Shown here: piece by piece, positions 1 to 64,000 of the stretch
How the letters are laid out: every line of letters begins with the position of its first letter
Numbering within the stretch: position 1 is the first letter of the stretch
Source of the DNA: a virus
Taxonomy: Duplodnaviria > Caudoviricetes
IMG/VR virus record: IMGVR_UViG_3300032216_000646
Coordinates: 1-64,000 of that record
DNA: 64,000 nt
Reading direction: 5' to 3' (one strand)
Position numbers and translations under genes: made by a program
The notes under the pieces: model-generated
Told to the model about the DNA's origin: nothing
The model's database searches: none
Seen by the model: only the letters and a program-made list of their open reading frames with translations

Positions 1-1314
1 GCCGCCGCCGCCACCGCCCTTGCCGCCCATAGCCTTCATCATGTAGGCAGTACCAGCCATGTTTGCTACGGTACCCGCCATACCGCCAAGACCACCCAAA
101 AGCCCGCCACCTGCAGGGCTGCCCCCCATAGTTGATACGTAAGAAGCAAAACCACCAAATGTGCGAGCAAATGGTGCAAGAACTTTATTCAAAGCGTCAA
201 TGTGGTCTGCAGCAACCTTCAAACCTGAAATAAATGCGCTTTCAGCATTCTGCATAGCCTCAGTATTTGATGTATTGATTTTCTGCAAAGCATCTTGAGG
301 GTTTTCGTTACCCTGCAAGCCAGCAGCCTTCCTCAACTTATCCATAGATTTAGAATCACTCAAATCCATGTTTTTGCCCTTGGCTTTTTCAATCAGATAC
401 TGTTTGAACATTTGCTGTTGGTCATCGCTAAGACCGCTGTTACGAAGGCTTGAACCAAGATAGCCTCGACGGAATGAATCGTTGATGCCTTCTACAGTCA
501 TCTTTTTTCCATTACGAAGACGGCGTTCCAAATCACCGAAAATCTGCCCAGTAGTTCTAGTCTTACCCGTGCGTGGGTCAGACGTCATAATGCCAAAACG
601 GTTCATCATCAACTGTGAACCTTGACCTGAAGTCATGCCTGTAATCGCTGCAGTTGCAGCCATGTTGTCCATGTTTAGATACTTAGCGGCGTTACCAACT
701 TCACGAGCGGTGCGCATCCATTCGCTGCCCTTTTGACCACTGAAGTTTACGCCCTGCATCGACATAGCCTGAGCCATCAATGCGTCATTACCCGCAGCGG
801 TTAGACCACCGCCCATAGCACTTAGGGTAGCCTGAGCCATGACTGGACGAGAAACCCTAGCCCCAGACATGACGTTAGCGTTGTAGTAACTTGTAGCACG
901 TTGGATTGTGCCACCAACATCAGGAAGCATGTTGAAGGCTGTGCTAACAGCCTGACCAGCCAAAGCAAACCCAGATTTTACTTGGCTGTATTTCATGTTG
1001 TTCATGGCAATACGGTTTTGTGTTTCCGTAAATGCCCCAAGATGTTGACTTACAACATCTTTTAGACGTTGACCAACAACCTCCGCACCAAATCGAGCAT
1101 CCTCGTTAGTGCTAGTTTGTCTATTGCCGCCAACTCCATTACCACGTTGACCATTCCTAGTGGTAGTGGCTTTGATTTTACCGCCAGCACCAGAAGCATG
1201 GTTTTCTATGCCTTTAGTAAGAGTATCGACTTCACGAAGTTGCTTAAGAATAGCCGCAAGGTCACCTGAGATGCCTTTGAGACTTTCCGAAACACCTTTT
1301 GGTGTGAATGCCAT
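1..1314 (-). CDS. Tape measure protein, N-terminal part (runs off window)
   Basis: Open frame from ATG 1314 (MAFTPKGVSESLKG...) with AAGGA upstream; Ala/Gly/Met-rich; follows tube and chaperone genes. Confidence 0.8.
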   Translation of the reverse strand, partial: MAFTPKGVSESLKGISGDLAAILKQLREVDTLTKGIENHASGAGGKIKATTTRNGQRGNGVGGNRQTSTNEDARFGAEVVGQRLKDVVSQHLGAFTETQNRIAMNNMKYSQVKSGFALAGQAVSTAFNMLPDVGGTIQRATSYYNANVMSGARVSRPVMAQATLSAMGGGLTAAGNDALMAQAMSMQGVNFSGQKGSEWMRTAREVGNAAKYLNMDNMAATAAITGMTSGQGSQLMMNRFGIMTSDPRTGKTRTTGQIFGDLERRLRNGKKMTVEGINDSFRRGYLGSSLRNSGLSDDQQQMFKQYLIEKAKGKNMDLSDSKSMDKLRKAAGLQGNENPQDALQKINTSNTEAMQNAESAFISGLKVAADHIDALNKVLAPFARTFGGFASYVSTMGGSPAGGGLLGGLGGMAGTVANMAGTAYMMKAMGGKGGGGGG

Positions 1315-1323
1315 GATTCTTCC

Positions 1324-1467
1324 TTACAACTTTTTGCTCACTCTGGCTATCTCTAACCAGTTGATACGTTCTCTAGGACTTAGCCCTTGGATTTCTCCAA
1401 GAGTCCATCCTTCAAAACTTCTTGTCAATGCCGTCCACTCAGTGAGGAGAGAGTAGTAGTCAGTCAA
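1324..1467 (-). CDS. Small tail-assembly chaperone C-terminal-type ORF (gp51/GpE'-like), 47 aa
   Basis: Manual translation LTDYYSLLTEWTALTRSFEGWTLGEIQGLSPRERINWLEIARVSKKL; GW..EI..L..RER..W pattern; lies between chaperone and tape measure. Confidence 0.7.
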   Translation of the reverse strand: MTDYYSLLTEWTALTRSFEGWTLGEIQGLSPRERINWLEIARVSKKL

Positions 1468-1468
1468 A

Positions 1469-2281
1469 CTAGAACTGAAACAAAGTTCCGAAACTAATCG
1501 GAACTACTACCTTTCCTTCACAGTCAGGACAGGTGACTGAGGTGTCTTCGAATCGTGGTCCAGGGTTTCGTTCAGCGATAGCATCGCCAATCTTGCGACG
1601 GTCTACAACTCCAATGTTTTGGACTTGTATTTTGCTCAGAACTGGGTTTCCGTCAATCTCAAGCACAGTCTGCTCAAGAAGAAGGGAAGTCAGTTCTGAA
1701 ATGTTCTTTTCATCGTTGTTTGCCAACTCACGTGCGGTGATGCCAGTAGGCAAAGAAACGGTGTAAACATGCTTGCGACCTTTTACATCGAAAGTTCTTT
1801 GCGTTTTGTCTGCAAGCAACTTGGTCTTGATGTCGTTTAGAACGCTAACTTCAACGTCCTTGTAGTCATCACAACCTGAGCAATAAGACTTGATTTCTGC
1901 AGTGTCACCAAAAGTGGCACGATAGATTCCAAGAAGTAGTGCATCTCTGTCACCAGTCAACAGACCGTCTAAAACGCTATCTGTGGCTGGCAAGTTACCG
2001 ATAGCAACAGTGCCTCGGCTGAGGATAGTCAGAAGCATACGGCTCACGCTTGTAGCACGAGCAATAGCCTCTTCATCCCTACCAGTTAGTTCTCGAACCT
2101 CTGCGGTCTTGATGACCTCCCCGTCTGGAGTTATGTATCCAGCGGGGAGAGCCACCAAGGTGTCCGAAGGGGGTGTAAGAGTAGGTTCTGCAACCTCTGG
2201 TTCTGTTTGTGCGACTGCCTGACTAATCAGGTCATTTGCTAATGCTGGGTTTTCTCCAGCACTAATAGAGTTTGTAGTCAT
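1469..2281 (-). CDS. Baseplate hub/tail assembly chaperone (T4 gp26-like, Zn-binding)
   Basis: VRELTGRDEE motif, two CxxC pairs, aromatic C-terminus; position after tube. Confidence 0.7.
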   Translation of the reverse strand: MTTNSISAGENPALANDLISQAVAQTEPEVAEPTLTPPSDTLVALPAGYITPDGEVIKTAEVRELTGRDEEAIARATSVSRMLLTILSRGTVAIGNLPATDSVLDGLLTGDRDALLLGIYRATFGDTAEIKSYCSGCDDYKDVEVSVLNDIKTKLLADKTQRTFDVKGRKHVYTVSLPTGITARELANNDEKNISELTSLLLEQTVLEIDGNPVLSKIQVQNIGVVDRRKIGDAIAERNPGPRFEDTSVTCPDCEGKVVVPISFGTLFQF

Positions 2282-2303
2282 GTTGTTTTCCTTATGAGGT
2301 TAG

Positions 2304-2945
2304 TTAGTTAGCGAACGGTTTGGCGCTGCCTGTGGTGGTTAAACCTGTTCCCCATTTTACATCGAATCCTTCGTGAACAAGAGTCATCTGCTCAACAAAG
2401 ATAGCGTTGTCACCTGCGTTTAGGTCTGAGTATGCAACAGCAGTCGGCCAGGTGTTGTAAACGTGGAAGCGCATTGCAACGTGGTCACCAAAAGTTCCGT
2501 TAGCACCTTGTGCTTGACCATCGATGTCGCCCGCTGCCTTTGAGTTTGGTACTGGGTGTGATAGCACAGCAATCTCAATGTCACAACGGAAGTTTTGACT
2601 TAGAGCCGCTACTGAACCACCGTTCACAGTTGCAAACAAGTGGCGCATCCAATCCCAGTGCTGCTTAGTGCCGAGAACGACACCACGCTGCAAAGTGATA
2701 GGTGCAAAGGTAGTCTGACCAGGAATCTGGTGAACAGTAGTGTTGTATCCACCTTCACGGTAAGGGATGCTATCAGTTTGAACTGAAAGACCCGATACCG
2801 AGGTGAAGCCAACAACGACCTTCTTTGGCGCATCATTTAGCCATGCTGCGTCAGCAGATACGTGTGGCTTGAAAGTAACCAAGAATCGGAAGTTTCTTAT
2901 CGGGTCAGTCTCAAGCGTGGAGCGGTTGTTGATAATGGTAGCCAT
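2304..2945 (-). CDS. Tail tube protein (T4 gp19-like)
   Basis: DPIRNFRF, GFTSVSGL, YREGG, PGQTTFAPITLQRG, EQMTLVHEG motifs. Confidence 0.92.
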   Translation of the reverse strand: MATIINNRSTLETDPIRNFRFLVTFKPHVSADAAWLNDAPKKVVVGFTSVSGLSVQTDSIPYREGGYNTTVHQIPGQTTFAPITLQRGVVLGTKQHWDWMRHLFATVNGGSVAALSQNFRCDIEIAVLSHPVPNSKAAGDIDGQAQGANGTFGDHVAMRFHVYNTWPTAVAYSDLNAGDNAIFVEQMTLVHEGFDVKWGTGLTTTGSAKPFAN

Positions 2946-2967
2946 TTGTGTTTTCTCCTTCGGCTAA

Positions 2968-4479
2968 CTATGCAGTCTTTTGACTGAGGTTGATAACAAC
3001 AAACTCTGCAGGGTATTCAAGAGCCACACCGATTTCGATGTGAACCTCGCCGTTAGCGATTGTTGCTGGGGTGTTGTTTTCTTGGTCACACTTGATGAAG
3101 TAAGCCTCTTCAGGAGTGTTACCACGAAGACCGCCTTGGTTGTTGTACTGGTTTAGGAATACGCTAACCGAAGTGATGATTCTTGCCCATAGGTTCTCAT
3201 CGTTGTTTTCAAACAATGCAAACTGAGTAAGAGATTCAATGTTCTTCTTGATGTAGATGAGAGAACGGCGCATACCTACGTAACGGTTTGGAGTTCCGTC
3301 TTGCTTTAGTGTGCGACCACCCATAACTACAGTTCCTGCACCAGGCAAGTTACGAAGAGCGTTGAGTGGCTTGACGCTGCTGTTTAGAGTGTCAAGGTCA
3401 GTGGAAGTAAACGCACGCTCAAGAGCGATTGCACCAGTGATGTTGTTCTGTAGACCTGCAGGAGTCTTGAACGGACCAGCCGAACGGTCATTCTGAAGGT
3501 ATAGACCAGCGACTGCACCAGCAGGACCAATCAAACGTAGAGCAGAACTGCTACGAGCAACAGGGTCAGCAATGTAGTAGTTAGGGTAGTAGACGGCTGC
3601 CTGACTTGAAGCAGTGTATGAAGTTGCAGCAGTGATTGCGTTAGCAACGGTAAGACCGTCGTCAGTGTCAACAACAGCAAAACCCATACCTGAGTTAGCC
3701 CATGCAATCAAACCATTTAGAACAGTCGTTCCGTTAGTTGCGCCAAGAACCGAAATGATTTCTGGAGCAAAAATAACTAGTGGACGGTCAACTTGGTCAA
3801 ACTCGCTAGTTCCATTAGTAGCAACGGTTGCAGTGTAGTCAGATGCTACAGGTGCAGTTCCGTCAAGTGACGAACCAGTAAGTGGAAGCAAACCAGCGGT
3901 TGGTGCAGTTGAGTTAGTAGAAACAGAGATAGTGATGTAAGCAGAACCTTGGTTTACAACAGTTGCAACGTAGTCAGCAGAAGTGGTGCTGTTGAATACA
4001 ACGTTGTTGAAAGTTTCAAGAAGGTTGTCGTCAAGAGTAGAACTTGATGTTCCACCAGCAGTGGCTTCTTCCCAAACGTTCAAGTTGTAGTAGTTGGTAA
4101 CTCCAGTAGCAGCCAACTCAACACGTAGGTTAGTTCCTGATGAACCAGAGTTCTTAGCAGTAACAACAGCAACAGTAGTAGCACCGTTGACAATGTTTAC
4201 TGAAGCCTTACCAGCACCAGAACCTAGAACACGCTTTACATAAAGTTCGCTACCGCCATTAGCAAAAAACTGGGCGATACCAAACGTGGCAGGGTAAGCA
4301 GCATCATAAGTTCCGTAGTTTTTGACAAAGTCATACCACGAAGTGATGCGGGTTACCGCAGATGGACCCTTCGCAAAAGCGCCGATAGCAGCACCTGCAG
4401 CGTTTGCAGTGCCACCAACAGCGATTGGCGTAGGGAGAAAACGTTCACTGATGTAAACGCCTGGACGACCGTAGGTCAT
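2968..4479 (-). CDS. Contractile tail sheath protein
   Basis: RPGVYISE N-terminus; GGRTL, RR, FENNDENLW, YPAEFVVI sheath C-terminal motifs. Confidence 0.95.
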   Translation of the reverse strand: MTYGRPGVYISERFLPTPIAVGGTANAAGAAIGAFAKGPSAVTRITSWYDFVKNYGTYDAAYPATFGIAQFFANGGSELYVKRVLGSGAGKASVNIVNGATTVAVVTAKNSGSSGTNLRVELAATGVTNYYNLNVWEEATAGGTSSSTLDDNLLETFNNVVFNSTTSADYVATVVNQGSAYITISVSTNSTAPTAGLLPLTGSSLDGTAPVASDYTATVATNGTSEFDQVDRPLVIFAPEIISVLGATNGTTVLNGLIAWANSGMGFAVVDTDDGLTVANAITAATSYTASSQAAVYYPNYYIADPVARSSSALRLIGPAGAVAGLYLQNDRSAGPFKTPAGLQNNITGAIALERAFTSTDLDTLNSSVKPLNALRNLPGAGTVVMGGRTLKQDGTPNRYVGMRRSLIYIKKNIESLTQFALFENNDENLWARIITSVSVFLNQYNNQGGLRGNTPEEAYFIKCDQENNTPATIANGEVHIEIGVALEYPAEFVVINLSQKTA

Positions 4480-4521
4480 TTTGTCTCCTTAGATAGATGA
4501 ATGATTCTTTGGGGTTACGAG

Positions 4522-5169
4522 TTATGACGAAGTAATAAACGGCTCAACAGACATAAAGTCTGGATTGCCTGGACGTCCATTTGCAGGTAATGCAGATAGG
4601 GTATCCAAGTTTACTGATGACACCTTGTATAGGGTTTTTAGTTGACCCTGTGCGACTTCGCTAGAAACTCGCACAGTGACATTGTTTACGAACAAACGTT
4701 TTGCTTGTTCGGTGACATCTCTTTTAGAAATGTCTAAGACATCCATACGACGGACAGTGCCATCGTTTAGTTCTAGGATGCCAAATCTGAAAGGCAACTT
4801 TTCAAAAGTAAGTTGCGTAATAATCTCACGGTCATGACGAGGATGACGAGAGTAACTGGTCACCTGATAGTCAATGCTTACTGGGATAGGTAGGTTATCT
4901 TTGTAAGCCTGATTAGACAAAAGGTCACCAGGGTTACGATAGTCAGCAACTTCACCATAGCCACGCATCTCTCGTTGAACATCTTTCTGGACGTCAATCA
5001 AATCAATAGTGACGTATGGGTAACGCTGTTCACGAAGTTCTTGGTCAGGTTGACCAAACCATACTCCAACAGGTCGCTCCGTAGAACTTCCGTCAGCCTT
5101 CTGGTCATGAACAACCATGCCCTGTAGGTGTTCACGAAGCGCTTGGTCTTCATCTAAAAGGAAAGTCAT
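4522..5169 (-). CDS. Putative tail completion/terminator protein
   Basis: YPYVTID and PVSIDYQV motifs; directly upstream of sheath. Confidence 0.55.
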   Translation of the reverse strand: MTFLLDEDQALREHLQGMVVHDQKADGSSTERPVGVWFGQPDQELREQRYPYVTIDLIDVQKDVQREMRGYGEVADYRNPGDLLSNQAYKDNLPIPVSIDYQVTSYSRHPRHDREIITQLTFEKLPFRFGILELNDGTVRRMDVLDISKRDVTEQAKRLFVNNVTVRVSSEVAQGQLKTLYKVSSVNLDTLSALPANGRPGNPDFMSVEPFITSS

Positions 5170-5477
5170 AGGTGACCACCAATCTGACGAACAAGGCTAG
5201 TTAGCATTGCACGTTCTGCTTGGCTAGTGTCATTGCCAAAGTTACGGACTACAGCAGTCGGACGTGTACGCTCATCACCGTATTCATGGAATAAAGCAGC
5301 ATCGTGGTGGTCTGGGTGAACAACAGTAGAAAATCCCTTACCGTCATAAGTGACGTGGGTGTTGTTGATGACGTCTGGATGCCAACCTGCATGGTAGGCG
5401 TGACCACGTAAGTCAGCAGTCATGAATGATGCTGCTGCGTGGGCTGCGTTATGCGCTGCGTCTATAAAATGCTTCAC
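5166..5477 (-). CDS. Putative neck/tail-completion protein (HK97 gp10-like)
   Basis: HEYG...RP motif; position in neck module. Confidence 0.45.
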   Translation of the reverse strand: MKHFIDAAHNAAHAAASFMTADLRGHAYHAGWHPDVINNTHVTYDGKGFSTVVHPDHHDAALFHEYGDERTRPTAVVRNFGNDTSQAERAMLTSLVRQIGGHL

Positions 5478-5683
5478 TGCTTTTTGCCTAGCGATTTGGG
5501 TTGTGCGAACTTGCCATTGACGTAACCTGCTGCATACAGAGCCACAATCTCCTCTTGGCGGTTGTTCACACGAACACCAGTAGCACCACGGATAAACTCT
5601 TTACGTTCATCGAAGTTCTGGTAGTCGTTGACCCTATCCCACCAAGGTTTGAAATCCTTAGCATTCATTCGCAAAATCCCCAA
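5474..5683 (-). CDS. Hypothetical protein
   Basis: ORF overlapping next start; real start may be ATG 5668. Confidence 0.5.
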   Translation of the reverse strand: MGILRMNAKDFKPWWDRVNDYQNFDERKEFIRGATGVRVNNRQEEIVALYAAGYVNGKFAQPKSLGKKQ

Positions 5684-5747
5684 TCGAGGCGGCAGTATCT
5701 ACAGCAAGTAGGAGACAATCCGCACGGATTGCCACATCTCTAGAGTA

Positions 5748-5773
5748 AAGAAAAAGCCTGCACTTGGCAGGCT
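5748..5773 (-). terminator. Rho-independent terminator
   Basis: AGCCTGC/GCAGGCT stem followed by T-tract on minus strand. Confidence 0.65.
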
Positions 5774-5800
5774 AAATCTTATTTTGTTTGTTGTGGAAGA

Positions 5801-5971
5801 CTATTTCTTGCCCTTGATTTTCTTGGCAAGAGCGTTGTCCTTCTTGGTGTCTTCGGCTCTGGACATAGGTTTCTTGTCCATCTTCTTATCCGCCTTCTTG
5901 AACTTAGCCTTCTGAGCAGGGGTCATGCCCTTCATGCTCTTCTTGTCTTGCTCTTTATCTGACTGTGCCAT
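5801..5971 (-). CDS. Small Lys-rich basic protein (56 aa)
   Basis: Manual translation MAQSDKEQDKKSMKGMTPAQKAKFKK...; TAATG coupling. Confidence 0.7.
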   Translation of the reverse strand: MAQSDKEQDKKSMKGMTPAQKAKFKKADKKMDKKPMSRAEDTKKDNALAKKIKGKK

Positions 5972-6255
5972 TACTTCTTCTTTCCTGCCCGTCGTTTGTT
6001 TTCCTTAGCGACATTGTCGCTTTTCTTCATGGTTCGAAGATTGGACTGACGGTCATCGTTGTGGTTGTTGTTTTTGTGGTCAACGTCTTTATCCTTGCCC
6101 ACTTTGCCGTGCTTATCTTCATAATCAGCACGAGCCTTATTTTTGGAAGTGGTGTGCCACTTACCATCTTTGCCCTTGGTCTTATAGACGTAAATAGGGC
6201 GTCCGCCATTAGCCTCAGAACCCTTATACGGTCCAAACTTCTTGGTCTCAGCCAT
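5971..6255 (-). CDS. Basic HNH-like protein
   Basis: DVDHKNNNHNDDRQSNL...N motif; start re-set to ATG 6255. Confidence 0.65.
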   Translation of the reverse strand: MAETKKFGPYKGSEANGGRPIYVYKTKGKDGKWHTTSKNKARADYEDKHGKVGKDKDVDHKNNNHNDDRQSNLRTMKKSDNVAKENKRRAGKKK

Positions 6256-6481
6256 TCCTTTTACCTTTACCAATCTCAGGGTGTTTCTTGTGGTAATCCT
6301 TAGTAGCCTTAACACCCTGCTTGATAGTCTTAGCACCAGCAAGTTTGGTGAGGTTCATGCGTTCTTTTTTACCTGATTTGCTGTTTTGCTCAACAATGAT
6401 GTCGCCTTTTTTACCAGCCCCACGGTCTTCTTGTTTCTTAGTGACCGTGTGCTTCAACCCACCAGCAGTTACCTTTGCCAT
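6248..6481 (-). CDS. Small Lys-rich basic protein
   Basis: ORF track; coupled to neighbours. Confidence 0.7.
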   Translation of the reverse strand: MAKVTAGGLKHTVTKKQEDRGAGKKGDIIVEQNSKSGKKERMNLTKLAGAKTIKQGVKATKDYHKKHPEIGKGKRNG

Positions 6482-6789
6482 TACTTCTTCTTAGCCTCAA
6501 GACGCTTATGAATAGCCGCAGCCTTCTTCTTAGCGTCAGCCTTAGAAGACGCTCCCCAAGCCTGCAGGCTTAGTAGTAGGCGAGTAGGTTCTCCGTTAGG
6601 CTTGTGTTCAGGACCTGGTGACCCACCCATGCGAGCAAGGAATGAAGCACGACGAGGGTTATCCCCAGACTTTACAGGTGCTTTCAAATCAGAACCAGGG
6701 TGCGATTTCTCGTATGACTTACGCCCCTTCTCGTTCAACCCGCCTTTAGCGTTCTTACCAGATTTCTTTTGCCATGCTTCACTTGCCAC
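6481..6789 (-). CDS. Basic protein, DUF6321-like
   Basis: AWQKKSGKNAKGGLNEKGRKSY...LKAP...RRASFLARM pattern; GTG start 6789. Confidence 0.65.
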   Translation of the reverse strand: MASEAWQKKSGKNAKGGLNEKGRKSYEKSHPGSDLKAPVKSGDNPRRASFLARMGGSPGPEHKPNGEPTRLLLSLQAWGASSKADAKKKAAAIHKRLEAKKK

Positions 6790-6949
6790 TCTTCTTTTTC
6801 CTTCCAGCCGCCATGTTGTCCACCAAGTTAGGGTATGGACGACCAGCAGCCTTAGCACGAGCCTTTGCTGAAGACTTCTGACTCTTAGACAGAGGCTTGT
6901 CTTTTTTAGTTGGGTCTGGTTTCTCCCAGACTTTCTTTTCTTTAGCCAT
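6779..6949 (-). CDS. Small basic protein (56 aa)
   Basis: Manual translation ...AKARAKAAGRPYPNLVDNMAA... Confidence 0.7.
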   Translation of the reverse strand: MAKEKKVWEKPDPTKKDKPLSKSQKSSAKARAKAAGRPYPNLVDNMAAGRKKKSGK

Positions 6950-7161
6950 TACTTCTTTTCCTTGAAGTTCATGATAACACGAGGGTCACTGTAAACGTCA
7001 GGGTATGGATTTGGTTTTGACTCATAGCCCAACCAGTTTTGAACTTTGTTCAATACCTGATGCCATTTAGGGACATCTAACTGAACCATGTCATTGTAGG
7101 AATAGTTAGTGCGCTTCTTACCTGTGTAATCTTCAACAGGAGTTCTGTAAACTTTTTTCAC
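6949..7161 (-). CDS. Hypothetical protein
   Basis: ORF track; coupled on both sides. Confidence 0.6.
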   Translation of the reverse strand: MKKVYRTPVEDYTGKKRTNYSYNDMVQLDVPKWHQVLNKVQNWLGYESKPNPYPDVYSDPRVIMNFKEKK

Positions 7162-7379
7162 TTCTTAGCCGCCTTTACTGTTTTCTGGGCGTCGCCCTTG
7201 ATTTCTTCTTGTTGCTTGAACAAAAGTTCTTTTTTCTCACGGTCATGTTTTGCTTCAAGTTCCGTAAGTTGTGCCTGATGGACATCCTTACGGACGTTGC
7301 CACGCTTGCTTAGGAATCCACCCTTACCTCCGTTAGGAAGTGGGGCAGGTGCTAGTCGGGTATTAGTTTTACTTGCCAC
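7158..7379 (-). CDS. Small basic protein
   Basis: GTG 7379 start overlapping the upstream gene end. Confidence 0.6.
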   Translation of the reverse strand: MASKTNTRLAPAPLPNGGKGGFLSKRGNVRKDVHQAQLTELEAKHDREKKELLFKQQEEIKGDAQKTVKAAKK

Positions 7380-7530
7380 GTTTACCAGTAACTCCATACT
7401 TCTTCTTGACGTTTTTAGACGCTACGTCATGTTTGCCCTTAGCAATAGTGCCTTTGCTGTAGTCCTTGACCACACGCTCGGCTTTACCATTCATGTCTTT
7501 AGGGTTTTTTATGTTTGCTTTTTTTGGCAT
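7369..7530 (-). CDS. Small Lys-rich protein (53 aa)
   Basis: Manual translation MPKKANIKNPKDMNGK... Confidence 0.6.
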   Translation of the reverse strand: MPKKANIKNPKDMNGKAERVVKDYSKGTIAKGKHDVASKNVKKKYGVTGKRGK

Positions 7531-7645
7531 TTCGCTTCACCTTCTTAGGTAGTTTTCCTTCAGGAGTATGTGCTTCCCACTCCTTAGCCATCTCTGGCTT
7601 ATTTGTATACATCCATGCTCTTTGGGCTTGTGATAGGAAAGGCAT
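7499..7645 (-). CDS. Small basic protein (48 aa)
   Basis: Manual translation MPFLSQAQRAWMYTNKPEMAKEWEAHTP...; TAATG coupling. Confidence 0.7.
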   Translation of the reverse strand: MPFLSQAQRAWMYTNKPEMAKEWEAHTPEGKLPKKVKRNAKKSKHKKP

Positions 7646-8466
7646 TAGTTTCCTGCCATGATGACCCAGTAAGTTCCATTGCTAACTAGAGTCGCCCATT
7701 TACCTGCTGTAGCACCAGAGAAAAATCCATTTCCAACGCCAGAACCGCTAATAGGCACTACGTTTGATGTGGCTGAGGTAACTACGCCAGTGCTATTAGT
7801 TTTGAAGTTTAGAACACGACCAGTGTATGAAGAAGCGGTTGGTAATGTGACCGAAATCGATGATGCGGAGTTAAAAATAACAAACGTGTCAGTGTCTAAA
7901 ACAGTGTAAGTGGATGCAGTAATAGGAGTAGTGACAGCCGCTACAGCATACTTTCTGTAAGAAGTTACGCTAAGAATAGGGGTAGTAACTGTTCCAGTAA
8001 ATGTTGCACCTGTAGTATCTACCAAAGTTTTTGATGATGGAATAGTAGTTCCGTTTACAGTAGCAACGTTAGGCAACGAAGTGATGCCAGTTGGTAGGGA
8101 AGTAGCACCAGTAGTTACTAAAGTTGAACTAGAAGGAATAGTAGTTCCATTGATACTAGTGGCTGTAGCCACACCAAGGCTTGGGGTAGTAAACGTAGGA
8201 GATAACAAGTTTGCTTTCAAATCTAAAGCAGTCTGTTGTGCAGTAGAAACTGGTTTTGCTGTGTCAGCAGTATTGTCCACATTACCCAAGCCAACCATGG
8301 CTTTAGTAATGCCAGATACAGTTCCTGTAAACGTAGGAGAAGCAAGAGGCGCTTTCAACGCTACGGTAGCAGTTAGCGTAGTGGTGTTACCGTCAAGGTA
8401 ATCAAGGGCGGTGTTTAGAGTTGACCCCCAGTTGATTTGCCCAATGGTTGGTTTTACAAGTGGCAT
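7645..8466 (-). CDS. Fibre/structural protein
   Basis: KAPLASPTFTG and VGLGNVDNTAD..KPVSTAQQTALD fibre repeats. Confidence 0.75.
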   Translation of the reverse strand: MPLVKPTIGQINWGSTLNTALDYLDGNTTTLTATVALKAPLASPTFTGTVSGITKAMVGLGNVDNTADTAKPVSTAQQTALDLKANLLSPTFTTPSLGVATATSINGTTIPSSSTLVTTGATSLPTGITSLPNVATVNGTTIPSSKTLVDTTGATFTGTVTTPILSVTSYRKYAVAAVTTPITASTYTVLDTDTFVIFNSASSISVTLPTASSYTGRVLNFKTNSTGVVTSATSNVVPISGSGVGNGFFSGATAGKWATLVSNGTYWVIMAGN

Positions 8467-8468
8467 TA

Positions 8469-9077
8469 TTACGCTCCATACTCATTCTCGCCATAGCCGC
8501 CTGCGCCATAGCCTAGTGGGGATAACCTACGTTCAGCGATTACTGGCGTAGCATACTTTTGGAACTGTGGGTCATTCACAAGTTCTTCAGAGTTCATTTG
8601 ATTGCAGTCAATCGTAATAACCGCATAACGGTTACCGAATGAGCCACGAGGCAATACACGTGTAGGCACAAATACTTCGTTTTTGTAAACAATACGGTCT
8701 TTGATGTGTGCGCTAGGGTTTACCAGCAAATCAGGAAGTAGACGTTCGGCATCGCCCACGTTTATGACTATCCGTAAGGTATCCGTCACGTAGTAACCAC
8801 GTTCGTTCATAAAGTTTGTAGAACGAATAACTTGAGCCATCAAAGTAGGCATAGCAAATGGAAGCATCCATCTGCGACCCATGCCTACGTTAGAACTAGA
8901 CACATCGTAGATAGGGTCAACAATAGTGTTGTAGTTTTCGTTTAGGTAGTATTCCTGCCAACGAAACCAGTCAACTTCTTGACCAACAGTACCACCTAAG
9001 TCTTCGCCAATGCCCTCATACATGGACTTGGTTTCATAGTCTAGGTTGAACCTACCTTGGAGTTTTGCTCCACGCAT
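8469..9077 (-). CDS. Putative head-closure/neck protein
   Basis: G-x5-L...DRIVYKNEVF pattern; position. Confidence 0.45.
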   Translation of the reverse strand: MRGAKLQGRFNLDYETKSMYEGIGEDLGGTVGQEVDWFRWQEYYLNENYNTIVDPIYDVSSSNVGMGRRWMLPFAMPTLMAQVIRSTNFMNERGYYVTDTLRIVINVGDAERLLPDLLVNPSAHIKDRIVYKNEVFVPTRVLPRGSFGNRYAVITIDCNQMNSEELVNDPQFQKYATPVIAERRLSPLGYGAGGYGENEYGA

Positions 9078-9079
9078 AG

Positions 9080-11188
9080 TTACCTGCCTTCTAGGACAGC
9101 AATGCGGGTTTCTAGAGACTCAATCTTGGCGACAGCCTCCTGCAAAGCAACAGTAAGTAGCGGAACAACCTTACCTAAGTCAACGCCTTGGTAGTCTGGG
9201 TTGTTGTCTTCATCAACACCGTCTTTAGTTCCAGTAACAGCAATAGGAACTACTTCTTGTAGTTCATGAGCAAGGAAACCTTCGTGGTCAGTGTCTGCGC
9301 CAATAAAGTTAAATGTAGATGGCTTCAACTGTTTTAGGCGGGCAATACCACCAGTCAATGGTTCAACGTTTTCTTTTAGACGGTAGTCAGAAACTGTTGA
9401 GAAAGTTACACCAGAACTTGTTAGCGAGATGCTTCCTCTTACACCACCAGTGCTGGTAAAAGTCTGTAGGTATGCAGCCGTCGAGGTGTTGCTAGTTACG
9501 TAATACTCCATACCAGGCGAACTAGTAGTGGTAGTCGCTAGAGATGCAGTAATCGAACAGAAATAAGACGCACTAGCCCTTCCAGAGTAAACTCCAGGAG
9601 CGTTAGTTATTGTTCCAGTACCAGCCGTTGTGCTGTTACCGTAGAACTCGATTGTTCCGCCAGTGTATGACAAAGTAAGTCCAGTTCCAACAAAACTGCC
9701 ACCAGTAATAACACCGTTTGTAGCAGATACATCCGAGCCAAAACTTGCACTGCCGCTTGAGTTTATTTGGAATAATGTTGCACCACCATTAGTAAATACG
9801 GAGAGATAAGGGGCAAGTTGGCTGGCGTTACCAGTAATGTGCAGTGGGATGTTTCCCGTTCCGTTGCTGACAACAGTCAACGAACCCAGACCAGTAATGT
9901 TGGTTAGTGCAGAGCCACCAAGAGTTGCGGTGCTGTTTCCAATGGTTACAGAAGAACTTAGAAGTTTGCTAACGGCTATAGAACCAGCAAGCATGGTGTT
10001 GGTGACTGTGCCAGTGTCTGCAACAGTAACCGCTGTGCCAGTAATCTTGGTTTTGGTGATTGAACCAGCCAACATAGCGTCAGTAACTGTTCCAGTATCG
10101 GCAACGGTTACTGCAGTTCCAGTAATCTTAGTTTTAGTAATCGAACCAGCAAGCATGCCATCGGTAACTGTTCCAGTGTCACCAGTAGTGATTAGAGTTC
10201 CAGTAGTGGCAGGCAAAGTAGCAACAGTGCCTGTTCCTGCAACAGCAGCAGCCTTTAGTTGCACAGAACCAGAAGTAGACCCTGGGAAAGTAACTGCAGT
10301 GATACCAGTCAATGCAAGGTTGGCTGATGCACGAGCCAAAGTAATAGCAGTAGTTCCCACATAAGTTGTGTAACCGTTCAAACCAGTTGACTGAACATAA
10401 CTGTTGGTATCAAGCGCCCAAGTATTTGCTGCAGTCTTAGATAGCAGACCAGTAGTTCCAGCCAAAGCCGCAATAGCGTCAAGGTCAGCGTCCCATGCCT
10501 GAACAGTAGTTCCAATCGAACCAGAACCAAGAACGGTGGTAGTGTCAAGACCCCAAACCCCAGAAGTCTTTTTTAGGTAACCATTAGTTCCAGTCAATGC
10601 GGCAATAGAGTCAAGGTCTGTATCCCAAGCCTGCACGGTAGAACCGATAGCGCCTGCAAGTAGATAAGTTTCGTTAGCCAAAGTCCATGTGTTGGCTGCA
10701 GTTTTTTTCAGATAACCTGCAGTGGCTGTCAAAGCACCAATAGCCTGTAAGTCAGCGTCATAACCTTGAACCGTAGAACCAATAGTGGTAGAGGCTAGGT
10801 AGGTAGTTCCGTCAGAGGTCAGGTTACCGCTGGCATCAACTTTGACAAAACCTGCAGTGCCTGAAGATAGAGCGCCAACTTTAGTCAAAGAAGAGTTGAC
10901 TACAGTTGACTTTAGAGTAGTTCCTGTAAGAGTAGTGGCATCAGCAGTAACGGTGATGTCTGCAGACCCGTCAAAAGATACGTTATTGATTAGACGGGCA
11001 GTTTCAAGAGTGGTTGCTGTAGCAGCCTTCAAGAAACCTAGGCTGTTCCATGCAAGTGACCCATCACCAACTTTTAGGCGTTTATTGGTGGTATCAAAGC
11101 CAAACTCTCCAGCAGCCAAGGTAGGGTTAGTGCCAGACCAGTTAGTCGCAGTGTCTCTGCGCACCTTGATAGTGGTTTGTACAGCCAT
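9080..11188 (-). CDS. Fibre protein with C-terminal intramolecular chaperone (peptidase S74)
   Basis: N-terminal RRDTATNW...NPTLAAGEFG..T...KVGDG; internal repeats; SDYRLKENV, GFLAHELQEV and coiled-coil end. Confidence 0.9.
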   Translation of the reverse strand: MAVQTTIKVRRDTATNWSGTNPTLAAGEFGFDTTNKRLKVGDGSLAWNSLGFLKAATATTLETARLINNVSFDGSADITVTADATTLTGTTLKSTVVNSSLTKVGALSSGTAGFVKVDASGNLTSDGTTYLASTTIGSTVQGYDADLQAIGALTATAGYLKKTAANTWTLANETYLLAGAIGSTVQAWDTDLDSIAALTGTNGYLKKTSGVWGLDTTTVLGSGSIGTTVQAWDADLDAIAALAGTTGLLSKTAANTWALDTNSYVQSTGLNGYTTYVGTTAITLARASANLALTGITAVTFPGSTSGSVQLKAAAVAGTGTVATLPATTGTLITTGDTGTVTDGMLAGSITKTKITGTAVTVADTGTVTDAMLAGSITKTKITGTAVTVADTGTVTNTMLAGSIAVSKLLSSSVTIGNSTATLGGSALTNITGLGSLTVVSNGTGNIPLHITGNASQLAPYLSVFTNGGATLFQINSSGSASFGSDVSATNGVITGGSFVGTGLTLSYTGGTIEFYGNSTTAGTGTITNAPGVYSGRASASYFCSITASLATTTTSSPGMEYYVTSNTSTAAYLQTFTSTGGVRGSISLTSSGVTFSTVSDYRLKENVEPLTGGIARLKQLKPSTFNFIGADTDHEGFLAHELQEVVPIAVTGTKDGVDEDNNPDYQGVDLGKVVPLLTVALQEAVAKIESLETRIAVLEGR

Positions 11189-11247
11189 GGAAATCTCCTA
11201 AAGTCTTCTTTTATTTTAGGTCTAATGAGCCTGAGAAGTAAGGCTAA

Positions 11248-12456
11248 CTATGCCCAGTTACCAGCAATAAGTGTGCTAGTTGATGTTCCTATTTTTTCAA
11301 CTTCAAACCAAGAACCAGCCTGCATAACTGCAGATGATGATGTCGCCGCCGTACAAATAAACTGTGGGGTAAACGTTGAAGCCAAAGTTGCGTGGCTAAT
11401 AAAATAACCTTCAATCTCTGTAACCCAAGTTCCAGCAGCAGACTGAGAAGGAACAATAGTTGTTGCTGTGGCAACTGATGAAACACCTTGTTGAGTAATG
11501 GTTGTTCCAGCGGTTTGAGGGTAAGTTTTGAAAGAATACTTTATTGACTGAGGTGCGTTGCTAAATCCAAAAACAATGTTGATTGCTCCAGCAGTTGCCG
11601 AATAAGTAAACGAAGAGTAGTATTTTGCTTTAAAAATGTAGAGTTTGACTGCTTCTAGCGAAGACAGGACGTCATTTGCCGCAGCAAAAACGCTTTGAGT
11701 TGTGTTTGTAGATGCTGTCGAGTTAGCCAAAGAAAATACAGAGTGTATTGCTGGGATGCGACCAATACCAGTAGAGTTTTGAAAACCTGCAAAAGTGTTT
11801 CCAGTGTTTCCGCTATAGTTAAACTGACCTTGAGCATTAACTGCACCTGCACCAGCAAAGTTTAGGTATAAACCAGAAAGACCGATTACTCCTGGGCTAT
11901 TGTTTGAAGTCCAAAGACTTCCATCCCAGTAAATAGTGCCTGATGGCACGGTCATAGTGTTACCACTTCTACCAAGGTTTACTACATCAGTACCAGAGTT
12001 AGTTCCAATGTATACTGCACCATTACCGTTAGAAGCAGAACCAGTTCCACCATCAATGTAGACCGTTCCGCCAGCACCCTGAGAAGTATTACCATTACCA
12101 GCGGCAATAGTTATGCTTCCACCAGTAGTTATTCCTGAAGTATTTGTTGAGTTTCCGCCCTTTATAGTGATGCTTCCACCAGTTGAACTGGCGCTAGTAG
12201 TGTTACCGCCAAGTAGACTCAGTGAAAATGGACTAGCGGTTGCACCAGTATTACCACCTATAGTAACGTTTCCTGTAATAACTGAAGCAGCGGTGGTTTG
12301 ATAGTTTCCAATGTAACCTAAAGAGCCAGCACCTGCGGCAGCCCACGAGATGACGCCAGCACCGTTAGTTGATAGGAAGTAACCGTTAGTTCCACCAGAA
12401 CCTGCGATAGTTAGTGTGCCGTTTAGGTCAATGTTATTGAGAAACTTTGTAGTCAT
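11248..12456 (-). CDS. Gly/Thr-rich fibre or spike protein
   Basis: GGSITI.GG repeats; beta-rich C-terminus. Confidence 0.7.
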   Translation of the reverse strand: MTTKFLNNIDLNGTLTIAGSGGTNGYFLSTNGAGVISWAAAGAGSLGYIGNYQTTAASVITGNVTIGGNTGATASPFSLSLLGGNTTSASSTGGSITIKGGNSTNTSGITTGGSITIAAGNGNTSQGAGGTVYIDGGTGSASNGNGAVYIGTNSGTDVVNLGRSGNTMTVPSGTIYWDGSLWTSNNSPGVIGLSGLYLNFAGAGAVNAQGQFNYSGNTGNTFAGFQNSTGIGRIPAIHSVFSLANSTASTNTTQSVFAAANDVLSSLEAVKLYIFKAKYYSSFTYSATAGAINIVFGFSNAPQSIKYSFKTYPQTAGTTITQQGVSSVATATTIVPSQSAAGTWVTEIEGYFISHATLASTFTPQFICTAATSSSAVMQAGSWFEVEKIGTSTSTLIAGNWA

Positions 12457-12465
12457 AGACTAATC

Positions 12466-14346
12466 CTAGCCAGTGATTACAAGGGTGTAGTTGCTCAACG
12501 TGGTAGAAGCACTAGCAAAAGTAGCCACAACTGCAGAAGTAGTAGCGGTAATGTCACATTCTACAAGAGTTGCAGTAGAAGTAGAGGTGTCATACACCTG
12601 TGCAACCACAAGGTTCGTTGACCAAGTGTTTGTCCAAGAAATAGTTGAACCAGTACCCGTTCCAACCTGTGTAGCCTTACGAGCAAGCGTTCCGCTTGTA
12701 GGAAGAGTTACGTTAGTTGTAGCGGTGGCAGTAAGGGTTGTAGAGAACGCACCTGCAGTAGCCAGTGTGCTTCCGTTTACTACGGTTAAAGTTCCAGTAG
12801 ACGAGGTAACTGTAAGACCGTTGATGCTCTTGTTAGTCAGTGCTTCTGAACCTGCTAGAGTGGCAAGAGTTCCAGTAGTAGGAAGCGTGATGTCTGTGTT
12901 AGCAGTGGCACGGAAAATCTGAGAGAATGCACCAGCGTGTTGTAGAGTTCCAGCCAAGGTAATGGTGTTTGAACCGTTGTTTACACCAGTTCCACCATAG
13001 GTAGCACCAACAGTACCGCTAGTAATAAGCGAACCAGCAAGGTTTCCAATAGTCACAGCACCAGTACCGCCAACAGAGAACTGTGCTGATGGGAATGACG
13101 CAATACCAGCAACTGTAGTGCTTGCGTAAGGAACAGCACCTGCACCAGAGAACTGAGTATAAGCAATGCTGTCAGTGCTAATCTTTACAGAATACTTAGT
13201 AGATGCACCAGAACCAGTAGTTGCAGTTCCCTTAGTAGTTTGAACCCACTGAGTTCCACCGTAAGTACCACCAGAAATAATGTATACAAGGTCACCAGCA
13301 GCAAGGTCACCAAAGATGCTGTTGTCAGCGTCAGTAGCACGAGTCAAGACTGCCGCTGTTCCAACAGCACCAGCAGTAGTAACTACATAAATACCGTTAG
13401 CAATCGCTGGAGTCCAAGTTGCTGGACCGCTGCTTACACCACCAGTAATAAGAACACGGTCACCAGCCGCAAAAGTTACTGGGCTGGTTGAGTCCGAAGA
13501 AGTCATAACACCAGTAGCGGTGTAAGTAATGGTTGCACCAACACCTGTACCACCATCACCAGGAGGGTTAGCAGTAGTGCTACCAATGGCGTAAGTACCT
13601 GTGATTGAAGTGGTTACGATACCAACTACAGCATCGTGAACGTTGATACCCTGAGCAACGTTGTCGACGTAGTTCTTAGTAGCGGCGTCCGTTGAAGCCG
13701 TAGGGTCAGCAACGTTAGTTACACGGTTGCTACCCATTGTGATTGTCTGAGATGAAGCAACAGCCAAACCGTTTAGAGTTCCAACGCTAGTAAGAACAGA
13801 TGCGGTTGAAGCGCTAGTAAGGAATGAACCTGAAGAACCAGTTACAGAAATACCGTTGATGCTAGTAATGCTGGTGGGAGTGGCACTCAAACCAATGGTG
13901 ATACCAGAAGTTCCACCGTCCCAAGTAGTTCCAGAAGAAAAGGCTAGGTTTCCACCAGAAGTCAAACCAAGAGTATTAGTAGTGCTTGCCTTGATAGTAA
14001 TCGGACCAGAACCGTCAAAGTTTACTGTGTTGATTGCACGGGCAGTCTGAAGAGCAGTAGCAGTTGCAGCGTTACCAGTGATAGAAAGACCAGTAATGCT
14101 TGTGACTGAACCGCTGATGTTACCTAGAGAAACTGATGTGCTACCTAAGTAGAACGAACCACCACCAGTAGAGATGGTCTGCCAGCCAGTGTTGTCACGA
14201 TACTTTAGGACGTTCAGCGTAGAGTCATACTGAATACGACCAGAACCAGTAAGGGCGTTGATAGAAGTGGTAGAAAGGTTACCAATAACAGCGCCTTGAA
14301 GTTCAAGACCATTCAGGTTGATTGGGGTTAGAAAGTTACGAGCCAT
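12466..14346 (-). CDS. Fibre protein
   Basis: TARAIN..FDGS, VADPT..DAATKNYVD and LTRATDAD motifs. Confidence 0.8.
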   Translation of the reverse strand: MARNFLTPINLNGLELQGAVIGNLSTTSINALTGSGRIQYDSTLNVLKYRDNTGWQTISTGGGSFYLGSTSVSLGNISGSVTSITGLSITGNAATATALQTARAINTVNFDGSGPITIKASTTNTLGLTSGGNLAFSSGTTWDGGTSGITIGLSATPTSITSINGISVTGSSGSFLTSASTASVLTSVGTLNGLAVASSQTITMGSNRVTNVADPTASTDAATKNYVDNVAQGINVHDAVVGIVTTSITGTYAIGSTTANPPGDGGTGVGATITYTATGVMTSSDSTSPVTFAAGDRVLITGGVSSGPATWTPAIANGIYVVTTAGAVGTAAVLTRATDADNSIFGDLAAGDLVYIISGGTYGGTQWVQTTKGTATTGSGASTKYSVKISTDSIAYTQFSGAGAVPYASTTVAGIASFPSAQFSVGGTGAVTIGNLAGSLITSGTVGATYGGTGVNNGSNTITLAGTLQHAGAFSQIFRATANTDITLPTTGTLATLAGSEALTNKSINGLTVTSSTGTLTVVNGSTLATAGAFSTTLTATATTNVTLPTSGTLARKATQVGTGTGSTISWTNTWSTNLVVAQVYDTSTSTATLVECDITATTSAVVATFASASTTLSNYTLVITG

Positions 14347-14354
14347 TTACATTC

Positions 14355-14819
14355 CTAAGATAGATAAGCAAAGCCTGTAGTGGCAATGCCAAAAGTTACA
14401 GTGACAGTGTTTAGGGTCGGGTAAGTAGTTTCACCCTCGATAACGAATCCAGTTACGTCAGTAGTAGTGACGTTGGGATAAATACCCAAGTTATGTGTAA
14501 TGTTCCAAGTAGAGGATACCGTATTTTGGGTATGGACATACGACATACTTGAAGGTCCAGCAGGTCCAGTTGCTCCAGTTGCTCCAGTATTCCCAACAGG
14601 TCCGACAGGTCCAGCAGGTCCAGTTGCTCCTCGTTGACCAGGAACTCCAGGTAGCAAACTGATGTCGATTTCTTGCCAGTCAATGTCAGGGTCAACCGTT
14701 TGAGGCGGAGTAGTCTGACCTTCAACTGGATAGTCATTTGGGTTATACGCTTGCTCCCTATTAGGGATTAGCGTCACATCCTTCTCAGGATAAATGGGAG
14801 CGTTAGGGTTTATACTCAC
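14355..14819 (-). CDS. Collagen-like structural protein
   Basis: G-X-Y repeats followed by YVHTQ...WNITHNLG domain. Confidence 0.8.
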   Translation of the reverse strand: MSINPNAPIYPEKDVTLIPNREQAYNPNDYPVEGQTTPPQTVDPDIDWQEIDISLLPGVPGQRGATGPAGPVGPVGNTGATGATGPAGPSSMSYVHTQNTVSSTWNITHNLGIYPNVTTTDVTGFVIEGETTYPTLNTVTVTFGIATTGFAYLS

Positions 14820-16114
14820 AGAACTACCGTGCTTACTGGGTCAGTAAAGAAGTTTCCACCCTTGATTTCTTCCTGTGCGCTCGTGTAAGCGTCGACCATA
14901 GACAACGACCAGTAGGTGCGTTGCGCCACAGTAAGTGTCTGGTTCTTAGTCAAAGACAAAGTAAACGTGTAACTCTTAGACGCATTAGTCTCAACTTGCC
15001 CAGTCAAACTGGTAAGTGCTAAAGCAGTGGTGGCTGTGGTGGTGATAGTAAACGTTGTGCCAGTAGGGGTAGCATTACCGATTGTGTAAACACCATTCAC
15101 AGTGTTGTCTACGTTAGTAATCGCTACAGAAGCACCTGTAGTTAGCCCGTGAGCGGCACTAGTAGTCAACGTCACAGTTGTGCTACTAGCGGTTCTAGAA
15201 GCCGCTGTAATAACGTCAGTGCCTGTAGTAGCAACGCTTAGAGCAAACGCTTGAGCAACTTGAACAGAGCCACGTTGAGTCAGCAAGTTAGCAATAAAGT
15301 ATTTACCTGCGTAGTTACCAGTAAGGTCAATCGCTGTGCTGAATGAGCGACCAGCATAAGCAGTGAGGTCGCCACCTTCCGTGGGCCAGGGGATTTGAAC
15401 ATCACCATAAGTAGGCTTCTCCAAATGCACACGCTGAGGAAATGAGCGGTCATCCACTTCTTGAGGACGGTAAACAGGGACATAACGTCCAGTCATCTTA
15501 GAGATACGGCGAAGCGTAAAGATGTCAACCTTGTACATGCCGATACCCAACTGCATACACAGTTCACGGTATTGCTGCTTACGGACATCAATCATTTCCA
15601 TCAACTGACGGTAACGAGACGAACGAGGGATACTTACGCCATCAGGGGCTTGGATGTCAATGTCAAAAGACGCATCTGTTGCAAGCGTGTATAACGCCAA
15701 AGTCACAGCGTAGATAGCAACAGGGTATTCCTCCATAGTAGGGAGGTTGTCGACAGTAATGTTTCGACCAATAGGGTCAGTGTGGTGGGCAGTGTGTTGT
15801 TCTAAAGCAGTGCCTACTAGAGTGCCAACTTCAGTGGCAGTGAAATAGCGGTAATAAGTTCCACTAACTAAAAACTCAGTTCCATCAGCAGGAACTGTAT
15901 CCATTACGAGAACTCCAGTGGATTCCTCTACGGATGCGCTGTCGGATACCTCAACTCCGTTAGCAAACACACGAACACCTGAACCATCCAAAGGTGCATA
16001 GTGCAACTTGAATCGGTTAGTAGTTCCATCTGCCACGAACTGGGTTACAAATGATTTGCCAAGGTCGCCAAGTTCAACTCTTACCTTGTCAACAAGACTA
16101 GTTAGCGTAGCCAT
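14816..16114 (-). CDS. Putative head-tail adaptor with appended beta-sandwich
   Basis: LVDKVRVELGD N-terminus; TSAAHGLTTG..V.I domain; follows capsid genes. Confidence 0.6.
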   Translation of the reverse strand: MATLTSLVDKVRVELGDLGKSFVTQFVADGTTNRFKLHYAPLDGSGVRVFANGVEVSDSASVEESTGVLVMDTVPADGTEFLVSGTYYRYFTATEVGTLVGTALEQHTAHHTDPIGRNITVDNLPTMEEYPVAIYAVTLALYTLATDASFDIDIQAPDGVSIPRSSRYRQLMEMIDVRKQQYRELCMQLGIGMYKVDIFTLRRISKMTGRYVPVYRPQEVDDRSFPQRVHLEKPTYGDVQIPWPTEGGDLTAYAGRSFSTAIDLTGNYAGKYFIANLLTQRGSVQVAQAFALSVATTGTDVITAASRTASSTTVTLTTSAAHGLTTGASVAITNVDNTVNGVYTIGNATPTGTTFTITTTATTALALTSLTGQVETNASKSYTFTLSLTKNQTLTVAQRTYWSLSMVDAYTSAQEEIKGGNFFTDPVSTVVL

Positions 16115-16240
16115 GAGACCTCCAAAATCTTCTCTTCTATGTTCTCTTGTATTGCTTACAAATACAGTGCAAACACAAAGTCCGTCCTGCTAGGAGGAGG
16201 GCGGTTACCAGCAGGACGGACAGTCTGTGTGTGACGACTA

Positions 16241-16609
16241 TTACTGTCGCCAGATGTATCCCAAGTCCTGCAGGTAATCTGCTAGGTCACGGGGAACGGA
16301 GTACTTGACTCCAGCCTTGAAGGTGTAGGTGTTGCCGACTCCGTAAGTCATGTCTTCAATGTCTTGGTGAGTCCTGATGACTACCTTGTCATTGTTTACA
16401 GAAACTCCGACCTCTTCAATCTCATCAATCAAGATTGGCTGGTCTGGTTTCTTAGGGTCGAATACTGCTGTTTCTAGCAGTTCTTCTTCAGCAGCACGGG
16501 AGATAGAAATCTCATCCTTACGCTTCTGAAGTTCTGCAGCATTCTTTTTTGCTGCGTCTTCTGCTGCACGACCTGTTGCGTCCAGCGGACTAGTTGGGTT
16601 ATTTGCCAC
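16241..16609 (-). CDS. Hypothetical head-associated protein
   Basis: AGGAG RBS; directly after MCP. Confidence 0.65.
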   Translation of the reverse strand: MANNPTSPLDATGRAAEDAAKKNAAELQKRKDEISISRAAEEELLETAVFDPKKPDQPILIDEIEEVGVSVNNDKVVIRTHQDIEDMTYGVGNTYTFKAGVKYSVPRDLADYLQDLGYIWRQ

Positions 16610-16651
16610 GGTGTATTTCTCCTTGTTAGGTTTTTAGTTATTTGTTTGTTG

Positions 16652-16679
16652 TGGGGGACGGAGCGAACTCCGCCCCCCA
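16652..16679 (-). promoter_or_regulatory. GC-rich hairpin (UUCG loop) after capsid gene
   Basis: 11/12-bp stem; no U-tract, so mRNA stabiliser or weak terminator. Confidence 0.5.
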
Positions 16680-16692
16680 GCAACGAGGGCTA

Positions 16693-17826
16693 TTAGTTGG
16701 TGTAAACCTTCACGATAGCCTGGTCGGTGATAACACCGAGACCCCAGATTGCGTACCATGCTAGTGCGTGTTCACGACCGAAGTCTAGGACACCACCGTC
16801 ACGGAGTTCAACTGGAAGTGAGATAGCGTGACCGAATGCGTTGTCACCAATCATGATTGACTCGTAGACGTCCTTTGCAGGAGTAGTGCCATCAGCACCA
16901 CCAGCAGGGTTAGGAGAAGTCGAGCCAGTAGGGTTACCACCAGAACCAGGAGCGGTGTTAGCCTTTACAGGAACACCAGTCTGGTCTGCAGGAGCGCCAG
17001 TAATCGAGGTGTAGTCGATAGCGGTTGACTGTGCAAGCAGACGAGTCTGAGTGGTCTCGATGAATACGACGTCGTATAGACGACCGATTTCACCAAGCAT
17101 GAAGTTACCTGGGGCAGCGTACTTGGTTACTTCGATGAACTCTGGGTTCGAGCGAAGGTCACGAGACTGCTTAGGGTGGATGAACTGTACGTAGGTCTCA
17201 CCGATTCTAGGAATGTTCTTAGAAGCAAGGGTAAGAGCAGCGTCCTTGATTGCACCAGTGGTCAACTTGAAGTTACCAGTTAGGTCAGACAACTTAGTTC
17301 CAACAGTTCCTTCAGCGTAAGTGTTGAAGGTGGTTGAAGCCGAGAAGCCAGAACGGTCGTAACCATAAACTGCCGAAGTAGCAGCAGATAGGGTGTTACG
17401 AGCCTGCACGTCAAGATACTGTGCCATGTGGCGACCAAGTAGACGTGAAGCAGAAGCCATGATGTCGTCGAACGAAGCGTTCAGTAGCAGTTCAGAAACT
17501 GCAACTGCATAGCCGTGTTCAGCAACGGTGATAGCAATCTGCTCTGCGGTCAGAGCGTTGGTGGTCATACGTACACCTTCGGTTAGTGGACTTGGGTCCA
17601 CTGCGAAGTTCTTGTAACGTAGGAAGTTGACACGTAGACCTGGTGCAACACCAAGTTCGGTCTTCTTCACTGCGAACTGCTCAAAGCGAAGAATAGGCAT
17701 CGCCTGGAACAGGATTTCTTTAGACCAGATGGTCTGGATTGCTTGGCTCAACTGTGAGTTTGAACCTGAGTATGCGGTAGGGGCGGCAGCAAGTTGCCCC
17801 GAACCAGTTATAGCAGAACCTGCCAT
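16693..17826 (-). CDS. Major capsid protein (N4-gp56 family)
   Basis: LTEGV, FIHP...DLR, GEIGRL..V.FIET and AWY motifs; strong codon bias. Confidence 0.92.
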   Translation of the reverse strand: MAGSAITGSGQLAAAPTAYSGSNSQLSQAIQTIWSKEILFQAMPILRFEQFAVKKTELGVAPGLRVNFLRYKNFAVDPSPLTEGVRMTTNALTAEQIAITVAEHGYAVAVSELLLNASFDDIMASASRLLGRHMAQYLDVQARNTLSAATSAVYGYDRSGFSASTTFNTYAEGTVGTKLSDLTGNFKLTTGAIKDAALTLASKNIPRIGETYVQFIHPKQSRDLRSNPEFIEVTKYAAPGNFMLGEIGRLYDVVFIETTQTRLLAQSTAIDYTSITGAPADQTGVPVKANTAPGSGGNPTGSTSPNPAGGADGTTPAKDVYESIMIGDNAFGHAISLPVELRDGGVLDFGREHALAWYAIWGLGVITDQAIVKVYTN

Positions 17827-17862
17827 GATTTGCTCCTTTCAAGAGCGTTTGTTAGTTGGGGA

Positions 17863-18621
17863 TTATCCGAACAAGCCCTGTCCACTGTTAGTGCCACTGC
17901 TCAAAAGTTTCGAGCGGTTCTTTGCATAATCTGCCATAGACATCTTAGAGATGTCGTTAGGCGAATACGAAAGTGATTCCGAATCGTTATCGAGGGGTCC
18001 AGAGGCAGGCATTGTTATTTTAGTGCCTACCATTTCTTTCCGACTCTGCTGTGCGGCTGCACTCACTGAATCAAAAATCTGAGCAGATTTCTCTTTTAGT
18101 TTCAGGATGCTCTGCTCGATTTCATCCTTAGAGTCCCCAGCAATCATGTCAATGAGTTCTGGGATGATGCTCTCTCGCTCTGCCTCAAGTCTCTGCTGGC
18201 GATACTGCTGCAACTCTTGGAACTCACGTTCACGTTCAAGGAGGGCAAATGCCTTCTCTCGTTCCTGACGTTCGTTCTCAAACTTTGCAGCCCATTCCTC
18301 TTCCTTCTTTAGAAGGAGAGATTTGGCATCGAGTTCAGCCTCTTCTTGGGCTTTCTTTTGAGCATTGGCTTCTGCTTCACGAGCGGCACGATTTGCCCGA
18401 CGTTCTGCTTCTTTAGCCTCACGCTCTTGCTCCCTCTGACGAAGGAGTGCGAGTTCCTCTTGTAACTTCTCTACCTGTGGGTAAAGTTTTGCCTTCTCCT
18501 GAGAACGTGCCTTCTCGATGTCATCGGAGGTGTACTGGGGTTGGCTCTTCACGTCTTCCACGGTGTTTTCAGTTAGCGGGAGGGGTTCAGTAGTTTCTAC
18601 TACTTCTAGATTTTCATCCAT
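17863..18621 (-). CDS. Capsid scaffolding protein
   Basis: Glu-rich coiled coil between portal and MCP; C-terminal MSMADYAKNR. Confidence 0.8.
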   Translation of the reverse strand: MDENLEVVETTEPLPLTENTVEDVKSQPQYTSDDIEKARSQEKAKLYPQVEKLQEELALLRQREQEREAKEAERRANRAAREAEANAQKKAQEEAELDAKSLLLKKEEEWAAKFENERQEREKAFALLEREREFQELQQYRQQRLEAERESIIPELIDMIAGDSKDEIEQSILKLKEKSAQIFDSVSAAAQQSRKEMVGTKITMPASGPLDNDSESLSYSPNDISKMSMADYAKNRSKLLSSGTNSGQGLFG

Positions 18622-18761
18622 GTTGATTCTCTTTTCATTCTATGGGTCGTTTTCCGAGTGCCTTGCGGCGTGTCACATGACCTTGTCAGTTGTTACATAG
18701 ATAAGTTCACCAAAGTTTTGTGAACAAATCTCTATAAACTCAATGATTTCATCAAGTTTTT

Positions 18762-20492
18762 TTAGTCCTTGTCAACAGCACGACGCTGCGGAAGTTTAGT
18801 TCCGTAGGCGGCAGTAACAAGTTTTTCTCTGACAGCGGCTTCGCCCTGCAACTCAATGGGGTTAGCATTGGTGTCAGGGTTTGCTTGGCTCTCAGGAGTC
18901 TGTGGTCCGAGGATACCATCTCCAAGGACATCTCCGTCGCCCAACATAGTTGGGTCCATAGGCATGGCTGTTCCGTCAGGTCCAGCCATCATGCCAGTCA
19001 AGTCCATAATCTCTTTTTGAATCTGAACCTTGACTAGGCTCAAAGCACCATCCGCCTGAGCGTCGTCAATAAGTTCTTGACGAATCTCCTCAAGTTTGAG
19101 GTCAGGGAACTCTTCACCCAAAGCACGCAAAGCGCCAACCTTAGACTCAAGTCCCATAGAGACTTTTTGTTGCAACTCATTGAGAAGCACCAGTTTGTCT
19201 AGTGGAAGTGGTGACGGGAAGTGTGCGTAAGTTAGGTATGTCAAAGCATCGTTAGGGTCAAGTTGGGTAAGTTGACCTTCTTTGAGCGGACCGTCCTCTT
19301 CAGGATTCCACATGAGAGTCTGCGGTTCTTTTACCGCCAAAGTAAGAATCACCAGTTCGTTGATTCGCTCTAGACCCTTACCGTAAACCGATACTTTTTG
19401 TGACCAGCGGTTCATCAATGGCTGATACTGAATCGAAAGAGCAACACCAGAAGTGTTTGCGATTGGCTGAGTCTGACCCAGAGCAGTCTCTGGGATGTTC
19501 ATCAGTTCGTGCATCGAACGCTTCAGTGATTCAAGATACTGCAAAGCACCCTGAATACCTGATGCTCCACCTTCAAGGTTGAAAACCTGTGAGTCTTTTG
19601 GAAGACCACCCCAAACCTTCTTTGCGCCCTTTTCAAGGTTCTGAATCTTTGCACCAACGATAACCGTAACTGGAGATGCGTGGTAGTTGATGATGTCTGC
19701 GATGTCCGTAGAGATTTCGTTATACGAACGGTTCACAGCGATAATGTCGTGAGCATCCGACAGACCCCAAGGAGAACCAGCAACTGGAACGTTTGGAATG
19801 TGGATAACAGGAATCAAACCTAGAGGATTTGGACGGCTATCAATAAGTTCGTCGTTGACATACTCTTCTATAATGTCGTCCGTAAGAATCTCCGTGTAAG
19901 TAAAGACCTGACGAGTTCCTTCAAGTGAAGTTCCCCAGAAACGATACTTCTGCTTGAATCTAAGCAGACGGGTTCTGTCATGTGGGTGGAACTCTGGGAA
20001 ACACTGTGCAGAGTTCATTGGAAGAATGCGGACACGACCTGGGTGCATACGACCAATGGCATCCTGCCATGGCTCTTCATACGCAACCTTGACGAATGCG
20101 TCACCAGTGATGCCACCGCTCTGAGCAACCTCTAGCAAGATTTTCATCTTGTCGTTGTCGATTTCCCATACACGTTCTAGACGTGCAGGAATGATGGCTT
20201 CAGTAAGTGCTGGGCTGCGGAAAGCAACGCCTTTACCAAAAGTAAAACGTGCTAGATAGTCTAGGAAGGCACGGTAGTAGTTGAGCGAAATCTGCATTTC
20301 GCCTTGCTCACGTCTATAGCCCCAATGGTGACCTAGATACATTGCCCAGTTTAGGGAGTAACGATTTAGACGTGGACCGTGAACCTCAAACTCTTCATCA
20401 GCAAGTTCCACCAAACCCAAAGGGGAAATGGAAATAGTGAGGTCTGAGGATGCCGCCCTATAACTGGGAGGCGAAAAGTCCATGAATGACAT
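18762..20492 (-). CDS. Portal protein (SPP1-like)
   Basis: NPLGLIPVIHIPN, G.SD and TSGVAL motifs; size and position. Confidence 0.9.
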   Translation of the reverse strand: MSFMDFSPPSYRAASSDLTISISPLGLVELADEEFEVHGPRLNRYSLNWAMYLGHHWGYRREQGEMQISLNYYRAFLDYLARFTFGKGVAFRSPALTEAIIPARLERVWEIDNDKMKILLEVAQSGGITGDAFVKVAYEEPWQDAIGRMHPGRVRILPMNSAQCFPEFHPHDRTRLLRFKQKYRFWGTSLEGTRQVFTYTEILTDDIIEEYVNDELIDSRPNPLGLIPVIHIPNVPVAGSPWGLSDAHDIIAVNRSYNEISTDIADIINYHASPVTVIVGAKIQNLEKGAKKVWGGLPKDSQVFNLEGGASGIQGALQYLESLKRSMHELMNIPETALGQTQPIANTSGVALSIQYQPLMNRWSQKVSVYGKGLERINELVILTLAVKEPQTLMWNPEEDGPLKEGQLTQLDPNDALTYLTYAHFPSPLPLDKLVLLNELQQKVSMGLESKVGALRALGEEFPDLKLEEIRQELIDDAQADGALSLVKVQIQKEIMDLTGMMAGPDGTAMPMDPTMLGDGDVLGDGILGPQTPESQANPDTNANPIELQGEAAVREKLVTAAYGTKLPQRRAVDKD

Positions 20493-20496
20493 TTAG

Positions 20497-20766
20497 TTAC
20501 TTATCCTCATGTTTCTTTTTTCCGCCCTTTTCGTCTTTGCCTTTTCGAGACTTCTCAGCCTCTTCACGGCGCTTATCTTGAAACTTTTTTGACATGGTCA
20601 TTTTTTTGCGGTCAGCCGCAGTGGTTACAATAAACTTACCACCATGCTTTACATACTGCTCATGAACCCAGTGCGATGCACCTGGGTTAGGGTAGTTTGA
20701 ATACTTTGCCTTAGCCTGCGCAACAATCATCGCCCATAGTTTGACGTTTGCTGGTTTACTTGCCAT
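20497..20766 (-). CDS. Small basic hypothetical protein
   Basis: AKAKY..YP..GAS.WV...Y...GG pattern; GGAG RBS. Confidence 0.65.
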   Translation of the reverse strand: MASKPANVKLWAMIVAQAKAKYSNYPNPGASHWVHEQYVKHGGKFIVTTAADRKKMTMSKKFQDKRREEAEKSRKGKDEKGGKKKHEDK

Positions 20767-20840
20767 CAGGGTCTCCTCCGTGACCGAAAGCCACCCACAC
20801 CATGAGATAGGTGCGGGGTGACTTTACGGATAGTTTACTA

Positions 20841-21236
20841 CTAGTCGTTTACGACTGTTGGGTTTAGACGCATGGTGCGTCCACCCGAAACCAACTTGGT
20901 TTCAACAATCTGCTCTGCGTAGTTCGAGAATGAACCGTGAGCAAACTCGCCAAGATAGGTTGGTGCTTCAATCCAAGCAGCCGAACCTACGTGCGCACGC
21001 TCAGAGAGCGTCTCTTCGGCAGGCTTCTGCCAAACAGGTGCATTGCGGTTAGGACGACCTGGTGCGGCTGCAAAGCCGCTCATTACGCCTACCTGAAAAT
21101 CACGAGGCACGTCAGTGTCAGTTGCAACGCCTTCTTCGAAACGCAGTGGACCACGGCGCTCTAGGTTGTCGGCAATCTTACGTTCGTAAATCTGTGGTGA
21201 CTTCTCAGGGAAGGAAGGGACTGGTGCGATACCCAT
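20841..21236 (-). CDS. Hypothetical virion-associated protein
   Basis: AAGGAG RBS before ATG 21236. Confidence 0.65.
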   Translation of the reverse strand: MGIAPVPSFPEKSPQIYERKIADNLERRGPLRFEEGVATDTDVPRDFQVGVMSGFAAAPGRPNRNAPVWQKPAEETLSERAHVGSAAWIEAPTYLGEFAHGSFSNYAEQIVETKLVSGGRTMRLNPTVVND

Positions 21237-21331
21237 GGGGGACTCCTTTTGTAAGGTACGGAAACTGTACAGTATTTCCACTTATGAGTTTCCTAGTTTT
21301 TCGGACTAAAAGAAGGCTGAACTAAAACTTT

Positions 21332-22912
21332 TTAGAAGAACATGTTTGAAGCCACTTCGACAGTAGGCATCACTAGGCTCTCTGTCAAAGAGCAGGCAAT
21401 AGCCAAACTGTCGACATAGTCATCGTGCGCATACGCCTCGTCAGGGGCTGCAACCATAAAGTTCGGTCCTTTGTATTGGACTTCAGCGTCAGTCATTTGC
21501 TGGTAGAAACGTTTCCACACACGTAGACGACGAGTCTTAGCGTGTGCAGGGAACGTCAACGATTTACGTTGAATCAGTGCCTGCAAATGCTTGAACCTCT
21601 TAGACTGTTCAGTCTGACTTGAGGTTAGGGCTATAACTTCTGCACGAGGCAAAAGAATCTTTAGACGTTGGGCAACTGCGTCACCGACACCGTTACCGTC
21701 TACACCAACTGCCAACACGTCATAGTTGGACAGGAAGTTGACTATCTGGAAGTATTGTTCTTCCCAGTCGTCGCCTTGTAGTTCAAGCCAGTTGAGGACT
21801 CGATGGTCATAATAGCCAAACTCATCGGGGCGGTCCCAGTCCACCCATACAACTGTGACAATAGTGGAGTCCATCTTACGAGCAGGGTCGACTCCGACCA
21901 CAACGGGCGTGTTATGCCAGACCTTGACAAGTTCTTGTGAAGTGTCACCAAGGTCATCCATGACTCCTGATGTGACAAACATGCCTCGTTCAAGAAGCCA
22001 CTTGCAGTTATACGACATTTGAAACTCATCGGAATCTTCTCCAATACGCATCATTTCTTTTTTGATGAACTTGTTATAGTTTTCGTTGACCTTAGCCACG
22101 TCCCGCCAGTCCCACTGGAAGTGGTTCTGTCGAGCCTTATTGCCTGTCTGTCGACGTTTGTTCAACTGAATCGATTTGTAGAAGTTGTTTTTACTGGTGG
22201 TAGGCGTTCCCGTCTTCACCATTGTTCCAGCGTAATAAGCCATCATCGGGGAGATTGACTTTGCAACCACAAAGTCATCGGCTTCTTGACACTCGTCAAT
22301 AACTACAAGGTGGAACGACTTTGATTCAATCTTTGCTCGTGGGTTAGCAGTCATCATTGTCAGCGTTGACCCAGAGTTACGAAGCCTGATTTGTCGAGTC
22401 ACACCACCAACACGAGCAGCCGAGTCATCAATCTCAGGGTCACCCAAAACTTCGATAGCACGCTCAGATGTTAGACGAGTGACTGTTCTACTGAACAGGG
22501 TTTCAGCCTGACCTTCAGTTGGCGCAAATAATCCAACCCACAGTCCGTCCTTGAACTTGCCAAGCAAGTCAGGGTAAATCTTTGCCAGTTTAGGAAGAAG
22601 CACCATAAGCACCGAAACTGTATTGGCGATAGTTTCAGACTTACCTGACTGACGGGCAGCCATAGCGGTAATCTCTTCACCGTCGTTGATAACAACAGAC
22701 TCTATAAGTCTTTTAGCAAAAGGTTTCTGGTAAGGGTGCAGGTCATGTCCTACAAGGACAACCATGAACTCCATAACCTTTTCGACAAGTTTATTGACGA
22801 ACTCTTGGGATAGTTCATCAATGTCATCTTCGACTTCTAAATCGACATCTTCAGTTTCTTGTAGATAAAACTCAGGAGTGATTTCTTCAAACTTGTCATC
22901 AAAATCAGACAT
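21332..22912 (-). CDS. terL: Terminase large subunit
   Basis: ARQSGKS Walker A, VVIDE Walker B, TGT, GVDPAR and HDDYVDS nuclease motifs. Confidence 0.95.
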   Translation of the reverse strand: MSDFDDKFEEITPEFYLQETEDVDLEVEDDIDELSQEFVNKLVEKVMEFMVVLVGHDLHPYQKPFAKRLIESVVINDGEEITAMAARQSGKSETIANTVSVLMVLLPKLAKIYPDLLGKFKDGLWVGLFAPTEGQAETLFSRTVTRLTSERAIEVLGDPEIDDSAARVGGVTRQIRLRNSGSTLTMMTANPRAKIESKSFHLVVIDECQEADDFVVAKSISPMMAYYAGTMVKTGTPTTSKNNFYKSIQLNKRRQTGNKARQNHFQWDWRDVAKVNENYNKFIKKEMMRIGEDSDEFQMSYNCKWLLERGMFVTSGVMDDLGDTSQELVKVWHNTPVVVGVDPARKMDSTIVTVVWVDWDRPDEFGYYDHRVLNWLELQGDDWEEQYFQIVNFLSNYDVLAVGVDGNGVGDAVAQRLKILLPRAEVIALTSSQTEQSKRFKHLQALIQRKSLTFPAHAKTRRLRVWKRFYQQMTDAEVQYKGPNFMVAAPDEAYAHDDYVDSLAIACSLTESLVMPTVEVASNMFF

Positions 22913-23147
22913 TACTTGCTCTTCTCTTGAGTTCTCTAGTTATCTCTAATAAAGCCTCTGCAGCCATTTCAGCGTCATCAAGCAATAAGCCGTCATTACT
23001 GCGCAACCAACCCGTAAGTTCCTTGCCAATGGTAAACAAAGCGTTTTCTGACCATGCTACGAGGTCAGGAGTTGATAGCCCAGAAATCCTCTTCTGCATT
23101 TTTGTTTGGGGCTGCTGTCCAGCCTTTTTCTTCATCAAAATCTTCAT
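22905..23147 (-). CDS. Hypothetical protein
   Basis: Overlaps terL start. Confidence 0.55.
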   Translation of the reverse strand: MKILMKKKAGQQPQTKMQKRISGLSTPDLVAWSENALFTIGKELTGWLRSNDGLLLDDAEMAAEALLEITRELKRRASNV

Positions 23148-23391
23148 CTGATAATACCCGTCCTTGCATAGCGTTATTGAGTGCCGATTCTTCGTCTGGT
23201 TGTGCGCCAGTCCACTTACCTAAGACTAACGCCTTATAGTTAGGCAGTCTCACGATAAGTGGTGCAGATGTGCGGAATGGTTCTTCAATCTCTTGAGTCC
23301 ATCCACGAACTGCAAGTTTCCATCCCCATTTTACGGGGAAGCGTATGACTTGTATGAAGTGTTGTGAGCCGATGTTGTGAACTTTTGGCAT
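23065..23391 (-). CDS. Hypothetical protein
   Basis: ORF in operon orientation. Confidence 0.6.
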   Translation of the reverse strand: MPKVHNIGSQHFIQVIRFPVKWGWKLAVRGWTQEIEEPFRTSAPLIVRLPNYKALVLGKWTGAQPDEESALNNAMQGRVLSDEDFDEEKGWTAAPNKNAEEDFWAINS

Positions 23392-23397
23392 TACGTC

Positions 23398-24300
23398 TTA
23401 TGGTTTCCTTGGTTTGTTTGCAGTAGGTCGATTAGTTCCGTAAGTTTTAGCAGCCCTCTTAGCAAGGTTTGCTCCTTGAAGCGGACGAGCAAAGTCTTGA
23501 CGGTTACGTTGGCGACCATTGATTCTAACCTTTTTGTCGGTAACTTGGTAAACCTGCTGTGAGGTAGCGGCAACACGGTATTCAAGTTCTTGAGCCTTTT
23601 CAGACATGAAGCCAACTTGAGCCTCACCACGGTTCTTAGACATTAAGAACCCAGGAACTGGACGTGGGTTTAGGAGTGGACCTTTAGAGCCAGCCATTTT
23701 GAATCGTTGCCACTCTTGTGGGGTGACGTCGTAGTAGTTGTAATACGTTCCGTCACGGAAAACTACGGTCAAAGTTCCTTGACCTTCAGCGGTCGAGCCA
23801 TCTGCTCGACGGTAACCTGCAGCCACAGTGCGTGGACGTTTTAGGTTAGAAGTAGATGTTGGGATGACCGAGATAGGTGCTGGGTCCATCCAACGGTCTT
23901 TGGCGATTGCGCCATAGTTAGCGGCAAGGTTAGACCATCTAGGTCCAGCCGCATCCATGCCCTCATAGTAAGTTCCAGCAGTGTTGTCATACCCAAAGTC
24001 TTGTGCATTGAGTTGATTGTATCTGCTTCTAGAAACGGTGTTACCAGTGAGGTCGTTGAATACTGCAAGACCTTCAATGTAAGCACCAGTTTGAGCAAAC
24101 TCACCACGAGATGACGCCGTAGGCAGGGAGGCGAGAGGGGAAATCTGCACGCCCCCCCGCTCACGGTATCTGGCAAGTTCAGCCGCAACGGACGGGTCGA
24201 CACCATACATTTGATTCTTTGGGTCAACACGTGCTTCCATTTCCGCCTGCGACATTTGCGTCGGGCGGCTTGGAGGCATGTTACGGGTAACTCTAGCCAT
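23398..24300 (-). CDS. KTSC-domain protein
   Basis: AAGY...TLTVVFRDGTYYNYYDV...W..F..AGSKG motif. Confidence 0.75.
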   Translation of the reverse strand: MARVTRNMPPSRPTQMSQAEMEARVDPKNQMYGVDPSVAAELARYRERGGVQISPLASLPTASSRGEFAQTGAYIEGLAVFNDLTGNTVSRSRYNQLNAQDFGYDNTAGTYYEGMDAAGPRWSNLAANYGAIAKDRWMDPAPISVIPTSTSNLKRPRTVAAGYRRADGSTAEGQGTLTVVFRDGTYYNYYDVTPQEWQRFKMAGSKGPLLNPRPVPGFLMSKNRGEAQVGFMSEKAQELEYRVAATSQQVYQVTDKKVRINGRQRNRQDFARPLQGANLAKRAAKTYGTNRPTANKPRKP

Positions 24301-24312
24301 GGTTATTCAGTT

Positions 24313-25017
24313 TTAGGCGTAGGCAACGATGGTGATGTCGGCAGTGCCAGTGATGTTGTCTGCGTTAGGCGCTACAGTCTGTGAGAACACAGTGTCAGTC
24401 ACACCAACAACCGAACCAGTTCCTGCAGTAAGCACAGTGCTTGCAGTAGTGGTGAAAGTTATTAGGTTTGTGCTGGACACGCTCTTTACAGTCCAAGTAC
24501 CATCAACTGATGAAGTACCAGAAACAGTAATCTTAGTTCCTACTGGATACTGAGCCACACCCGCAGCAACAGTAATAGTTGCGTCGAATGAACCAGCAGT
24601 ACGGGTTACCACAGTGATGCTCTTAGAAGCGTTAGTCTGTGCAGTTCCAGTTAGGACGTTGGCGTTTAGGTAGCCAGAGTCACGAAGACCATCCTTGGCG
24701 TCTGCCAAAGCAAGACCAAGAACGTTAGGAACAACAATGTAAGGGGTGTAAGCATAGGCAGAACCTGTGAACTCACCTTTGGTGTTTGGTTCGTAACCAG
24801 GGTATCCGTTCCATCCGCCAAGGATAGAGTCGTGGTTGTCAAGACGTGGTACAAGTCGCTTGCTTCCGTTGGTTACAGGGTTAGCACCGACGGCTGCAGT
24901 TGCAGTCTCGGTGTTGGTAGTACGCTGGTCATTAGGCTGACCTGCTAGGTTGCCCCATACAAAGTCAACTCTAACGTTGCCTGCTGTATCGGTGGCTTTT
25001 CCACTGTTAGATGGCAT
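24313..25017 (-). CDS. Structural protein with PASTA-like segment
   Basis: VVPNVLGLALADAKDGLRDSG; Thr/Val-rich beta region. Confidence 0.55.
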   Translation of the reverse strand: MPSNSGKATDTAGNVRVDFVWGNLAGQPNDQRTTNTETATAAVGANPVTNGSKRLVPRLDNHDSILGGWNGYPGYEPNTKGEFTGSAYAYTPYIVVPNVLGLALADAKDGLRDSGYLNANVLTGTAQTNASKSITVVTRTAGSFDATITVAAGVAQYPVGTKITVSGTSSVDGTWTVKSVSSTNLITFTTTASTVLTAGTGSVVGVTDTVFSQTVAPNADNITGTADITIVAYA

Positions 25018-25020
25018 TTT

Positions 25021-25254
25021 TTACTCGCTTTCGCAATCATGATTGTAGGTTTGTTCCTCAAGGAGTACAGCCGCACAGTCCCGACAACGGAACATGCGGA
25101 CATCATCTAGTGCTTCGTGTAAAGAGTCGGGATGTTGCTCGTCGTAAACCACCCTTGTTTGCGCAAGAATCTCAGGCGGGAACGGTCCACGAGGTCTCTG
25201 GTAGCCATTAGGGACGGCGTGTCCCTGAACAGCAAACTTTCGGATAACAGGCAT
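25021..25254 (-). CDS. Small Zn-finger protein
   Basis: CRDC...H.C motif; TAATG coupling. Confidence 0.6.
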   Translation of the reverse strand: MPVIRKFAVQGHAVPNGYQRPRGPFPPEILAQTRVVYDEQHPDSLHEALDDVRMFRCRDCAAVLLEEQTYNHDCESE

Positions 25255-25583
25255 TACTCCTCCGAAGGAGTTTCCTCTACTGGGGTTTCCTCGACTGGTG
25301 TTTCTTCAGTTGGAGTTTCCTCAACTGGGGCTTCTTCAACCACAGGAGTTTCCTCTACAACCTCTTCAACAACAGGAGTTGCCTTTTTCTTCTTTGAAGG
25401 CGCTACCTCAGCAACAACCTCCGCTTTGAGCGTGTCAAACTCTGGGGTGTGAACAACTACGTTTGAGTTGGTCAACCCATTCAAAAAGTTGGGTAGGTGA
25501 TACTGACAGTAGTCAATACCGTATTCCTCTGACACCTTATAGGTATACAGAGCATCATTTGAACAGTTAGCGCAAGATGCCAT
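25254..25583 (-). CDS. Cys-containing protein with acidic EETP repeats
   Basis: CANC...CQYH; (VEETP)n tail; AAGGAG RBS. Confidence 0.65.
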   Translation of the reverse strand: MASCANCSNDALYTYKVSEEYGIDYCQYHLPNFLNGLTNSNVVVHTPEFDTLKAEVVAEVAPSKKKKATPVVEEVVEETPVVEEAPVEETPTEETPVEETPVEETPSEE

Positions 25584-25647
25584 TAGAACTCCTTCTATCA
25601 CTATCGACAATGCCAAACTTTTGAAGTTTTAGCAGGCTATTCTCGAT

Positions 25648-26352
25648 TTACTTTTTAGGTTGCGGTCTCTTGGCAACAGCAGGTTTTTGAGCCAGTTGAG
25701 CGGCGGTCTTAGGTTTTCCAACTGTTGCAGGTTTTGCAGCAGGAGGTTTTCTAGTTCCTCCAGTAGTGCTACCAGCAGGTTTTCTAGTGCCGCCAGCAGG
25801 CTTCGTTGTAGTGGCTGCTGGCTTTTTGCTGCCAGCACTTGGCTGCACATTTACAGGAGTTGGGAAAGTGTCAGTGTGTCCTTCAACAGAACGACCAGTA
25901 ACTTTCTTACCGTCTGCAGTGAAATGGGTAGTAACTTTAGGCGCTCTAGGACCACGAGGTGTTCTAGGTTTTGCAGGAGTTTTTGGCTTTGCTTCTCCGT
26001 CAGCAGGTTTTGCTTCTCCGTCAGCCTCTCCGTTAGCAGCCTCATCACCACCAGCCCAAGTTCCTCCGATGCTGTGGTTACCGCTTTGGTAACTGACAGT
26101 AGTGCCAGGTTTTAGGTGAGGCTTCAACTGTTCGCCAAAAACGTGAACCATGTGTTCACGGTCAATCATCCCTGCTTCAAGGTTTAGGTGAGTCTGCAAA
26201 GCAGCGCCAGCCGCCTTACCTTCAGCCTCAATCTGGGTGTTCTTACGGTCACGATGTGCATCCATAACCTTGCCTAATGCCGCCCCTAAACCTGCAAGTG
26301 GTTTTGTAGGGTTCTGGTCGCCAAAAGGGTATTTACTTTCGCCAAAACTCAT
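25648..26352 (-). CDS. Hypothetical protein with Pro/Lys/Ala-rich tail
   Basis: Long ORF in operon orientation. Confidence 0.65.
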   Translation of the reverse strand: MSFGESKYPFGDQNPTKPLAGLGAALGKVMDAHRDRKNTQIEAEGKAAGAALQTHLNLEAGMIDREHMVHVFGEQLKPHLKPGTTVSYQSGNHSIGGTWAGGDEAANGEADGEAKPADGEAKPKTPAKPRTPRGPRAPKVTTHFTADGKKVTGRSVEGHTDTFPTPVNVQPSAGSKKPAATTTKPAGGTRKPAGSTTGGTRKPPAAKPATVGKPKTAAQLAQKPAVAKRPQPKK

Positions 26353-26693
26353 AGTCGTGTCTCAATCTCTTCAAATCGTTTATTGCCATCTTCAAGTCTG
26401 CCATCAATCTGGTCAAGTTTCTTCTCAACTCGATTCAAAGCATCTTTCATTGAACTTCCGCCGTTACGCTTCAACTCACCGTCAATACGGTTCAAGCGCT
26501 CCATCACACCTGGCACGGCGGAACGACCAGGTGCTGCGGGTTCTCCCGCCCAATCTCTCATAAACTTTTCCCAAGTATCCACGGCTTCATGAATACGGTC
26601 ACACAAAGGTTTTACTAGTTTCCATAGCATTAGTAGTGCGCTACCAATAGCCACGATTGCTGCTGCCCAATAAAGGACGGTATTGTCAATCAC
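26349..26693 (-). CDS. Membrane protein, holin-associated type
   Basis: One N-terminal TM, NGGSSMKD motif, coiled coil. Confidence 0.7.
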   Translation of the reverse strand: MIDNTVLYWAAAIVAIGSALLMLWKLVKPLCDRIHEAVDTWEKFMRDWAGEPAAPGRSAVPGVMERLNRIDGELKRNGGSSMKDALNRVEKKLDQIDGRLEDGNKRFEEIETRL

Positions 26694-26863
26694 TTTCCAA
26701 CCACTCGTCCTCCACCAAAACCTTCAGCAGTTTGACGTGCTGGGCGTTTATGTGTTACTACACTTGGCTCTTCTTTAGCCTTTGGGTATGAAGAAAGCGC
26801 AGCCCGAAACTCTGGATAAACAAATGTTCGTCCATTGATAGTTACGGGCTTGCGCTTCAACAT
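26690..26863 (-). CDS. Hypothetical protein (57 aa)
   Basis: Manual translation MLKRKPVTINGR...; GTGA overlap with next start. Confidence 0.55.
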   Translation of the reverse strand: MLKRKPVTINGRTFVYPEFRAALSSYPKAKEEPSVVTHKRPARQTAEGFGGGRVVGK

Positions 26864-26869
26864 GAGAAG

Positions 26870-27241
26870 TTAGGCTTTTGGTGCTTCTTCGTCGTCGTCG
26901 AGGTCATCCTCGTCGTCGAGTTCATCTAGGTCACCAAAATCACTTAGGTCTAGCGTGTCAGAAGCCGCAGTTCCAAGGGCATCCTTGATGTCCTTGTTGT
27001 CTCCAGCCTGTTTTGCAACAGCGGCACGGAAGCCCTTTTCGATGTCTTCATCAGAAATCATGGCGTCCCAAGCAAGTTGGACACCAAAGAAGATGATGAT
27101 TGACGAGAAAACAGTTGCTACACCAATGAAGCCACCTGCAATCCATCCGACAGATGGTCCGCCAACGGCAGCACCTGGGATGAAGGCAAACATGACTACA
27201 CCGATAGAGCGAACGATGATTTGCTTTAGTTTATTCAGCAT
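26870..27241 (-). CDS. Putative holin
   Basis: Two TM segments and acidic tail next to lysin. Confidence 0.55.
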   Translation of the reverse strand: MLNKLKQIIVRSIGVVMFAFIPGAAVGGPSVGWIAGGFIGVATVFSSIIIFFGVQLAWDAMISDEDIEKGFRAAVAKQAGDNKDIKDALGTAASDTLDLSDFGDLDELDDEDDLDDDEEAPKA

Positions 27242-27758
27242 GGTTTGCTACTTTCTTTGCTGGGGCGGCTGCTGGTGCATCAGTTGTAGGTGCTTCAGAC
27301 TTAGCGACTTCTTTAGCCTTAGCCTTAGCAACAGCCTGTTGTTCAATGATTTTCTTCTTTAGGAAAGCGTCAGCGTCATACACTCGTCCAGCAAACACTC
27401 CATCAGGAGTAGTTGCTAGAGTGAAGTGAAGGTGTACACCACTCGAAAACTTTCCAGTAGTTCCAGCAGTTCCGACAACGTCGCCAGCCTTTACTACAGT
27501 GCCAACTTTTAGTGGACTTTTCTTATCCATGTGGCAGTAACCGAAGTATCTACCACCAACTTTTAGCACAACTACCCAACCAATGCCGTCACTCCATTTG
27601 TTGACTGCAATAGTTCCGTTGTTTACAGCAAAATACTTTGTTCCAGCCTTGAAGCCGTTGTAGTCAGTTCCACGGTGACCATTTGGATGCCATGAATCTA
27701 CTACACCGAACTTTGGACCGTAAGAGTATTTGCCATCTAGAGGCATTCTCCAAGCCAT
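27231..27758 (-). CDS. Endolysin, M23 peptidase
   Basis: HRGTD, YCHM and GVHLH Zn motifs. Confidence 0.9.
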   Translation of the reverse strand: MAWRMPLDGKYSYGPKFGVVDSWHPNGHRGTDYNGFKAGTKYFAVNNGTIAVNKWSDGIGWVVVLKVGGRYFGYCHMDKKSPLKVGTVVKAGDVVGTAGTTGKFSSGVHLHFTLATTPDGVFAGRVYDADAFLKKKIIEQQAVAKAKAKEVAKSEAPTTDAPAAAPAKKVANHAE

Positions 27759-27793
27759 GTTTCATTCCTTTCGGTGTTCTTACTTATTGTCGT

Positions 27794-27958
27794 TTATTCT
27801 TTCGGATTACGCAGCCTGAACGTTATCATCCAGATTGCGAGAGAGCCGACGATACACCAGCCCACTACTGTCTTGGCAGAACCTTCAAGCACAACCCAAG
27901 CAACGAACATGCCTAGTAGTGTCCAAATCTGACCAATCAAATCATTTAGAAACTTCAT
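27794..27958 (-). CDS. Small two-TM membrane protein (54 aa)
   Basis: Manual translation MKFLNDLIGQIWTLLGMFVAWVVLEGSAKTVVGW...; TAATG coupling. Confidence 0.7.
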   Translation of the reverse strand: MKFLNDLIGQIWTLLGMFVAWVVLEGSAKTVVGWCIVGSLAIWMITFRLRNPKE

Positions 27959-28251
27959 TATTCTTTCCTTCTAGTAGAAGACGATGAACCACCAGCCGCT
28001 GCAGAAGCCGAAGCCGCTGCTGCAGTTGCAGCACTTTGCGCCGCCATAGTCGCAGCCTGTGCTGCGATTTGCGTCACGATAATGGCAGAGACCACCACCT
28101 TCTGTGCTTTTGCTCGCACTTCAGGTGGTAGGTCTGCACCAATGTTTGCCAAAGCACTAAGTGCGTCACCCAGTCCTTTGAAAAGGTCTCCCAACAGAGG
28201 TATTGCTAAAAACGGACTTGTTTCGTACTCTGGTGGGGTTACTGTTTTGGG
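27958..28251 (-). CDS. -1 frame C-terminal extension (putative membrane anchor) of the PA14 protein
   Basis: Frame opens exactly at slippery CCCAAAA; hydrophobic helix and RRKE end. Confidence 0.7.
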   Translation of the reverse strand, partial: PKTVTPPEYETSPFLAIPLLGDLFKGLGDALSALANIGADLPPEVRAKAQKVVVSAIIVTQIAAQAATMAAQSAATAAAASASAAAGGSSSSTRRKE

Positions 28252-29702
28252 TTAGGGACGAACTTTGCTCTTGCTTGCACCTTTGTTACAGGAGCAGGTT
28301 TTGTTACAGTTTTTTTAGTTGTTTTAGGTGCAGAGGTAGGTTTTGGAATAGCAGCCAACTCAGCCTTAGCAGTTACAAGGTCAGCCTCAAACTTGTCAAC
28401 TTCTCCAGCCTTGGCTTGGATGTTGTTGAATGTTACTGCAAACTGGTTTTTACGACCCGTAAGGATTGCATCTTTTTCAGCGTAAGCATCGCTATCAGAT
28501 TGCCAAGTAGCCTCAGCCGTAGCCAAAACAGCGTCTGCTGTATTGAGGGCAGATTGGGTTTGCCCTAATACTGATTGCTTATCCTGATACACCGCTACTG
28601 CCGCATCGTAATCATCCGCCTTGGTGTAATAGTTGCCTAAAGCGGTTTCTTCGGCGGCTACTGCGGAAACATAGTCTGCAGTCTTCTGGTCAAGGATGAC
28701 CTTGAGTGCAGGGTCTTTAGTTGTTCTTGCAACCGCTTGCTGAGTGAAGAACGACGCTGGGGCTACTGTCCACCCGTTACCGTTTACTGGTTGGTAGAAA
28801 AGCGTATTACACGCACCGCCACCCCATTCGTACATCCAAGCGTCAATAGCGTAAGACTGTCCACCAGTGAAGTTGAATAGGCTGGTGGCAAGACCACTAC
28901 AGCCCTTGAGAGTCCAATCGTTGATGACGTTCTGACCGTTGATTGACATGTAGAAACCATCATCAGCAGCAGCGTAGAACCACACTTGCTTGCTAGTTGG
29001 GTAAGTGATGTAACCACGGTAGTGAATCATTACATAGTCACCACCACAGCCTTCAATGTTTCCGTTACCCCAGTTTTTGTCAATGTTGGTTACAGTGATG
29101 GTCTTACAGAAGGTGTAAGCAGTGTCTGAACGAGTAGGTGGGTTTCCATTGCGGTTGATGCCCGTGTAGATGTCTGCCCGCAAACCAGAAGCAACTTGAC
29201 CGCCACCAGTGGTTACAGAACTGTTGTCATAGTTTGACTGAGCAGTGTTTACAGCATTCAACGCATTTGCGCTATTGGAGTTGGCGTTTTCATAAGCAGC
29301 ATAGGCTGCATCCACAGCATCAGAGGCTAAGGCTACTGCGTCAACAGCCGCATTGAAGTTGTCTTCAGCCGCACTTTGATTAGCAAAAGCAACATCATAA
29401 GCAGACTGTTTGCTGTCATAGTTAGCAGCCGCAGCGTCTAATGCTTCTTTGGCTAAGAACGCATCGTTTTGTGCCTGAGCCAAAAGTTGAGCGTCGGTGC
29501 TAGACGAGTTCTTCAACGCATCCAGTTGGGCTTGTGCAGTGTCTAACTGTGTTTGCACAGCAGCAATCTTTGCTTTGGCGGCTGCGACTTTATTGTTGTA
29601 GTCAGATGTACTGTCAGCCATTGCTGGTGAAGACATCATTAGGGGTAGGGTTAGTGCTAGGGTTGCTCCGAATAGTGCTGCGTATTTACGCAGTTTATTC
29701 AT
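28239..29702 (-). CDS. Secreted coiled-coil protein with PA14 domain
   Basis: Signal peptide (AMA-D); GLRADIY, ADDGF, INDW and YEWGGGA PA14 motifs. Confidence 0.85.
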   Translation of the reverse strand: MNKLRKYAALFGATLALTLPLMMSSPAMADSTSDYNNKVAAAKAKIAAVQTQLDTAQAQLDALKNSSSTDAQLLAQAQNDAFLAKEALDAAAANYDSKQSAYDVAFANQSAAEDNFNAAVDAVALASDAVDAAYAAYENANSNSANALNAVNTAQSNYDNSSVTTGGGQVASGLRADIYTGINRNGNPPTRSDTAYTFCKTITVTNIDKNWGNGNIEGCGGDYVMIHYRGYITYPTSKQVWFYAAADDGFYMSINGQNVINDWTLKGCSGLATSLFNFTGGQSYAIDAWMYEWGGGACNTLFYQPVNGNGWTVAPASFFTQQAVARTTKDPALKVILDQKTADYVSAVAAEETALGNYYTKADDYDAAVAVYQDKQSVLGQTQSALNTADAVLATAEATWQSDSDAYAEKDAILTGRKNQFAVTFNNIQAKAGEVDKFEADLVTAKAELAAIPKPTSAPKTTKKTVTKPAPVTKVQARAKFVPNPKQ

Positions 29703-29979
29703 TCAGGGACTTACCTTTCTTTTCTTCAGGGGTTTCTTCTACGCCCTTCAATGCGACGGTCTGTCGGAAGGCTGCGTTTATTTCGTTTAGGGTCAACTTG
29801 CCATCCTCAAGGAATGCAAGTGATAGCAGTTCAATAACTTTGAATACTGCTAGGATACCGCCCATAGCGGCAGCCGTCATTATGTCTACCTTCATGATAG
29901 ACCCTGCACCGATTACGCCCAATGCGGAGGCGACAAATGTTGCGACAATACGCAACATCACATTCCAAAAAAGACTCAT
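29695..29979 (-). CDS. Membrane protein, holin-like
   Basis: Two TM segments then DGKLTLNEINAAF. Confidence 0.65.
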   Translation of the reverse strand: MSLFWNVMLRIVATFVASALGVIGAGSIMKVDIMTAAAMGGILAVFKVIELLSLAFLEDGKLTLNEINAAFRQTVALKGVEETPEEKKGKSLNE

Positions 29980-30085
29980 GATTACCTGTCTCTAGAAAGA
30001 CCGTCTTATTTGACAAATCGGAGAACAGATTATAGAAACTAAATACGGATACCCTTATCCGTCACATCCTTGAAAAGTGGCGTAG

Positions 30086-30406
30086 TTATGCGGGGGACAT
30101 GCCGCCAGAACCGACTGCATCCGATGCGGTAGCGGTATCTGGGTCATTTGCACCAACTGGCATACCTGTTTGGGTACTGATGCCCCCATAGCCTGAGATT
30201 CCTGAAACCATAGAAGGATAACCCGTGTAGTAGAACCCTGCGCCAGAATAGCCTTTTTCACCTAATGGTCGAGCAAATCTACGAGCCATCTGTTCTTCGT
30301 ATTGTGCCGAAGTTCCTTGGTTACCGTAAAGACCCCTCGGACCGTTGAACATGCCCAATGCTTGATTTGATTCTTGCTCAAACTGCATTGATAAAGGAGC
30401 GGTCAT
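30086..30406 (-). CDS. Gly-rich hypothetical protein with LSMQF N-terminal motif
   Basis: ORF track; TAATG coupling. Confidence 0.65.
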   Translation of the reverse strand: MTAPLSMQFEQESNQALGMFNGPRGLYGNQGTSAQYEEQMARRFARPLGEKGYSGAGFYYTGYPSMVSGISGYGGISTQTGMPVGANDPDTATASDAVGSGGMSPA

Positions 30407-30543
30407 TAGTTACCCTCAAACTCTTTGCTTTGAGTGCCAGAGCCTGCAGTTCCGTCTTGACCGTCGTAACGTGTGGAGATGGGCATGCTGCCGTCACCTC
30501 GTACAGCCGAAAGGCTATCGGTGAAGTGTGCGCAGTTTCCCAT
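30406..30543 (-). CDS. Hypothetical peptide (45 aa)
   Basis: AGGAG RBS; MGNCAHFTDSLS... Confidence 0.55.
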   Translation of the reverse strand: MGNCAHFTDSLSAVRGDGSMPISTRYDGQDGTAGSGTQSKEFEGN

Positions 30544-30594
30544 AGGTCTATTCTCCTAAATCACGTTGCTATTTGCACCGTAAACCCAAAAGCA

Positions 30595-31008
30595 TTAGAA
30601 CTCGATTAGCACACAGTCTTTGATGTTCACTTCAATGAACTTCTCATTAGATGTGTATTTGGTGTTCTTTACAATCACTGGAGACTTTTGTATGACATCC
30701 CAAGTAGTCATAAACGCATGTGTGCGCTCATGGTTCAGCATTACAAAGAAAGAGTTAGGAGTAGCAAACTTTATTTTACGCTCAGTCCAATGGATGCCTG
30801 TATAAATGAACTTCTCACCTTTCCAGTTGTGTTTCACTTCTACCTCGTAGTAGTAAGTTTCACCATGGTTTTCAGCAATAAGGTCGATGCCATACTGGTC
30901 TGGGTTCACGTAAGCGTGATACCCCTGCTCCGTGAGCCAATCTATTACTTGGTATTTTGCGTTGTCATCTTCGTCGTACAACTTCTCACTGAAGCGTTTT
31001 CCAGCCAT
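30595..31008 (-). CDS. PD-(D/E)xK nuclease-like protein
   Basis: GIDLIA...EVEVK motif. Confidence 0.7.
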   Translation of the reverse strand: MAGKRFSEKLYDEDDNAKYQVIDWLTEQGYHAYVNPDQYGIDLIAENHGETYYYEVEVKHNWKGEKFIYTGIHWTERKIKFATPNSFFVMLNHERTHAFMTTWDVIQKSPVIVKNTKYTSNEKFIEVNIKDCVLIEF

Positions 31009-31181
31009 TATCGAGCATCCTTTCCCCAGCCAGTGCCACGGAATGATACCGCTCCGACTCCTGGGATTTTTGTCATTTTACTTTTGCACTTTTTGCACAA
31101 AATCTCTGGGGAGTCATACATTCCATGGTCAATGACTTCGGTGCTATCGCATGGAATACATTTGTAGGTATACAGCGGCAT
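31008..31181 (-). CDS. FmdB-family zinc ribbon protein
   Basis: Manual translation MPLYTYKCIPC...CKKC...FRGTGW. Confidence 0.8.
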   Translation of the reverse strand: MPLYTYKCIPCDSTEVIDHGMYDSPEILCKKCKSKMTKIPGVGAVSFRGTGWGKDAR

Positions 31182-32335
31182 TACAGAACCTCTACTGTGA
31201 CTGAACCAAATAACCCAACTTCTTGGTCAATGCGGTTTTCTGACAACTTTGCATACTCAGGATTGAGTTCAATGCCAATGTAGTCACGACCTTTGAGTAA
31301 CGAGACCACACCCGTAGTTCCTGAGCCACTGAAGGGGTCTAGGACGGTAGCAGGGACGACATTGGTAGTTTCACACGCACACTGCTGTTTCCAGCCCACA
31401 GTGACCACCTGAGTGTATCCTGCGTCACCCTTGCCATTGATGTCGGCGTATGCGCCATCATAGTTGTTTGGACGGTAACGGATGTCTGCAGGGTCTAACT
31501 GGTTGCGTGCAATCCGCTCATTCTTGGTTTCACGAACCCAAGCAACGCCACAATCCGCACAGTTACCATGTTCGCTAGTCCCAGCAAGGATGCAAGGGTC
31601 AATAAGTTCTGTTGGATACACAGCAAAGTGTGCGCCTGTGTATGGCTTAGTGCGGACAGTCCACACGTCACGCTTGTTACGCATGCCATCGTAGACCTTA
31701 TACTCTGGCGGACGACTGTTGACTTTGTTTGTTGTGGAGCGTTCTACAGACCCCTTAGCACCCTTAGTGCCAGCCTTGATAACGCCCTCCTCACGGATGG
31801 CTACATAGTCATAAAAATACTTAGGTGACTTAGTGAGAAGGAAGATGTATTCGTGAGATTTGGTTGGGCGGTCTTTCACAGCCTCTGGCATCACGTTTGG
31901 CTTGTTCCAGATGATGTCGCTACGCAGATACCAGCCATCATCTTGCAGGGCTAGAGCCACACGCCATGGGATACCAATCAAGTCTTTGGACTTCAGTCCA
32001 TCAACCTTGTTGTTCAGCGCAGTCTTCTGACCATTGCGACCATCAACATACTTAGGGTCTACTGCGTCTTTCTTGTGACCAGTCCCAACATAGGTGTCAC
32101 CAAGGTTCAGCCACACTGTGCCGTCGTCTTTTAGGACTCGCTTGATGTCACGGAAGATTTCAACAAGGTTCTCTACGAACTCGTAGGGACTGTCCTCCTG
32201 ACCTAGTTGCCCCAACGCTCCGTAATCACGGAGACCCCAGTAAGGAGGAGAGGTAACTACTGTCTGGATGGATTGGTCTGGCAGTGAAGCCAGAGCGGTT
32301 CTTACATCGGCATTTAGGATACGTGCTTTAGACAT
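31181..32335 (-). CDS. Amino DNA methyltransferase (N4-C/N6-A, beta class)
   Basis: TSPPY before DPFSGSGTTG; ATG 32335 is the likely leaderless start. Confidence 0.92.
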   Translation of the reverse strand: MSKARILNADVRTALASLPDQSIQTVVTSPPYWGLRDYGALGQLGQEDSPYEFVENLVEIFRDIKRVLKDDGTVWLNLGDTYVGTGHKKDAVDPKYVDGRNGQKTALNNKVDGLKSKDLIGIPWRVALALQDDGWYLRSDIIWNKPNVMPEAVKDRPTKSHEYIFLLTKSPKYFYDYVAIREEGVIKAGTKGAKGSVERSTTNKVNSRPPEYKVYDGMRNKRDVWTVRTKPYTGAHFAVYPTELIDPCILAGTSEHGNCADCGVAWVRETKNERIARNQLDPADIRYRPNNYDGAYADINGKGDAGYTQVVTVGWKQQCACETTNVVPATVLDPFSGSGTTGVVSLLKGRDYIGIELNPEYAKLSENRIDQEVGLFGSVTVEVL

Positions 32336-32354
32336 GCTCAAAATGCTATCACAG

Positions 32355-32388
32355 AAAAATAAAAACCCCCCTACAGGAGGGGGGTTTT
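32355..32388 (-). terminator. Rho-independent terminator closing the RNA cluster
   Basis: AAAACCCCCC/GGGGGGTTTT stem plus T-tract. Confidence 0.8.
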
Positions 32389-32393
32389 AGTTT

Positions 32394-32559
32394 GAGTAGG
32401 TGGGTTGCGTTTTACCACCAATGCGTCGCCACCAGATTCTCTAGCGCTTACTCGCATACTTGCCGTTAGGTTATCAGCCCAGTTGATTAGACCCGACAAT
32501 GCTTTCTCCCTGTTGGCACAGAGATTCAGCCATACTCCAGCCTCTCCGTCGAGAGACTG
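32394..32559 (-). ncRNA. Structured ncRNA, possibly related to the GOLLD 3' domain
   Basis: GAGTA/TACTC closing helix, several internal hairpins, potential GCCAA/TTGGT pseudoknot; no credible ORF. Confidence 0.5.
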
Positions 32560-32563
32560 TTTG

Positions 32564-32853
32564 TGGACTAGACGGGATTCGAACCCGTGTCCTAACATTT
32601 CTTCTAAATACTTCTACATGCTTAGGCTTTACCAGCCACGGTCAAACAAAGGATAAAACAGATTATTGTTCTATTTATTTGAAACCTAACTGCCCACCTA
32701 GAACTAGTGCTTTGTTAGGGGCGCTCGCAGTTTTTAGGCTGCTAGTGCGTATGCGTTTTGAGTTGCATTTATTTTTTTACTCGATTCAAGAGTCACGAGC
32801 GTCTCTGCATGCTTCTATTCAGTTGTCAATGCCAGTCGATACCAAACTAGCCC
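32564..32853 (-). ncRNA. ssrA: tmRNA, tag (A)ATQNAYALAA
   Basis: GGGCTAG/CTAGTCC-A acceptor with G3.U; T arm ACGGG-TTCGAAT-CCCGT; tag ORF 32734-32766 after ATAAAT. Confidence 0.95.
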
Positions 32854-32962
32854 TAGGTTGCGGGACTTGCACCCGCCGTCCAAACCCCCTGTGATTGCTA
32901 TTGTGGTTTTCACCGTATAAATCACAGCACTGATTTGGTCAGTAGATTAGGTTAGCACACCT
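32854..32962 (-). ncRNA. Structured element with T-arm-like hairpin
   Basis: CCAAATC/GGTTTGG, CTGTGATT/AATCACAG and GGT-GAAA-ACC nested stems, then GCGGG-TGCAAGT-CCCGC. Confidence 0.5.
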
Positions 32963-32964
32963 TT

Positions 32965-33504
32965 TTAGGAAATGTCAATAACCTTTGGCTTTTTTTCTTC
33001 AGGAAGGTCTTTCTCGAAGGTAACAGTCAGCATACCATCTTTGACGGTTGCACCACTAATCTTCCAGAACTCTGCAACAGCCAGTTCCAACTTGAAGTCA
33101 CGGGCAGCGATGCCTTGGTAGACAATCTCACCTTCAGCCTTGCCGACCTTCTTGCCTTCAATGGTGATTACAGAATCCTGTAGGACAACACTCAACTCTT
33201 CCTTGGAGAAGCCAGCCACTGCTACGTTGAGCAGGTTGACGTCATCCTTCAAAGCGACAATGTCGTATGGAGGATAGGAAGGCTTGTTGTTGGTAACTTC
33301 TCTGAGAGTTTCAAGAAGTGGAGACCAGCCAATGGATAGGCGGTCTAGGCGGGGGAACAAGTCAGCAATAGTTACTGGCTTTGGAGGGACAGGCTTTTGC
33401 CATTTGTCCTTCTTGTTGTCCCACGGGTCATGTGGGTTTGGCTCATACGGGTTTGGATAAGGTTTCTTCCAACGGTCGTATGGGTCTAGTGGGTTGTGGT
33501 TCAT
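32965..33504 (-). CDS. Small heat shock protein (Hsp20/IbpA-like)
   Basis: YPPYDI, AVAGF, YQGIAARDF, DGML and PEEKKPKVI motifs; AAGGAG RBS. Confidence 0.92.
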   Translation of the reverse strand: MNHNPLDPYDRWKKPYPNPYEPNPHDPWDNKKDKWQKPVPPKPVTIADLFPRLDRLSIGWSPLLETLREVTNNKPSYPPYDIVALKDDVNLLNVAVAGFSKEELSVVLQDSVITIEGKKVGKAEGEIVYQGIAARDFKLELAVAEFWKISGATVKDGMLTVTFEKDLPEEKKPKVIDIS

Positions 33505-33605
33505 TGTTGTCTCCTTAGACGACAACTGTGCCTTGGTACATAACTGCCCGTAGCACAGTATTTTTTATGACACCCGATTGGCGTGTCTAAGAAGATTGTA
33601 GCAGA

Positions 33606-33884
33606 TTACTTGCGGAACTGGCGTCCTAGCGCACGGTGAATAGCGACACCACCAACGATTGCGCCAATACCCGCACCAATCGCCATAGCAGTGTGGTTAC
33701 CAGTTACATTCAAGGCTTCAACTGACTTCATCATGTTAGAGGTCGTGCCATCAATGTTGTTGATGTGCCAAGACATGTCTGGGACGCTCTTGAAAGTAAC
33801 AGGGCTTAGTTTGTCGCCAATGCCAGCACCGACTAAAGCGCCTATGCCAGATGCTCCAGCAACGAGTTGTTTCTTAGTAGCCAT
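33606..33884 (-). CDS. Glycine-zipper membrane protein ending LGRQFRK
   Basis: Two GxxxG-rich hydrophobic helices; GAGG RBS. Confidence 0.65.
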   Translation of the reverse strand: MATKKQLVAGASGIGALVGAGIGDKLSPVTFKSVPDMSWHINNIDGTTSNMMKSVEALNVTGNHTAMAIGAGIGAIVGGVAIHRALGRQFRK

Positions 33885-33930
33885 GATTACCTCACTTATT
33901 AGTCTCTATTTAGGATAAAGCAAAATGTCA

Positions 33931-34134
33931 CTAATCGAATAGTGAAACTTGCCCATTGTTGTGGCGTTCCTTGATGTGCAAGTTTAGGTTCTTGTCGTTC
34001 CAAAAGTTTGCAGGGCATGCAGGGCATGACAGGCTAGGGTAGATAGTTTTAGTGCCATACCCACTATCGTGCTGTTCTTCTTCAGGTAAATCGCCACCAT
34101 GCTGGTCTTTACCAAACTGTTCTTTGCTAATCAT
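33931..34134 (-). CDS. C2H2-like Zn-finger protein
   Basis: CPAC...F.....L..H....H. Confidence 0.6.
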   Translation of the reverse strand: MISKEQFGKDQHGGDLPEEEQHDSGYGTKTIYPSLSCPACPANFWNDKNLNLHIKERHNNGQVSLFD

Positions 34135-34136
34135 GC

Positions 34137-34460
34137 CTACTTCTTTCCAAAGTCTTTAGGAAGACCTAATGTTCTTGCCCATTTGAAACCTTTGTTACCG
34201 TAAGACGATTTCATAAGGTCTGGCGCAGGGATGCCTAACTCGGTGGCTTTCTGCACTGCAGTGTGATACATACCTGTAGCCACACCTTTACGTTGGTGTT
34301 CTTCATTCACACCCACGTGTATAGCCCCCTCGTTATCCCAAATCAATGCGCCAATCGCCCCATCCTCATTTGGATGGATAGCGTGGATGTTGTGGTCACC
34401 TGCTGGGTCTACAAAGTATTTATAGGTAACCCCTTCAAAAGCGGCTTTACTTCTAGTCAT
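34137..34460 (-). CDS. GNAT acetyltransferase
   Basis: V.EEHQRKGVATGMY motif A. Confidence 0.75.
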   Translation of the reverse strand: MTRSKAAFEGVTYKYFVDPAGDHNIHAIHPNEDGAIGALIWDNEGAIHVGVNEEHQRKGVATGMYHTAVQKATELGIPAPDLMKSSYGNKGFKWARTLGLPKDFGKK

Positions 34461-34783
34461 TTAAACACCACAGGTATGTGGGTCATACCAAGTTCTCTAG
34501 CAGCCATAACTCGATGATGACCCTCAGTAAGTAGAGTTTCACCGCTATCAAGTTTCGTTGCCTCTATTGGGTTTTTCAACCCTTGTGCAGCAATGTTTGC
34601 TTTTAGGTTTTCTACATAGTCGTCATCGTGAGCATCAAAGTTGGCGCAAGATTCGGCATCAACATGTTTCATGCGTATTGGGTTTGAGTGGTCGCCATCA
34701 TCATAATCAGAAGGAATAAACTCATTGACTTCAGACATAGGGACATCTACAGAGCCGTGGAAGTCTGCTTTATTTGCACCCAT
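34457..34783 (-). CDS. ParB/Srx-like domain protein
   Basis: GLKNPI...EGHHRVMAA...G..HIPV. Confidence 0.8.
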   Translation of the reverse strand: MGANKADFHGSVDVPMSEVNEFIPSDYDDGDHSNPIRMKHVDAESCANFDAHDDDYVENLKANIAAQGLKNPIEATKLDSGETLLTEGHHRVMAARELGMTHIPVVFK

Positions 34784-35538
34784 TAGTAAAGACTGCTCAC
34801 ATGTTGTTGTAGACGCTCATGCTCATGCTCTAGTTCGCCATGAGTGATGTCGTTGACGTGTTCGCCCATCTCGTCGATAGCACCGTGTGCTTCACCCATG
34901 TGGTGAGTGTGCCAATGAGACCCTTCTTCTAGGTTGTCTGCTTCATCAAGATTGTATTTGATTTTGTCGTGTAGACGCATAACGTGAGCAGTAACCTCAT
35001 CGTCTAAACCCGCAGCATGTGCTTTAGCAATGAACTCGTTCACATGTTCTTTTAGTTTATGAATAGTAGGTGGAGCGATTGGGTCCCAACGAGCATGGCG
35101 GTATTTGTCATCTGAAATGATGTGGTCATCAAACTTTTCGTTGCCTTCCCACTCACCGCCAACAGCCCTAGCCCACTTGTCCCCTGTTTTAGTGCGCATA
35201 GTTGAATGCACAGGTGCAGGTATAGAAGGGATGTCTTCATGAAGTTCACCAGCAAACTTGTATAACTTAGTGGCTAACCCTTGACGACGCATCTCAGGGT
35301 GAGTCTCGATGTGTTGGATGCGACCCTTTTCATCCAGACCCATAGTGCCAACAAAGTTGTCGTCAGCATCGTGCATAGTAAAGTTGTGCGCAGAAGTTCC
35401 AAAACCCATACGACCGTGATGGTATTGGATAGAGTGCGTAGCCCCATTATCGTCAGTGACCTTCCAAGCCATAAGCATCTTATGGTCAGGATGTTCACCC
35501 GCTTGAATCTTAGTAGGGTCGTTTTCTACAACAGCCAT
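34783..35538 (-). CDS. GNAT acetyltransferase with His-rich helical C-domain
   Basis: ETHPEMRRQGLATKLY. Confidence 0.8.
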   Translation of the reverse strand: MAVVENDPTKIQAGEHPDHKMLMAWKVTDDNGATHSIQYHHGRMGFGTSAHNFTMHDADDNFVGTMGLDEKGRIQHIETHPEMRRQGLATKLYKFAGELHEDIPSIPAPVHSTMRTKTGDKWARAVGGEWEGNEKFDDHIISDDKYRHARWDPIAPPTIHKLKEHVNEFIAKAHAAGLDDEVTAHVMRLHDKIKYNLDEADNLEEGSHWHTHHMGEAHGAIDEMGEHVNDITHGELEHEHERLQQHVSSLY

Positions 35539-36083
35539 TACCTTGCTCCTTCAAACTCTTGGAAGTTACCTGGGTGGACTATCGATGGATGGTAGTCGTA
35601 ATCTTCTTCGTGAAGTCTAGTGTCCATGTGTAGAGGTGCGCCTACACCCTTTTGCTTATTAGACGCTTCACTTCCACGGGTATGCACCATCACTGGAATG
35701 TGAGTAACTCCTGCTTGCAGAGCCGCCGCAAGACGGTGGTTACCTTCAGTAAGAACACCCCAACGTAGATTGTGGTCATAGTTTAGATGAACAGGTTCTC
35801 TGAGTCCGTCTATACCGTGAGTAGATAAGTCGTTAGCGATGTTGTTGATGTTCTCTTTGCTGTTAGCGTAGCCTTGAGCGCCCGTACGGTCATACTCTTT
35901 ATAGCGCATTAGTTGATGCACAGGGACGAGAGCAACATAACGATTCCACTTATACCCTGGCTCATCACCTTTTAGGCTGCCGTTATCTGCGATAGCGTGA
36001 GTTCGCCATCCGCCGTTTTCATGAGTAGCAAGACCTGGACCCGTATAGGTAGGAACAGATGCAAACTGTTTACCAATGTCCAT
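35538..36083 (-). CDS. ParB/Srx-like domain protein
   Basis: EGNHRLAAALQAGVTHIPV. Confidence 0.8.
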   Translation of the reverse strand: MDIGKQFASVPTYTGPGLATHENGGWRTHAIADNGSLKGDEPGYKWNRYVALVPVHQLMRYKEYDRTGAQGYANSKENINNIANDLSTHGIDGLREPVHLNYDHNLRWGVLTEGNHRLAAALQAGVTHIPVMVHTRGSEASNKQKGVGAPLHMDTRLHEEDYDYHPSIVHPGNFQEFEGAR

Positions 36084-36643
36084 TAGAACCTCTTATCTAG
36101 TTGAAGACCGATTGCACCAGCAGCACACTCGTCACATTGACCGTTATAGCCCTTTTGGTGTTCAGTCAAGTAAATACCATGCCTGTCCATCCAGTGACCA
36201 TCACGGTAATGGCTTTGAGGAACATCTGCAACGATTTTGGTGACCCTAAAGCCATCAGTGCTACTTACTTCGTTTTCTGGACTTGGAAACTTTTCTGCTT
36301 TAGAAACAGGCTCTACTTGGTATGCGTAGGCTCGTTTTTCTTTTGTAGGTCGCACTTGCTCTGCTCGAACGGCATACGACATTGCATGCCTAGCATTTTC
36401 AGAAGATACGTATCCAGTGACTGGAACTACCCATGCTCTAGGTTGGTGCGCTCTAGGGTCATCTTTTGCATCGCCTAAACCGTAGACACCACCGTGGCTA
36501 CCAGATTGAACCAAACTGTCGCCATTTGGTTTGATGAGGTCTCCAACATTTAGTCTTTGATTAGTGCCGTGTAGGTAGATAGTGTTGCCGTCACTAGGTT
36601 CGTGGTTTCTACCTGCAAAGAAGTCGGTAGTATTCCTAGTCAT
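36083..36643 (-). CDS. Arr-like ADP-ribosyltransferase-fold protein
   Basis: YLHGT...GDLIKP, YQVEP, S..GFRV pattern. Confidence 0.65.
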   Translation of the reverse strand: MTRNTTDFFAGRNHEPSDGNTIYLHGTNQRLNVGDLIKPNGDSLVQSGSHGGVYGLGDAKDDPRAHQPRAWVVPVTGYVSSENARHAMSYAVRAEQVRPTKEKRAYAYQVEPVSKAEKFPSPENEVSSTDGFRVTKIVADVPQSHYRDGHWMDRHGIYLTEHQKGYNGQCDECAAGAIGLQLDKRF

Positions 36644-37109
36644 TTACTTCCCTAATCTGTCGGGTTTTAGGATGCTTCACAAAAACTTCGGCTTCATCAG
36701 GGCTACCAATAGCCACAATGTCAGACCTAGGCACTTCCCACTCATACGTCTTCTCAGGTGGGTTAGATTGGAATGCTTTCCAAGATTTCCAGTTTGGATG
36801 CAACGAAACATTAGTGACGCCCTTCTTAGGCATGCCAGTGCGTCTAACTGTCACTGTGTCGCCTAAGCCAGAGTGGTGAAGAATGTGCTGCACCATTTCG
36901 TGGTGTTCTTCTGCTGGCGGTGAATCTTTTTCCATTACATCTTTGATGTATTCAATAGGATACCTGTGACTGCCGACGGTTGTGGAGTTACCGTAAACAA
37001 AATGCTCAAGTGCTGGTTCGCTGTCCATCATGCCAGCGTGATAGTCATAGTTCTCTTCAGAAAGATGTTTGAAGGCAGCAGCATCAAACTCTGATTTACG
37101 TCCAGCCAT
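36636..37109 (-). CDS. Putative R-S-E type ART-fold protein
   Basis: VRR.G, NVSL and EAEVFV motifs; start re-set to ATG 37109. Confidence 0.55.
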   Translation of the reverse strand: MAGRKSEFDAAAFKHLSEENYDYHAGMMDSEPALEHFVYGNSTTVGSHRYPIEYIKDVMEKDSPPAEEHHEMVQHILHHSGLGDTVTVRRTGMPKKGVTNVSLHPNWKSWKAFQSNPPEKTYEWEVPRSDIVAIGSPDEAEVFVKHPKTRQIREVND

Positions 37110-37660
37110 TAGATGACACCTGAACCTGAACATGTATGACACTTTTTGACCTGAGACATAGTGAACTCTTCATCGTAGTTCTCTAGGCGATGCCAGTGAC
37201 GGTCTAAGTCTTTATTGTCTACGCCATTACCGCCACACATTGGGCAGTGACCTGCACGAGTGTCATACTTCTCAGGCAAACCATTGATGCCACCCTTCCA
37301 TGGAATCTCCATGTTCGGGTCAATGTCGTGTGCGGCAGCGATACGGTGGTGTCCGCCCATAACCCATGCTTTGTCAGGGGTAGGGAATACAATCGCTACA
37401 GGCGCACGAACACCATGCTTTTTGATGCTGTCGTATAGGGAGTCGTTATCTTGACCGTAACCACCAAAACTGGTGCTTTTAGATGCGCCAAGTTTCTGAG
37501 GCATGATGTCTTTATCTTGGTCAACGTTGTCAGCAAACTCGACGTTAGGGTTACCCATAAGGTCACCTACACGGATAGTGCCTCTAGCGTTAGTCATTTG
37601 CTCTTGATACTTCTCAAAGTGTGGTTGGAACTGTCGTCCCATGTTCTCTGGGCTAGTCAT
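37109..37660 (-). CDS. ParB/Srx-like protein with C-terminal CxxCxGxG Zn finger
   Basis: SIKKHGV..PV...GGHHRIAAA. Confidence 0.8.
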   Translation of the reverse strand: MTSPENMGRQFQPHFEKYQEQMTNARGTIRVGDLMGNPNVEFADNVDQDKDIMPQKLGASKSTSFGGYGQDNDSLYDSIKKHGVRAPVAIVFPTPDKAWVMGGHHRIAAAHDIDPNMEIPWKGGINGLPEKYDTRAGHCPMCGGNGVDNKDLDRHWHRLENYDEEFTMSQVKKCHTCSGSGVI

Positions 37661-38085
37661 TAGTTATCCTTCTGTAGAGGCAACATCATTTCCCACATAG
37701 CACCACGCATAGCGTAAGTGGAGTTTGAAACTTTGTGAGTTGGCGGCTGAATCGTGCCGCCTTCAGATTTGACTACCGCTCTCGCCCAAGAGTTTCCAGA
37801 TGGGGTGCGAGAACTAGCATGCTTAGGGGCAGGGATAGATGGGTCTTTTTCGCTGGCGGATTTAGCGTAGTTGTAAAGAGCGGTTGCGATTCCTTGGCGA
37901 CGAACTTCTGGACGAGTTTCAACCTGCACGATAGTTCCATGCTCATTCAAGTTCAAATGACCTAAAAGGTTTCCACGCTGGTCTCTCATCTGAAAGGCGT
38001 GATGAGGGTTGCCATCTCTGTCTACGTGAGGTAGGTAAGTGATTGTGTGAGCAAACTGCTGACCAATGTTTTCTGGGCTAGTCAT
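37660..38085 (-). CDS. GNAT acetyltransferase
   Basis: ETRPEVRRQGIATALY; paralog of 34783-35538. Confidence 0.8.
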   Translation of the reverse strand: MTSPENIGQQFAHTITYLPHVDRDGNPHHAFQMRDQRGNLLGHLNLNEHGTIVQVETRPEVRRQGIATALYNYAKSASEKDPSIPAPKHASSRTPSGNSWARAVVKSEGGTIQPPTHKVSNSTYAMRGAMWEMMLPLQKDN

Positions 38086-38501
38086 TATGCGTTCATTTCT
38101 TTAGGTGGGTGATACCAGTCTCGTTCTTCAGAAGTTACCTCACCAGTTTCTGGGTGAATACTGGTCTTGTGAACCTTGTATAGGTTGACTTTTGCTCCCG
38201 CTTTCAGGGTTACCTCAGACTCTGCGTCGTTGTGACCTTCATCGTAGACTTTCAACTTGCTAAGTCTGTCAGCGTCAGTCTCAACTTGGCTACCATCGAT
38301 TTCTGCCTCAAGAACATGCCCAACTTCAGATGGGTATGCTCGATTAGCGCCTAGGCTAAACTTTTCAGCAACATCACGGTCAGTAGTCCAGTGAGCGCCT
38401 AATCCTTGATTAGATGGGCTATCTAGCCCCATGATGGCGTGACCGTTCATTCCACGGTAAACCTTGATGAACTGCTGCCCTACTAGGTGTTCGTTAACCA
38501 T
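38085..38501 (-). CDS. Putative ART-fold protein (R..ExE type)
   Basis: VYRG, HWTTD..VA..F and ESEV motifs. Confidence 0.7.
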   Translation of the reverse strand: MVNEHLVGQQFIKVYRGMNGHAIMGLDSPSNQGLGAHWTTDRDVAEKFSLGANRAYPSEVGHVLEAEIDGSQVETDADRLSKLKVYDEGHNDAESEVTLKAGAKVNLYKVHKTSIHPETGEVTSEERDWYHPPKEMNA

Positions 38502-38985
38502 TGCACTTCCCACATTCGTATGAATACCCCTCGTGACTATCTACAGAGCCGTCAGGGTTTACTGCATTGTGCTTTACAGAGTAATGACTATAGATTAGGT
38601 CTTCAGGCTTCTCTTTTTCACCAGGTAAGGTTTTAGTTCCCATAAAATACCGTTTGCTACCTTCGAAAGGCTCATCTGACCAAGTTTCTTCATTTTTCAT
38701 AGGAGTGGACTTCACTACTGTAAAACCTTTTCCACTAGTAACTACTTGCCCTTTGGAAACGACAGAAAGAGTGTCATCGTTTTCAATCGGCTTTACTTCA
38801 TGAACGTAACCATCTTCACCAGCGTAGCCACGTGCCACTTCTGGGTGGGGAGTAGCAAACGCTTCAGGTTCATCTCCTGAACCATGTAGTTGGTGTGGGT
38901 TGACTGTGCCTCCTAGTTTGATGAAGTTAGGAGAGCCGTGAAAAAGACGCTCAAACTGTTGCCCAATGTCTTCTGGTCTAGCCAT
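38494..38985 (-). CDS. Arr-like ART-fold protein
   Basis: LFHGS, AFATP...A..YA and VHEVKP motifs. Confidence 0.7.
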   Translation of the reverse strand: MARPEDIGQQFERLFHGSPNFIKLGGTVNPHQLHGSGDEPEAFATPHPEVARGYAGEDGYVHEVKPIENDDTLSVVSKGQVVTSGKGFTVVKSTPMKNEETWSDEPFEGSKRYFMGTKTLPGEKEKPEDLIYSHYSVKHNAVNPDGSVDSHEGYSYECGKCNG

Positions 38986-39364
38986 TTGGACAGTCCTCCT
39001 CTTTATGCCAATGTAACTCGCCCTCGGCAGGCACGTGACCTACACGGGTAATAAGATGCGGTGGAACTCGTGTTTCAGAATAAGAAGCGTCATCTTCAAG
39101 CCATGGGTCTTCATACATGTGTTGAACGGGGATGTGAACTTGATAAATGTCATGGTTAGGGTAGCCCGTGCCTTTGCCCGTCACGTGGTTTACCGAGTCA
39201 ACACCGTTGTAGACGTAAACACCACGAGGAACGTCGCCTTCTTCATGCACATAAGTGCCTTTAGGCGTAGGAAACAGCCCAGTTTTCTCAATAGAGTCTC
39301 TATGCTTCTTTGGGGCGAAGTGGAAGCCCTGACCGTTATAGAAGTCAACATTATTTCTAGTCAA
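38978..39364 (-). CDS. Tpt1/KptA-like ART-fold protein
   Basis: FH.A......SI...GL.P, GVYVY and VPPHLI motifs; TTG start 39364. Confidence 0.6.
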   Translation of the reverse strand: MTRNNVDFYNGQGFHFAPKKHRDSIEKTGLFPTPKGTYVHEEGDVPRGVYVYNGVDSVNHVTGKGTGYPNHDIYQVHIPVQHMYEDPWLEDDASYSETRVPPHLITRVGHVPAEGELHWHKEEDCPNG

Positions 39365-39965
39365 TGTAGTTGATTCCAATCGGCATCTGGGGGAAATGCT
39401 TGCGGGCAATCGCCAAGGTAGTCAAACCACCAGTAACTACAGGGTTTCCGTCGTTCCAGCGGACGTCTATTTTTGGCTGTTCAACGCCCGACGTGTATTT
39501 TTCGATTAAATCTCGGCTGCGCTTAGTTACGTTGTTGCGGTAGTGGGTTTCGAGCATCGAGGCTACTTGGGGCGCACCTAACCGTTTGACGGCGTAACGG
39601 GAAGCGTCAGGGTTTGACGGGATGATGTGGGTAGAAATGATGTGTGTGTAAGGTAACTCTTGCGGACGATAGGCGTTATGTGGGGGTGTGGTCTCTTGAC
39701 GGCTCTTACCAGTCACATCTTTAGTTATCGTGTGGACGTGTTTATCCATGTAAGTGTATTTAGACACTTGATTTACAGGATGCGGGTGGTATCCAGCGAA
39801 CTCTTGGGTAGAACTACTGTTACGAGTCTTAGGACTCAAGTAACCGCAGGTAGGACATTCGAAATGGTAAGACACCTGTGTAGGTAAACCACGGTGATTG
39901 TATGGACACTGTGTAGGTGTGTCACGACGAGGGCGACCAACTTGTCCCATAAAACCACCTGCCAT
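39357..39965 (-). CDS. Zn-finger plus degenerate ParB/Srx-like protein
   Basis: CPYNH...CPTC; PKIDV...VVTGGLTTLAIA replaces GHHR. Confidence 0.5.
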   Translation of the reverse strand: MAGGFMGQVGRPRRDTPTQCPYNHRGLPTQVSYHFECPTCGYLSPKTRNSSSTQEFAGYHPHPVNQVSKYTYMDKHVHTITKDVTGKSRQETTPPHNAYRPQELPYTHIISTHIIPSNPDASRYAVKRLGAPQVASMLETHYRNNVTKRSRDLIEKYTSGVEQPKIDVRWNDGNPVVTGGLTTLAIARKHFPQMPIGINYID

Positions 39966-40071
39966 CTAACTATCTCGACCACTGTGACCGCACGCCGCCA
40001 GTCAAAAGGTTCAAATACTAGTGTGCCATTCGGTCGTTGGTTTTGTAGGCTAACCGCTGTAGGATTATTGT

Positions 40072-40605
40072 ATGCCTGAACCAGTCATCGTAACCATCCC
40101 AGAACTACTAATCCGTCAATGCGCCATGCTAGGTGTTGAACGTTGGCTACAAAAGAAAAGCAGCGAAGACAAAGAGTCATACGCAGACGGACGCAAAAAA
40201 GGTTACCTCGAACATGACCTCCTCAACAGTGTGAGAGCCAACATCTCCGAATGGGCTGTCGCCCAACACTACGGTCTCGCATGGAACGGTGGAATCACCT
40301 ACACCAACGACCAACACGGTAAACGTCGCTACCTGCCCGACGTAGGAACGAACCTAGAGGTTCGGACACGTCGCACAGGTGGAGAGTTTGCTTTTTGGAA
40401 GTATGAAACCGAAAAGACAGGTTTCGCCGTGTTCACCGAAATAGTGGATGACAACACCTTCGAAGAAGTGCGCATCCTCGGCTGGCTGCCAATCAGCGAA
40501 TGTAGCCACCCCGACTATTGGGCTGCAGCCAACCGCCGCTACTATGTGCCTGCCTCTGCCCTAAATGACCCTCGTGACTTAGCGGCAGATGGTTTTCTAG
40601 GCTAA
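40072..40605 (+). CDS. Hypothetical protein, possibly nuclease fold
   Basis: TAGGAT -10 six nt before ATG; E..VA...PDVG..LEVRT pattern. Confidence 0.65.
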   Translation: MPEPVIVTIPELLIRQCAMLGVERWLQKKSSEDKESYADGRKKGYLEHDLLNSVRANISEWAVAQHYGLAWNGGITYTNDQHGKRRYLPDVGTNLEVRTRRTGGEFAFWKYETEKTGFAVFTEIVDDNTFEEVRILGWLPISECSHPDYWAAANRRYYVPASALNDPRDLAADGFLG

Positions 40606-41845
40606 CCTCTCTCTCTCTCCCTCTCTCTAGCCAAAACGACCCTTTTGGCTCATTTGCCGCACCCTAACCCTTTGGCTACTGCCTCCAGTAGATACCCTCA
40701 ACCATGTCTCCGCTCTGGGGGTGACCTGCGCACGGCTTCGACCGAAGGTGGGGGGGTCGGCGGATGGGCTGTCGGATGGCTGACGGACGATGGGCGAGTG
40801 CGAATCCTAGTGGTCGGCTGACCACCTGACAAGTAGTGAGGGGGGAATCGTTATACAACCGTGACTTTGGCTACTGCATCCGTCAGATTGGCGGTCGTGA
40901 AACCGCTTCCAAAGTATTAGCCACCACCCTCCACTGTTATCAGGTGTGAACCCAGTGTTTACGAGGGTGTCAGGTGGCACGAGGCTCGTAGGCGGGCTTT
41001 CACCATGTAGGTGGTGTGATTGGACGTTTTAGGGGGGTCAGACCCTCCTAGGGGCATCCTGTGGCGTTTTAGAGGGGGTGGCTGGTCAGCCAGTTGGAGG
41101 CATGTATAACAATCGTATAACGATGCCATTTACCTATTGACAGGACAGCCAACTTATGGTAGCGACCCCAAAAGTCACAGTTTGATAACAATCTCTCCCT
41201 CTCTCTTGACTTATCTCTCTCTATGTGCATCTAACCCTCTACCTGAACTTGAATGTTCAGGGGGGGTGACCCCCCCTGTGACCCCCCTATAACGATTTGG
41301 TAACGCCTATTGTGCGACAGGCGGTTTTATGGTATTTCGCACGTGTGCGCATGCGCCTGCGCTCGCACACCCAGATAAAACTGACCAAAACAATCGTTAC
41401 CAAAACGTTACCATTTGCCTCTGTCGGAATGTCCTACGGATGTGCAAGACTGGGGGGGTCGGCAACCCGCACCCACACGCACGTGGTCGGAGGCGCTGGC
41501 AGACCCCCCGTGCGGGCGGGTCGCAGGTGAGTGGATTCGCCTGCGATGCCACCCCCGCACCTACCGCAAGGTGACCGCCTCCCCGCAAGGGCTAGGGTCG
41601 GGGGTCGAGGCTCACGAACCGCCACTGACCGTGATAACTCCATAGTGACTACGAAACACACATACAGGATTCCGACACCAGCCACGAAGTAGGCGCATCA
41701 TGCGCCGATTCCAGTTGCAACAAGGTTCAGCCTCTCCATCGACAGGACGATGGCGTGGCTGGTGTCGACCCTCCTGTCTCTGACCGCTTATCGGACACCA
41801 GCGCTCCCCCCGCTGGTGTCCGTTGAGTTGCCAGAGGCAACTCGA

Positions 41846-41861
41846 TGTTTCACGTGAAACA
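41846..41861. promoter_or_regulatory. parS centromere-like site
   Basis: Exact TGTTTCACGTGAAACA palindrome. Confidence 0.85.
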
Positions 41862-41907
41862 TTGCTCAACCTGCTCCATCAACCCAAGAACGTGAGTGTG
41901 ATAACCC

Positions 41908-43254
41908 ATGACATACGCAACCATCATCAAGTCGGCACACAGTGCCTCACTGCCACGAGAGACCGTGGTAATCGCAACGCCATCAGGCGTCCGTGCATTC
42001 ACCCGCACCAACAACGGTGCGAGGGGTGCATCCAACAAGTGGTCGGTCGGCTCACCAGCCAACGCCGACCTCGAACTGGTCTACGGTCAGCCAGTGTCTC
42101 TGGCACTGACTGCCACTGACCTTGCCGAACTGGACTCTGCTCCATCGCACACTGGCTACCCTGCCAACATGCTCCAGCGTCTAGGTCGTGCCATCCGCAC
42201 AGAGGTCGCACTGACCTCGACCAAACTGGTCGACCAGTTGGCAACCGTCTGGCATCTAGCCGAAACGGACGCCGACTCACTGGGTCAATACGTCAAGGGT
42301 CAGACAGTGGCATCCGTGCCGACCATGTCTGCTCCGACCGTGGTTGCCTCCGTGGTGACTGCTCCGAACGTGCCAGTTGCATCGGCATCCGTCAGCCAGT
42401 CCGTCAGCGGTTCAGCGCCAGTCGCATCGAACGCATTGCGCATCCCGCAACTGACAGAGCCAGAACTTGCGGGCTACATTGACCGTGTGTTCGGCAACAA
42501 GAAACGCACTGGTGTCGAACTGCTCGACCACGCTCGCAAGGTCGGATTCAACGTCCGCATCGAGGGTCACGCAGGCACTGGCAAGACCACGTTCACCCGC
42601 TACTATGCGGGCATGCGAGGTCTCATTCACGTTGCTATCCCATGCTCCCCGCAGACCGACTCACTGGACGTGCAGGGTGGCTGGGTGCGTGACTCGTTAG
42701 GTGGCTGGAGATTCCAACTCTCTCCATTCGCAGAGGCGATTCAGCAACCGTCAGTGATTCTGCTCAACGAGGCGAACCGCATGCCATCCAAGGGTCAAAA
42801 CATGTTCTTGCAGGTTCTGCAGGAGCGCCGACTGACCTTGTCGACCTACGACAACAGCGTCATTGAGGTTCACCCTGACTGCCTAATCATTGCCGACCTG
42901 AACGCTGGTCGGCAATACGTAAGCACGAACGCACTTGACCCTGCATTCGTTGACCGATTCAAGTTGCCAATCGTGTTCGGTTACGACCGTGACATCGAGG
43001 AGAAACTGGTCAAGTCCAAGACCCTGCTCGACTTCGCATGGAACGTGCGCAGTCAGCCACAGGTCTACAGAGACACCCCTGTCTCTGTCCGCATGTTGAC
43101 TGCATTCGAGGCGAACGCCATCGGGTTGCAGGACATCAGCATCGCCATCGAGGTGTTCGCAAACGCATTCACCAACCCAATCGAGCGTGACAGCATCCGC
43201 ACCGCTCTTGAGGCGGAGGCATTCCGCATTGAAACCGACCTAGGCATTGCCTAG
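41908..43254 (+). CDS. MoxR/CbbQ/CobS-type AAA+ ATPase
   Basis: GHAGTGKT, ILLNEANR, ALDPAFVDRF and SVR motifs. Confidence 0.9.
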   Translation: MTYATIIKSAHSASLPRETVVIATPSGVRAFTRTNNGARGASNKWSVGSPANADLELVYGQPVSLALTATDLAELDSAPSHTGYPANMLQRLGRAIRTEVALTSTKLVDQLATVWHLAETDADSLGQYVKGQTVASVPTMSAPTVVASVVTAPNVPVASASVSQSVSGSAPVASNALRIPQLTEPELAGYIDRVFGNKKRTGVELLDHARKVGFNVRIEGHAGTGKTTFTRYYAGMRGLIHVAIPCSPQTDSLDVQGGWVRDSLGGWRFQLSPFAEAIQQPSVILLNEANRMPSKGQNMFLQVLQERRLTLSTYDNSVIEVHPDCLIIADLNAGRQYVSTNALDPAFVDRFKLPIVFGYDRDIEEKLVKSKTLLDFAWNVRSQPQVYRDTPVSVRMLTAFEANAIGLQDISIAIEVFANAFTNPIERDSIRTALEAEAFRIETDLGIA

Positions 43255-43276
43255 GTCACGAGGAGAAACGATAACC

Positions 43277-45316
43277 ATGAACGAACTAATCATCCGTGAG
43301 AGCGTCCGTGACGCTCAATCCGAATACGCACAGCGTTGGGCATCGGTCGTTGCGAAGTTCGCAACTGCACTGACTGGTCAGCGCATCGACTGCTCACTCT
43401 CTGCAGAGACCATCGCACCAGCGTGGTCAAGTGAGTCGAGCATCTGGCTATCAGAGCCAACCTTGCCTGACCTCCAGACCACACACGGTGTGTTGGTTGC
43501 CAAGGGTCTGGCACTGCACGAACTGGGTCACATCCTGTTCACCCCTCGCAACGCAACCCAGTGGAGACGCACCGTCAACGCAGAGGGTCTAGGCGAGGCG
43601 ATGAACATCCTTGAGGACATGCGACTTGAGTCATTGCTGGTCGCACGTCACCGTAGCAGTGTCTCACCATGGTTGTCGGCGCTTATCCTGCACTACCTGC
43701 TGGACGATGCCAAGACCATCCCGCTTGCATTCCCTTTGATTCATGGGCGCAAGTTCTTGCCACTGGCAGTCCGTCAGGACGTCCGTGACGCCTACGAACA
43801 CCAGCACATCGTGCCTGACCTCGTGCGCATCATTGACGCCTACCGCAAGGTAGTTCTGCCTCGTGACACTGACCTGTCTCTCGACCTCATTCGTGAGTTC
43901 AAGCAGGTTCTTGACTCTGTCAAGCCGACTGGCTCTGGCACTGGCAACGGTGGCACTGGCGAGGGCGAGGGTTCAACCAGCCAGCCACCGCAGGGTGGAT
44001 GCGGAGTGCCTAACCCGAACCACCCGACTGGTCGACCAGAGTCCTACGACTCTGACCCTGACCACGCACCTCTGTCCAACAAGGAGCAGGAGCAGTTGAC
44101 TGACCGCATGGACGAGACCACAGAGGGTGGCGAGACTGACGAGTCACCTGCCAAGGACAAGGACGAGTCCGCAACAAACAACCAGCCAGCCGATGCAGAT
44201 GATGCTGACGCCGATGGTGACGATGCGGATTCTGACGGAGGCGATTCATCCGACAGTGACTCCGACAGTGACGCCGATGACGATTCTGATTCAGATTCAG
44301 ATTCGACCGATGGCGGTTGCACACTAGGTGGCTCGACCGATGGTGACTCCGATGGCGATGCTGACGGTGACGCCGATGGCGATGCTGACGGTGACAACGG
44401 TCAGCCAACCGACCAGCCAACCGACAAGGGTGGCAAGGGTGCAGGTCAGGACGATGGCTCACAGCCAGCGCCTACCAGCCTGCAGGACGCACTGGACGCC
44501 ATTGCCTCGACCCTGTCTGACGCCATTAGTCAGGTGCAGGAGCAGGTAGGTCTGTCACCTGACCTCCAGTCAGTTGACAACGTGTTCGCACAGCCTGCCG
44601 ACTACAACGAGGTCAAGATGGATGACCCGAAACTGGGTCACGCATCCATCACCATGGCGGAGGAGTTGGAGCGCCTACGTGCCGAACACGAGCCTGCATG
44701 GGAGCGTGAGACCCGCACTGGACGCCTCAACGTTGGACGCCTAGTCAACAACGAGGACACCGACCTACCATTCGACCGCTGGAACGATGGTCAGGACGAT
44801 GTCACCGCAGTCGAGGCAGTTATCATCCTCGACAACAGCGGGTCGATGGCTGGCGAACGTGCCACCAACGCCTACCGTTCGATGTTCGCTCTCAAGAGTG
44901 CGCTCGACATGCTGGGCGATGCACGTTGCACCGTGTTGACATTCAACTACCGTGCGCACCTGCTCTATGGTGCGGACGAGGTTGCAGGCTCAACCATCCG
45001 TGACGCAGGCGCATCAGGTGGCACGAACGCACACGATGCCATCGCCTATGCGACCAACGTCCTTGCCAAGTCAGAACAGCCAATCAAGTTGTTCTTTGCC
45101 ATCACCGATGGTGACTGGTCGGACGCCAACCGTTCGGATGAACTAATCGGCAAGTTGCGAGACGCTGGTGTCCTCACCGCCATCGCACAGGTCGGTGGCG
45201 GTTCAACCAACGACCACGGATGCGAGGTCTACAGCGATGTCAACAACACCGCCGACCTCCTCGTCCTAGGTCGCAAACTGGTCAACCTCGCAGTTGACCG
45301 CAACCTCGCTCGCTAG
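43277..45316 (+). CDS. HExxH + acidic linker + VWA protein (CobT-like)
   Basis: LHELGH, NILEDMRLE, DNSGS MIDAS, GGT and ITDG motifs. Confidence 0.9.
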   Translation: MNELIIRESVRDAQSEYAQRWASVVAKFATALTGQRIDCSLSAETIAPAWSSESSIWLSEPTLPDLQTTHGVLVAKGLALHELGHILFTPRNATQWRRTVNAEGLGEAMNILEDMRLESLLVARHRSSVSPWLSALILHYLLDDAKTIPLAFPLIHGRKFLPLAVRQDVRDAYEHQHIVPDLVRIIDAYRKVVLPRDTDLSLDLIREFKQVLDSVKPTGSGTGNGGTGEGEGSTSQPPQGGCGVPNPNHPTGRPESYDSDPDHAPLSNKEQEQLTDRMDETTEGGETDESPAKDKDESATNNQPADADDADADGDDADSDGGDSSDSDSDSDADDDSDSDSDSTDGGCTLGGSTDGDSDGDADGDADGDADGDNGQPTDQPTDKGGKGAGQDDGSQPAPTSLQDALDAIASTLSDAISQVQEQVGLSPDLQSVDNVFAQPADYNEVKMDDPKLGHASITMAEELERLRAEHEPAWERETRTGRLNVGRLVNNEDTDLPFDRWNDGQDDVTAVEAVIILDNSGSMAGERATNAYRSMFALKSALDMLGDARCTVLTFNYRAHLLYGADEVAGSTIRDAGASGGTNAHDAIAYATNVLAKSEQPIKLFFAITDGDWSDANRSDELIGKLRDAGVLTAIAQVGGGSTNDHGCEVYSDVNNTADLLVLGRKLVNLAVDRNLAR

Positions 45317-45338
45317 TCGAGCGGGGTTGCTCCCAACG

Positions 45339-45382
45339 ACTGGCTGGCATCGGGCTTATCACACTCACCGATGCCAGCCAGT
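45339..45382 (+). terminator. 15-bp perfect hairpin after the VWA gene
   Basis: ACTGGCTGGCATCGG/CCGATGCCAGCCAGT. Confidence 0.6.
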
Positions 45383-45497
45383 TCTCACATCCGTCACATC
45401 ATCCGTTAGACCTGTCTCATCCTTCGTTCAGAACTTTCTCTGGCAAGGGCAACCCGCAACAAACAAATCCATCAACGCTAAAGGAGCGTGGTAACCC

Positions 45498-46178
45498 ATG
45501 ACAATCAACCATCGACCAGCAGGCTCGCCTGCCTCTAACCAATACGGACAGTTCACCGTCCGCTACGCATCACCAGCGCAACAGCGATTCATCGCCAAAC
45601 TGCTGGACGAACGTGACCACACGCTGGGCGCACTTGACCCAGCGACCGTGAACGTTCAGAACGCCTCCAGCATCATCGACCAGTTGCTGGCATTCCCTAT
45701 CCGTGCCGACAAGGTGGTCTACGCCTCTGACAAACAGCGAGCGTTCATCACCTCGCTCCGTGAGTCCAAGGTCAACGGTGGCATCATCGTGGACGAGGCG
45801 CTCGCCAAGTTCGGTGTGACCCTCGACCAGATAACCTCCACGCAGGCACGTAACCTCATTGACCGCCTGCTGGTGGCTCAATCCATCCCCAAGACCGTCA
45901 GGGTCGAGGTGGGCGCTTACATGCACAAGGGCGTGGTCTACAGCGTCCGCAGAGGCACACAGTCGGGCAACCTCAACGCATTCCAGTGGAATGGTGACGC
46001 ATGGGTCTACGCTGGCGCAGTCAAATACGCCATCGAGCCATCGGAGCGCCTAAGCCTCATGGATGCGATGAACTTCGGAGCAGGCACAGGCGTCTGTGTC
46101 CACTGCGGTCGAACCCTGACCGACCCTGACAGCGTTCGATTCGGCATCGGCTCAACCTGTCGCAAGAAATACAACTAG
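45498..46178 (+). CDS. DUF6011-type Zn-finger protein
   Basis: CVHCGRTLTDPDS...GIGSTC. Confidence 0.8.
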   Translation: MTINHRPAGSPASNQYGQFTVRYASPAQQRFIAKLLDERDHTLGALDPATVNVQNASSIIDQLLAFPIRADKVVYASDKQRAFITSLRESKVNGGIIVDEALAKFGVTLDQITSTQARNLIDRLLVAQSIPKTVRVEVGAYMHKGVVYSVRRGTQSGNLNAFQWNGDAWVYAGAVKYAIEPSERLSLMDAMNFGAGTGVCVHCGRTLTDPDSVRFGIGSTCRKKYN

Positions 46179-46306
46179 TCATACACGTGTCCGTCCGTAA
46201 GTCCATCCGCCAGTTTTTGGATACCCCGGTGAAAGCCAGGTCGTACCAATCCCTGACGGATGGACTCGGACGTTCATCGTCCGTCAACCTATCCATTGGA
46301 GCAAAC

Positions 46307-46549
46307 ATGAACCGTGAAAAAAATCAAGTCTCTCGTCCGCCTTTTATCCTTAGAGCCATCCGTCAGCCAATCCGATTAGCACTCGTGGTCGGGTTCTGCT
46401 ACCTCGTGGTTGGATTCATCAACATTGAAATCTGGCTCGTCAACCAAAGTCCGTTCATAAACGGTGGTGACCTACTTGCTTGCATTCTGGCAGTGGTCGC
46501 AGTTAGAGTATTAGTCCGCATCATCCCCGACACCAAGAAAGTGAAGTGA
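46307..46549 (+). CDS. Small membrane protein
   Basis: GGAG RBS; two TM segments. Confidence 0.6.
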   Translation: MNREKNQVSRPPFILRAIRQPIRLALVVGFCYLVVGFINIEIWLVNQSPFINGGDLLACILAVVAVRVLVRIIPDTKKVK

Positions 46550-46554
46550 TACCC

Positions 46555-47253
46555 ATGCAAAGCAAGGACATTACATCCAAGCCACTCGACACAGAGTGGG
46601 CAATCATCAAGTGGAATGCCACCGTCCGCAAAGACGTCAAAGCCTCTGGTCTCGTTCACTGGGAGTCTTTGGAAAAGGTCACACTGGTCAGCACCGACCG
46701 CTACGAGGTCGACAAGACCAAGCGCTCCTATGACCCAGACGATGCTCTGTTCGTCCGTAAAGCAGACCCAGTCAAGGGTTCATTCGGCTACCTAATCAAG
46801 GGCGAGGGTGACCCTGACAGTAATGACCCGACCAAGCCTGTCTATCGAGTCGTGCCTGCCAGTGACTTCATCAGTCCGTGGGCAGACCAAGCCACCCACG
46901 TGGAGGAGCAACGCAACGAGCAACAGCGCATCATCAAAGAGCAGGCAGAGGCACGTGTTCGTCAGCAAATCATCAGCGAGGAGAATGACCGCAGGCAAAG
47001 GATAGCCAGAGAGGTTGCTCTCGACCGTGCAGTCAAAGCCAACGAGACTGCCAAAGCATTCATGCTCAAGCACATCCCTGCAGACATGGTGGAGGACATG
47101 GTGGACTTCAACTTCTACTCCGATGTCACTTACAAACCGTCAGTCGATGGCATTCACCTCGATTACACGCCAAACATCAACGGTGTAATCAACATGCGAG
47201 CAGAGGTCTGGCAGACGTTCATGCAAGTGTTCATGGACTTGCAGAATGACTAG
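46555..47253 (+). CDS. Hypothetical protein
   Basis: Conserved GTGATACCC-ATG leader. Confidence 0.7.
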   Translation: MQSKDITSKPLDTEWAIIKWNATVRKDVKASGLVHWESLEKVTLVSTDRYEVDKTKRSYDPDDALFVRKADPVKGSFGYLIKGEGDPDSNDPTKPVYRVVPASDFISPWADQATHVEEQRNEQQRIIKEQAEARVRQQIISEENDRRQRIAREVALDRAVKANETAKAFMLKHIPADMVEDMVDFNFYSDVTYKPSVDGIHLDYTPNINGVINMRAEVWQTFMQVFMDLQND

Positions 47254-47397
47254 CCTCAAAGAATACGGACGTCACGGATACGTGGCGTCCGTGTTCGTCT
47301 TATCCGTAACAACATCCGTAACAGCGTCCAAACATCCAAACAGCGTTGTAGCCGTTTCGGTGTTTGGCAATCCAACAAGAAAGAAAAGGTGATACCC

Positions 47398-47529
47398 ATG
47401 CGATTAGAAGTAACCGCTAAAGAAAGATTCTGGTTCATGATGCGATACATCATGCCAAAACGTGCCATGTCAGAACTAAGCAAGCCGAACGGTGTGTTCG
47501 AGCGTTTCATGAACGGAGAGTGTCAGTAA
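47398..47529 (+). CDS. Hypothetical peptide (43 aa)
   Basis: Conserved leader; MRLEVTAKERFW... Confidence 0.6.
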   Translation: MRLEVTAKERFWFMMRYIMPKRAMSELSKPNGVFERFMNGECQ

Positions 47530-47759
47530 TGACCATTCACATTGACCTCTCCAATCTTGGAGACCCAGACGAACCATTCAACGATGAAGTCATGCAAGCG
47601 TTAGGCAAGAGCCTCACCCTATGGGTGAACGGTCATGCACACTTGCTCGCATCCATCAACCCATCCGTCACCGTGTCCGTTGACGAACCCGAAGATGTCC
47701 CCACGGGAAACGCCGTTGGGTCAGAACAACAAGAAAGAAAAGGTGATACCCATGAGTGA
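47529..47759 (+). CDS. Hypothetical protein
   Basis: TAATG coupling. Confidence 0.55.
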   Translation: MTIHIDLSNLGDPDEPFNDEVMQALGKSLTLWVNGHAHLLASINPSVTVSVDEPEDVPTGNAVGSEQQERKGDTHE

Positions 47760-47907
47760 AAACTGGAAATCAAACTGTGACAACTGTGGCGAACGTCCGC
47801 ACACTCACGGAGCAAATGGAGTCGATGGCACTCAAGTCATGCTCTGCGATGCCTGTGTTGCAACTCTGCAAGACAAAGGTGAACTGCCAAACGTGGAGGT
47901 GGAGTGA
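47752..47907 (+). CDS. Small Zn-finger protein
   Basis: Conserved leader; CDNC...CDAC. Confidence 0.6.
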   Translation: MSENWKSNCDNCGERPHTHGANGVDGTQVMLCDACVATLQDKGELPNVEVE

Positions 47908-48215
47908 TGAACGATTCACCACTAAAGAAATGTCCAGTCTGCATCCGTGCCTACCGTGGCATGGGCGCACTGTCACGGAGAGACAACCAGACCGAGGTCT
48001 GCTCTGACTGTGGTCAGCGTGAGGCGCTGGAGGCATTCGTAGGACTGTCCGCAACAAACAATCCTGCCGACCCTGCCACCACCACCTGCAAGCACTGCGG
48101 TGAGACCGTCCGTCACGATGGCATCGGCGCATGGGTTGACGAGACCGATGGTGATGGATGCCTGCAAATCACCAAGTTCAATCAGGTTCACGAACCAGTA
48201 TTGGCAGGTGCATGA
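47904..48215 (+). CDS. Cys-rich protein
   Basis: CPVC...ALSRRDN...CSDCG..EA; CKHC. Confidence 0.65.
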   Translation: MMNDSPLKKCPVCIRAYRGMGALSRRDNQTEVCSDCGQREALEAFVGLSATNNPADPATTTCKHCGETVRHDGIGAWVDETDGDGCLQITKFNQVHEPVLAGA

Positions 48216-48499
48216 TGCAAGTTCGTTTCAGTTACTCACCAAAGCACGTCAAGTTCGTCTATGACGCTGACACCGCTCGTGTCCGTGCCACGTTCATCCA
48301 CGACAGCGCAGAAGTCAACTCAAAGTGGCTTACCGCTGACGAGGAGGCGAGCATAGGCGAGGTCTACGAGGACATCTACACCTACAAGGAGTATTCCATC
48401 AACCTCAAAGAGTTGCTAGAGACCGACTTCATGTTCGACTCGTGCGACAGTGAACCCTGCAACTTTGAAATCATGCTAGACGAACTATCCGCTAGGTAG
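48212..48499 (+). CDS. Hypothetical protein
   Basis: ATGA overlap with upstream stop. Confidence 0.6.
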   Translation: MMQVRFSYSPKHVKFVYDADTARVRATFIHDSAEVNSKWLTADEEASIGEVYEDIYTYKEYSINLKELLETDFMFDSCDSEPCNFEIMLDELSAR

Positions 48500-48612
48500 T
48501 CCGTTAGGGCTTATGGACGCCTTCATCCGTGGGGGCGTCCGTAACCCTCAACCTTCAACCCTGAGTTGAAAGATTCAAACTCAACGACATCAAGAAAGAA
48601 AAGGTGATACCC

Positions 48613-49077
48613 ATGTCGATTACTCAACTAGACCTCAAAGGGCTGACCATGGAACAGGTGCAGAAAGCCATCGACCAAGCAGTCCTACAAGAAAACAGTC
48701 GGCAGTTCATGGTCAAATACCGTGCCGAACAAAAAGAAAAGAACAAAGCCAAAGCGCAAGAGCGTGGCAGACGCACACGCATCATCAACACCATGGTCAA
48801 ACTAGGTGTGCCAGTAAACCCCATCAAAACGAACTGGAACGACTCCAAGCGTGGTGAAAAGATGAACCTGTCTACCCAGCCATCCGCCAAAGAGGAAAGC
48901 AAGGGCAGTTACCAACTGTCTATGGATGTCAAACACGCCATAGAGTTTCACAAATACCTAGACATCCTGCGCAACACCCTCGTGTTCAAAATCACAGAGG
49001 TGCAGGTCGGCAACTACATGGGCGGTTCAGAAAACCCCATCTACACCTACTACATCCGATTCATGGGAGACAAATAA
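48613..49077 (+). CDS. Hypothetical protein
   Basis: Conserved leader. Confidence 0.65.
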   Translation: MSITQLDLKGLTMEQVQKAIDQAVLQENSRQFMVKYRAEQKEKNKAKAQERGRRTRIINTMVKLGVPVNPIKTNWNDSKRGEKMNLSTQPSAKEESKGSYQLSMDVKHAIEFHKYLDILRNTLVFKITEVQVGNYMGGSENPIYTYYIRFMGDK

Positions 49078-49376
49078 TGATTAGTCAAAGCATCGACGTG
49101 CCACTCACACAAAGAGAACTCAAAAGCCTCACCGTGTTGACCTCCTCATTCATCGAGGACGTCACTGGCATCATCAAGAACGTCAAACAAAACGGTGGTG
49201 AGGTTGACATTGACTTCATCAAAGCCTCCATCGACATGGCAGTTCTACTTGCAAAGTTGAACGGTTACCGTGAGGGCGCAATCGGGCTAGAAATAGCAGA
49301 ACTGGATGCCATGTTCAGAATGCCATCCGTCAACCCATCCGTAGGCTCGTCCGAAGATGACGACGAAGGGCGCTGA
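49077..49376 (+). CDS. Hypothetical protein
   Basis: TAATG coupling. Confidence 0.6.
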   Translation: MISQSIDVPLTQRELKSLTVLTSSFIEDVTGIIKNVKQNGGEVDIDFIKASIDMAVLLAKLNGYREGAIGLEIAELDAMFRMPSVNPSVGSSEDDDEGR

Positions 49377-49377
49377 G

Positions 49378-49665
49378 ATGACGATTCAAACTCAACGCAT
49401 GTGTTACAAATGTGAACTCGATGTTGCAATCAACCGACTCGATACAGAACACCCATCTTGCAAAGGGTGTTTCGATGGGTCACACGTATTCGGTTGCGAC
49501 TTCTGCGAAAACGGTCTAGCCACAGAGCAGGTCGATTACTCCACTGGGCAACGTGAGTGGTGGTGTTCGACTTGTGTGGTAGAACATGGTATAAATGACA
49601 TCCAGTCAAAAATGCGCTACGTAAATGCGGGCGCATGGTTCATCGAAAACCTAGGAGGGCGATAA
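49378..49665 (+). CDS. Cys-rich protein (four CxxC)
   Basis: ORF track; start re-set to ATG 49378. Confidence 0.6.
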   Translation: MTIQTQRMCYKCELDVAINRLDTEHPSCKGCFDGSHVFGCDFCENGLATEQVDYSTGQREWWCSTCVVEHGINDIQSKMRYVNAGAWFIENLGGR

Positions 49666-49667
49666 AC

Positions 49668-49838
49668 ATGGAAAAGCAATACGAAATCAAATGGACACTA
49701 GAAAAGTGGTTCAAGGTCACCATCACCGCTGAAAGCGAGGAGCAGGCACGTGAGATGTTCTGGGCTGGCGAACACGGTGAACCAACTCAATACGGCGCAG
49801 AAATCCAAGAGGGTGTAGACGTAGAGGAGGTCAAATAA
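49668..49838 (+). CDS. Small acidic protein
   Basis: GGAGG RBS; V.I.AESEEQA.E pattern. Confidence 0.6.
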   Translation: MEKQYEIKWTLEKWFKVTITAESEEQAREMFWAGEHGEPTQYGAEIQEGVDVEEVK

Positions 49839-50173
49839 TGGCTAAGGTCAGAGACGTGCGCAAAGCACTCAAAGCATCAGACCCAGACTCTCACATTGCA
49901 ATCTGGTTCGTCACCAAGCGTGAGATGGAGCGTGAGATGGAAGTCAGCATGACTGACGAAGTCTGGCGTCTAGCCACCACCAAGTGGCTCAAAGCCAACT
50001 ACGCCACGCTCACGGAGAGCATCAAACAAATGACATGGGATGCCGAATACGACACGGAGGGCGAGGAAGTCCACGCTGTGTCCGTAGACGCATCCGTAGA
50101 CCCATCCGAAGATGAGAAAAACGGCGCTTCAGCCGTGTCCCCAAAGATTCAAAAACCAAAGAAAGTGAAGTGA
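49838..50173 (+). CDS. Hypothetical protein
   Basis: GGAGG RBS; TAATG coupling. Confidence 0.6.
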   Translation: MAKVRDVRKALKASDPDSHIAIWFVTKREMEREMEVSMTDEVWRLATTKWLKANYATLTESIKQMTWDAEYDTEGEEVHAVSVDASVDPSEDEKNGASAVSPKIQKPKKVK

Positions 50174-50178
50174 TAACC

Positions 50179-50508
50179 ATGCCAACAGTTACAACTCCTT
50201 ACAACAAAACCGCCGAAGTCGAGATAGGCACACCAGCCACCATCGGCATCGGCAGTGACTCATACCCTGCAACCATTGTCAGTTTCTTACTGTTCAAGTC
50301 AGGGGCAAAGCAAGGACAAGTCCGTAGCATCCTCGTTCAGTGGGACAACCACAAGTTCAACCCAGAGACGAGAGAGGACGAGTATTCACGCAACCCCGAT
50401 GGCAAAATCATGGTGTTCACACAGAACAAGCGTGGACGCTGGCACAGCAACAACTCCTACGGTCTGGGCATCGGTCACAGACGTTACTACCAAGACCCAT
50501 CGTTCTAG
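50179..50508 (+). CDS. Hypothetical phage protein
   Basis: Conserved leader; SDSYPATIV...G.R.YYQDPSF. Confidence 0.7.
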   Translation: MPTVTTPYNKTAEVEIGTPATIGIGSDSYPATIVSFLLFKSGAKQGQVRSILVQWDNHKFNPETREDEYSRNPDGKIMVFTQNKRGRWHSNNSYGLGIGHRRYYQDPSF

Positions 50509-50592
50509 TCCGTAAGGATGTCCGTTGGTGGTAACCCGCCGCCAAAAAAATAAAAATCGGCACGCAAGCCGAGAAAGAAAAAGGTGATAACC

Positions 50593-50814
50593 ATGACACG
50601 CATCAAACTCATTCGTGTTCAAGACGCACACACCCGCCTAAAAGCAGGTGACACTGGAACTATCGTTGGAGAGTCGTTCGACCAAATCGGTTACGAACGT
50701 CTCGTCCGTCTCGATGTCCAATGGGATAGCGGGTCAACTCTCGCTATCTACCCACACCTTGACGAGTTCGAGGTAATCACAGAACCATCCGTCGGCTCGT
50801 CCGTAAGCCAATAA
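50593..50814 (+). CDS. DUF4314-like SH3-type protein
   Basis: GDTGTIV...VQWDSGSTL....D.F. Confidence 0.6.
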   Translation: MTRIKLIRVQDAHTRLKAGDTGTIVGESFDQIGYERLVRLDVQWDSGSTLAIYPHLDEFEVITEPSVGSSVSQ

Positions 50815-50817
50815 CCC

Positions 50818-50833
50818 GTGAAAGCGCTTTCAC
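50818..50833. promoter_or_regulatory. Perfect 16-bp palindrome, LacI/cre-like operator
   Basis: GTGAAAGCGCTTTCAC just before AGGAG RBS. Confidence 0.55.
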
Positions 50834-50849
50834 AGATTTCAGGAGCATC

Positions 50850-51080
50850 ATGAGCATCAAAAAAAGATTCAAAGAACTAGGCGCAGTCGTAGAGATTCCA
50901 GACTTACATGTCTGGGTCTCTGACGATGGCATGTGGGGAGTAGGTGAACTTGTAGTTGTAAACGCCACGCAGTGGTCTATCCAACAGTTTGAGAAGTTCT
51001 CTGACTTGCATCCCACAGAACGCTGGAACACAGCCATAGAATGGGCATCCGCAACAAACAAGGAGGGCGATAAGCCATGA
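50850..51080 (+). CDS. Hypothetical protein
   Basis: AGGAG RBS. Confidence 0.6.
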   Translation: MSIKKRFKELGAVVEIPDLHVWVSDDGMWGVGELVVVNATQWSIQQFEKFSDLHPTERWNTAIEWASATNKEGDKP

Positions 51081-51268
51081 CACAAGAACAAAAAAGAATG
51101 CTTGACTTTCTCATTTACGAGAACGAGGATGGAACATGGACAGGTGAAGTAAAGAACATCCTGCTATCTCCGTTCGCACCATCGCTATTCGTAGCAACAG
51201 CATCAACCAAACTAGAAGTCACCGAACAGGTGGCACGATTCGCATTGGAGGGCGATACCCATGAGTAA
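51077..51268 (+). CDS. Hypothetical protein, possibly HicB-like fold
   Basis: YENEDGTWTGEV...ATAST..EV pattern. Confidence 0.5.
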   Translation: MTQEQKRMLDFLIYENEDGTWTGEVKNILLSPFAPSLFVATASTKLEVTEQVARFALEGDTHE

Positions 51269-51626
51269 CATCGAACAGGTCATACATGACCGCAAACTAA
51301 CAGAGCAAGGACGTCACGAGGGCATGCAGTGGATGCGTGACCACTTGATTGACAAACTGAACCACGACTTGGAGAGCAACGAGTGCGACTGCCAGTGCGA
51401 TGCACTCAAAGACGTAGTGGATTACCTGACAGGCGAGTTGCCTGAATCAACTCACCAGCATGTCTGGCAAACTGACAACCTATCGGACACCTACGAAACC
51501 ATCTGTGGTGTCTGCCAAGCAGTAAAGGAGGATGCGCTACCCCTATCGAACGATGTTGACGACCAGTGGTGTGACACCTGCGGGTCAGAACTGACTCACC
51601 CATGTGGATGCGAGGCGAACGACTAA
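51261..51626 (+). CDS. Cys-rich hypothetical protein
   Basis: GGAGG RBS. Confidence 0.6.
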   Translation: MSNIEQVIHDRKLTEQGRHEGMQWMRDHLIDKLNHDLESNECDCQCDALKDVVDYLTGELPESTHQHVWQTDNLSDTYETICGVCQAVKEDALPLSNDVDDQWCDTCGSELTHPCGCEAND

Positions 51627-51802
51627 TGGGTTATGGCATCTCATTCCTAAGTCGCACACAGTTGCGCCAAATAATCGACACCACCACTAACCCAGTAGTC
51701 AAAGCCTACGCAGAGGCAACTCTGACTGTCTATGACCTACACCTTGACCTTGAAAAGAGTCTCGTAGAGGCTATTGGCGAGGCTCACGAGGCTCAAGAAT
51801 GA
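51626..51802 (+). CDS. Hypothetical protein
   Basis: TAATG coupling. Confidence 0.55.
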   Translation: MGYGISFLSRTQLRQIIDTTTNPVVKAYAEATLTVYDLHLDLEKSLVEAIGEAHEAQE

Positions 51803-52008
51803 CGGGCGCACAGCAAGCGTTCAAGGCGGGCGTCCGTGAGGGCGTCCGTCAAGAGCGTGAACGCATTTTCAAATCAAATCTCTGGAACATCTTGCGTGAG
51901 CAAGGTTGGTCAGAGTTCTCAATGTCACAACTATGTGCTGAACTAGAGTTACTCAAAGAAGTAGAGGAGAACGAGGATGCAGACATTCTTACCACTAGCA
52001 ACGAGTAA
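51799..52008 (+). CDS. Hypothetical protein
   Basis: ATGA coupling. Confidence 0.55.
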   Translation: MTGAQQAFKAGVREGVRQERERIFKSNLWNILREQGWSEFSMSQLCAELELLKEVEENEDADILTTSNE

Positions 52009-52465
52009 CTTCGTTGACATCGCAAAGACGCTTGACAACAAGCGTCTCAATAAGCAGGCTCTGGAGGGTTGGCAAATCATGCTGACCCTCCTAGAACTTG
52101 ACCCAGAGGGTAACCATCGCACACCAAAAGGCTGGGTAAACCATCCAGCAGTCAAGATGTGGCGTGGCTCTGAGACCCTGCTTATGGGTTACGTAGTCGC
52201 TATGACCCAAGAATGGGTGAACCGTGGCTATAAAACCACGATTGGTGTCAAAGCCATGAAAACACTCATTCGTGGCATCGAACTCAAACGAGCCTCTACA
52301 AAGCCATCAGAGCCTCTCTGGATGGCTGACAAAGACAAGTTTGAGCAGATTGCCTCAAGCCACCGCAAGGCTCTCCTAGCCAAAGATTACGACTGGTATA
52401 GCCAGTTTGGTTGGGCAGAGGACACTGGCACAGCACCAACCACCTACGAATACATCTGGGAGTAA
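51977..52465 (+). CDS. MSMEG_6728 / pyrimidine-dimer glycosylase-like protein
   Basis: MQTFLP...LDNKRLNKQ..E, GW.NHPAV.MW and SH...LL.KD motifs. Confidence 0.85.
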   Translation: MQTFLPLATSNFVDIAKTLDNKRLNKQALEGWQIMLTLLELDPEGNHRTPKGWVNHPAVKMWRGSETLLMGYVVAMTQEWVNRGYKTTIGVKAMKTLIRGIELKRASTKPSEPLWMADKDKFEQIASSHRKALLAKDYDWYSQFGWAEDTGTAPTTYEYIWE

Positions 52466-52467
52466 AG

Positions 52468-52704
52468 ATGAAACTAAAACATGCAGTAGGAGACACCATT
52501 CGCAGTCTCCGTCAAGAAAGAAACATGACCCTGCGCATTCTGTCCAGCAGGTCTCATGTAGCACTAGGTCACATCTCTGACGTTGAACGAGGCAACAAAG
52601 GGGCAAGCCACGAACTGCTAGAGGCTCTTGCTTTAGGGCTAGACATCTCCACCACCGACCTCATTGGAGAAATCTACGAGTATCTAAAGGAGAACAATGG
52701 CTAA
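52468..52704 (+). CDS. XRE HTH regulator, ClgR-like
   Basis: GD.IR..R.....TLR......V.LG.IS.VERG.K..S.ELL pattern. Confidence 0.8.
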   Translation: MKLKHAVGDTIRSLRQERNMTLRILSSRSHVALGHISDVERGNKGASHELLEALALGLDISTTDLIGEIYEYLKENNG

Positions 52705-52873
52705 GAGCAAAGCACGTCACCGTGCAGAATGGCGTCCGTTGGACTATCCATTACAGTCATACATCCGCATGTATCAAAATCGCTGGTGGCATTTCCAAAA
52801 GCCAGCACTCAAAAGAAAGGTCAGTCTGTGTCTAAAGCACGTATCGGAACTGATAAAGAAACTAAGCAAATAA
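52697..52873 (+). CDS. Small basic protein (58 aa)
   Basis: AAGGAG RBS; MAKSKARHRAEW... Confidence 0.55.
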   Translation: MAKSKARHRAEWRPLDYPLQSYIRMYQNRWWHFQKPALKRKVSLCLKHVSELIKKLSK

Positions 52874-53064
52874 TCAAAGAGGCTAAAAGCCAAGGTTGGC
52901 AAATCGTCATGACCAATGGCAACCACCTCAAATGGATAGCACCCAACGGTAAAGTAGTGTTCTCCGCTTTGACAGGGTCAGACCGCCGAGGTATTCTAAA
53001 CCTCAAGAGCCAACTGCGCATCGCTGGGTTTATCGAAATCAAAAAGCAAGGTAAAAGCAAATGA
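52828..53064 (+). CDS. HicA-like toxin-fold protein
   Basis: GW.....GNHLKW..P.G...T.SD.R...NL...LR.AG. Confidence 0.7.
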   Translation: MSKARIGTDKETKQIIKEAKSQGWQIVMTNGNHLKWIAPNGKVVFSALTGSDRRGILNLKSQLRIAGFIEIKKQGKSK

Positions 53065-53345
53065 ATGAATCGTGGGTAGGGGCAATCTGCTCCGAAACTG
53101 ACCCTGAACTTTTCTTCCCAGAGAAGTTGAGCAACACTACACAAATCAGGCAAGCAAAGCGCCTCTGCGCCACGTGTCCACTCACCGCCCAATGCCTAGA
53201 GGTGGCTATGAAAAAGCCATACGAGGGCATCTGGGGGGGAACTCTACCCAGTGAGAGAGCAAGCATGAAAAGACATCCTGAACTAATCCAAAAACACCTA
53301 AAAGAACTGAGGGCAAATGCTAGAACTATTGAGCAGGCTGACTAA
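53061..53345 (+). CDS. whiB: WhiB-family transcription factor
   Basis: C...DPELFFP, AK.LC..CP...QC and GIWGG motifs. Confidence 0.95.
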   Translation: MNESWVGAICSETDPELFFPEKLSNTTQIRQAKRLCATCPLTAQCLEVAMKKPYEGIWGGTLPSERASMKRHPELIQKHLKELRANARTIEQAD

Positions 53346-53548
53346 TGGAACAGCCAGATTTATTGAACAAAGACGACGTGGCAAAACTCGCAGGGTTCAA
53401 GTCACGCACGACCGTGAGGCTTTATCAAAAGCGAGGCATCCTTCCCAAGCCAGACGTTTACGTCAAGAGCAAGCCGATGTGGAACAGGTCAACTATCGAA
53501 AGATGGAACTGTGACCGCAACAGCATCGAACTGGTAGAGATTCCGTAA
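53345..53548 (+). CDS. AlpA/excisionase-like HTH protein
   Basis: DVA...G....TV......G..P.PD......W....I..W. Confidence 0.75.
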   Translation: MEQPDLLNKDDVAKLAGFKSRTTVRLYQKRGILPKPDVYVKSKPMWNRSTIERWNCDRNSIELVEIP

Positions 53549-53617
53549 GACTATCCGTAAGCCCACTTCGCTGCCAAAAAAATGTCAGTGGGGTGTGCTA
53601 AGAAATCGAGGGCAATA

Positions 53618-54748
53618 ATGATTCAGCAAAAACTAAATGATTACATTCAAAGTTGGCTACCAAAAGCCGACCTACTACCCATCACCAAAAAGAACTACGA
53701 GTCTGTCCTACGCATCCACGTCCTGCCACGCATGGGCGAGAGAGTCATAGCAGACATCCGTAGAGCCGATGTCCGTCAACTGCTGGACGAACTACGTGAC
53801 GTAGGCATCTCCAGTTCTATCCGCTCCCAAGCCAAAGCCTCCCTAGGCTCTGCACTGCAGGCACTGGTAGACCGTGACGAACTAGAGTCCAACCCGACGC
53901 ACAAGATTCGCATCAAGAAGTTAGACAGCCAAGACCTACGCAACGTCCTAGACCCAGAGGACTTCAAGACCATCCGTCAGAACCTCCGTAATGACGTCGC
54001 CGCACTTTTTGCAGACTTCCTTGTTCTTTCGGGTTGCCGATTCGGAGAGGCATCCGAACTAAGACTCAAAGATGCCAACTTCAAAACCAACGAAATCTAC
54101 ATTCAAAGACGAGTCAGTGACCTAGGTGGAAACCATAACAATGGTTCAAGATTCAGGGTTATCGAGGCTACAAAGTCAGGTCGTAGCCGTGCTGTCGTAG
54201 TCACAAAGCCACTTATGGACGCAATCAAAGCCCATTCACAAGCCCACGGACTAGCACAAAACGACCTATTGTTCCCTGTGAACTTGTTTGCTAAAGACGA
54301 TACCGTGGAAAGCATGTCACGAGACACGGACACCGCAAAGACATTCGTCAAGAACAAAAGGTTATACACCCACGGAACGCAATACGCTTACGTGCATGGT
54401 CTTTGCAGGTGTGAGCAATGCCGAGATGCGATGCGAAAGTATCGAGCATCACAACGCCTACCAAAAGTCAACCAGCGTCCTGCCACCAACACGACAGGAC
54501 ACTTACCTCGTGACACATGGAGACTAATCTGGCTAGAGGCAATCGGTAAGTCCAATGTGGAATGGAGTCCACGCACCCACGACCTTCGTCATGCCAACGC
54601 TACGCTGTTACTAAAAAATGGCGTGGATGTGAACGAAGTCAAGGAGCGTCTAGGACACTCATCCATCAAGACGACAGAACGATACCTACATCGTCTGCGT
54701 CACCAACGGTCAAAAGCAGCGGAAGCAGTGGCTGACTTTTTGGAGTGA
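53618..54748 (+). CDS. int: Tyrosine integrase/recombinase
   Basis: SGCRFGE, TKS, HDLRH, LGHS and Y catalytic residues intact. Confidence 0.92.
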   Translation: MIQQKLNDYIQSWLPKADLLPITKKNYESVLRIHVLPRMGERVIADIRRADVRQLLDELRDVGISSSIRSQAKASLGSALQALVDRDELESNPTHKIRIKKLDSQDLRNVLDPEDFKTIRQNLRNDVAALFADFLVLSGCRFGEASELRLKDANFKTNEIYIQRRVSDLGGNHNNGSRFRVIEATKSGRSRAVVVTKPLMDAIKAHSQAHGLAQNDLLFPVNLFAKDDTVESMSRDTDTAKTFVKNKRLYTHGTQYAYVHGLCRCEQCRDAMRKYRASQRLPKVNQRPATNTTGHLPRDTWRLIWLEAIGKSNVEWSPRTHDLRHANATLLLKNGVDVNEVKERLGHSSIKTTERYLHRLRHQRSKAAEAVADFLE

Positions 54749-55287
54749 TACAAATGAATACAAAGATAACCAAACTGATAAGCACCAGCATCTTGACACT
54801 AATCCTGTCAGGATGTGTCACCCCGCAAGAGGTGACTCCAGTAATAAAAGCCGAACCAGCAGTTTACTCAAAGCCCACTAGCATCAACCCAATAATGGTT
54901 CATGCTCAAGCAATGAAAGTAAAAGCCATTCGGAAGCAAATCGTGAAGCAAGCCATCTCAGGATTGGGTGTTCCCTATGTCTATAGTGGAATGTCTAGGT
55001 CTGGGTGGGACTGCTCAGGATTTACTGCTTATGTGTATGGTAAGTTCGGGATACAACTAGAGCATTCAGCAACAAAGCAAGCGCATTCTGCAAAGCCCAA
55101 CCGCAAGCCACAGGCTGGCGACTTGGTAGCATTCAGCAGAGGCGATGGCTATTGGTATTACCACGTAGGTATCTACATAGGTAATGGCAAAGTTGTCAAT
55201 GCAAACAGTTACTACGGACGAACAGTTGTAGAACCCATCACCAACTACAAAGGTGACAAGATTACATACATCAACGTAATCAAGTAG
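54745..55287 (+). CDS. NlpC/P60 cell-wall hydrolase, lipoprotein-like
   Basis: LSGC lipobox; GVPY, DCSG, GDLV and HVGIY motifs. Confidence 0.9.
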   Translation: MIQMNTKITKLISTSILTLILSGCVTPQEVTPVIKAEPAVYSKPTSINPIMVHAQAMKVKAIRKQIVKQAISGLGVPYVYSGMSRSGWDCSGFTAYVYGKFGIQLEHSATKQAHSAKPNRKPQAGDLVAFSRGDGYWYYHVGIYIGNGKVVNANSYYGRTVVEPITNYKGDKITYINVIK

Positions 55288-55293
55288 AACAAG

Positions 55294-55331
55294 AAAAGCC
55301 CCTCACTACTTAGGTAGTGGGGGGTTTTTTT
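55294..55331 (+). terminator. Rho-independent terminator ending the plus-strand block
   Basis: GCCCCTCACTAC/GTAGTGGGGGGT stem plus T7. Confidence 0.85.
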
Positions 55332-55451
55332 ATACCCAAATCCGTAAGCCCATCCGCAAGAATCTCCGCCGCAGCGAAGACCTGGCTGTCGTCTTCGCAG
55401 TACTGGACAACCTGACGGACAAATCCATCCGTAAGGGTATCCGTCAATCCA

Positions 55452-55478
55452 CTTTTCGATAACGGGGTTATCGAAAAG
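55452..55478. repeat. Perfect 12-bp inverted repeat
   Basis: CTTTTCGATAAC-GGG-GTTATCGAAAAG. Confidence 0.8.
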
Positions 55479-55527
55479 CGACTTTTTACGAGAAGCCGCT
55501 CCGTAAGAAACGGATAGCCTAACGGAT

Positions 55528-55558
55528 AAAAGAAAACCCCCACCGAAGTGAGGGTTCT
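55528..55558 (-). terminator. Terminator ending the nrdJ-nrdH block
   Basis: AACCCTCAC-TTCG-GTGGGGGTT plus T-tract on minus strand. Confidence 0.75.
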
Positions 55559-55571
55559 CATTTGAGTTGAA

Positions 55572-55793
55572 CTACTGAGTTAGCGCATGCAACTTAGTGA
55601 TACGGAAGCCTGACCACGAGTCATTGTCCGTAACCACCACAGGAGCAGAGGTGTAGCCCTTCTCCTCAATCAAAGGCATAATCTCTGGACTGTCAGCAAT
55701 CATCTTCGCAACAAACTCTACGTTGTGGAGCGTCAGGAAGCGCTTAGTCTGCTCACACTGAACACAGTTAGGGTTTGAGTAAACAGTAACCAT
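55572..55793 (-). CDS. nrdH: Glutaredoxin-like NrdH
   Basis: CVQC, APVV and WSGFR motifs. Confidence 0.92.
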   Translation of the reverse strand: MVTVYSNPNCVQCEQTKRFLTLHNVEFVAKMIADSPEIMPLIEEKGYTSAPVVVTDNDSWSGFRITKLHALTQ

Positions 55794-57829
55794 TACGAGT
55801 TCTCCTTGATTAGTTTGATTTCACAAGCGTCAGTGGTGCAGTATGCCTCACCGATGGCGTCAATGCCCAAGCCCTGATAGACCCCAGCAAAGTCGATAGG
55901 GAACAACTTAGCCTCTTGCTCAAGGTATTCCTCCTCGGTGATTTGCGTGTAAGGCATCTGAGGATAGGTGTCATTACCCATTGGCAAGAAAGAGACCGTC
56001 TTTAGTTGTCCGTCATACATTCGCAAACACGTTCCAACATCCTTAGCCTCATCCGTAGCATCGAAAGTTACCGTAACGCTCACTGAGTTATCACTCCAAT
56101 AGCGCTGTGCAGTAGCAGCCAAAGCCATCTTTTCAAAGACAGAGACATCCTTTTCACTGCGCTTGGCGTCAGTTTTGATAGGGAAAAACACAACTGAGGT
56201 AGTGTCTGGTGACTCTGATGCAGGCTCAACACGGTAGTTAGCCATCTTGAATAGTTCAAGCATTGGGTCACTGTTACCAAAACGGATAGCACGGTTGAAG
56301 AACTTACCGCCAGAAGTCCAGTGGACACCTGGAGATTCACCAGCCAAGATAGACACAGTGCCAGAAGGCTTTACAGTAGTCATCTTGATGCTCTCACGGA
56401 TGCCCAGCCACTCACTGTAAGTCTGGTCATAGCCCTTTACTGTCTTGTAACCTTCATCCATCCACTCACGCAAAGTCTGCATGCCCTTGTTGTCTGCAAA
56501 GTTTGCAACACCAGAAACCGAAGTTCCAATGCGACGGTTACGTTGCATGATTGCGTTGGTTTCCTCCCAGTGGGTAGGAAGCAAGGTTACAGTCTTGGCG
56601 TAAAGGTAAGCAAACTTTAGAGTGCGCTTGAAGTCCTCAAGAGAGTCGTGACGGTTCAGGTAAGTCTCAACCAAAGTACACATTTCAAATGATTCAAGTG
56701 ATTGTTCGGCGCAAGGGTTGTAGCCCATGATTCGCCAGTCCTTGTTGTTTGGAGCATCAACTAAGCGACCATACTTCTTAGAAGTGTCCATCCAAATAAC
56801 ACCTGGCTCACCATTGCGAACGATTCCATCGACGATAGGCTCAAAATCTGTGCCTACGGATACCTCTACGGAGTTGTTTGACATCCAAGCCCAACCTGGC
56901 TTTTCAGGGTCATAAGAGTTACGCTCAGGGAACACGTCAGAGTTCTTCAAGTTCAAGAAGTCTTGGTCGTCAATACGCCCGATTAGTAGTTCAGCGGAGC
57001 GACGCACGTTGCCCGAAACTACACAGACACCAATCATGTTGCCAATGTCAGCGATGTCCTTACGGGTAAGTGCTTCGCCTTTGCGACCCAAGAACATCCC
57101 ACGGATGTGGTTATGGAGTTTCAACAGAGGCTCATGTCCAGCAGCAGTGCCACCAAACGTTTTGATAGGCGCTCCGTAAGGGCGAATCTGGTCATAGTTG
57201 AAGTCCCAGTTAGGCTGGTCAGGCTTCAAGAAAGAGTTGATAAGCGCAGAAGTAGACTCTTGCCATCCTTCACGAGTGTCAGGGATGTCGTAATCCTGTG
57301 GGGTGTTTGGCTCATAGATTTCAAAACCTTTGTCTGCACCCTTGTCATCAAAGCCAACACCAACGCCCAACATAGACGCCTCCATAAGAAAAGCGAAAGG
57401 CTTGGCAGGGTTGTTCTTAGTCATTTCATTGGTGGAAACAAATGCACAGTTCTGCAGAGCCGCTGAGTTCTTTTGCTTGTTTACAATGTCAGTTCCCATG
57501 ACCCAAAGTCCACGACCTGGTGGTGTCCACTTCAAGTTGAACAGACGGTCAAACGCCTCCTTAGCCGAGGCTGCTGCCTTAGCGTCAGACCATGGCAAGC
57601 GTGATGACTTAGCGTGGTCTTTCTGAAGTGAATACATACCGTTGATTACACGCTCACATACTTCGACCCAAGTTTCCTTAGTGCCATCGTCTTTCTTGCG
57701 GGAGTATGTGCGGAGGAATGTAATCTCGCCTACGGAGTTTCCTGCTACATCTTTGTAACCAAACGGTGCTTTCTTATCCTTGTAAGTTGATACAAAATCT
57801 TCCGCTAAACGGAAAGAGAACATGCTCAT
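55793..57829 (-). CDS. nrdJ: Class II (B12-dependent) ribonucleotide reductase
   Basis: NCAF, NPCAEQ, TVKPSGT, NSVSVT and C-terminal CxxxxC. Confidence 0.93.
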   Translation of the reverse strand: MSMFSFRLAEDFVSTYKDKKAPFGYKDVAGNSVGEITFLRTYSRKKDDGTKETWVEVCERVINGMYSLQKDHAKSSRLPWSDAKAAASAKEAFDRLFNLKWTPPGRGLWVMGTDIVNKQKNSAALQNCAFVSTNEMTKNNPAKPFAFLMEASMLGVGVGFDDKGADKGFEIYEPNTPQDYDIPDTREGWQESTSALINSFLKPDQPNWDFNYDQIRPYGAPIKTFGGTAAGHEPLLKLHNHIRGMFLGRKGEALTRKDIADIGNMIGVCVVSGNVRRSAELLIGRIDDQDFLNLKNSDVFPERNSYDPEKPGWAWMSNNSVEVSVGTDFEPIVDGIVRNGEPGVIWMDTSKKYGRLVDAPNNKDWRIMGYNPCAEQSLESFEMCTLVETYLNRHDSLEDFKRTLKFAYLYAKTVTLLPTHWEETNAIMQRNRRIGTSVSGVANFADNKGMQTLREWMDEGYKTVKGYDQTYSEWLGIRESIKMTTVKPSGTVSILAGESPGVHWTSGGKFFNRAIRFGNSDPMLELFKMANYRVEPASESPDTTSVVFFPIKTDAKRSEKDVSVFEKMALAATAQRYWSDNSVSVTVTFDATDEAKDVGTCLRMYDGQLKTVSFLPMGNDTYPQMPYTQITEEEYLEQEAKLFPIDFAGVYQGLGIDAIGEAYCTTDACEIKLIKENS

Positions 57830-57981
57830 AAAGCCACCATTTCTTGTTTTAGTTAAATACCCCCAGATTGGGGAACTTCTATTGTCGCTTGACTGAGCAT
57901 AATCTACTTCTGATAACTCTGTCAAAATGAGACGATTTTTGCGTCCGACAGGTATCCGTCAGACAGCACCACTGTTATCAG

Positions 57982-59496
57982 TTACTTATCTTCGATAGCA
58001 TTCTTGATAATGTAAGTGGTTTGCTCTTCCGTCATACCCTGTTGCTGACGTTCTTGCTCCTTGATTGCCTGCACTCTGTCACCAAAGATTGCGCTCAAAA
58101 CACCCTGACCAGCATTGCGTTGTGCAGTGATTTGAATGAACTCTTTATTCTCATCAAGAGCCTTGATTTTCTCCAACATCTTGAAGTATCTGTCCATCTC
58201 TTGAGACAAGTTAGGGTCAGCATAACCACCGTTCAACTCCTCTGAGAACCGCATGAATGCTACTCTCTGGGCTTGCATCTCAAGCAACGTAGTGTTCAAC
58301 GCACGTAGTTGAGCAGGGGTCTCGACCTTGACTGGCAGGTTGAATGCACAAGTGTTTGCAGGCTTGAATGCAGGGCAGTTAGCAGCAATAAAACAGGTGT
58401 CACACTGCCTCAAAGAGGTGGTGTTGGACTGCACCATAGGCACTTGCTTTAGAACATCACGACCATCTTGATTCTCTACAACAGTGGTCATCTCGTAACC
58501 AAAAACAGGCATAGAAATGACCTCAGAAGGGTCTCTTTGAACTACTTCTTGTCTTTCGACTTTCCGCATTTCAGAACCGTTGTTATCAGAAGAACCTATA
58601 CCTGTTTCCATCAAACCAGTGTATAAAGTATCGTCACTGTTGTCAGATAGTTCTGACTGGGTTGGCTTCCATGGATGGTTGTTATTGCTGGGTGTGTCTT
58701 TACTCACATTTGCCTCTAACTGTAAATACGACCAGATTGCCAGCCGTGTTGCTTCCAAAGTATCATCCGCAACAAACTTCGCAAAGTCCAAGTCTGCACG
58801 TTCAACAATGTTCTTGTAGCGGGGTCTAGCCTGCTCTTTCATCCGTTTTGGGTAACGAACTAACTTGCCACCATCCCACACAATGGTTTCTCCTCGACGC
58901 ATCGGTGATAGCCAAGAAAGAGTAGATGTAGTAGCAAAAGGAATCTGTCTTAGATTGTCGGGTTTTGCACAAGCCAGAGCGTGGAAGCGTACTGGGTGCT
59001 GACGGATAAGGTTACGGACAACGCCAGCCAAGGATGTAACAGACTCAATAGCCTCATAAGGGATGGCAATGTTCTGGAACTGAGTTGCCCACTTCTGCAA
59101 TACAAGAGTGTTGTATGACTCATGCCAAACAATCCACATCTTTGGGTCGTTCTCGAAAGAGGCACGGTTTGCCACAATCTTAGGCAACCCCCAAACTTGT
59201 GAGTCAAACTCTACCCAACCTTCGATGCGGTCATAGTTTTCAGCAATGAACTCCTCATACTCGGCTGCGTAATCTTCTAACTCGGATGGACTTAGGTTAG
59301 CCTTATCTGCTTGAGTTGCGCCAGAATCAACAAAAACCTTCATTTGGGGAAGAAAATGCTCCGCAATCAGGTATTTCTTAGTAGTAGGTAACCCACGCTT
59401 ACGGAGACCCCAATAGTTGAGCATTACGTGACGGACACCCTCACGCTCCAACAGGGTTCTATTGGACGGAATCTCTACTCCACCAAAGATAATCAT
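57982..59496 (-). CDS. TGT/DpdA-like barrel fused to a Cys4 domain
   Basis: VFVDSGA, FHAL and STLSW pattern; CDTC....CP......C. Confidence 0.5.
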   Translation of the reverse strand: MIIFGGVEIPSNRTLLEREGVRHVMLNYWGLRKRGLPTTKKYLIAEHFLPQMKVFVDSGATQADKANLSPSELEDYAAEYEEFIAENYDRIEGWVEFDSQVWGLPKIVANRASFENDPKMWIVWHESYNTLVLQKWATQFQNIAIPYEAIESVTSLAGVVRNLIRQHPVRFHALACAKPDNLRQIPFATTSTLSWLSPMRRGETIVWDGGKLVRYPKRMKEQARPRYKNIVERADLDFAKFVADDTLEATRLAIWSYLQLEANVSKDTPSNNNHPWKPTQSELSDNSDDTLYTGLMETGIGSSDNNGSEMRKVERQEVVQRDPSEVISMPVFGYEMTTVVENQDGRDVLKQVPMVQSNTTSLRQCDTCFIAANCPAFKPANTCAFNLPVKVETPAQLRALNTTLLEMQAQRVAFMRFSEELNGGYADPNLSQEMDRYFKMLEKIKALDENKEFIQITAQRNAGQGVLSAIFGDRVQAIKEQERQQQGMTEEQTTYIIKNAIEDK

Positions 59497-59978
59497 TCGA
59501 AGTTCAACCCCTCAGTGCGGGTCAAACGAGCATCTTGTGTTTTTAGTTCATTCTGCTTACGGATGGCTTCTTCAATGTCAGTCCATGCCCTTACACGCTT
59601 AGGAGCGTCAGGACGGAACTCTGGACGGGTGTATGAGGGAACACCAAACATCAAAGGCACAATGCCTTGGTCAAACGCATACGCCCACATGGTTGGGTTG
59701 TTAGTTAGGAATAGGTCAATACGACCTCTGGCTCTAGCCACGTTGATTTGACGTTCTGCAAGGTTTTCGTCAACTAACGCTACGGACTTGTCAATCAAGT
59801 TGTCGTAATCAACGATTTTATTGACATCAATCCACTGCTGTGCCTCAAGAGCAGACATGTCAGTCATAAACGAAATCTGGTTATAGGCGGCTAACTGAGC
59901 CACCAAAATGATGCCCTGAGAGATTGGCTCATCATTACGCCCCCGTAATACGCCTTCTAGTTCTACAAGTATGTGCAT
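59493..59978 (-). CDS. HAD-fold protein, degenerate
   Basis: ILVELEGVL in place of DxDGVL. Confidence 0.5.
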   Translation of the reverse strand: MHILVELEGVLRGRNDEPISQGIILVAQLAAYNQISFMTDMSALEAQQWIDVNKIVDYDNLIDKSVALVDENLAERQINVARARGRIDLFLTNNPTMWAYAFDQGIVPLMFGVPSYTRPEFRPDAPKRVRAWTDIEEAIRKQNELKTQDARLTRTEGLNFE

Positions 59979-60075
59979 AGTTTCCTAGTCGTTTTCGTCG
60001 CCACTACAGTGGCATCGACATTTTTCTTCCATGCAGACATTCCCGTAAAGTTCATGCCCGCATAATCTACAGTAG

Positions 60076-60969
60076 TCAGTTATTGAGATGAGTGTTCCTA
60101 TAGGTTGCTGCTCGACGAATCAGTGTTCTAGCATCTGGGAGTTCTGCGGCTGCAGAAGGCTGACGGAGGTTCTCACGGATACTACGGAGCAACCCAATAG
60201 TTCCCAATCTTTTGCCCGCCTGCCATCTGTAGTTATGGAAATCAGCATAACCAGTTCCTGTGGAAGAAAAGGCTAAACCTCTATTACTGTGAATCTCGTC
60301 ATAAAGGGCTGAGGCTTGTTGACCAACAATAGATAGTCGGCTTTGCGCATTACGCCTCAAAGCGTCGTTATGAGACGTCTGGACGTCATTTAGAGCCTGT
60401 GTGTAACGAGTGTGAGCCTGTGACGCTAACTGGGCGTCAGATGCCACTACAGAGTCCCATGCGGGCTGTGCAGGGGCTTTCTGGTTTGGGTCTGGGTGGA
60501 CAGTCCATTCGTCGTATTTGAGGTCGTATGCGGCGTATGGCTTGATAGCACGAATGTCAGTAGCACCAGCGTTTACGTAAAAAGTTAGTTCGTAACCATT
60601 CCAGTCAGCGGTCTGTGGTTGCAGTTCTTCTCTAAACTCTTCGTTTAGTTGTTCGCTAATCTCAGTATCCGACAGACCAGCAAACTCTGGGTTGGCTTTA
60701 CGGAACTGTAGATAATCCACACCTATAAGACAATCAAGGTCAGCAGGTTGTCTATTGGCTGACCATTGGTATGACACTCCAGACCCTGCAAGCCATGGAC
60801 GTGACCATAGTTCTGGATGGCGGTAACGAACGCCTAAGAAGTCATTGAGCGTGGCGACTATACCCGTACGCACCCAAGACTGCAAAACCCTACCCTGAAA
60901 TAGGGTAGGGTCAAGCATCTTTTCAGGTTCGCTGAAGTAAGAAGTAGGGTTGACGCCTGCAGTAGTCAT
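60076..60969 (-). CDS. Nucleotidyltransferase-fold protein
   Basis: LAGS...DLD motif, later ELTFYV and YDL..D.W. Confidence 0.75.
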   Translation of the reverse strand: MTTAGVNPTSYFSEPEKMLDPTLFQGRVLQSWVRTGIVATLNDFLGVRYRHPELWSRPWLAGSGVSYQWSANRQPADLDCLIGVDYLQFRKANPEFAGLSDTEISEQLNEEFREELQPQTADWNGYELTFYVNAGATDIRAIKPYAAYDLKYDEWTVHPDPNQKAPAQPAWDSVVASDAQLASQAHTRYTQALNDVQTSHNDALRRNAQSRLSIVGQQASALYDEIHSNRGLAFSSTGTGYADFHNYRWQAGKRLGTIGLLRSIRENLRQPSAAAELPDARTLIRRAATYRNTHLNN

Positions 60970-60978
60970 ACGACTAGT

Positions 60979-61182
60979 TTAGTCGTTATCTGGCGTTTTC
61001 GGCGTCTGTATTACCCTGTGATTACGGACGTTTTCAGCATTGAAGGTTGGCTCAATAAAGCCGCAATCAACATGGGCTTCAGCAAACCTATTGGCAAAGT
61101 CGATTACTACCGAATCCATCTCATCGGCAGCGTCCATTGTGAACGAACTGTCACAACTTCCACACTTCAACTCAACCATCAT
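60979..61182 (-). CDS. Small Zn-binding protein
   Basis: CGSC...H..CG; GGAG RBS. Confidence 0.6.
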   Translation of the reverse strand: MMVELKCGSCDSSFTMDAADEMDSVVIDFANRFAEAHVDCGFIEPTFNAENVRNHRVIQTPKTPDND

Positions 61183-61185
61183 GGC

Positions 61186-61476
61186 TTATTCTCCTTCGGG
61201 AGTAACTCCACGCTTTGCCAGCGCTTCCTTTACCTTATCAGAAACCGACTCAGGAGTTGGGTTCAAAATAGGCATAAGGGTGGCGACAATACGGTCAACC
61301 AGAAGGGCGTTGTCCACTTCTTGGACTACCTGACGGGCAATCTGGTAGATGTCAAAGTTAGTGGCGGGGCGCTTGGTAACCAACTCATCGGTGATTGGGT
61401 CTGGGCTGGTGGCAAACGTTCCATCAGCGTAAATGACTACGGAGAAGGAGGTTTCGATTTCTTTGTTTTCGGACAT
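61186..61476 (-). CDS. Hypothetical protein
   Basis: AAGGA RBS before MSENKE. Confidence 0.65.
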   Translation of the reverse strand: MSENKEIETSFSVVIYADGTFATSPDPITDELVTKRPATNFDIYQIARQVVQEVDNALLVDRIVATLMPILNPTPESVSDKVKEALAKRGVTPEGE

Positions 61477-61483
61477 GTTTTCC

Positions 61484-62044
61484 TTAGTTGTTGTAGAGAC
61501 CCATAATCTGACGGCGACGTTGAACAACCTCACCGTGATAAGGGCAGAAGTTACAGGTGTAAACTTTAGGACCGTCAAGGTGTTCAGGCAATGGTAACCC
61601 TAGTTCCCCACGTTCCTTGGCAGTGTTTGGAAGAAGGCGCTTAGATGGGCTTTGGTAGTCTTCACAATCAAACTTAGGCTGATTGTGACGCTGCCAACAT
61701 TCCATAGCATCTTCCGCAAACTGCATTTTGGTTTCATAAAATGACTTGTCAGGGTCAATCTCATTTAGACCAGCAGAACCACCCTTTTTGAACTGCTCAA
61801 GGATGACTTTTTTCTGCTCAGGATTTGCCCATGCAGTTACAGGCAACTTGAACAACTTACCCTTATGAGGTTCTCCAGAGTCAAACACATGTTTTTCCAG
61901 AGAAATCTCTAGTAGATAATCACGGTCGCTCGGACCCTCATAGTCAGGCAGTTCTTCAAGAGTTTCACAAACTAGGCACATCAACAAACGGATGAGCGGA
62001 CCTTCGATTGGTTTTGAACCAATAACGGGTTTGAAATCAGACAT
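61484..62044 (-). CDS. Cys-containing hypothetical protein
   Basis: AGGAG RBS; CxxC, C..H...C and CNFCP. Confidence 0.7.
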   Translation of the reverse strand: MSDFKPVIGSKPIEGPLIRLLMCLVCETLEELPDYEGPSDRDYLLEISLEKHVFDSGEPHKGKLFKLPVTAWANPEQKKVILEQFKKGGSAGLNEIDPDKSFYETKMQFAEDAMECWQRHNQPKFDCEDYQSPSKRLLPNTAKERGELGLPLPEHLDGPKVYTCNFCPYHGEVVQRRRQIMGLYNN

Positions 62045-62090
62045 GTAATGCTCCTAGTTAGAAAACTATCTAACTACATACTAGTGGGTT

Positions 62091-62471
62091 TTAGAACTTT
62101 TGGCGAGGGTTGAATGTAGGTTTTGGTTCGTGCAGAATACGCATGTTCTGGTCACGTTCGTTAGGGTGAGGTTTGGTGGAGTGCATGATGCCTCCACTAA
62201 TCTGTAGCCCTGGACTGGTTGGGTGGTCTTCTGCGTGAACAGTATAGCCAAAACGTCCAGCAACACCTACATTGCTAACAGACTCATGAATACGTTTGAT
62301 TCCCTCTGCCATCGTGTTGGCGTGAAAGTGATTTACACCACCATCTGGGCTATACACTTGGAACTTCTTTAGACCTGCAAAGTTCTTATCAGTGTCCATG
62401 TTCATGGTGTCCTGATGAGCATGCTCATACAGGTTTGAACGGTTAGGGTGATTGCCACGGTCTTCGGGCAT
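62091..62471 (-). CDS. His-rich hypothetical protein
   Basis: Start at ATG 62471 or 62486; NHPNR motif. Confidence 0.6.
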   Translation of the reverse strand: MPEDRGNHPNRSNLYEHAHQDTMNMDTDKNFAGLKKFQVYSPDGGVNHFHANTMAEGIKRIHESVSNVGVAGRFGYTVHAEDHPTSPGLQISGGIMHSTKPHPNERDQNMRILHEPKPTFNPRQKF

Positions 62472-62485
62472 AGCGGCTGTGTACA

Positions 62486-62908
62486 TTAGACTTCCTGAAC
62501 TGGACGACCAGAGGCGGCTGCGCCACGACGTAGTGTCCCTTGGTGGATACTTGTGGTCATACTGTGCTTGTCCTTTGGAATGACCCAACCCTGTGACTCG
62601 CTGTGAACACCAATAGGAGTTCCATAAGACTTCACAATGTAGTTGATGTCAGCCAATGACTTGATAGCCTGCAGACCTGCGCCTGAATACAAACGACCAA
62701 AAGAAATGTCAGTTCCAGCGGTTGGAGAAATCCTCTGACCGCTAAATGAACCAGAAGTAGCAAAACTCTTCAACTGAGAGATTGGAGCATCTGCAGTTGA
62801 ACGAGTGGCTCTCTCATTCTTTTCACGACGAGTAGGCACAGCCTTTGATTCGTGGTAGTGAACACCAAGTTGTGGCTCGCCACATGTAGGGCAAAAATCT
62901 GCACCCAT
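62486..62908 (-). CDS. Hypothetical protein
   Basis: CPTC; Y.V.SYGTPI...S.TTS.HQ pattern. Confidence 0.65.
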   Translation of the reverse strand: MGADFCPTCGEPQLGVHYHESKAVPTRREKNERATRSTADAPISQLKSFATSGSFSGQRISPTAGTDISFGRLYSGAGLQAIKSLADINYIVKSYGTPIGVHSESQGWVIPKDKHSMTTSIHQGTLRRGAAASGRPVQEV

Positions 62909-62910
62909 AG

Positions 62911-63129
62911 TTAAAACTTCCAATCGTGTTCGGCAGGTTTTTGCTTCTTCCAAGACTCAATCATGTTACCGCTTCCATCTCCAACTGGAACAAAATCAGG
63001 ATTTGATTTTTTGTTCCATGTCGCTTCTGCTTGTTTCCAAGCATCAGTGTGGGCGTCTGTGTGCGGGTTTAGTTCGGTAACATCACCGACGGCTTTTCCT
63101 GCCTTACTACGTTTTCTAAATAGAGGCAT
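62911..63129 (-). CDS. Hypothetical protein
   Basis: ORF in operon. Confidence 0.6.
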   Translation of the reverse strand: MPLFRKRSKAGKAVGDVTELNPHTDAHTDAWKQAEATWNKKSNPDFVPVGDGSGNMIESWKKQKPAEHDWKF

Positions 63130-63131
63130 GA

Positions 63132-63338
63132 TTACTTCCCTGGGTTTACCTTGGCTGGGTATTCAGAAGTCTTGAAACCGTAACCATAAAATGGGTGAAG
63201 TGACTGTAGGTTGTCTACAGTCTTCTCGTGACCTAGAACATCTAGGACTTCGGTGTCTGGGCGAGCCTTGCGGTACTTGCCATCAGTTGTGCCTTCTTCA
63301 AGGCTCTTGCTCATTGAGCGGCTGGTGTTTACTGCCAT
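63132..63338 (-). CDS. Hypothetical protein
   Basis: ORF in operon. Confidence 0.65.
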   Translation of the reverse strand: MAVNTSRSMSKSLEEGTTDGKYRKARPDTEVLDVLGHEKTVDNLQSLHPFYGYGFKTSEYPAKVNPGK

Positions 63339-63349
63339 TTTCTTCTTTC

Positions 63350-63655
63350 CTAACTTAGGTATGCGTACTTGTAAGAGTTTACGATGCCCTCAGCGATGTC
63401 TTTAGGAGTCATTGACTGACCATAACGGGCATCTCTGCCTTCAGCAACTCCAAGAGACGCTGCAGTGCCTAAGTGTTCAGCGGCAATCTGCAACTGGTTG
63501 TGTGCTTCTCTAAAGTTGTTGCTGTCGTGATGTTCGGCAGAACGGTGAAATGCTTTGACAGCCCTGTCTAATGTTGAGTGAACTGCGTCGCTTGTCCCAT
63601 TGTAGTAACCTACACGGTTGATAAGTTCTGCCATGTCGTCATGTTCAGGTGTCAT
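63350..63655 (-). CDS. His/Ala-rich helical protein
   Basis: AGGA RBS; paralog of next ORF. Confidence 0.65.
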   Translation of the reverse strand: MTPEHDDMAELINRVGYYNGTSDAVHSTLDRAVKAFHRSAEHHDSNNFREAHNQLQIAAEHLGTAASLGVAEGRDARYGQSMTPKDIAEGIVNSYKYAYLS

Positions 63656-63661
63656 GATTTC

Positions 63662-63973
63662 CTAACCTAGGTACTGTCTGCGGTATGCGGATGCAATCGA
63701 GTCAGCAATAGGACGAACCTGTCCATTGCTTAGTAGGCGACCGATTGAACCAATGTGAGATGCTGCGCTTGATAGTGCAGAATGTGCGGCACGATACGAT
63801 TTCTTGCCGTGAAGAACCATTGCTTGGTGGAGCATGTCATCTGCTCTGTCAGCCAAAGTGTCTACTTGGTTACTAGATGCGTCATCTAGACCACGCAACT
63901 GTTGAGCATGGGCGTTTCGTCCCTGAGCCAGAAGGCTGTACATTTGATTGATGTGGTGGCTGTCTGGATTCAT
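63662..63973 (-). CDS. His/Ala-rich helical protein
   Basis: Shares AH..L..AA.H.G and IA..I...Y...YL with neighbour. Confidence 0.65.
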   Translation of the reverse strand: MNPDSHHINQMYSLLAQGRNAHAQQLRGLDDASSNQVDTLADRADDMLHQAMVLHGKKSYRAAHSALSSAASHIGSIGRLLSNGQVRPIADSIASAYRRQYLG

Positions 63974-64000
63974 TACGAAATCATCCCTTTCACTCTGTGT

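Follow-up and report, generated by a model that had tools for sequence, protein, structure and literature searches.

Interchangeable N-terminal leader peptides on an array of small polyvalent-protein-type enzymes in an actinophage-like myovirus

Background

The internal proteins of phage T4 are diverse and hypervariable between close relatives, and only a capsid-targeting sequence (CTS) is common to them (PMC3012670). This sequence is MKTYQEFIAE (PMC8442874). Polyvalent proteins and solo forms of their domains are predicted to be packaged and deployed from the capsid, and such solo forms have already been described in phages (Iyer et al. 2017, PMC5512222). The typical ADP-ribosyltransferase (ART) of polyvalent proteins is of the H-Y-D type, and their GNATs are placed in a RimI-like clade (PMC5512222). 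Approximately 44% of phage ARTs occur in contexts that suggest packaging (PMC9503650).

Here we describe an array of small enzyme genes in the 95.7-kb genome of an uncultured phage that is kin to Streptomyces phages. The window, that is, the whole stretch of DNA that was analysed, comprises 64,000 nucleotides, and the array occupies positions 33606-39965 on its minus strand. Judged from sequence comparisons, the array is a fast-evolving, hypervariable accessory island of solo polyvalent-protein-type enzymes with modular leaders, and the leader is probably an address label.

The array and its leader peptides

The first-pass annotation described 14 tightly packed, mostly coupled genes, and all 14 ORFs were confirmed on the minus strand. 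Eleven of the 13 junctions overlap, by 1 nt (six junctions), 4 nt (one) or 8 nt (four), and the other two are small gaps. The start codons include TTG at 39364 for g02 and ATG at 38501 and 37109 for g04 and g07, respectively.

Most array genes start with a leader of 7-12 residues. Type A leaders conform to M-T-S-P-E-N-x-G-[QR]-Q-F, with a short form M-D-I-G-K-Q-F, and type B leaders to M-[TG]-[RA]-N-x-x-D-F. Type C, M-S-A-x-D-N-L-S-x-E-L-F, is found in relatives. Every type ends in [QDE]-[FW]. The peptides quoted in the first-pass annotation are each present exactly as written. They had been read as two separate tags, but the recurring peptides are better described as one family with the interchangeable variants A, short A, B and C.

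The leaders are strongly enriched at the starts of array genes. When the whole 95.7-kb genome is translated in six frames, [ILVM]G[QKR]QF occurs seven times; shuffles give an expectation of 0.49 (maximum 3). Of the seven matches, six are inside the array and five are N-terminal. With crude gene calls, tag A starts 5 of the 14 genes in the array and 0 of the 132 outside it; for the tag B pattern, the counts are 5 of 14 and 1 of 132. Strict leader patterns, which were derived from the array's own tags and from sets of homologues, match 8 of the 14 genes in the array and 0 of the 138 outside it (Fisher p = 5e-10). The observation that unrelated enzymes begin with a common peptide thus holds, and it extends over three folds (ART, GNAT and ParB).

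Enzymes of the array

All coordinates in this section are on the minus strand. Three GNAT acetyltransferases were proposed, and all three are supported by Pfam matches at or near the cut-off and by mutual paralogy. The g05 protein (37660..38085, 141 aa) carries the type A leader MTSPENIGQQF and matches Acetyltransf_1 (23.7 bits, cut-off 20.7). Its paralogue g10 (34783..35538, 251 aa; E = 3e-27) matches Acetyltransf_10 (24.2 bits, cut-off 23.6), has a histidine-rich helical C-terminal extension, and lacks a clear leader (MAVVEND...). The third, g12 (34137..34460, 107 aa), is a minimal GNAT with the type B leader MTRSKAAF (Acetyltransf_1, 23.2 bits, cut-off 20.7).

Among four proposed ParB/Srx-like proteins, g06, g09 and g11 are ParB-like according to weak Pfam, PHROG and NCBIfam matches, paralogy, and a [DEG]G[HN]HR motif. 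The g06 protein (37109..37660, 183 aa; type A leader MTSPENMGRQF) matches PHROG ParB families and ends in a CxxC zinc ribbon. The g09 protein (35538..36083, 181 aa; short leader MDIGKQF) matches PHROG 3147 (E = 4e-9) and ParB PHROGs. The paralogue of g06, g11 (34457..34783, 108 aa; type B leader MGANKADF), comprises a minimal domain (Pfam ParB_N E = 4e-4; NCBIfam parB_part E = 3e-5). The proposed fourth member is the first array gene, g01 (39357..39965, 202 aa), which has a zinc-ribbon-like N-terminus and no leader. This assignment is unsupported: g01 belongs to no family in Pfam, PHROG or NCBIfam, and its blastp match to g06 is at chance level (E = 3.1).

Five ARTs were proposed, and analysis tools support three of these, g04 by structure and g03 and g08 weakly as Arr-like proteins. 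The g04 protein (38085..38501, 138 aa; type A leader MVNEHLVGQQF) was modelled with AlphaFold2 from a 32-sequence alignment (pLDDT 79.4, pTM 0.75). Nearly all top matches to the model by Foldseek and VIA are ARTs, led by the Rhs toxin TreX (Z 8.1), with bacterial ADP-ribosylating toxins and Scabin next. Residues R16, G17, G35, H37, W38, E94 and E96 are invariant in the family. The predicted structure confirms g04 as an R-S-E ADP-ribosyltransferase.

The g03 protein (38494..38985, 163 aa; type A leader MARPEDIGQQF) is probably an Arr-like (H-type) ART. Its closest cluster in an Atlas structure search is the Arr-ms family (TM 0.46), PARP and Arr clusters are among the Atlas matches by features, and hhalign aligns it with the g08 family across the YxVEP...GF region (E = 0.01). 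No direct sequence match was found in Pfam or PDB. The g08 protein (36083..36643, 186 aa; type B leader MTRNTTDFFAG) is probably also Arr-like, given that a YLHGT...VGD stretch matches Pfam Arr-ms (E = 0.012) and, as a family profile, rifampin ADP-ribosyltransferase 2hw2 (E = 0.71).

The remaining two proposed ARTs lack such support. Family searches, Pfam and NCBIfam among them, gave no match for g02 or g07. The TTG start of g02 (38978..39364, 128 aa; type B leader MTRNNVDF) overlaps the g01 stop by 8 nt, and the protein is suggested to be a candidate H-type ART by eye only; in hhalign comparison with the g08 family profile, the leader alone aligns (E = 7.6e-5, 15 columns). The g07 protein (36636..37109, 157 aa; weak type B leader MAGRKSEF) matches only unnamed viral clusters in the Atlas, and hhalign found nothing between it and the g04 family. 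Of the last two genes, g13 (33931..34134, 67 aa; short leader MISKEQF) encodes a possible C2H2 zinc finger (weak Pfam zf-C2H2_4 match, E = 0.013), and g14 (33606..33884, 92 aa) encodes a glycine-zipper membrane-like protein (Pfam Gly-zipper_Omp E = 2.5e-4). The C-terminus of g14 is ALGRQFRK, which contains the tag A core (motif match at 33629).

The proposal that these are unfused enzymes of the polyvalent type was borne out. Domains homologous to g04, the GNATs (g05 included) and the ParB-like proteins (g09 included) occur together inside giant proteins of 1,200-2,700 aa. Also, g04 and g09/g11 match adjacent segments of a 575-aa Bxz1 gp83-type protein of Mycobacterium phage IkeLoa, whose gene is two genes upstream of the portal gene. 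Here g09 is 31% identical to residues 185-317, and g11 is 41% identical to the ParB segment.

The leader of the g04 model is flexible and continues without a break into the first strand of the enzyme; its F begins strand 1, which bears the catalytic Arg. This arrangement raises the idea that the leader acts within its own enzyme, as an autoinhibitory propeptide or first strand that silences toxic enzymes. Alternately, after Met removal the leader could be an N-terminal acetylation substrate of the co-encoded GNATs. Position 2 is T, S, A or G in most leaders, and these residues permit Met removal and N-acetylation. The assignment of polyvalent-protein GNATs to the RimI-like clade (PMC5512222) also fits. 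However, an action within the enzyme is very improbable: one leader is found on three unrelated folds, the GNATs themselves included, and in neither the GNAT nor the ParB proteins is it linked to an active site. Moreover, internal domain copies work without it. In giant polyvalent proteins, g04-type copies are preceded by TDWDxxYPxLPxxxHRG instead of a leader, and because of these copies and the disorder of residues 1-7 in the model, the leader is considered separate from the domain.

Conservation and exchange of the leaders

Matching leaders are also found on distant stand-alone homologues from other metagenomes, so that their strong conservation, like their terminal and array-confined position, agrees with the first-pass annotation. 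Homologues of g04 (26-40% identity) start with MTSPENVGQQF, MTSPENLGRQF, MDVGKQF, MTRNNADF or MSAQDNLSxELF, in each case immediately before the catalytic [YH]RG. In six g08 homologues (56-94% identity), leader residues D7, F8, F9 and G11 are invariant. Leader type is swapped among the orthologues of g06 (32 homologues), which have tag A or tag B depending on the phage: MTSPENMGRQF (99% identity), MGANHKDF (68%), MGANNGDF (50%) and MTSPENVGQQF (40%). Giant polyvalent homologues have no leader at their starts, and none of the head proteins of this phage carries a related motif. These comparisons show a leader that is independent of fold, exchangeable among variants and confined to the island, and that needs a free N-terminus. 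It is also selected as a peptide: the codons for the tag Gly, Gln and Phe differ synonymously among copies.

Certain nucleotide-level regularities suggest a different origin, in which the shared starts have no peptide function but act as a start cassette in translational coupling and offer a short stretch of homology by which gene cassettes can be shuffled. Around the starts of g05 and g06, approximately 25 nucleotides are nearly identical. NTG-RCT-AG begins six genes, and its embedded TGA or TAG is the stop codon of four upstream genes; in ATG-RCT-AG, both of the other frames contain a stop codon. Arginine at position 3 is encoded by AGA or AGG in 3 of 3 cases, versus 22% genome-wide, and leader swaps among orthologues require recombination at the boundary between leader and domain. 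However, the conserved core (G-Q-Q-F or D-F) is downstream of ATGRCTAG and synonymously variable, homologues of <30% identity in other samples bear the same peptides, three types of peptide coexist at one position, and the leader is missing from coupled genes in the rest of the genome. A purely nucleotide-level explanation is therefore improbable, and it is more likely that such a feature follows from the leader, or is a second use of it, than that it gave rise to the leader.

The leader is also found in a complete relative of 94.7 kb, G001, whose capsid protein and terminase are 83% and 81% identical to those of this phage. Its array has the same position and domain families but only 27-55% identity, whereas head genes exceed 80%. 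Leaders head 8 of the 21 genes in its array and 0 of the 135 outside it (p = 3e-8). An array that diverges while the head genes are conserved is the pattern that would be expected of arms-race cargo.

Transcription and possible packaging

The upstream end of the array adjoins a divergent early region. The rest of the apparent transcription unit (32362..33525, minus strand) comprises an Hsp20 gene (32965-33525, minus strand; Pfam HSP20 E = 4e-14), a tmRNA (32563-32853, minus strand; ARAGORN and Rfam, 121 bits), and a strong bidirectional terminator (32362-32388) with an 11-pair stem and then a T-run. The array appears to be transcribed jointly with the Hsp20 gene and tmRNA as far as this terminator, which stands between the array and the head genes. 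The array is upstream of the terminase gene, at a distance of ~11 kb (10.7 kb). It is indeed on the virion-gene strand, as first noted, but this is weak evidence of late expression because of the intervening terminator and the distance to the terminase gene.

Perhaps, then, the array encodes early or middle enzymes for host takeover or anti-defence that act only in the infected cell, like ModA and ModB of T4, and the leader docks another common partner. Candidate partners are a host hub protein, a chaperone such as Hsp20, which appears to be co-transcribed, and a protease or adaptor by which the timing of enzyme destruction would be set. The last leader residue is always F, W or L, which in bacteria are N-degron residues, and cleavage just ahead of this conserved position would leave an N-end-rule residue exposed. 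The early region, the apparent unit with Hsp20 and tmRNA, and the terminator ahead of the late genes are in keeping with this explanation, as is the failure to find an S78, S77 or ClpP-type prohead protease in the complete genome, and the evidence for a functional peptide fits it equally well. We nevertheless consider it somewhat unlikely. The array shares its domain families with polyvalent proteins, for which delivery together with the DNA has been predicted, and hypervariable cargo in which the leader alone is conserved is the pattern of T4 internal proteins. Also, the Hsp20 link is not conserved, because the G001 array has no neighbouring Hsp20 gene or tmRNA and adjoins a CHAP endolysin instead.

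Our best guess, a tentative one, is that the leader directs loading into the virion in the manner of the T4 CTS. As an address label, it would take all array enzymes to one common partner. These stand-alone effectors (ADP-ribosyltransferases, RimI-like GNATs and ParB/Srx-like proteins, domain types that other phages fuse into polyvalent proteins) would be loaded into the assembling head and then enter the next host with the DNA, probably without removal of the leader by a prohead protease. Loading is favoured by leaders that are confined to the array, replicated in G001, and more durable than domain identity, and by the co-occurrence of ART, GNAT and ParB homologues in polyvalent proteins, which are predicted to be packaged (PMC5512222), and by the nearness of the Bxz1 gp83-type fusion gene to the portal gene. 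Against it stand the gene order from early region to terminator, which fits early host-takeover genes as well, the missing protease, the leaderless starts of the polyvalent giants, and the lack of a related motif in head proteins.

Comparison with known systems

MuF-fused polymorphic toxins and head-associated ARTs (PMC9503650) resemble the array as enzymes for which carriage in the heads of contractile-tailed phages is predicted. Unlike these, the array lacks a MuF domain, its proteins are not fused to a head protein, and the portal and terminase genes are not adjacent to it.

The CTS of T4 IPI-III is, like the array leaders, an N-terminal peptide (~10 residues) on otherwise unrelated proteins, and T4 cargo includes the packaged ART Alt, just as the array has an ADP-ribosyltransferase. 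The CTS has Q-E-F at residues 5-7, which is comparable to a [QE]-[EQ]-F core near residue 7 in MDIGKQF, MISKEQF and MAGRKSEF. In contrast, T4 has an S77 prohead protease and an [LI]-x-E cleavage site. In this phage, no prohead protease of this or another recognised type was found, and the leaders lack such a site at their end, which leaves cleavage as in T4 without support. Also unlike T4, the phage is an actinophage-like myovirus with portal-scaffold-capsid gene order and several interchangeable leader types.

Polyvalent proteins of phages and conjugative elements share with the array a repertoire of homologous ART, RimI-like GNAT and ParB-like domains, although their typical ART is H-Y-D (PMC5512222), compared with the R-S-E of the g04 type. 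Their domains are fused and leaderless, whereas in the array each domain is a separate small coupled gene, mostly headed by a leader.

Structure and surroundings of the gene array

The virus record, from an uncultured phage, is a complete genome of 95,750 bp with direct terminal repeats, of which the window is the first 64 kb. Tail sheath, capsid protein, portal, and large terminase are all encoded on the minus strand, and the capsid protein shares 61% identity with its counterparts in the Streptomyces phages LuckySocke, Alone3, and BRock. These three phages carry tRNA arrays upstream of the terminase gene and lack the gene array described here. The head genes follow the order portal, putative scaffold, capsid; the intervening gene matches no Pfam family, and its LuckySocke counterpart is annotated as a scaffolding protein.

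The array consists of fourteen minus-strand genes, g01 to g14 (window 33606-39965), which share the strand of the late block and lie 10.7 kb from the terminase gene. With starts corrected for g02 (TTG 39364), g04 (ATG 38501), and g07 (ATG 37109), neighboring genes overlap by 1, 4, or 8 nt at 11 of 13 junctions, which agrees with the tight packing and coupling of 14 genes reported in the first-pass annotation. Directly 3' of the array lie genes for Hsp20 and a tmRNA and then a strong bidirectional terminator (32362-32388); together, these elements (window 32362-33525) appear to close the transcription unit of the array. The tmRNA is 290 nt long, of phage type, and specifies the tag ATQNAYALAA. 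The other end of the array adjoins a divergent early region.

Several neighboring features were also recorded. An M23 peptidase gene (175 aa) and a gene for a 487-aa PA14-domain protein lie between the terminase gene and the array (window 27231-29702). The first plus-strand gene beside the array (window 40072-40605) encodes a 177-aa protein of no family. Where the plus-strand early region begins, roughly 1.3 kb (window 40600-41900) contains no convincing ORF, and G+C content reaches 55-59% within window 40001-46000, versus 47% elsewhere.

Predicted folds of the array proteins

The array was first read as encoding five ADP-ribosyltransferases (ARTs), three GNATs, and four ParB/Srx-like proteins. 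The GNATs are the clearest group. When both a Pfam gathering score and an R/Q-x-x-G-x-A acetyl-CoA motif are required, the mutual paralogues g05 (23.7 bits, cut-off 20.7), g10 (24.2 bits, cut-off 23.6), and g12 (23.2 bits, cut-off 20.7) qualify, and their sequences show the motifs RRQGIA, RRQGLA, and QRKGVA. All three GNAT assignments are thus upheld.

The ParB profile matches of g06, g09, and g11 all fall under the curated cut-offs (ParB_N 20.8 and 14.6 bits versus 26.3). The same proteins weakly match PHROG ParB families and NCBIfam parB_part, share a G-[HN]-H-R motif, and are mutual paralogues; from these weak matches, the paralogy, and the motif, they are predicted to be ParB-like. In g06, the ParB-like domain is joined by a zinc ribbon. 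The fourth proposed member, g01, has neither the motif nor paralogy to the other three, and its proposed fold finds no support in any tool used.

Among the proposed ARTs, g04 stands out. A sensitive sequence search with g04 found 52 relatives, and R16, G17, G35, H37, W38, E94, and E96 are invariant in a family alignment of 32 sequences; the stretches R16, H37-W38-T-T, and E94-x-E96 are invariant or conserved. The AlphaFold model (pLDDT 79.4, pTM 0.75) returns ARTs nearly exclusively among its top matches, both with Foldseek and with the independent all-against-all aligner VIA. The best structural match is the Rhs toxin TreX (Z 8.1, 99 residues aligned, rmsd 3.5); bacterial R-S-E toxins, Scabin, and PARPs come next. 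On this model, g04 is predicted to have an R-S-E clade ART fold, with a strand-1 Arg, an S/T motif, and E-x-E. Stand-alone g04-type ARTs also share, besides the leader, a conserved C-terminal tail, R-T-R-T-Y-N-P-P-[RK]-E-M-K-A, whose version in g04 is WYHPPKEMNA (window 38085-38123).

Weak and indirect signals make g03 and g08 look like Arr-like ARTs. For g08, the Pfam Arr-ms match has E = 0.012, under the cut-off, and single-sequence AlphaFold gave no usable fold (pLDDT 34.5). An Arr-like ART would have H-G-[TS] in strand 1 and an Arr-type core fold; in comparisons aimed at these features, a family profile gave E = 0.71 against 2hw2, and an Atlas structure gave a TM of 0.46 to an Arr-ms cluster. 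A phmmer search of PDB sequences with g03, g04, and g08 gave no useful match. The remaining two proposed ARTs, g02 and g07, are without tool support: no ART fold or motif was matched with Pfam, PHROG, NCBIfam, or hhalign, including hhalign of g07 against the g04 family, and Atlas returned only unnamed clusters for g07. Outside the enzyme groups, g13 is possibly a zinc finger protein, and g14 is a glycine-zipper membrane-like protein that carries the tag core at its C-terminus.

A conserved and exchangeable leader peptide

Each tag quoted in the first-pass annotation is present in the sequence. The pattern [ILVM]G[QKR]QF occurs seven times in a six-frame translation of the whole genome, versus 0.49 expected; the array holds six of these matches, and five are N-terminal. 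With crude gene calls, tag A begins 5 of 14 array genes versus 0 of 132 others, and tag B begins 5 of 14 versus 1 of 132. Stricter leader patterns, derived from the array's own tags and homologue sets, are found in 8 of 14 array genes versus 0 of 138 others (p = 5e-10). The same leader is carried by ART, GNAT, and ParB folds.

Two of the seven matches are not N-terminal. The sole IGQQF outside the array is in a DUF7178 protein of 305 aa (genome 64583-65500, minus strand, beyond the window), where it lies internally, near residue 55, with codons identical to those in g03; it is probably unrelated and due to chance. The g14 protein ends in ALGRQFRK (window 33606-33632); at the DNA level, the coding sequence GGACGCCAGTTCC and the g06 leader agree in 12 of 13 bases. 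This terminal core could be a functional C-terminal copy, or it could be what is left of the start of a downstream gene since lost.

Leaders are retained in distant homologues. Stand-alone g04 homologues from other samples (26-40% identical) bear them directly before the catalytic [YH]RG, as type A (MTSPENVGQQF, MTSPENLGRQF, MSPENVGQQF, or the short MDVGKQF), type B (MGRNKADF, MTRNNADF), or a third type, C (MSAQDNLSxELF). Among g08 homologues (56-94% identity), D7, F8, F9, and G11 are invariant. The g06 orthologues begin with MTSPENMGRQF (99%), MTLNPNQF (79%), and MGANHKDF (68%) when close, and with MAANNSAF (64%), MGANNGDF (50%), and MTSPENVGQQF (40%) when more distant. Because these orthologues switch leader type while diverging, types A and B are exchangeable versions of a single signal. 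The expectation that the tags are enriched at termini, confined to the array, and kept in homologues therefore holds; both tags are real, but they are better read as variants of one leader family, to which type C also belongs.

When 81 distinct N-termini are aligned on the aromatic residue, this residue is F or W in 76, the preceding one is Q, D, or L in 67, and the initiator Met lies 6-11 residues before the aromatic position. The g04 model shows no order in residues 1-7, and its first strand starts at the leader F. Tag codons differ synonymously among copies; judged from the sequences, selection acts on the leader peptide. An improbable alternative is that the shared starts are purely a nucleotide-level start cassette. 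Six array genes (minus strand; window 34460, 36643, 37660, 38085, 38985, 39364) begin with the 8-mer NTG-RCT-AG, which places a start in frame 0 and the stops TGA and TAG in the remaining two frames; these embedded stops terminate four upstream genes. Moreover, the codon-3 Arg is always AGA or AGG, which make up 22% of Arg codons in the genome. This cassette is a real side feature, but it leaves the conserved leader core uncovered. As a sequence feature, the leader is well established as a conserved, modular peptide.

A corresponding array in a second complete genome

Four IMG/VR contigs matched a DNA pattern based on the type C leader, among them G001, a complete and close relative of 94,728 bp whose capsid protein and terminase are 83% and 81% identical to those of the present phage. 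G001 has an array of about 21 minus-strand genes in the same position, flanked by the late block and the divergent early region; it includes three ARTs of the g04 type, an H-G-S protein, a pair of GNATs with Pfam support, and ParB-like proteins. In G001, leaders begin 8 of 21 array genes and none of 135 others (p = 3e-8). Matching array proteins of the two phages share 27-55% identity, compared with 81-83% for capsid protein and terminase. Because the pattern is repeated at this low identity, the array is a hypervariable island in which leader class and position are kept.

The surroundings of the island differ. G001 lacks the Hsp20 and tmRNA neighbors, and a CHAP and PG-binding endolysin gene adjoins its array instead, so neither neighborhood is diagnostic. 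The 177-aa gene beside the present array has a homologue (28% identical) inside the G001 array and on the array strand (G001 25545-26039, minus strand), so the boundary of the island shifts between relatives.

No close relative was found in IMG/VR by using g08, g09, the AAA ATPase, the protein sequence P0025, or a long tag A DNA pattern. A metagenome scan with P0025 and a genome-contig scan with a second protein sequence, P0026, also gave no match. The single metagenome match to the tag A pattern is a spurious frame of a bacterial contig and was taken as chance. GenBank phages contain no match to the array DNA, g04, P0026, or the protein sequence P0016; no cultured phage in GenBank carries a member of the g04 family, and the array is absent from the relatives BRock and LuckySocke.

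Homologous domains in polyvalent proteins

The g04 family includes about 20 giant proteins (590-3,000 aa), and 12 stretches were matched in one of them. The g05, g10, g12, g09, and g11 proteins match other domains of the giant proteins that hold a g04-type domain. In a Bxz1 gp83-type protein (575 aa) of Mycobacterium phage IkeLoa, the adjacent residues 109-179 and 185-317 match g04 and g09/g11, respectively; its gene lies two genes upstream of the portal gene. Iyer et al. described such giant multidomain phage proteins as polyvalent proteins, in which ART, GNAT, and ParB-like domains rank with the most frequent parts; they also noted solo versions of these domains next to late genes (PMC5512222). 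Given this list of parts and the homologous domains inside the giants, the array is an unfused form of the polyvalent repertoire. The first reading of the locus as an unfused enzyme set is consistent with one catalytic domain per gene and with these homologous fused copies.

Internal domain copies within polyvalent proteins are preceded by a different motif, TDWDxxYPxLPxxxHRG. The leader is not at the starts of the giant proteins, and leader patterns are essentially absent from them. On these grounds, the idea that the leader serves polyvalent proteins as a linker or cleavage site was rejected.

Possible functions of the leader

We tentatively favor, at somewhat less than an even chance, a role in which the leader would load the enzymes into the virion. 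By analogy, the kinship with polyvalent proteins, a T4-like population pattern, and the need of each separate polypeptide for a free N-terminus would speak for packaging. Points that would be against it or neutral are the negative search for an S78, S77, or ClpP protease, the portal-scaffold-capsid order, the distance of 10.7 kb to the terminase gene, the terminator, and the adjoining start of the early region. When g04 was co-folded with the capsid protein and putative scaffold, the score was 0.00 (mark, 0.32), which speaks neither for nor against binding. It is rather unlikely, if still a serious alternative, that the leader binds another common partner, for example a chaperone, a host hub, or a component of timed proteolysis. 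An intramolecular or acetylation-related role is about as improbable as the start cassette. In its broader form, the packaging reading holds that the leader family [D/E]-N-x-[G/S]-x-Q-F, including the short and type B variants, might be a protease-independent cargo address that loads stand-alone ART, GNAT, and ParB enzymes into the capsid across a group of uncultured actinophage-like myoviruses; we regard this as possible, with considerable doubt.

Some small ParB-like homologues of g06 (P0087-P0104) begin with MSAHEHINNKQLSLF or MSNLGRQWQQLDMY and contain exact or near matches to QLSLF, which is the bacterial sliding-clamp-binding consensus and occurs at the N-terminus of Hda (PMC5397184). 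The starts that resemble the clamp motif read ...KQLSLF or ...QQLDMY. This string probably combines the last residues of the leader with the first of the ParB domain (L-[SD]-[LM]-[FY]-x-x-A-[RK]-E-L), and leaders of types A and B have no hydrophobic residue preceding F; the resemblance was judged a coincidence.

Phage proteins that accompany the DNA decide the first minutes of infection. To our knowledge, they are unrecognizable from sequence except in T4, P1, N4, and a few other phages. The present leader heads enzymes of three unrelated folds, is confined to one hypervariable island in two complete genomes, and recurs on many homologues from metagenomes. If the leader directs loading, the T4 capsid-targeting principle reaches a distant lineage in which no recognized prohead protease was found, and the solo and polyvalent forms of effector domains are linked: solo genes each need a label, and fused forms lack one. 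If it serves docking or timing instead, the leader nonetheless identifies a set of co-regulated effectors. In both cases, it provides a defined peptide and a sequence handle for fast-evolving counter-defense or host-takeover genes in uncultured actinophages. Should the protease-independent cargo address be true, injected effectors would be readable straight from the genome, and the leader could load foreign proteins into such particles.

Comparison with known systems

The array domains come from the same repertoire as polyvalent proteins and are homologous to the fused copies. However, polyvalent proteins have at least two effector domains per polypeptide, whereas each array gene has one catalytic domain. 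Solo phage ART, GNAT, and ParB genes were already known (PMC5512222), and the leader as a conserved modular peptide is the main new result. In a limited literature search, no shared, exchangeable N-terminal leader on such solo genes was found described outside the T4 group.

As in T4 capsid targeting, the array leader is a short N-terminal peptide that occurs on unrelated proteins and is absent from other genes, and the cargo genes are hypervariable while the leader is kept, as in the leader swaps of g06. The T4 sequence, MKTYQEFIAE (PMC8442874), resembles MDIGKQF, MISKEQF, and MAGRKSEF in length and in the Q/E-F core, a likeness to be read as a lead only. In contrast to T4, in which a prohead protease removes the leader at a consensus site, the array leaders lack [LI]-x-E. 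A search of the complete genome found no Peptidase_S78, S77, or ClpP family member (S77 reaches a sub-threshold 12.7 bits), although there may be a prohead protease of an unrecognized type. By this analogy, and with a mechanism that is predicted only, the array most resembles in function the T4 capsid-targeting system, the closest known counterpart.

Follow-up and report, generated by a model that had tools for sequence, protein, structure and literature searches.

Tandem 12-bp TCCGT repeats dispersed along an actinobacterial phage genome as predicted sites for a head-to-tail winged-helix protein

The 95.7-kb genome of an uncultured actinobacterial phage (G000), whose host is also uncultured, carries about 35 short arrays in which a TCCGT core is repeated head to tail with a period of 12 bp. 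These arrays are selected as nucleotide signals and conserved in related phages, and their motif changes from lineage to lineage along with a small phage-encoded winged-helix protein. We give even chances to the reading that they are sites on double-stranded DNA for such a protein, which would assemble head to tail and act on transcription in the manner of stoperators.

The repeat and its distribution

In the window, the 64,000-nucleotide stretch of this genome that was analysed, the pattern TCCG-N8-TCCG occurs 33 times, whereas 100 dinucleotide shuffles yield a mean of 0.70 (sd 0.87, maximum 4). The whole genome contains 39 matches, 27 on the plus strand and 12 on the minus strand, and all of them fall into a single spike at a distance of 12 in the genome-wide histogram of TCCG-TCCG spacings, where every other distance from 4 to 40 is represented 0 to 5 times. 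Together, the shuffles and the histogram rule out chance or base composition as the source of the arrays. The greatest density is reached in a plus-strand block of 13.4 kb (41.9-55.3 kb), which holds 20 matches against 0.15 in shuffled sequence. An excess at 12-bp spacing over shuffled sequence was the test that the original prediction had set for itself beforehand, and it holds for codon-preserving shuffles as well. When synonymous codons are shuffled within genes, the coding sequences of the block retain 2.95 matches (maximum 7) of the 15 observed, and those outside the block 1.0 (maximum 4) of the 10 observed.

The repeat unit is a 10-bp word, YRTCCGTMRG, followed by two free bases and present in two or three head-to-tail copies. 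A purine occupies position -1 in 79% of units and a T follows TCCG in 77%; the RTCCGT initially proposed as the unit is shorter than this word. Arrays occur between genes as well as within them, where two reading frames are used, encoding either S-V or I/V-R, while the third frame would give a stop; the repeat is therefore a signal at the nucleotide level. An artefact of protein repeats is likewise ruled out by the use of two frames and by the counts above those of synonymous-codon shuffles. A separate 12-bp signal, CGAT/GACGA, comes from an acidic repeat encoded by the VWA gene. All array coordinates in the original prediction are exact matches, but its total of 22 has to be raised to 23, because the plus-strand pair at 44249 had been overlooked; the plus strand has 17 pairs and 3 triples, the minus strand 3 pairs.

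The leftmost arrays of the early region lie in non-coding DNA and point left. One of them, to the left of the block, has three units with spacings of 11 and 12 (40761..40787, minus strand; orthologues in L227 at 7357 and L228 at 4767), and the other is a pair (41425..41440, minus strand; L227 8022, L228 4937). This non-coding region also contains a parS site, at about 41.5 kb.

Within the block, all 20 pair matches are on the plus strand and point with the genes. The MoxR ATPase gene contains a pair in frame 0 (42388..42403; S-V-S-Q-S-V) that is kept in L227 (9005/9017) and L228 (6393). In the VWA gene, a pair in frame 1 situated 46 nt into the gene (43293..43308; I-R-E-S-V-R) is kept in L227 (9905) and L228 (7329), as is a second pair (43770..43785; L227 10382, L228 7809), and the pair at 44249..44264 is a TCCGACAG variant with a counterpart in L227 (10861). 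The pair at 45390..45405 ends 93 nt ahead of the start of a DUF6011 gene and has three units in L227 (12015); those at 46194..46209 and 46359..46374 correspond to L227 12824 and 13150/13162. Further along, several arrays stand close to gene boundaries. A pair at 47303..47318, succeeded by degenerate TCCA units, is 80 nt ahead of the next start, and the one at 47664..47679 ends 73 nt ahead of the next. The pair at 48488..48503 overlaps the stop codon of the gene 48158-48499 and is followed by an intergenic pair (48526..48541) 72 nt ahead of the next start. Three-unit arrays are located at a gene end (49326..49353; three units in L227, 15000) and 71 nt ahead of a start (50081..50108; three units in L227, 16039). 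A pair at 50509..50524 begins 1 nt past a stop codon, 69 nt ahead of the next start, and another (50788..50803) marks the end of the DUF4314 gene, 47 nt ahead of the start that comes after it. The pair at 51833..51848 lies 34 nt into a gene (L227 17669), that at 53542..53557 provides the stop codon of a 67-aa winged-helix gene, 25 nt ahead of the integrase start, and that at 53973..53988 is within the integrase gene (L227 19815). Intergenic DNA, gene ends and ORF interiors are thus all occupied, as originally described.

The plus-strand block and the minus-strand genes beyond it converge on a pair of terminators, and arrays cluster between them at 55.3-55.5 kb. A three-unit plus-strand array (55341..55368) begins 9 nt past the terminator of the plus block. 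It is followed by a plus-strand pair (55428..55443), whose equivalent in L238 has the opposite orientation, just left of a central hairpin or palindrome with a 12-bp stem (55452..55478); L238 keeps this stem with a different inner sequence. A minus-strand pair (55511..55526) is placed directly past the minus-strand terminator (55559-55532), where L238 has two (12136, 12161). A 200-bp element at 55.4 kb is found beside the tyrosine recombinase.

The expected enrichment of the early region is real, since 1-40 kb holds 4 matches, but the arrays are not confined to it and occur also in RNR, PolA, DnaB and other genes. The backbone genes have 9 further sense-strand arrays, mostly in replication genes at 56-86 kb. 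In the replication module all eight arrays are in sense orientation, one every 2-6 kb. Its minus-strand sense arrays include a pair in the class II RNR gene (56857..56872; identical in L238, 13503), a pair in a 504-aa gene (59003..59018; L238 15649), and a three-unit array with spacings of 11 and 12 near the end of a 297-aa gene (60164..60190; L238 17235). Backbone arrays were created through amino acid replacements, among others in the conserved enzymes RNR and PolA; at the RNR array, Ser is found where relatives conserve Cys. In the late genes the co-orientation is reversed, with a lone sense array (15931..15946, minus strand) and four antisense ones, which is more than chance. The latter include plus-strand arrays at 19879..19894, 26017..26032 and 27146..27161, the last with weaker units. 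What carries the orientation bias is the block, with 20 of 20 matches in sense, together with the 8 of 8 sense arrays of the replication module.

Conservation and the candidate binder

Arrays are present at orthologous sites in relatives whose MoxR is 81% and 42% identical. Compared with L227, 97% of core positions are conserved but only 62% of spacer and 82% of flanking positions, and the cores are, by this comparison, under purifying selection. More distant relatives have no arrays. The phage family, all of whose members are uncultured, is abundant, with more than 550 related contigs. Megablast against GenBank phages yields no relatives, a MoxR protein search of IMG/VR no close relative, and the relatives retrieved by a metagenome scan with a MoxR alignment are all array-less. 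Among the matches listed for TCCGTNAG-N4-TCCGTNAG in IMG/VR are chance singles and three long tandem repeats of the coding type (L126, L136, L225), with no further array-bearing phage. Other periodic words of 10-13 bp were looked for in five complete relatives and none was found.

The leading candidate for the binder is encoded in the block itself. The 67-aa gene at 53345..53548 (plus strand), positioned between a WhiB-like gene and a tyrosine integrase, specifies a winged helix of the AlpA/Xis/MerR/BldC type with matches to phrog_597 and phrog_66. Profile comparison with the PDB returns 8c3t (E 4e-6), MerR, BldC (6ama) and Cox (4lhf). Its AF2 model (pLDDT 83) has the topology H-H-beta-beta-H and resembles RacA, MerR and BldC in Foldseek (TM about 0.6). 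As modelled, the protein is a single-domain MerR-like winged helix devoid of a dimerisation helix, coiled-coil or effector domain. The L227 homologue is 88% identical, and among 215 homologues there are many in which a single chain has 2-7 copies of the domain in tandem. The contig encoding a homologue with two domains (L236) has no informative array.

The association of this protein with the repeat extends beyond G000. In five lineages, the homologous gene has a tandem repeat at or just past its own stop codon, composed of a different word in each (TCCGT, TCCGAC, ATCCA, ATCCAC and CGACATCGAC). The array at 53542 accordingly has equivalents in L227 (19394), L232 (270, TCCGAC) and L233 (2162, ATCCA three times). 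The recognition helix also differs among the five lineages, and the motif changes with the protein. On this circumstantial link, the 67-aa protein is the most likely binder of the arrays, and of the two types of protein originally put forward, AlpA-like and XRE, the former is the best candidate. The XRE HTH protein is the weaker one, because homologues occur in relatives without arrays. Phylogenetic profiling cannot single out the 67-aa protein, since all block proteins are common to the array-bearing genomes.

The WhiB-like gene (53061..53345, plus strand; PF02467, E 6e-18) is directly upstream of the winged-helix gene, and the pair is kept in relatives. The tyrosine integrase (53582..54748, plus strand; PF00589, and PF14659 at residues 18-71) shows no recognisable arm-binding domain, which makes it an unlikely binder. 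In the case of a recombination directionality factor (excisionase), a small winged-helix gene would be expected beside a tyrosine integrase, with its sites in attP. The winged-helix gene adjoins the integrase in G000, L227, L232, L233 and L235; its homologues in L229 and L231 come without an integrase. An attP site was not identified in G000.

A stoperator-like mechanism and its precedents

From these observations we infer that the arrays are bound and that binding affects transcription. Monomers of the winged-helix protein would line up head to tail, one per 12-bp unit, each reading the TCCGT core, so that one site would comprise two or three units. The about 35 arrays of this lineage appear to descend from one local site, located at the 3' end of the winged-helix gene, that multiplied. 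The bound protein would then act on RNA polymerase in an orientation-dependent manner, either as a roadblock inside and between genes or as a repressor beside gene starts. As with stoperators, the outcome would be that early and middle transcription is shut down or gated.

The closest precedent is found in the stoperators of Cluster A phages (L5 gp71-type), which are dozens of asymmetric sites oriented mostly with transcription, located at gene junctions and inside genes, with a motif that drifts between related phages (PMC6550527, PMC9283540). The present case shares the actinobacterial setting, the dispersed, oriented and asymmetric sites at junctions and within genes, and the drift between relatives. 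Against the 20-30 dispersed sites expected of such a system, the 95.7-kb genome has 39 pair matches in about 35 arrays, and orientation with transcription is seen in the block and the replication module, in contrast to the late genes. However, a stoperator is one 13-bp site to which a monomer binds non-cooperatively, whereas the arrays always consist of two or three tandem units spaced 12 bp apart. Also unlike stoperators, they crowd into one 13-kb block and the replication genes and are few and mostly antisense in late genes. Stoperator systems further encode a two-domain immunity repressor of the gp71 type, which when bound blocks elongating RNA polymerase. No gp71-like repressor was identified; in this respect the Pfam and PHROG scans of the block proteins showed only XRE, WhiB and the winged helix.

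For the proposed mode of binding, small proteins provide precedents. BldC is a winged helix that binds direct repeats head to tail in variable number (PMC5859096), RdfS, of the same fold, also binds head to tail on direct repeats (PMC11963761), and the actinophage protein D29 Gp36 represses genes downstream of its direct-repeat site (PMC12266134). The candidate shares the fold of these proteins and of lambda Xis, consists likewise of one winged-helix domain of about 65 aa, and adjoins a tyrosine integrase. Their sites are few, with repeats about one helical turn apart at a period of 9-11 bp (PMC5859096) or, for Gp36, 20 bp, as opposed to about 35 arrays of two or three direct repeats every 12 bp, many of them embedded in coding sequence through amino acid changes. 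The antitermination known for AlpA of P. aeruginosa was considered as an analogue and rejected, as that protein is larger, Q-like and binds as a single molecule (PMC9371919).

More specifically, an excisionase- or BldC-type protein might have been turned into a genome-wide cooperative stoperator, its local autoregulatory repeat having spread to about 35 sites with orientation-dependent gating, as a second, independent invention in actinophages. We hold this fuller account only tentatively. The 12-bp period, longer than that reported for BldC and Xis-type proteins, counts against the model, as do the presence of the winged-helix gene without dispersed arrays in L229 and L231 and the antisense orientation of 4 of the 5 late-gene arrays. 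Many arrays, moreover, are deep in long genes, and blocking transcription there permanently would be costly.

Other readings of the arrays

Among the alternatives, the one that fares best, though we regard it as unlikely, is that each array serves as an upstream activator site or a promoter element. A direct-repeat activator of phage or host origin (for example OmpR/SARP-type or WhiB-associated) would recruit RNA polymerase, each array would mark an early or middle promoter, and the hairpin and strong ribosome-binding element downstream of it would form the 5' leader. Seven of the 18 block arrays end 30-100 nt ahead of the next start codon where 2.75 are expected (P 0.012), an excess that also speaks for the main reading, and the same succession of array, conserved hairpin and repeated initiation element recurs. 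Two of the backbone arrays (genome positions 68964 and 80717) are within larger intergenic gaps, and the WhiB gene next to the winged-helix gene would suit such an activator. Yet no conserved -10/-35 element keeps a constant spacing to the arrays, sites of the sigma-70 type show no enrichment, the gap between array and hairpin can be anything from 10 to 30 nt, and roughly half of the arrays are deep in ORFs or directly past terminators.

The initiation element has a counterpart in the SAS of Cluster K mycobacteriophages, which at many small genes is joined to the start codon and preceded immediately by a second element, ESAS (PMC3203893). The repeated initiation element of the block is SAS-like, being likewise joined to the start codons of many small genes, and also has a second conserved element upstream; it has no exact match in IMG/VR. 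ESAS is a 17-bp inverted repeat directly adjoining SAS, whereas the TCCGT arrays are direct repeats that, where they precede starts, end 47-110 nt upstream, many others being unrelated to gene starts.

An RNA element appears improbable. Here an oligomeric RNA-binding protein or nuclease would bind tandem UCCGU on mRNA and decide how transcripts are processed, how stable they are or whether they terminate at the hairpins downstream of the arrays. The sense orientation throughout the block and replication module is compatible with this, several arrays precede hairpins whose pairing is kept despite sequence change, and a HicA-like gene is available in the block (52729-53064). HicA homologues, however, are present in relatives without arrays. 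A function at the DNA level is favoured over one in RNA because arrays lie past both convergent terminators, one array is inverted in L238, antisense arrays exceed chance in the late genes, and the related word of L235 is laid out as palindromes. An Rfam scan found tmRNA alone.

Equally improbable in our view is that a host protein reads the sites, whether a response regulator or a BldC-like factor, and that the phage early genes thereby join a host regulon. Actinobacterial response regulators typically recognise direct repeats spaced at close to one helical turn. Against a host reader, the motif shifts between phage lineages along with the phage winged-helix protein, and closely related phages, presumably infecting the same host types, have no arrays.

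Least of all do we expect polar guides for a DNA-handling machine (KOPS- or Chi-like) that diverge at ~41.5 kb and converge on the 55.4-kb element: orientation does switch exactly at the parS region and at this element, where the densest cluster adjoins the recombinase gene, but it is fully confounded with gene direction, which switches at the same points, and about 40 kb of the long arm is almost empty, with arrays pointing the wrong way. The polar words known to us are, moreover, single octamers and not tandem pairs, and the skew of such words changes over at origin and terminus whichever way the genes run.

Binding by a head-to-tail winged-helix protein would matter for phage regulation. 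Few systems in which one protein controls a whole phage genome from many oriented sites have been established by experiment, the Cluster A stoperators being the chief example. If true, the arrays would represent a mechanistically different version, in which an excisionase-like protein binds tandem repeats cooperatively, head to tail. Since some close relatives have arrays and others have none, a direct comparison is possible, and the case shows unusually clearly that regulatory words can come under selection within conserved enzymes even though amino acids change as a result.

A selected tandem word with a 12-bp period

The tandem arrays are a real, selected and lineage-specific feature of this phage. 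The window, which covers the first 64 kb of the 95,750-bp record (G000), contains 33 matches to TCCG-N8-TCCG versus 0.70 ± 0.87 in shuffles; the whole genome contains 39. The plus-strand gene block at 41.9-55.3 kb holds 20 matches versus 0.15 in shuffles. The predicted excess at 12-bp spacing is the sole spike of the spacing histogram (27+12), other spacings reaching 0-5. Every coordinate listed in the original prediction is an exact match, but the list overlooked a pair at 44249. The unit consensus is Y-R-T-C-C-G-T-M-R-G plus two free bases, and units stand head to tail in two or three copies, occasionally spaced by 11 bp.

Within open reading frames, the word is read in frame 0 (S-V-x-x-S-V) or frame 1 (I/V-R-x-x-I/V-R). 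Frame 2 usually gives a stop, and two genes obtain their stop codons from arrays in this frame. The excess also stands against shuffles of synonymous codons: 15 observed versus 2.95 (maximum 7) for block genes, and 10 versus 1.0 (maximum 4) for genes outside the block. In these backbone genes, arrays are produced by amino acid replacements relative to array-less relatives. For instance, the array at 56857-56872 in the RNR gene (55793-57925, minus strand) encodes S-V-E-V-S-V where three relatives have S-V-(E/D)-V-C-V; the Cys conserved in those three is Ser in G000 and its relative L238, a replacement that creates an array unit. The PolA array encodes S-S-V-G-I-S-V versus S-(S/A)-(I/V)-G-C-(T/S) in relatives. 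Because two frames are used, synonymous-codon shuffles are exceeded and backbone arrays arise via amino acid replacements, the arrays are a nucleotide-level signal.

More than 550 PolA relatives at 70-81% identity are present in IMG/VR, and arrays are common to one narrow lineage. Five complete relatives (90-94 kb) contain neither arrays nor any other periodic word, and their 33-55-kb region is unrelated to G000 or only 33% identical. In a comparison with G001-G005, the whole 33.6-55.5-kb region (window 33606-55300), made up of the plus-strand block and of small modifying-enzyme genes in arrays, is hypervariable among phages that share 60-87% identity in their replication and structural genes. 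Arrays are also absent from relatives whose MoxR is 36-38% identical. In the ENA scaffold L227/L238 (MoxR 81% identical), 21 plus-strand arrays occupy orthologous block positions, and minus-strand arrays lie at the same places in RNR, a 504-aa gene and a 294-aa gene. Identity between G000 and L227 is 97% in TCCGT cores, 62% in spacers and 82% in flanks. A TCCGAC variant occupies orthologous sites in L228 (MoxR 42%) and L232. This conservation shows that the arrays are old within the lineage and under purifying selection.

Among the matches listed, long tandem runs of a 12-bp TTCCGTGAGGGA-like unit also occur in unrelated viral contigs (L136:5453-6056, L126:12959-13214 and L225:3423-3738), with 11 to 46 TCCG-N8-TCCG matches per contig. 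These are probably coding four-residue repeats read on the opposite strand.

Genome layout and array placement

The two ends of the record share a short overlap of 123 bp, which makes the assembly effectively circular. Nearly all genes lie on the minus strand, including structural genes (1-33 kb), tail and baseplate, DnaB, SNF2 helicase, PolA, RecA and class II RNR, as does a tmRNA (32561-32853; Rfam RF00023, 121 bits; tag ATQNAYALAA). The plus strand carries the single block, with 50-57% G+C versus ~47% in the rest of the genome. Its products are a MoxR-like ATPase, a VWA protein, a DUF6011 protein, ~20 small proteins, DenV, XRE, a HicA-like protein, WhiB, a 67-aa winged-helix protein, a tyrosine integrase and an NlpC/P60 peptidase. 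This WhiB, a PolA whose nearest GenBank match is from Streptomyces BRock-like phages (37%) and an Lsr2 gene in one relative point to an actinobacterial host.

A 1.3-kb non-coding region (40610-41900) with C7/G7 runs and CT repeats could be an origin or regulatory hub. Inside it, three TAAC-N7-TAAC pairs (11-bp period) cluster in a 300-bp stretch, at 41107, 41290 and 41396, though the count of such pairs by itself is not above chance across the whole window; similar ATAAC pairs are found in L228. A perfect 16-bp palindrome, TGTTTCACGTGAAACA, sits at 41846-41861, 46 bp upstream of the MoxR start, and is the chromosomal parS consensus.

Seven of the block's 18 arrays stop 30-100 nt short of the next start codon, versus 2.75 expected (P 0.012). 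Given this bias toward gene starts, the arrays may instead have an activator or promoter role. Some of the seven are followed by a small hairpin (47335-47375, 50125-50140, 50557-50572, 50817-50832) and a repeated initiation element. The hairpins, matched in position by one of different sequence in L227, could serve as U-less terminators or belong to 5′ leaders. The element, AAGAAAGAAAAGGTGATACCCATG and variants (46543-46557, 47386-47400, 47740-47754, 48601-48615, 50167-50181, 50581-50595, 51249-51263), is fused to the start codon in at least seven small block genes, three copies being identical across 24 nt. No exact copy of it was found in IMG/VR, and it resembles start-associated sequences of Cluster K mycobacteriophages.

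The co-orientation noted originally is complete in the block, where 20 of 20 matches point with the genes, but the late genes have 1 sense and 4 antisense arrays. In the replication module (55.5-86 kb) all eight arrays are sense, spaced 1-6 kb apart, and both arrays in the non-coding region (40.6-41.9 kb) point left. Orientation could possibly reflect origin-to-terminus polarity instead, which is confounded here with gene direction. Four arrays lie in the 200 bp between two convergent terminators (55.3-55.5 kb), around a central hairpin with a 12-bp stem (55452-55478), and arrays there start 9-10 nt past each terminator U-tract. In L238 this hairpin retains its outer CTTTT/AAAAG arms, while the inner arms are changed yet complementary.

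A candidate reader of the arrays

Among the helix-turn-helix proteins originally proposed as binders, the AlpA-like one ranks best: family matches and homologue context make this 67-aa protein (53345-53548) the best candidate reader. Its PHROG matches are phrog_597 (DNA-binding protein) and phrog_66 (excisionase and transcriptional regulator). The top match for a profile of 60 homologues is the AlpA-family phage regulator 8c3t (E 4e-6), followed by MerR proteins, BldC (6ama), RacA and P2 Cox. AlphaFold predicts (pLDDT 83) a helix-helix-wing-helix domain, structurally closest to RacA, MerR-family DNA-binding domains and BldC. Many of 215 homologues (P0027-P0045, P0080) carry two to seven domain copies per chain, an undescribed-looking architecture that fits a domain reading tandem direct repeats and would do so as a single polypeptide.

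In related phages, the homologues most similar to this protein (54-58% identical) are encoded immediately upstream of tyrosine integrases, each with a tandem repeat at or just past its own stop codon. The word differs by phage: TCCGT in G000 and L227, TCCGAC in L232, three ATCCA copies at 10-11 bp spacing in L233, and ATCCAC sites around a tRNA-like attP in L235. Recognition-helix differences accompany these word differences. In L229, the gene follows WhiB without an integrase and precedes a single CGACATCGAC pair, with no dispersal. This context links the 67-aa protein to the arrays, and the likely history is that a local site, either autoregulatory or close to attP, became multiplied in the lineage of G000. 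Since array-bearing genomes share every block protein, profiling does not discriminate among candidate binders.

Array action and known systems

The arrays appear to act at the DNA rather than the RNA level, because they sit past strong terminators, one is inverted between G000 and L238, antisense arrays are above chance, and L235 has the related word in palindromic form. Head-to-tail binding is known for BldC, which multimerizes on direct repeats (PMC5859096), and for RdfS and lambda Xis, which form filaments (PMC11963761). The small MerR-like actinophage protein D29 Gp36 binds direct repeats that are GC-rich, repressing the genes that lie downstream of its site (PMC12266134). The 12-bp period here is longer than in known relatives such as BldC and Xis-type proteins. 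Cluster A stoperators comprise 20-30 asymmetric sites that point with transcription and stop elongation, each a single site bound by a monomer (PMC6550527). On the best reading, the arrays are a new form, built on tandem repeats, of such stoperator-like control across the genome, probably exercised by an excisionase/BldC-type protein.
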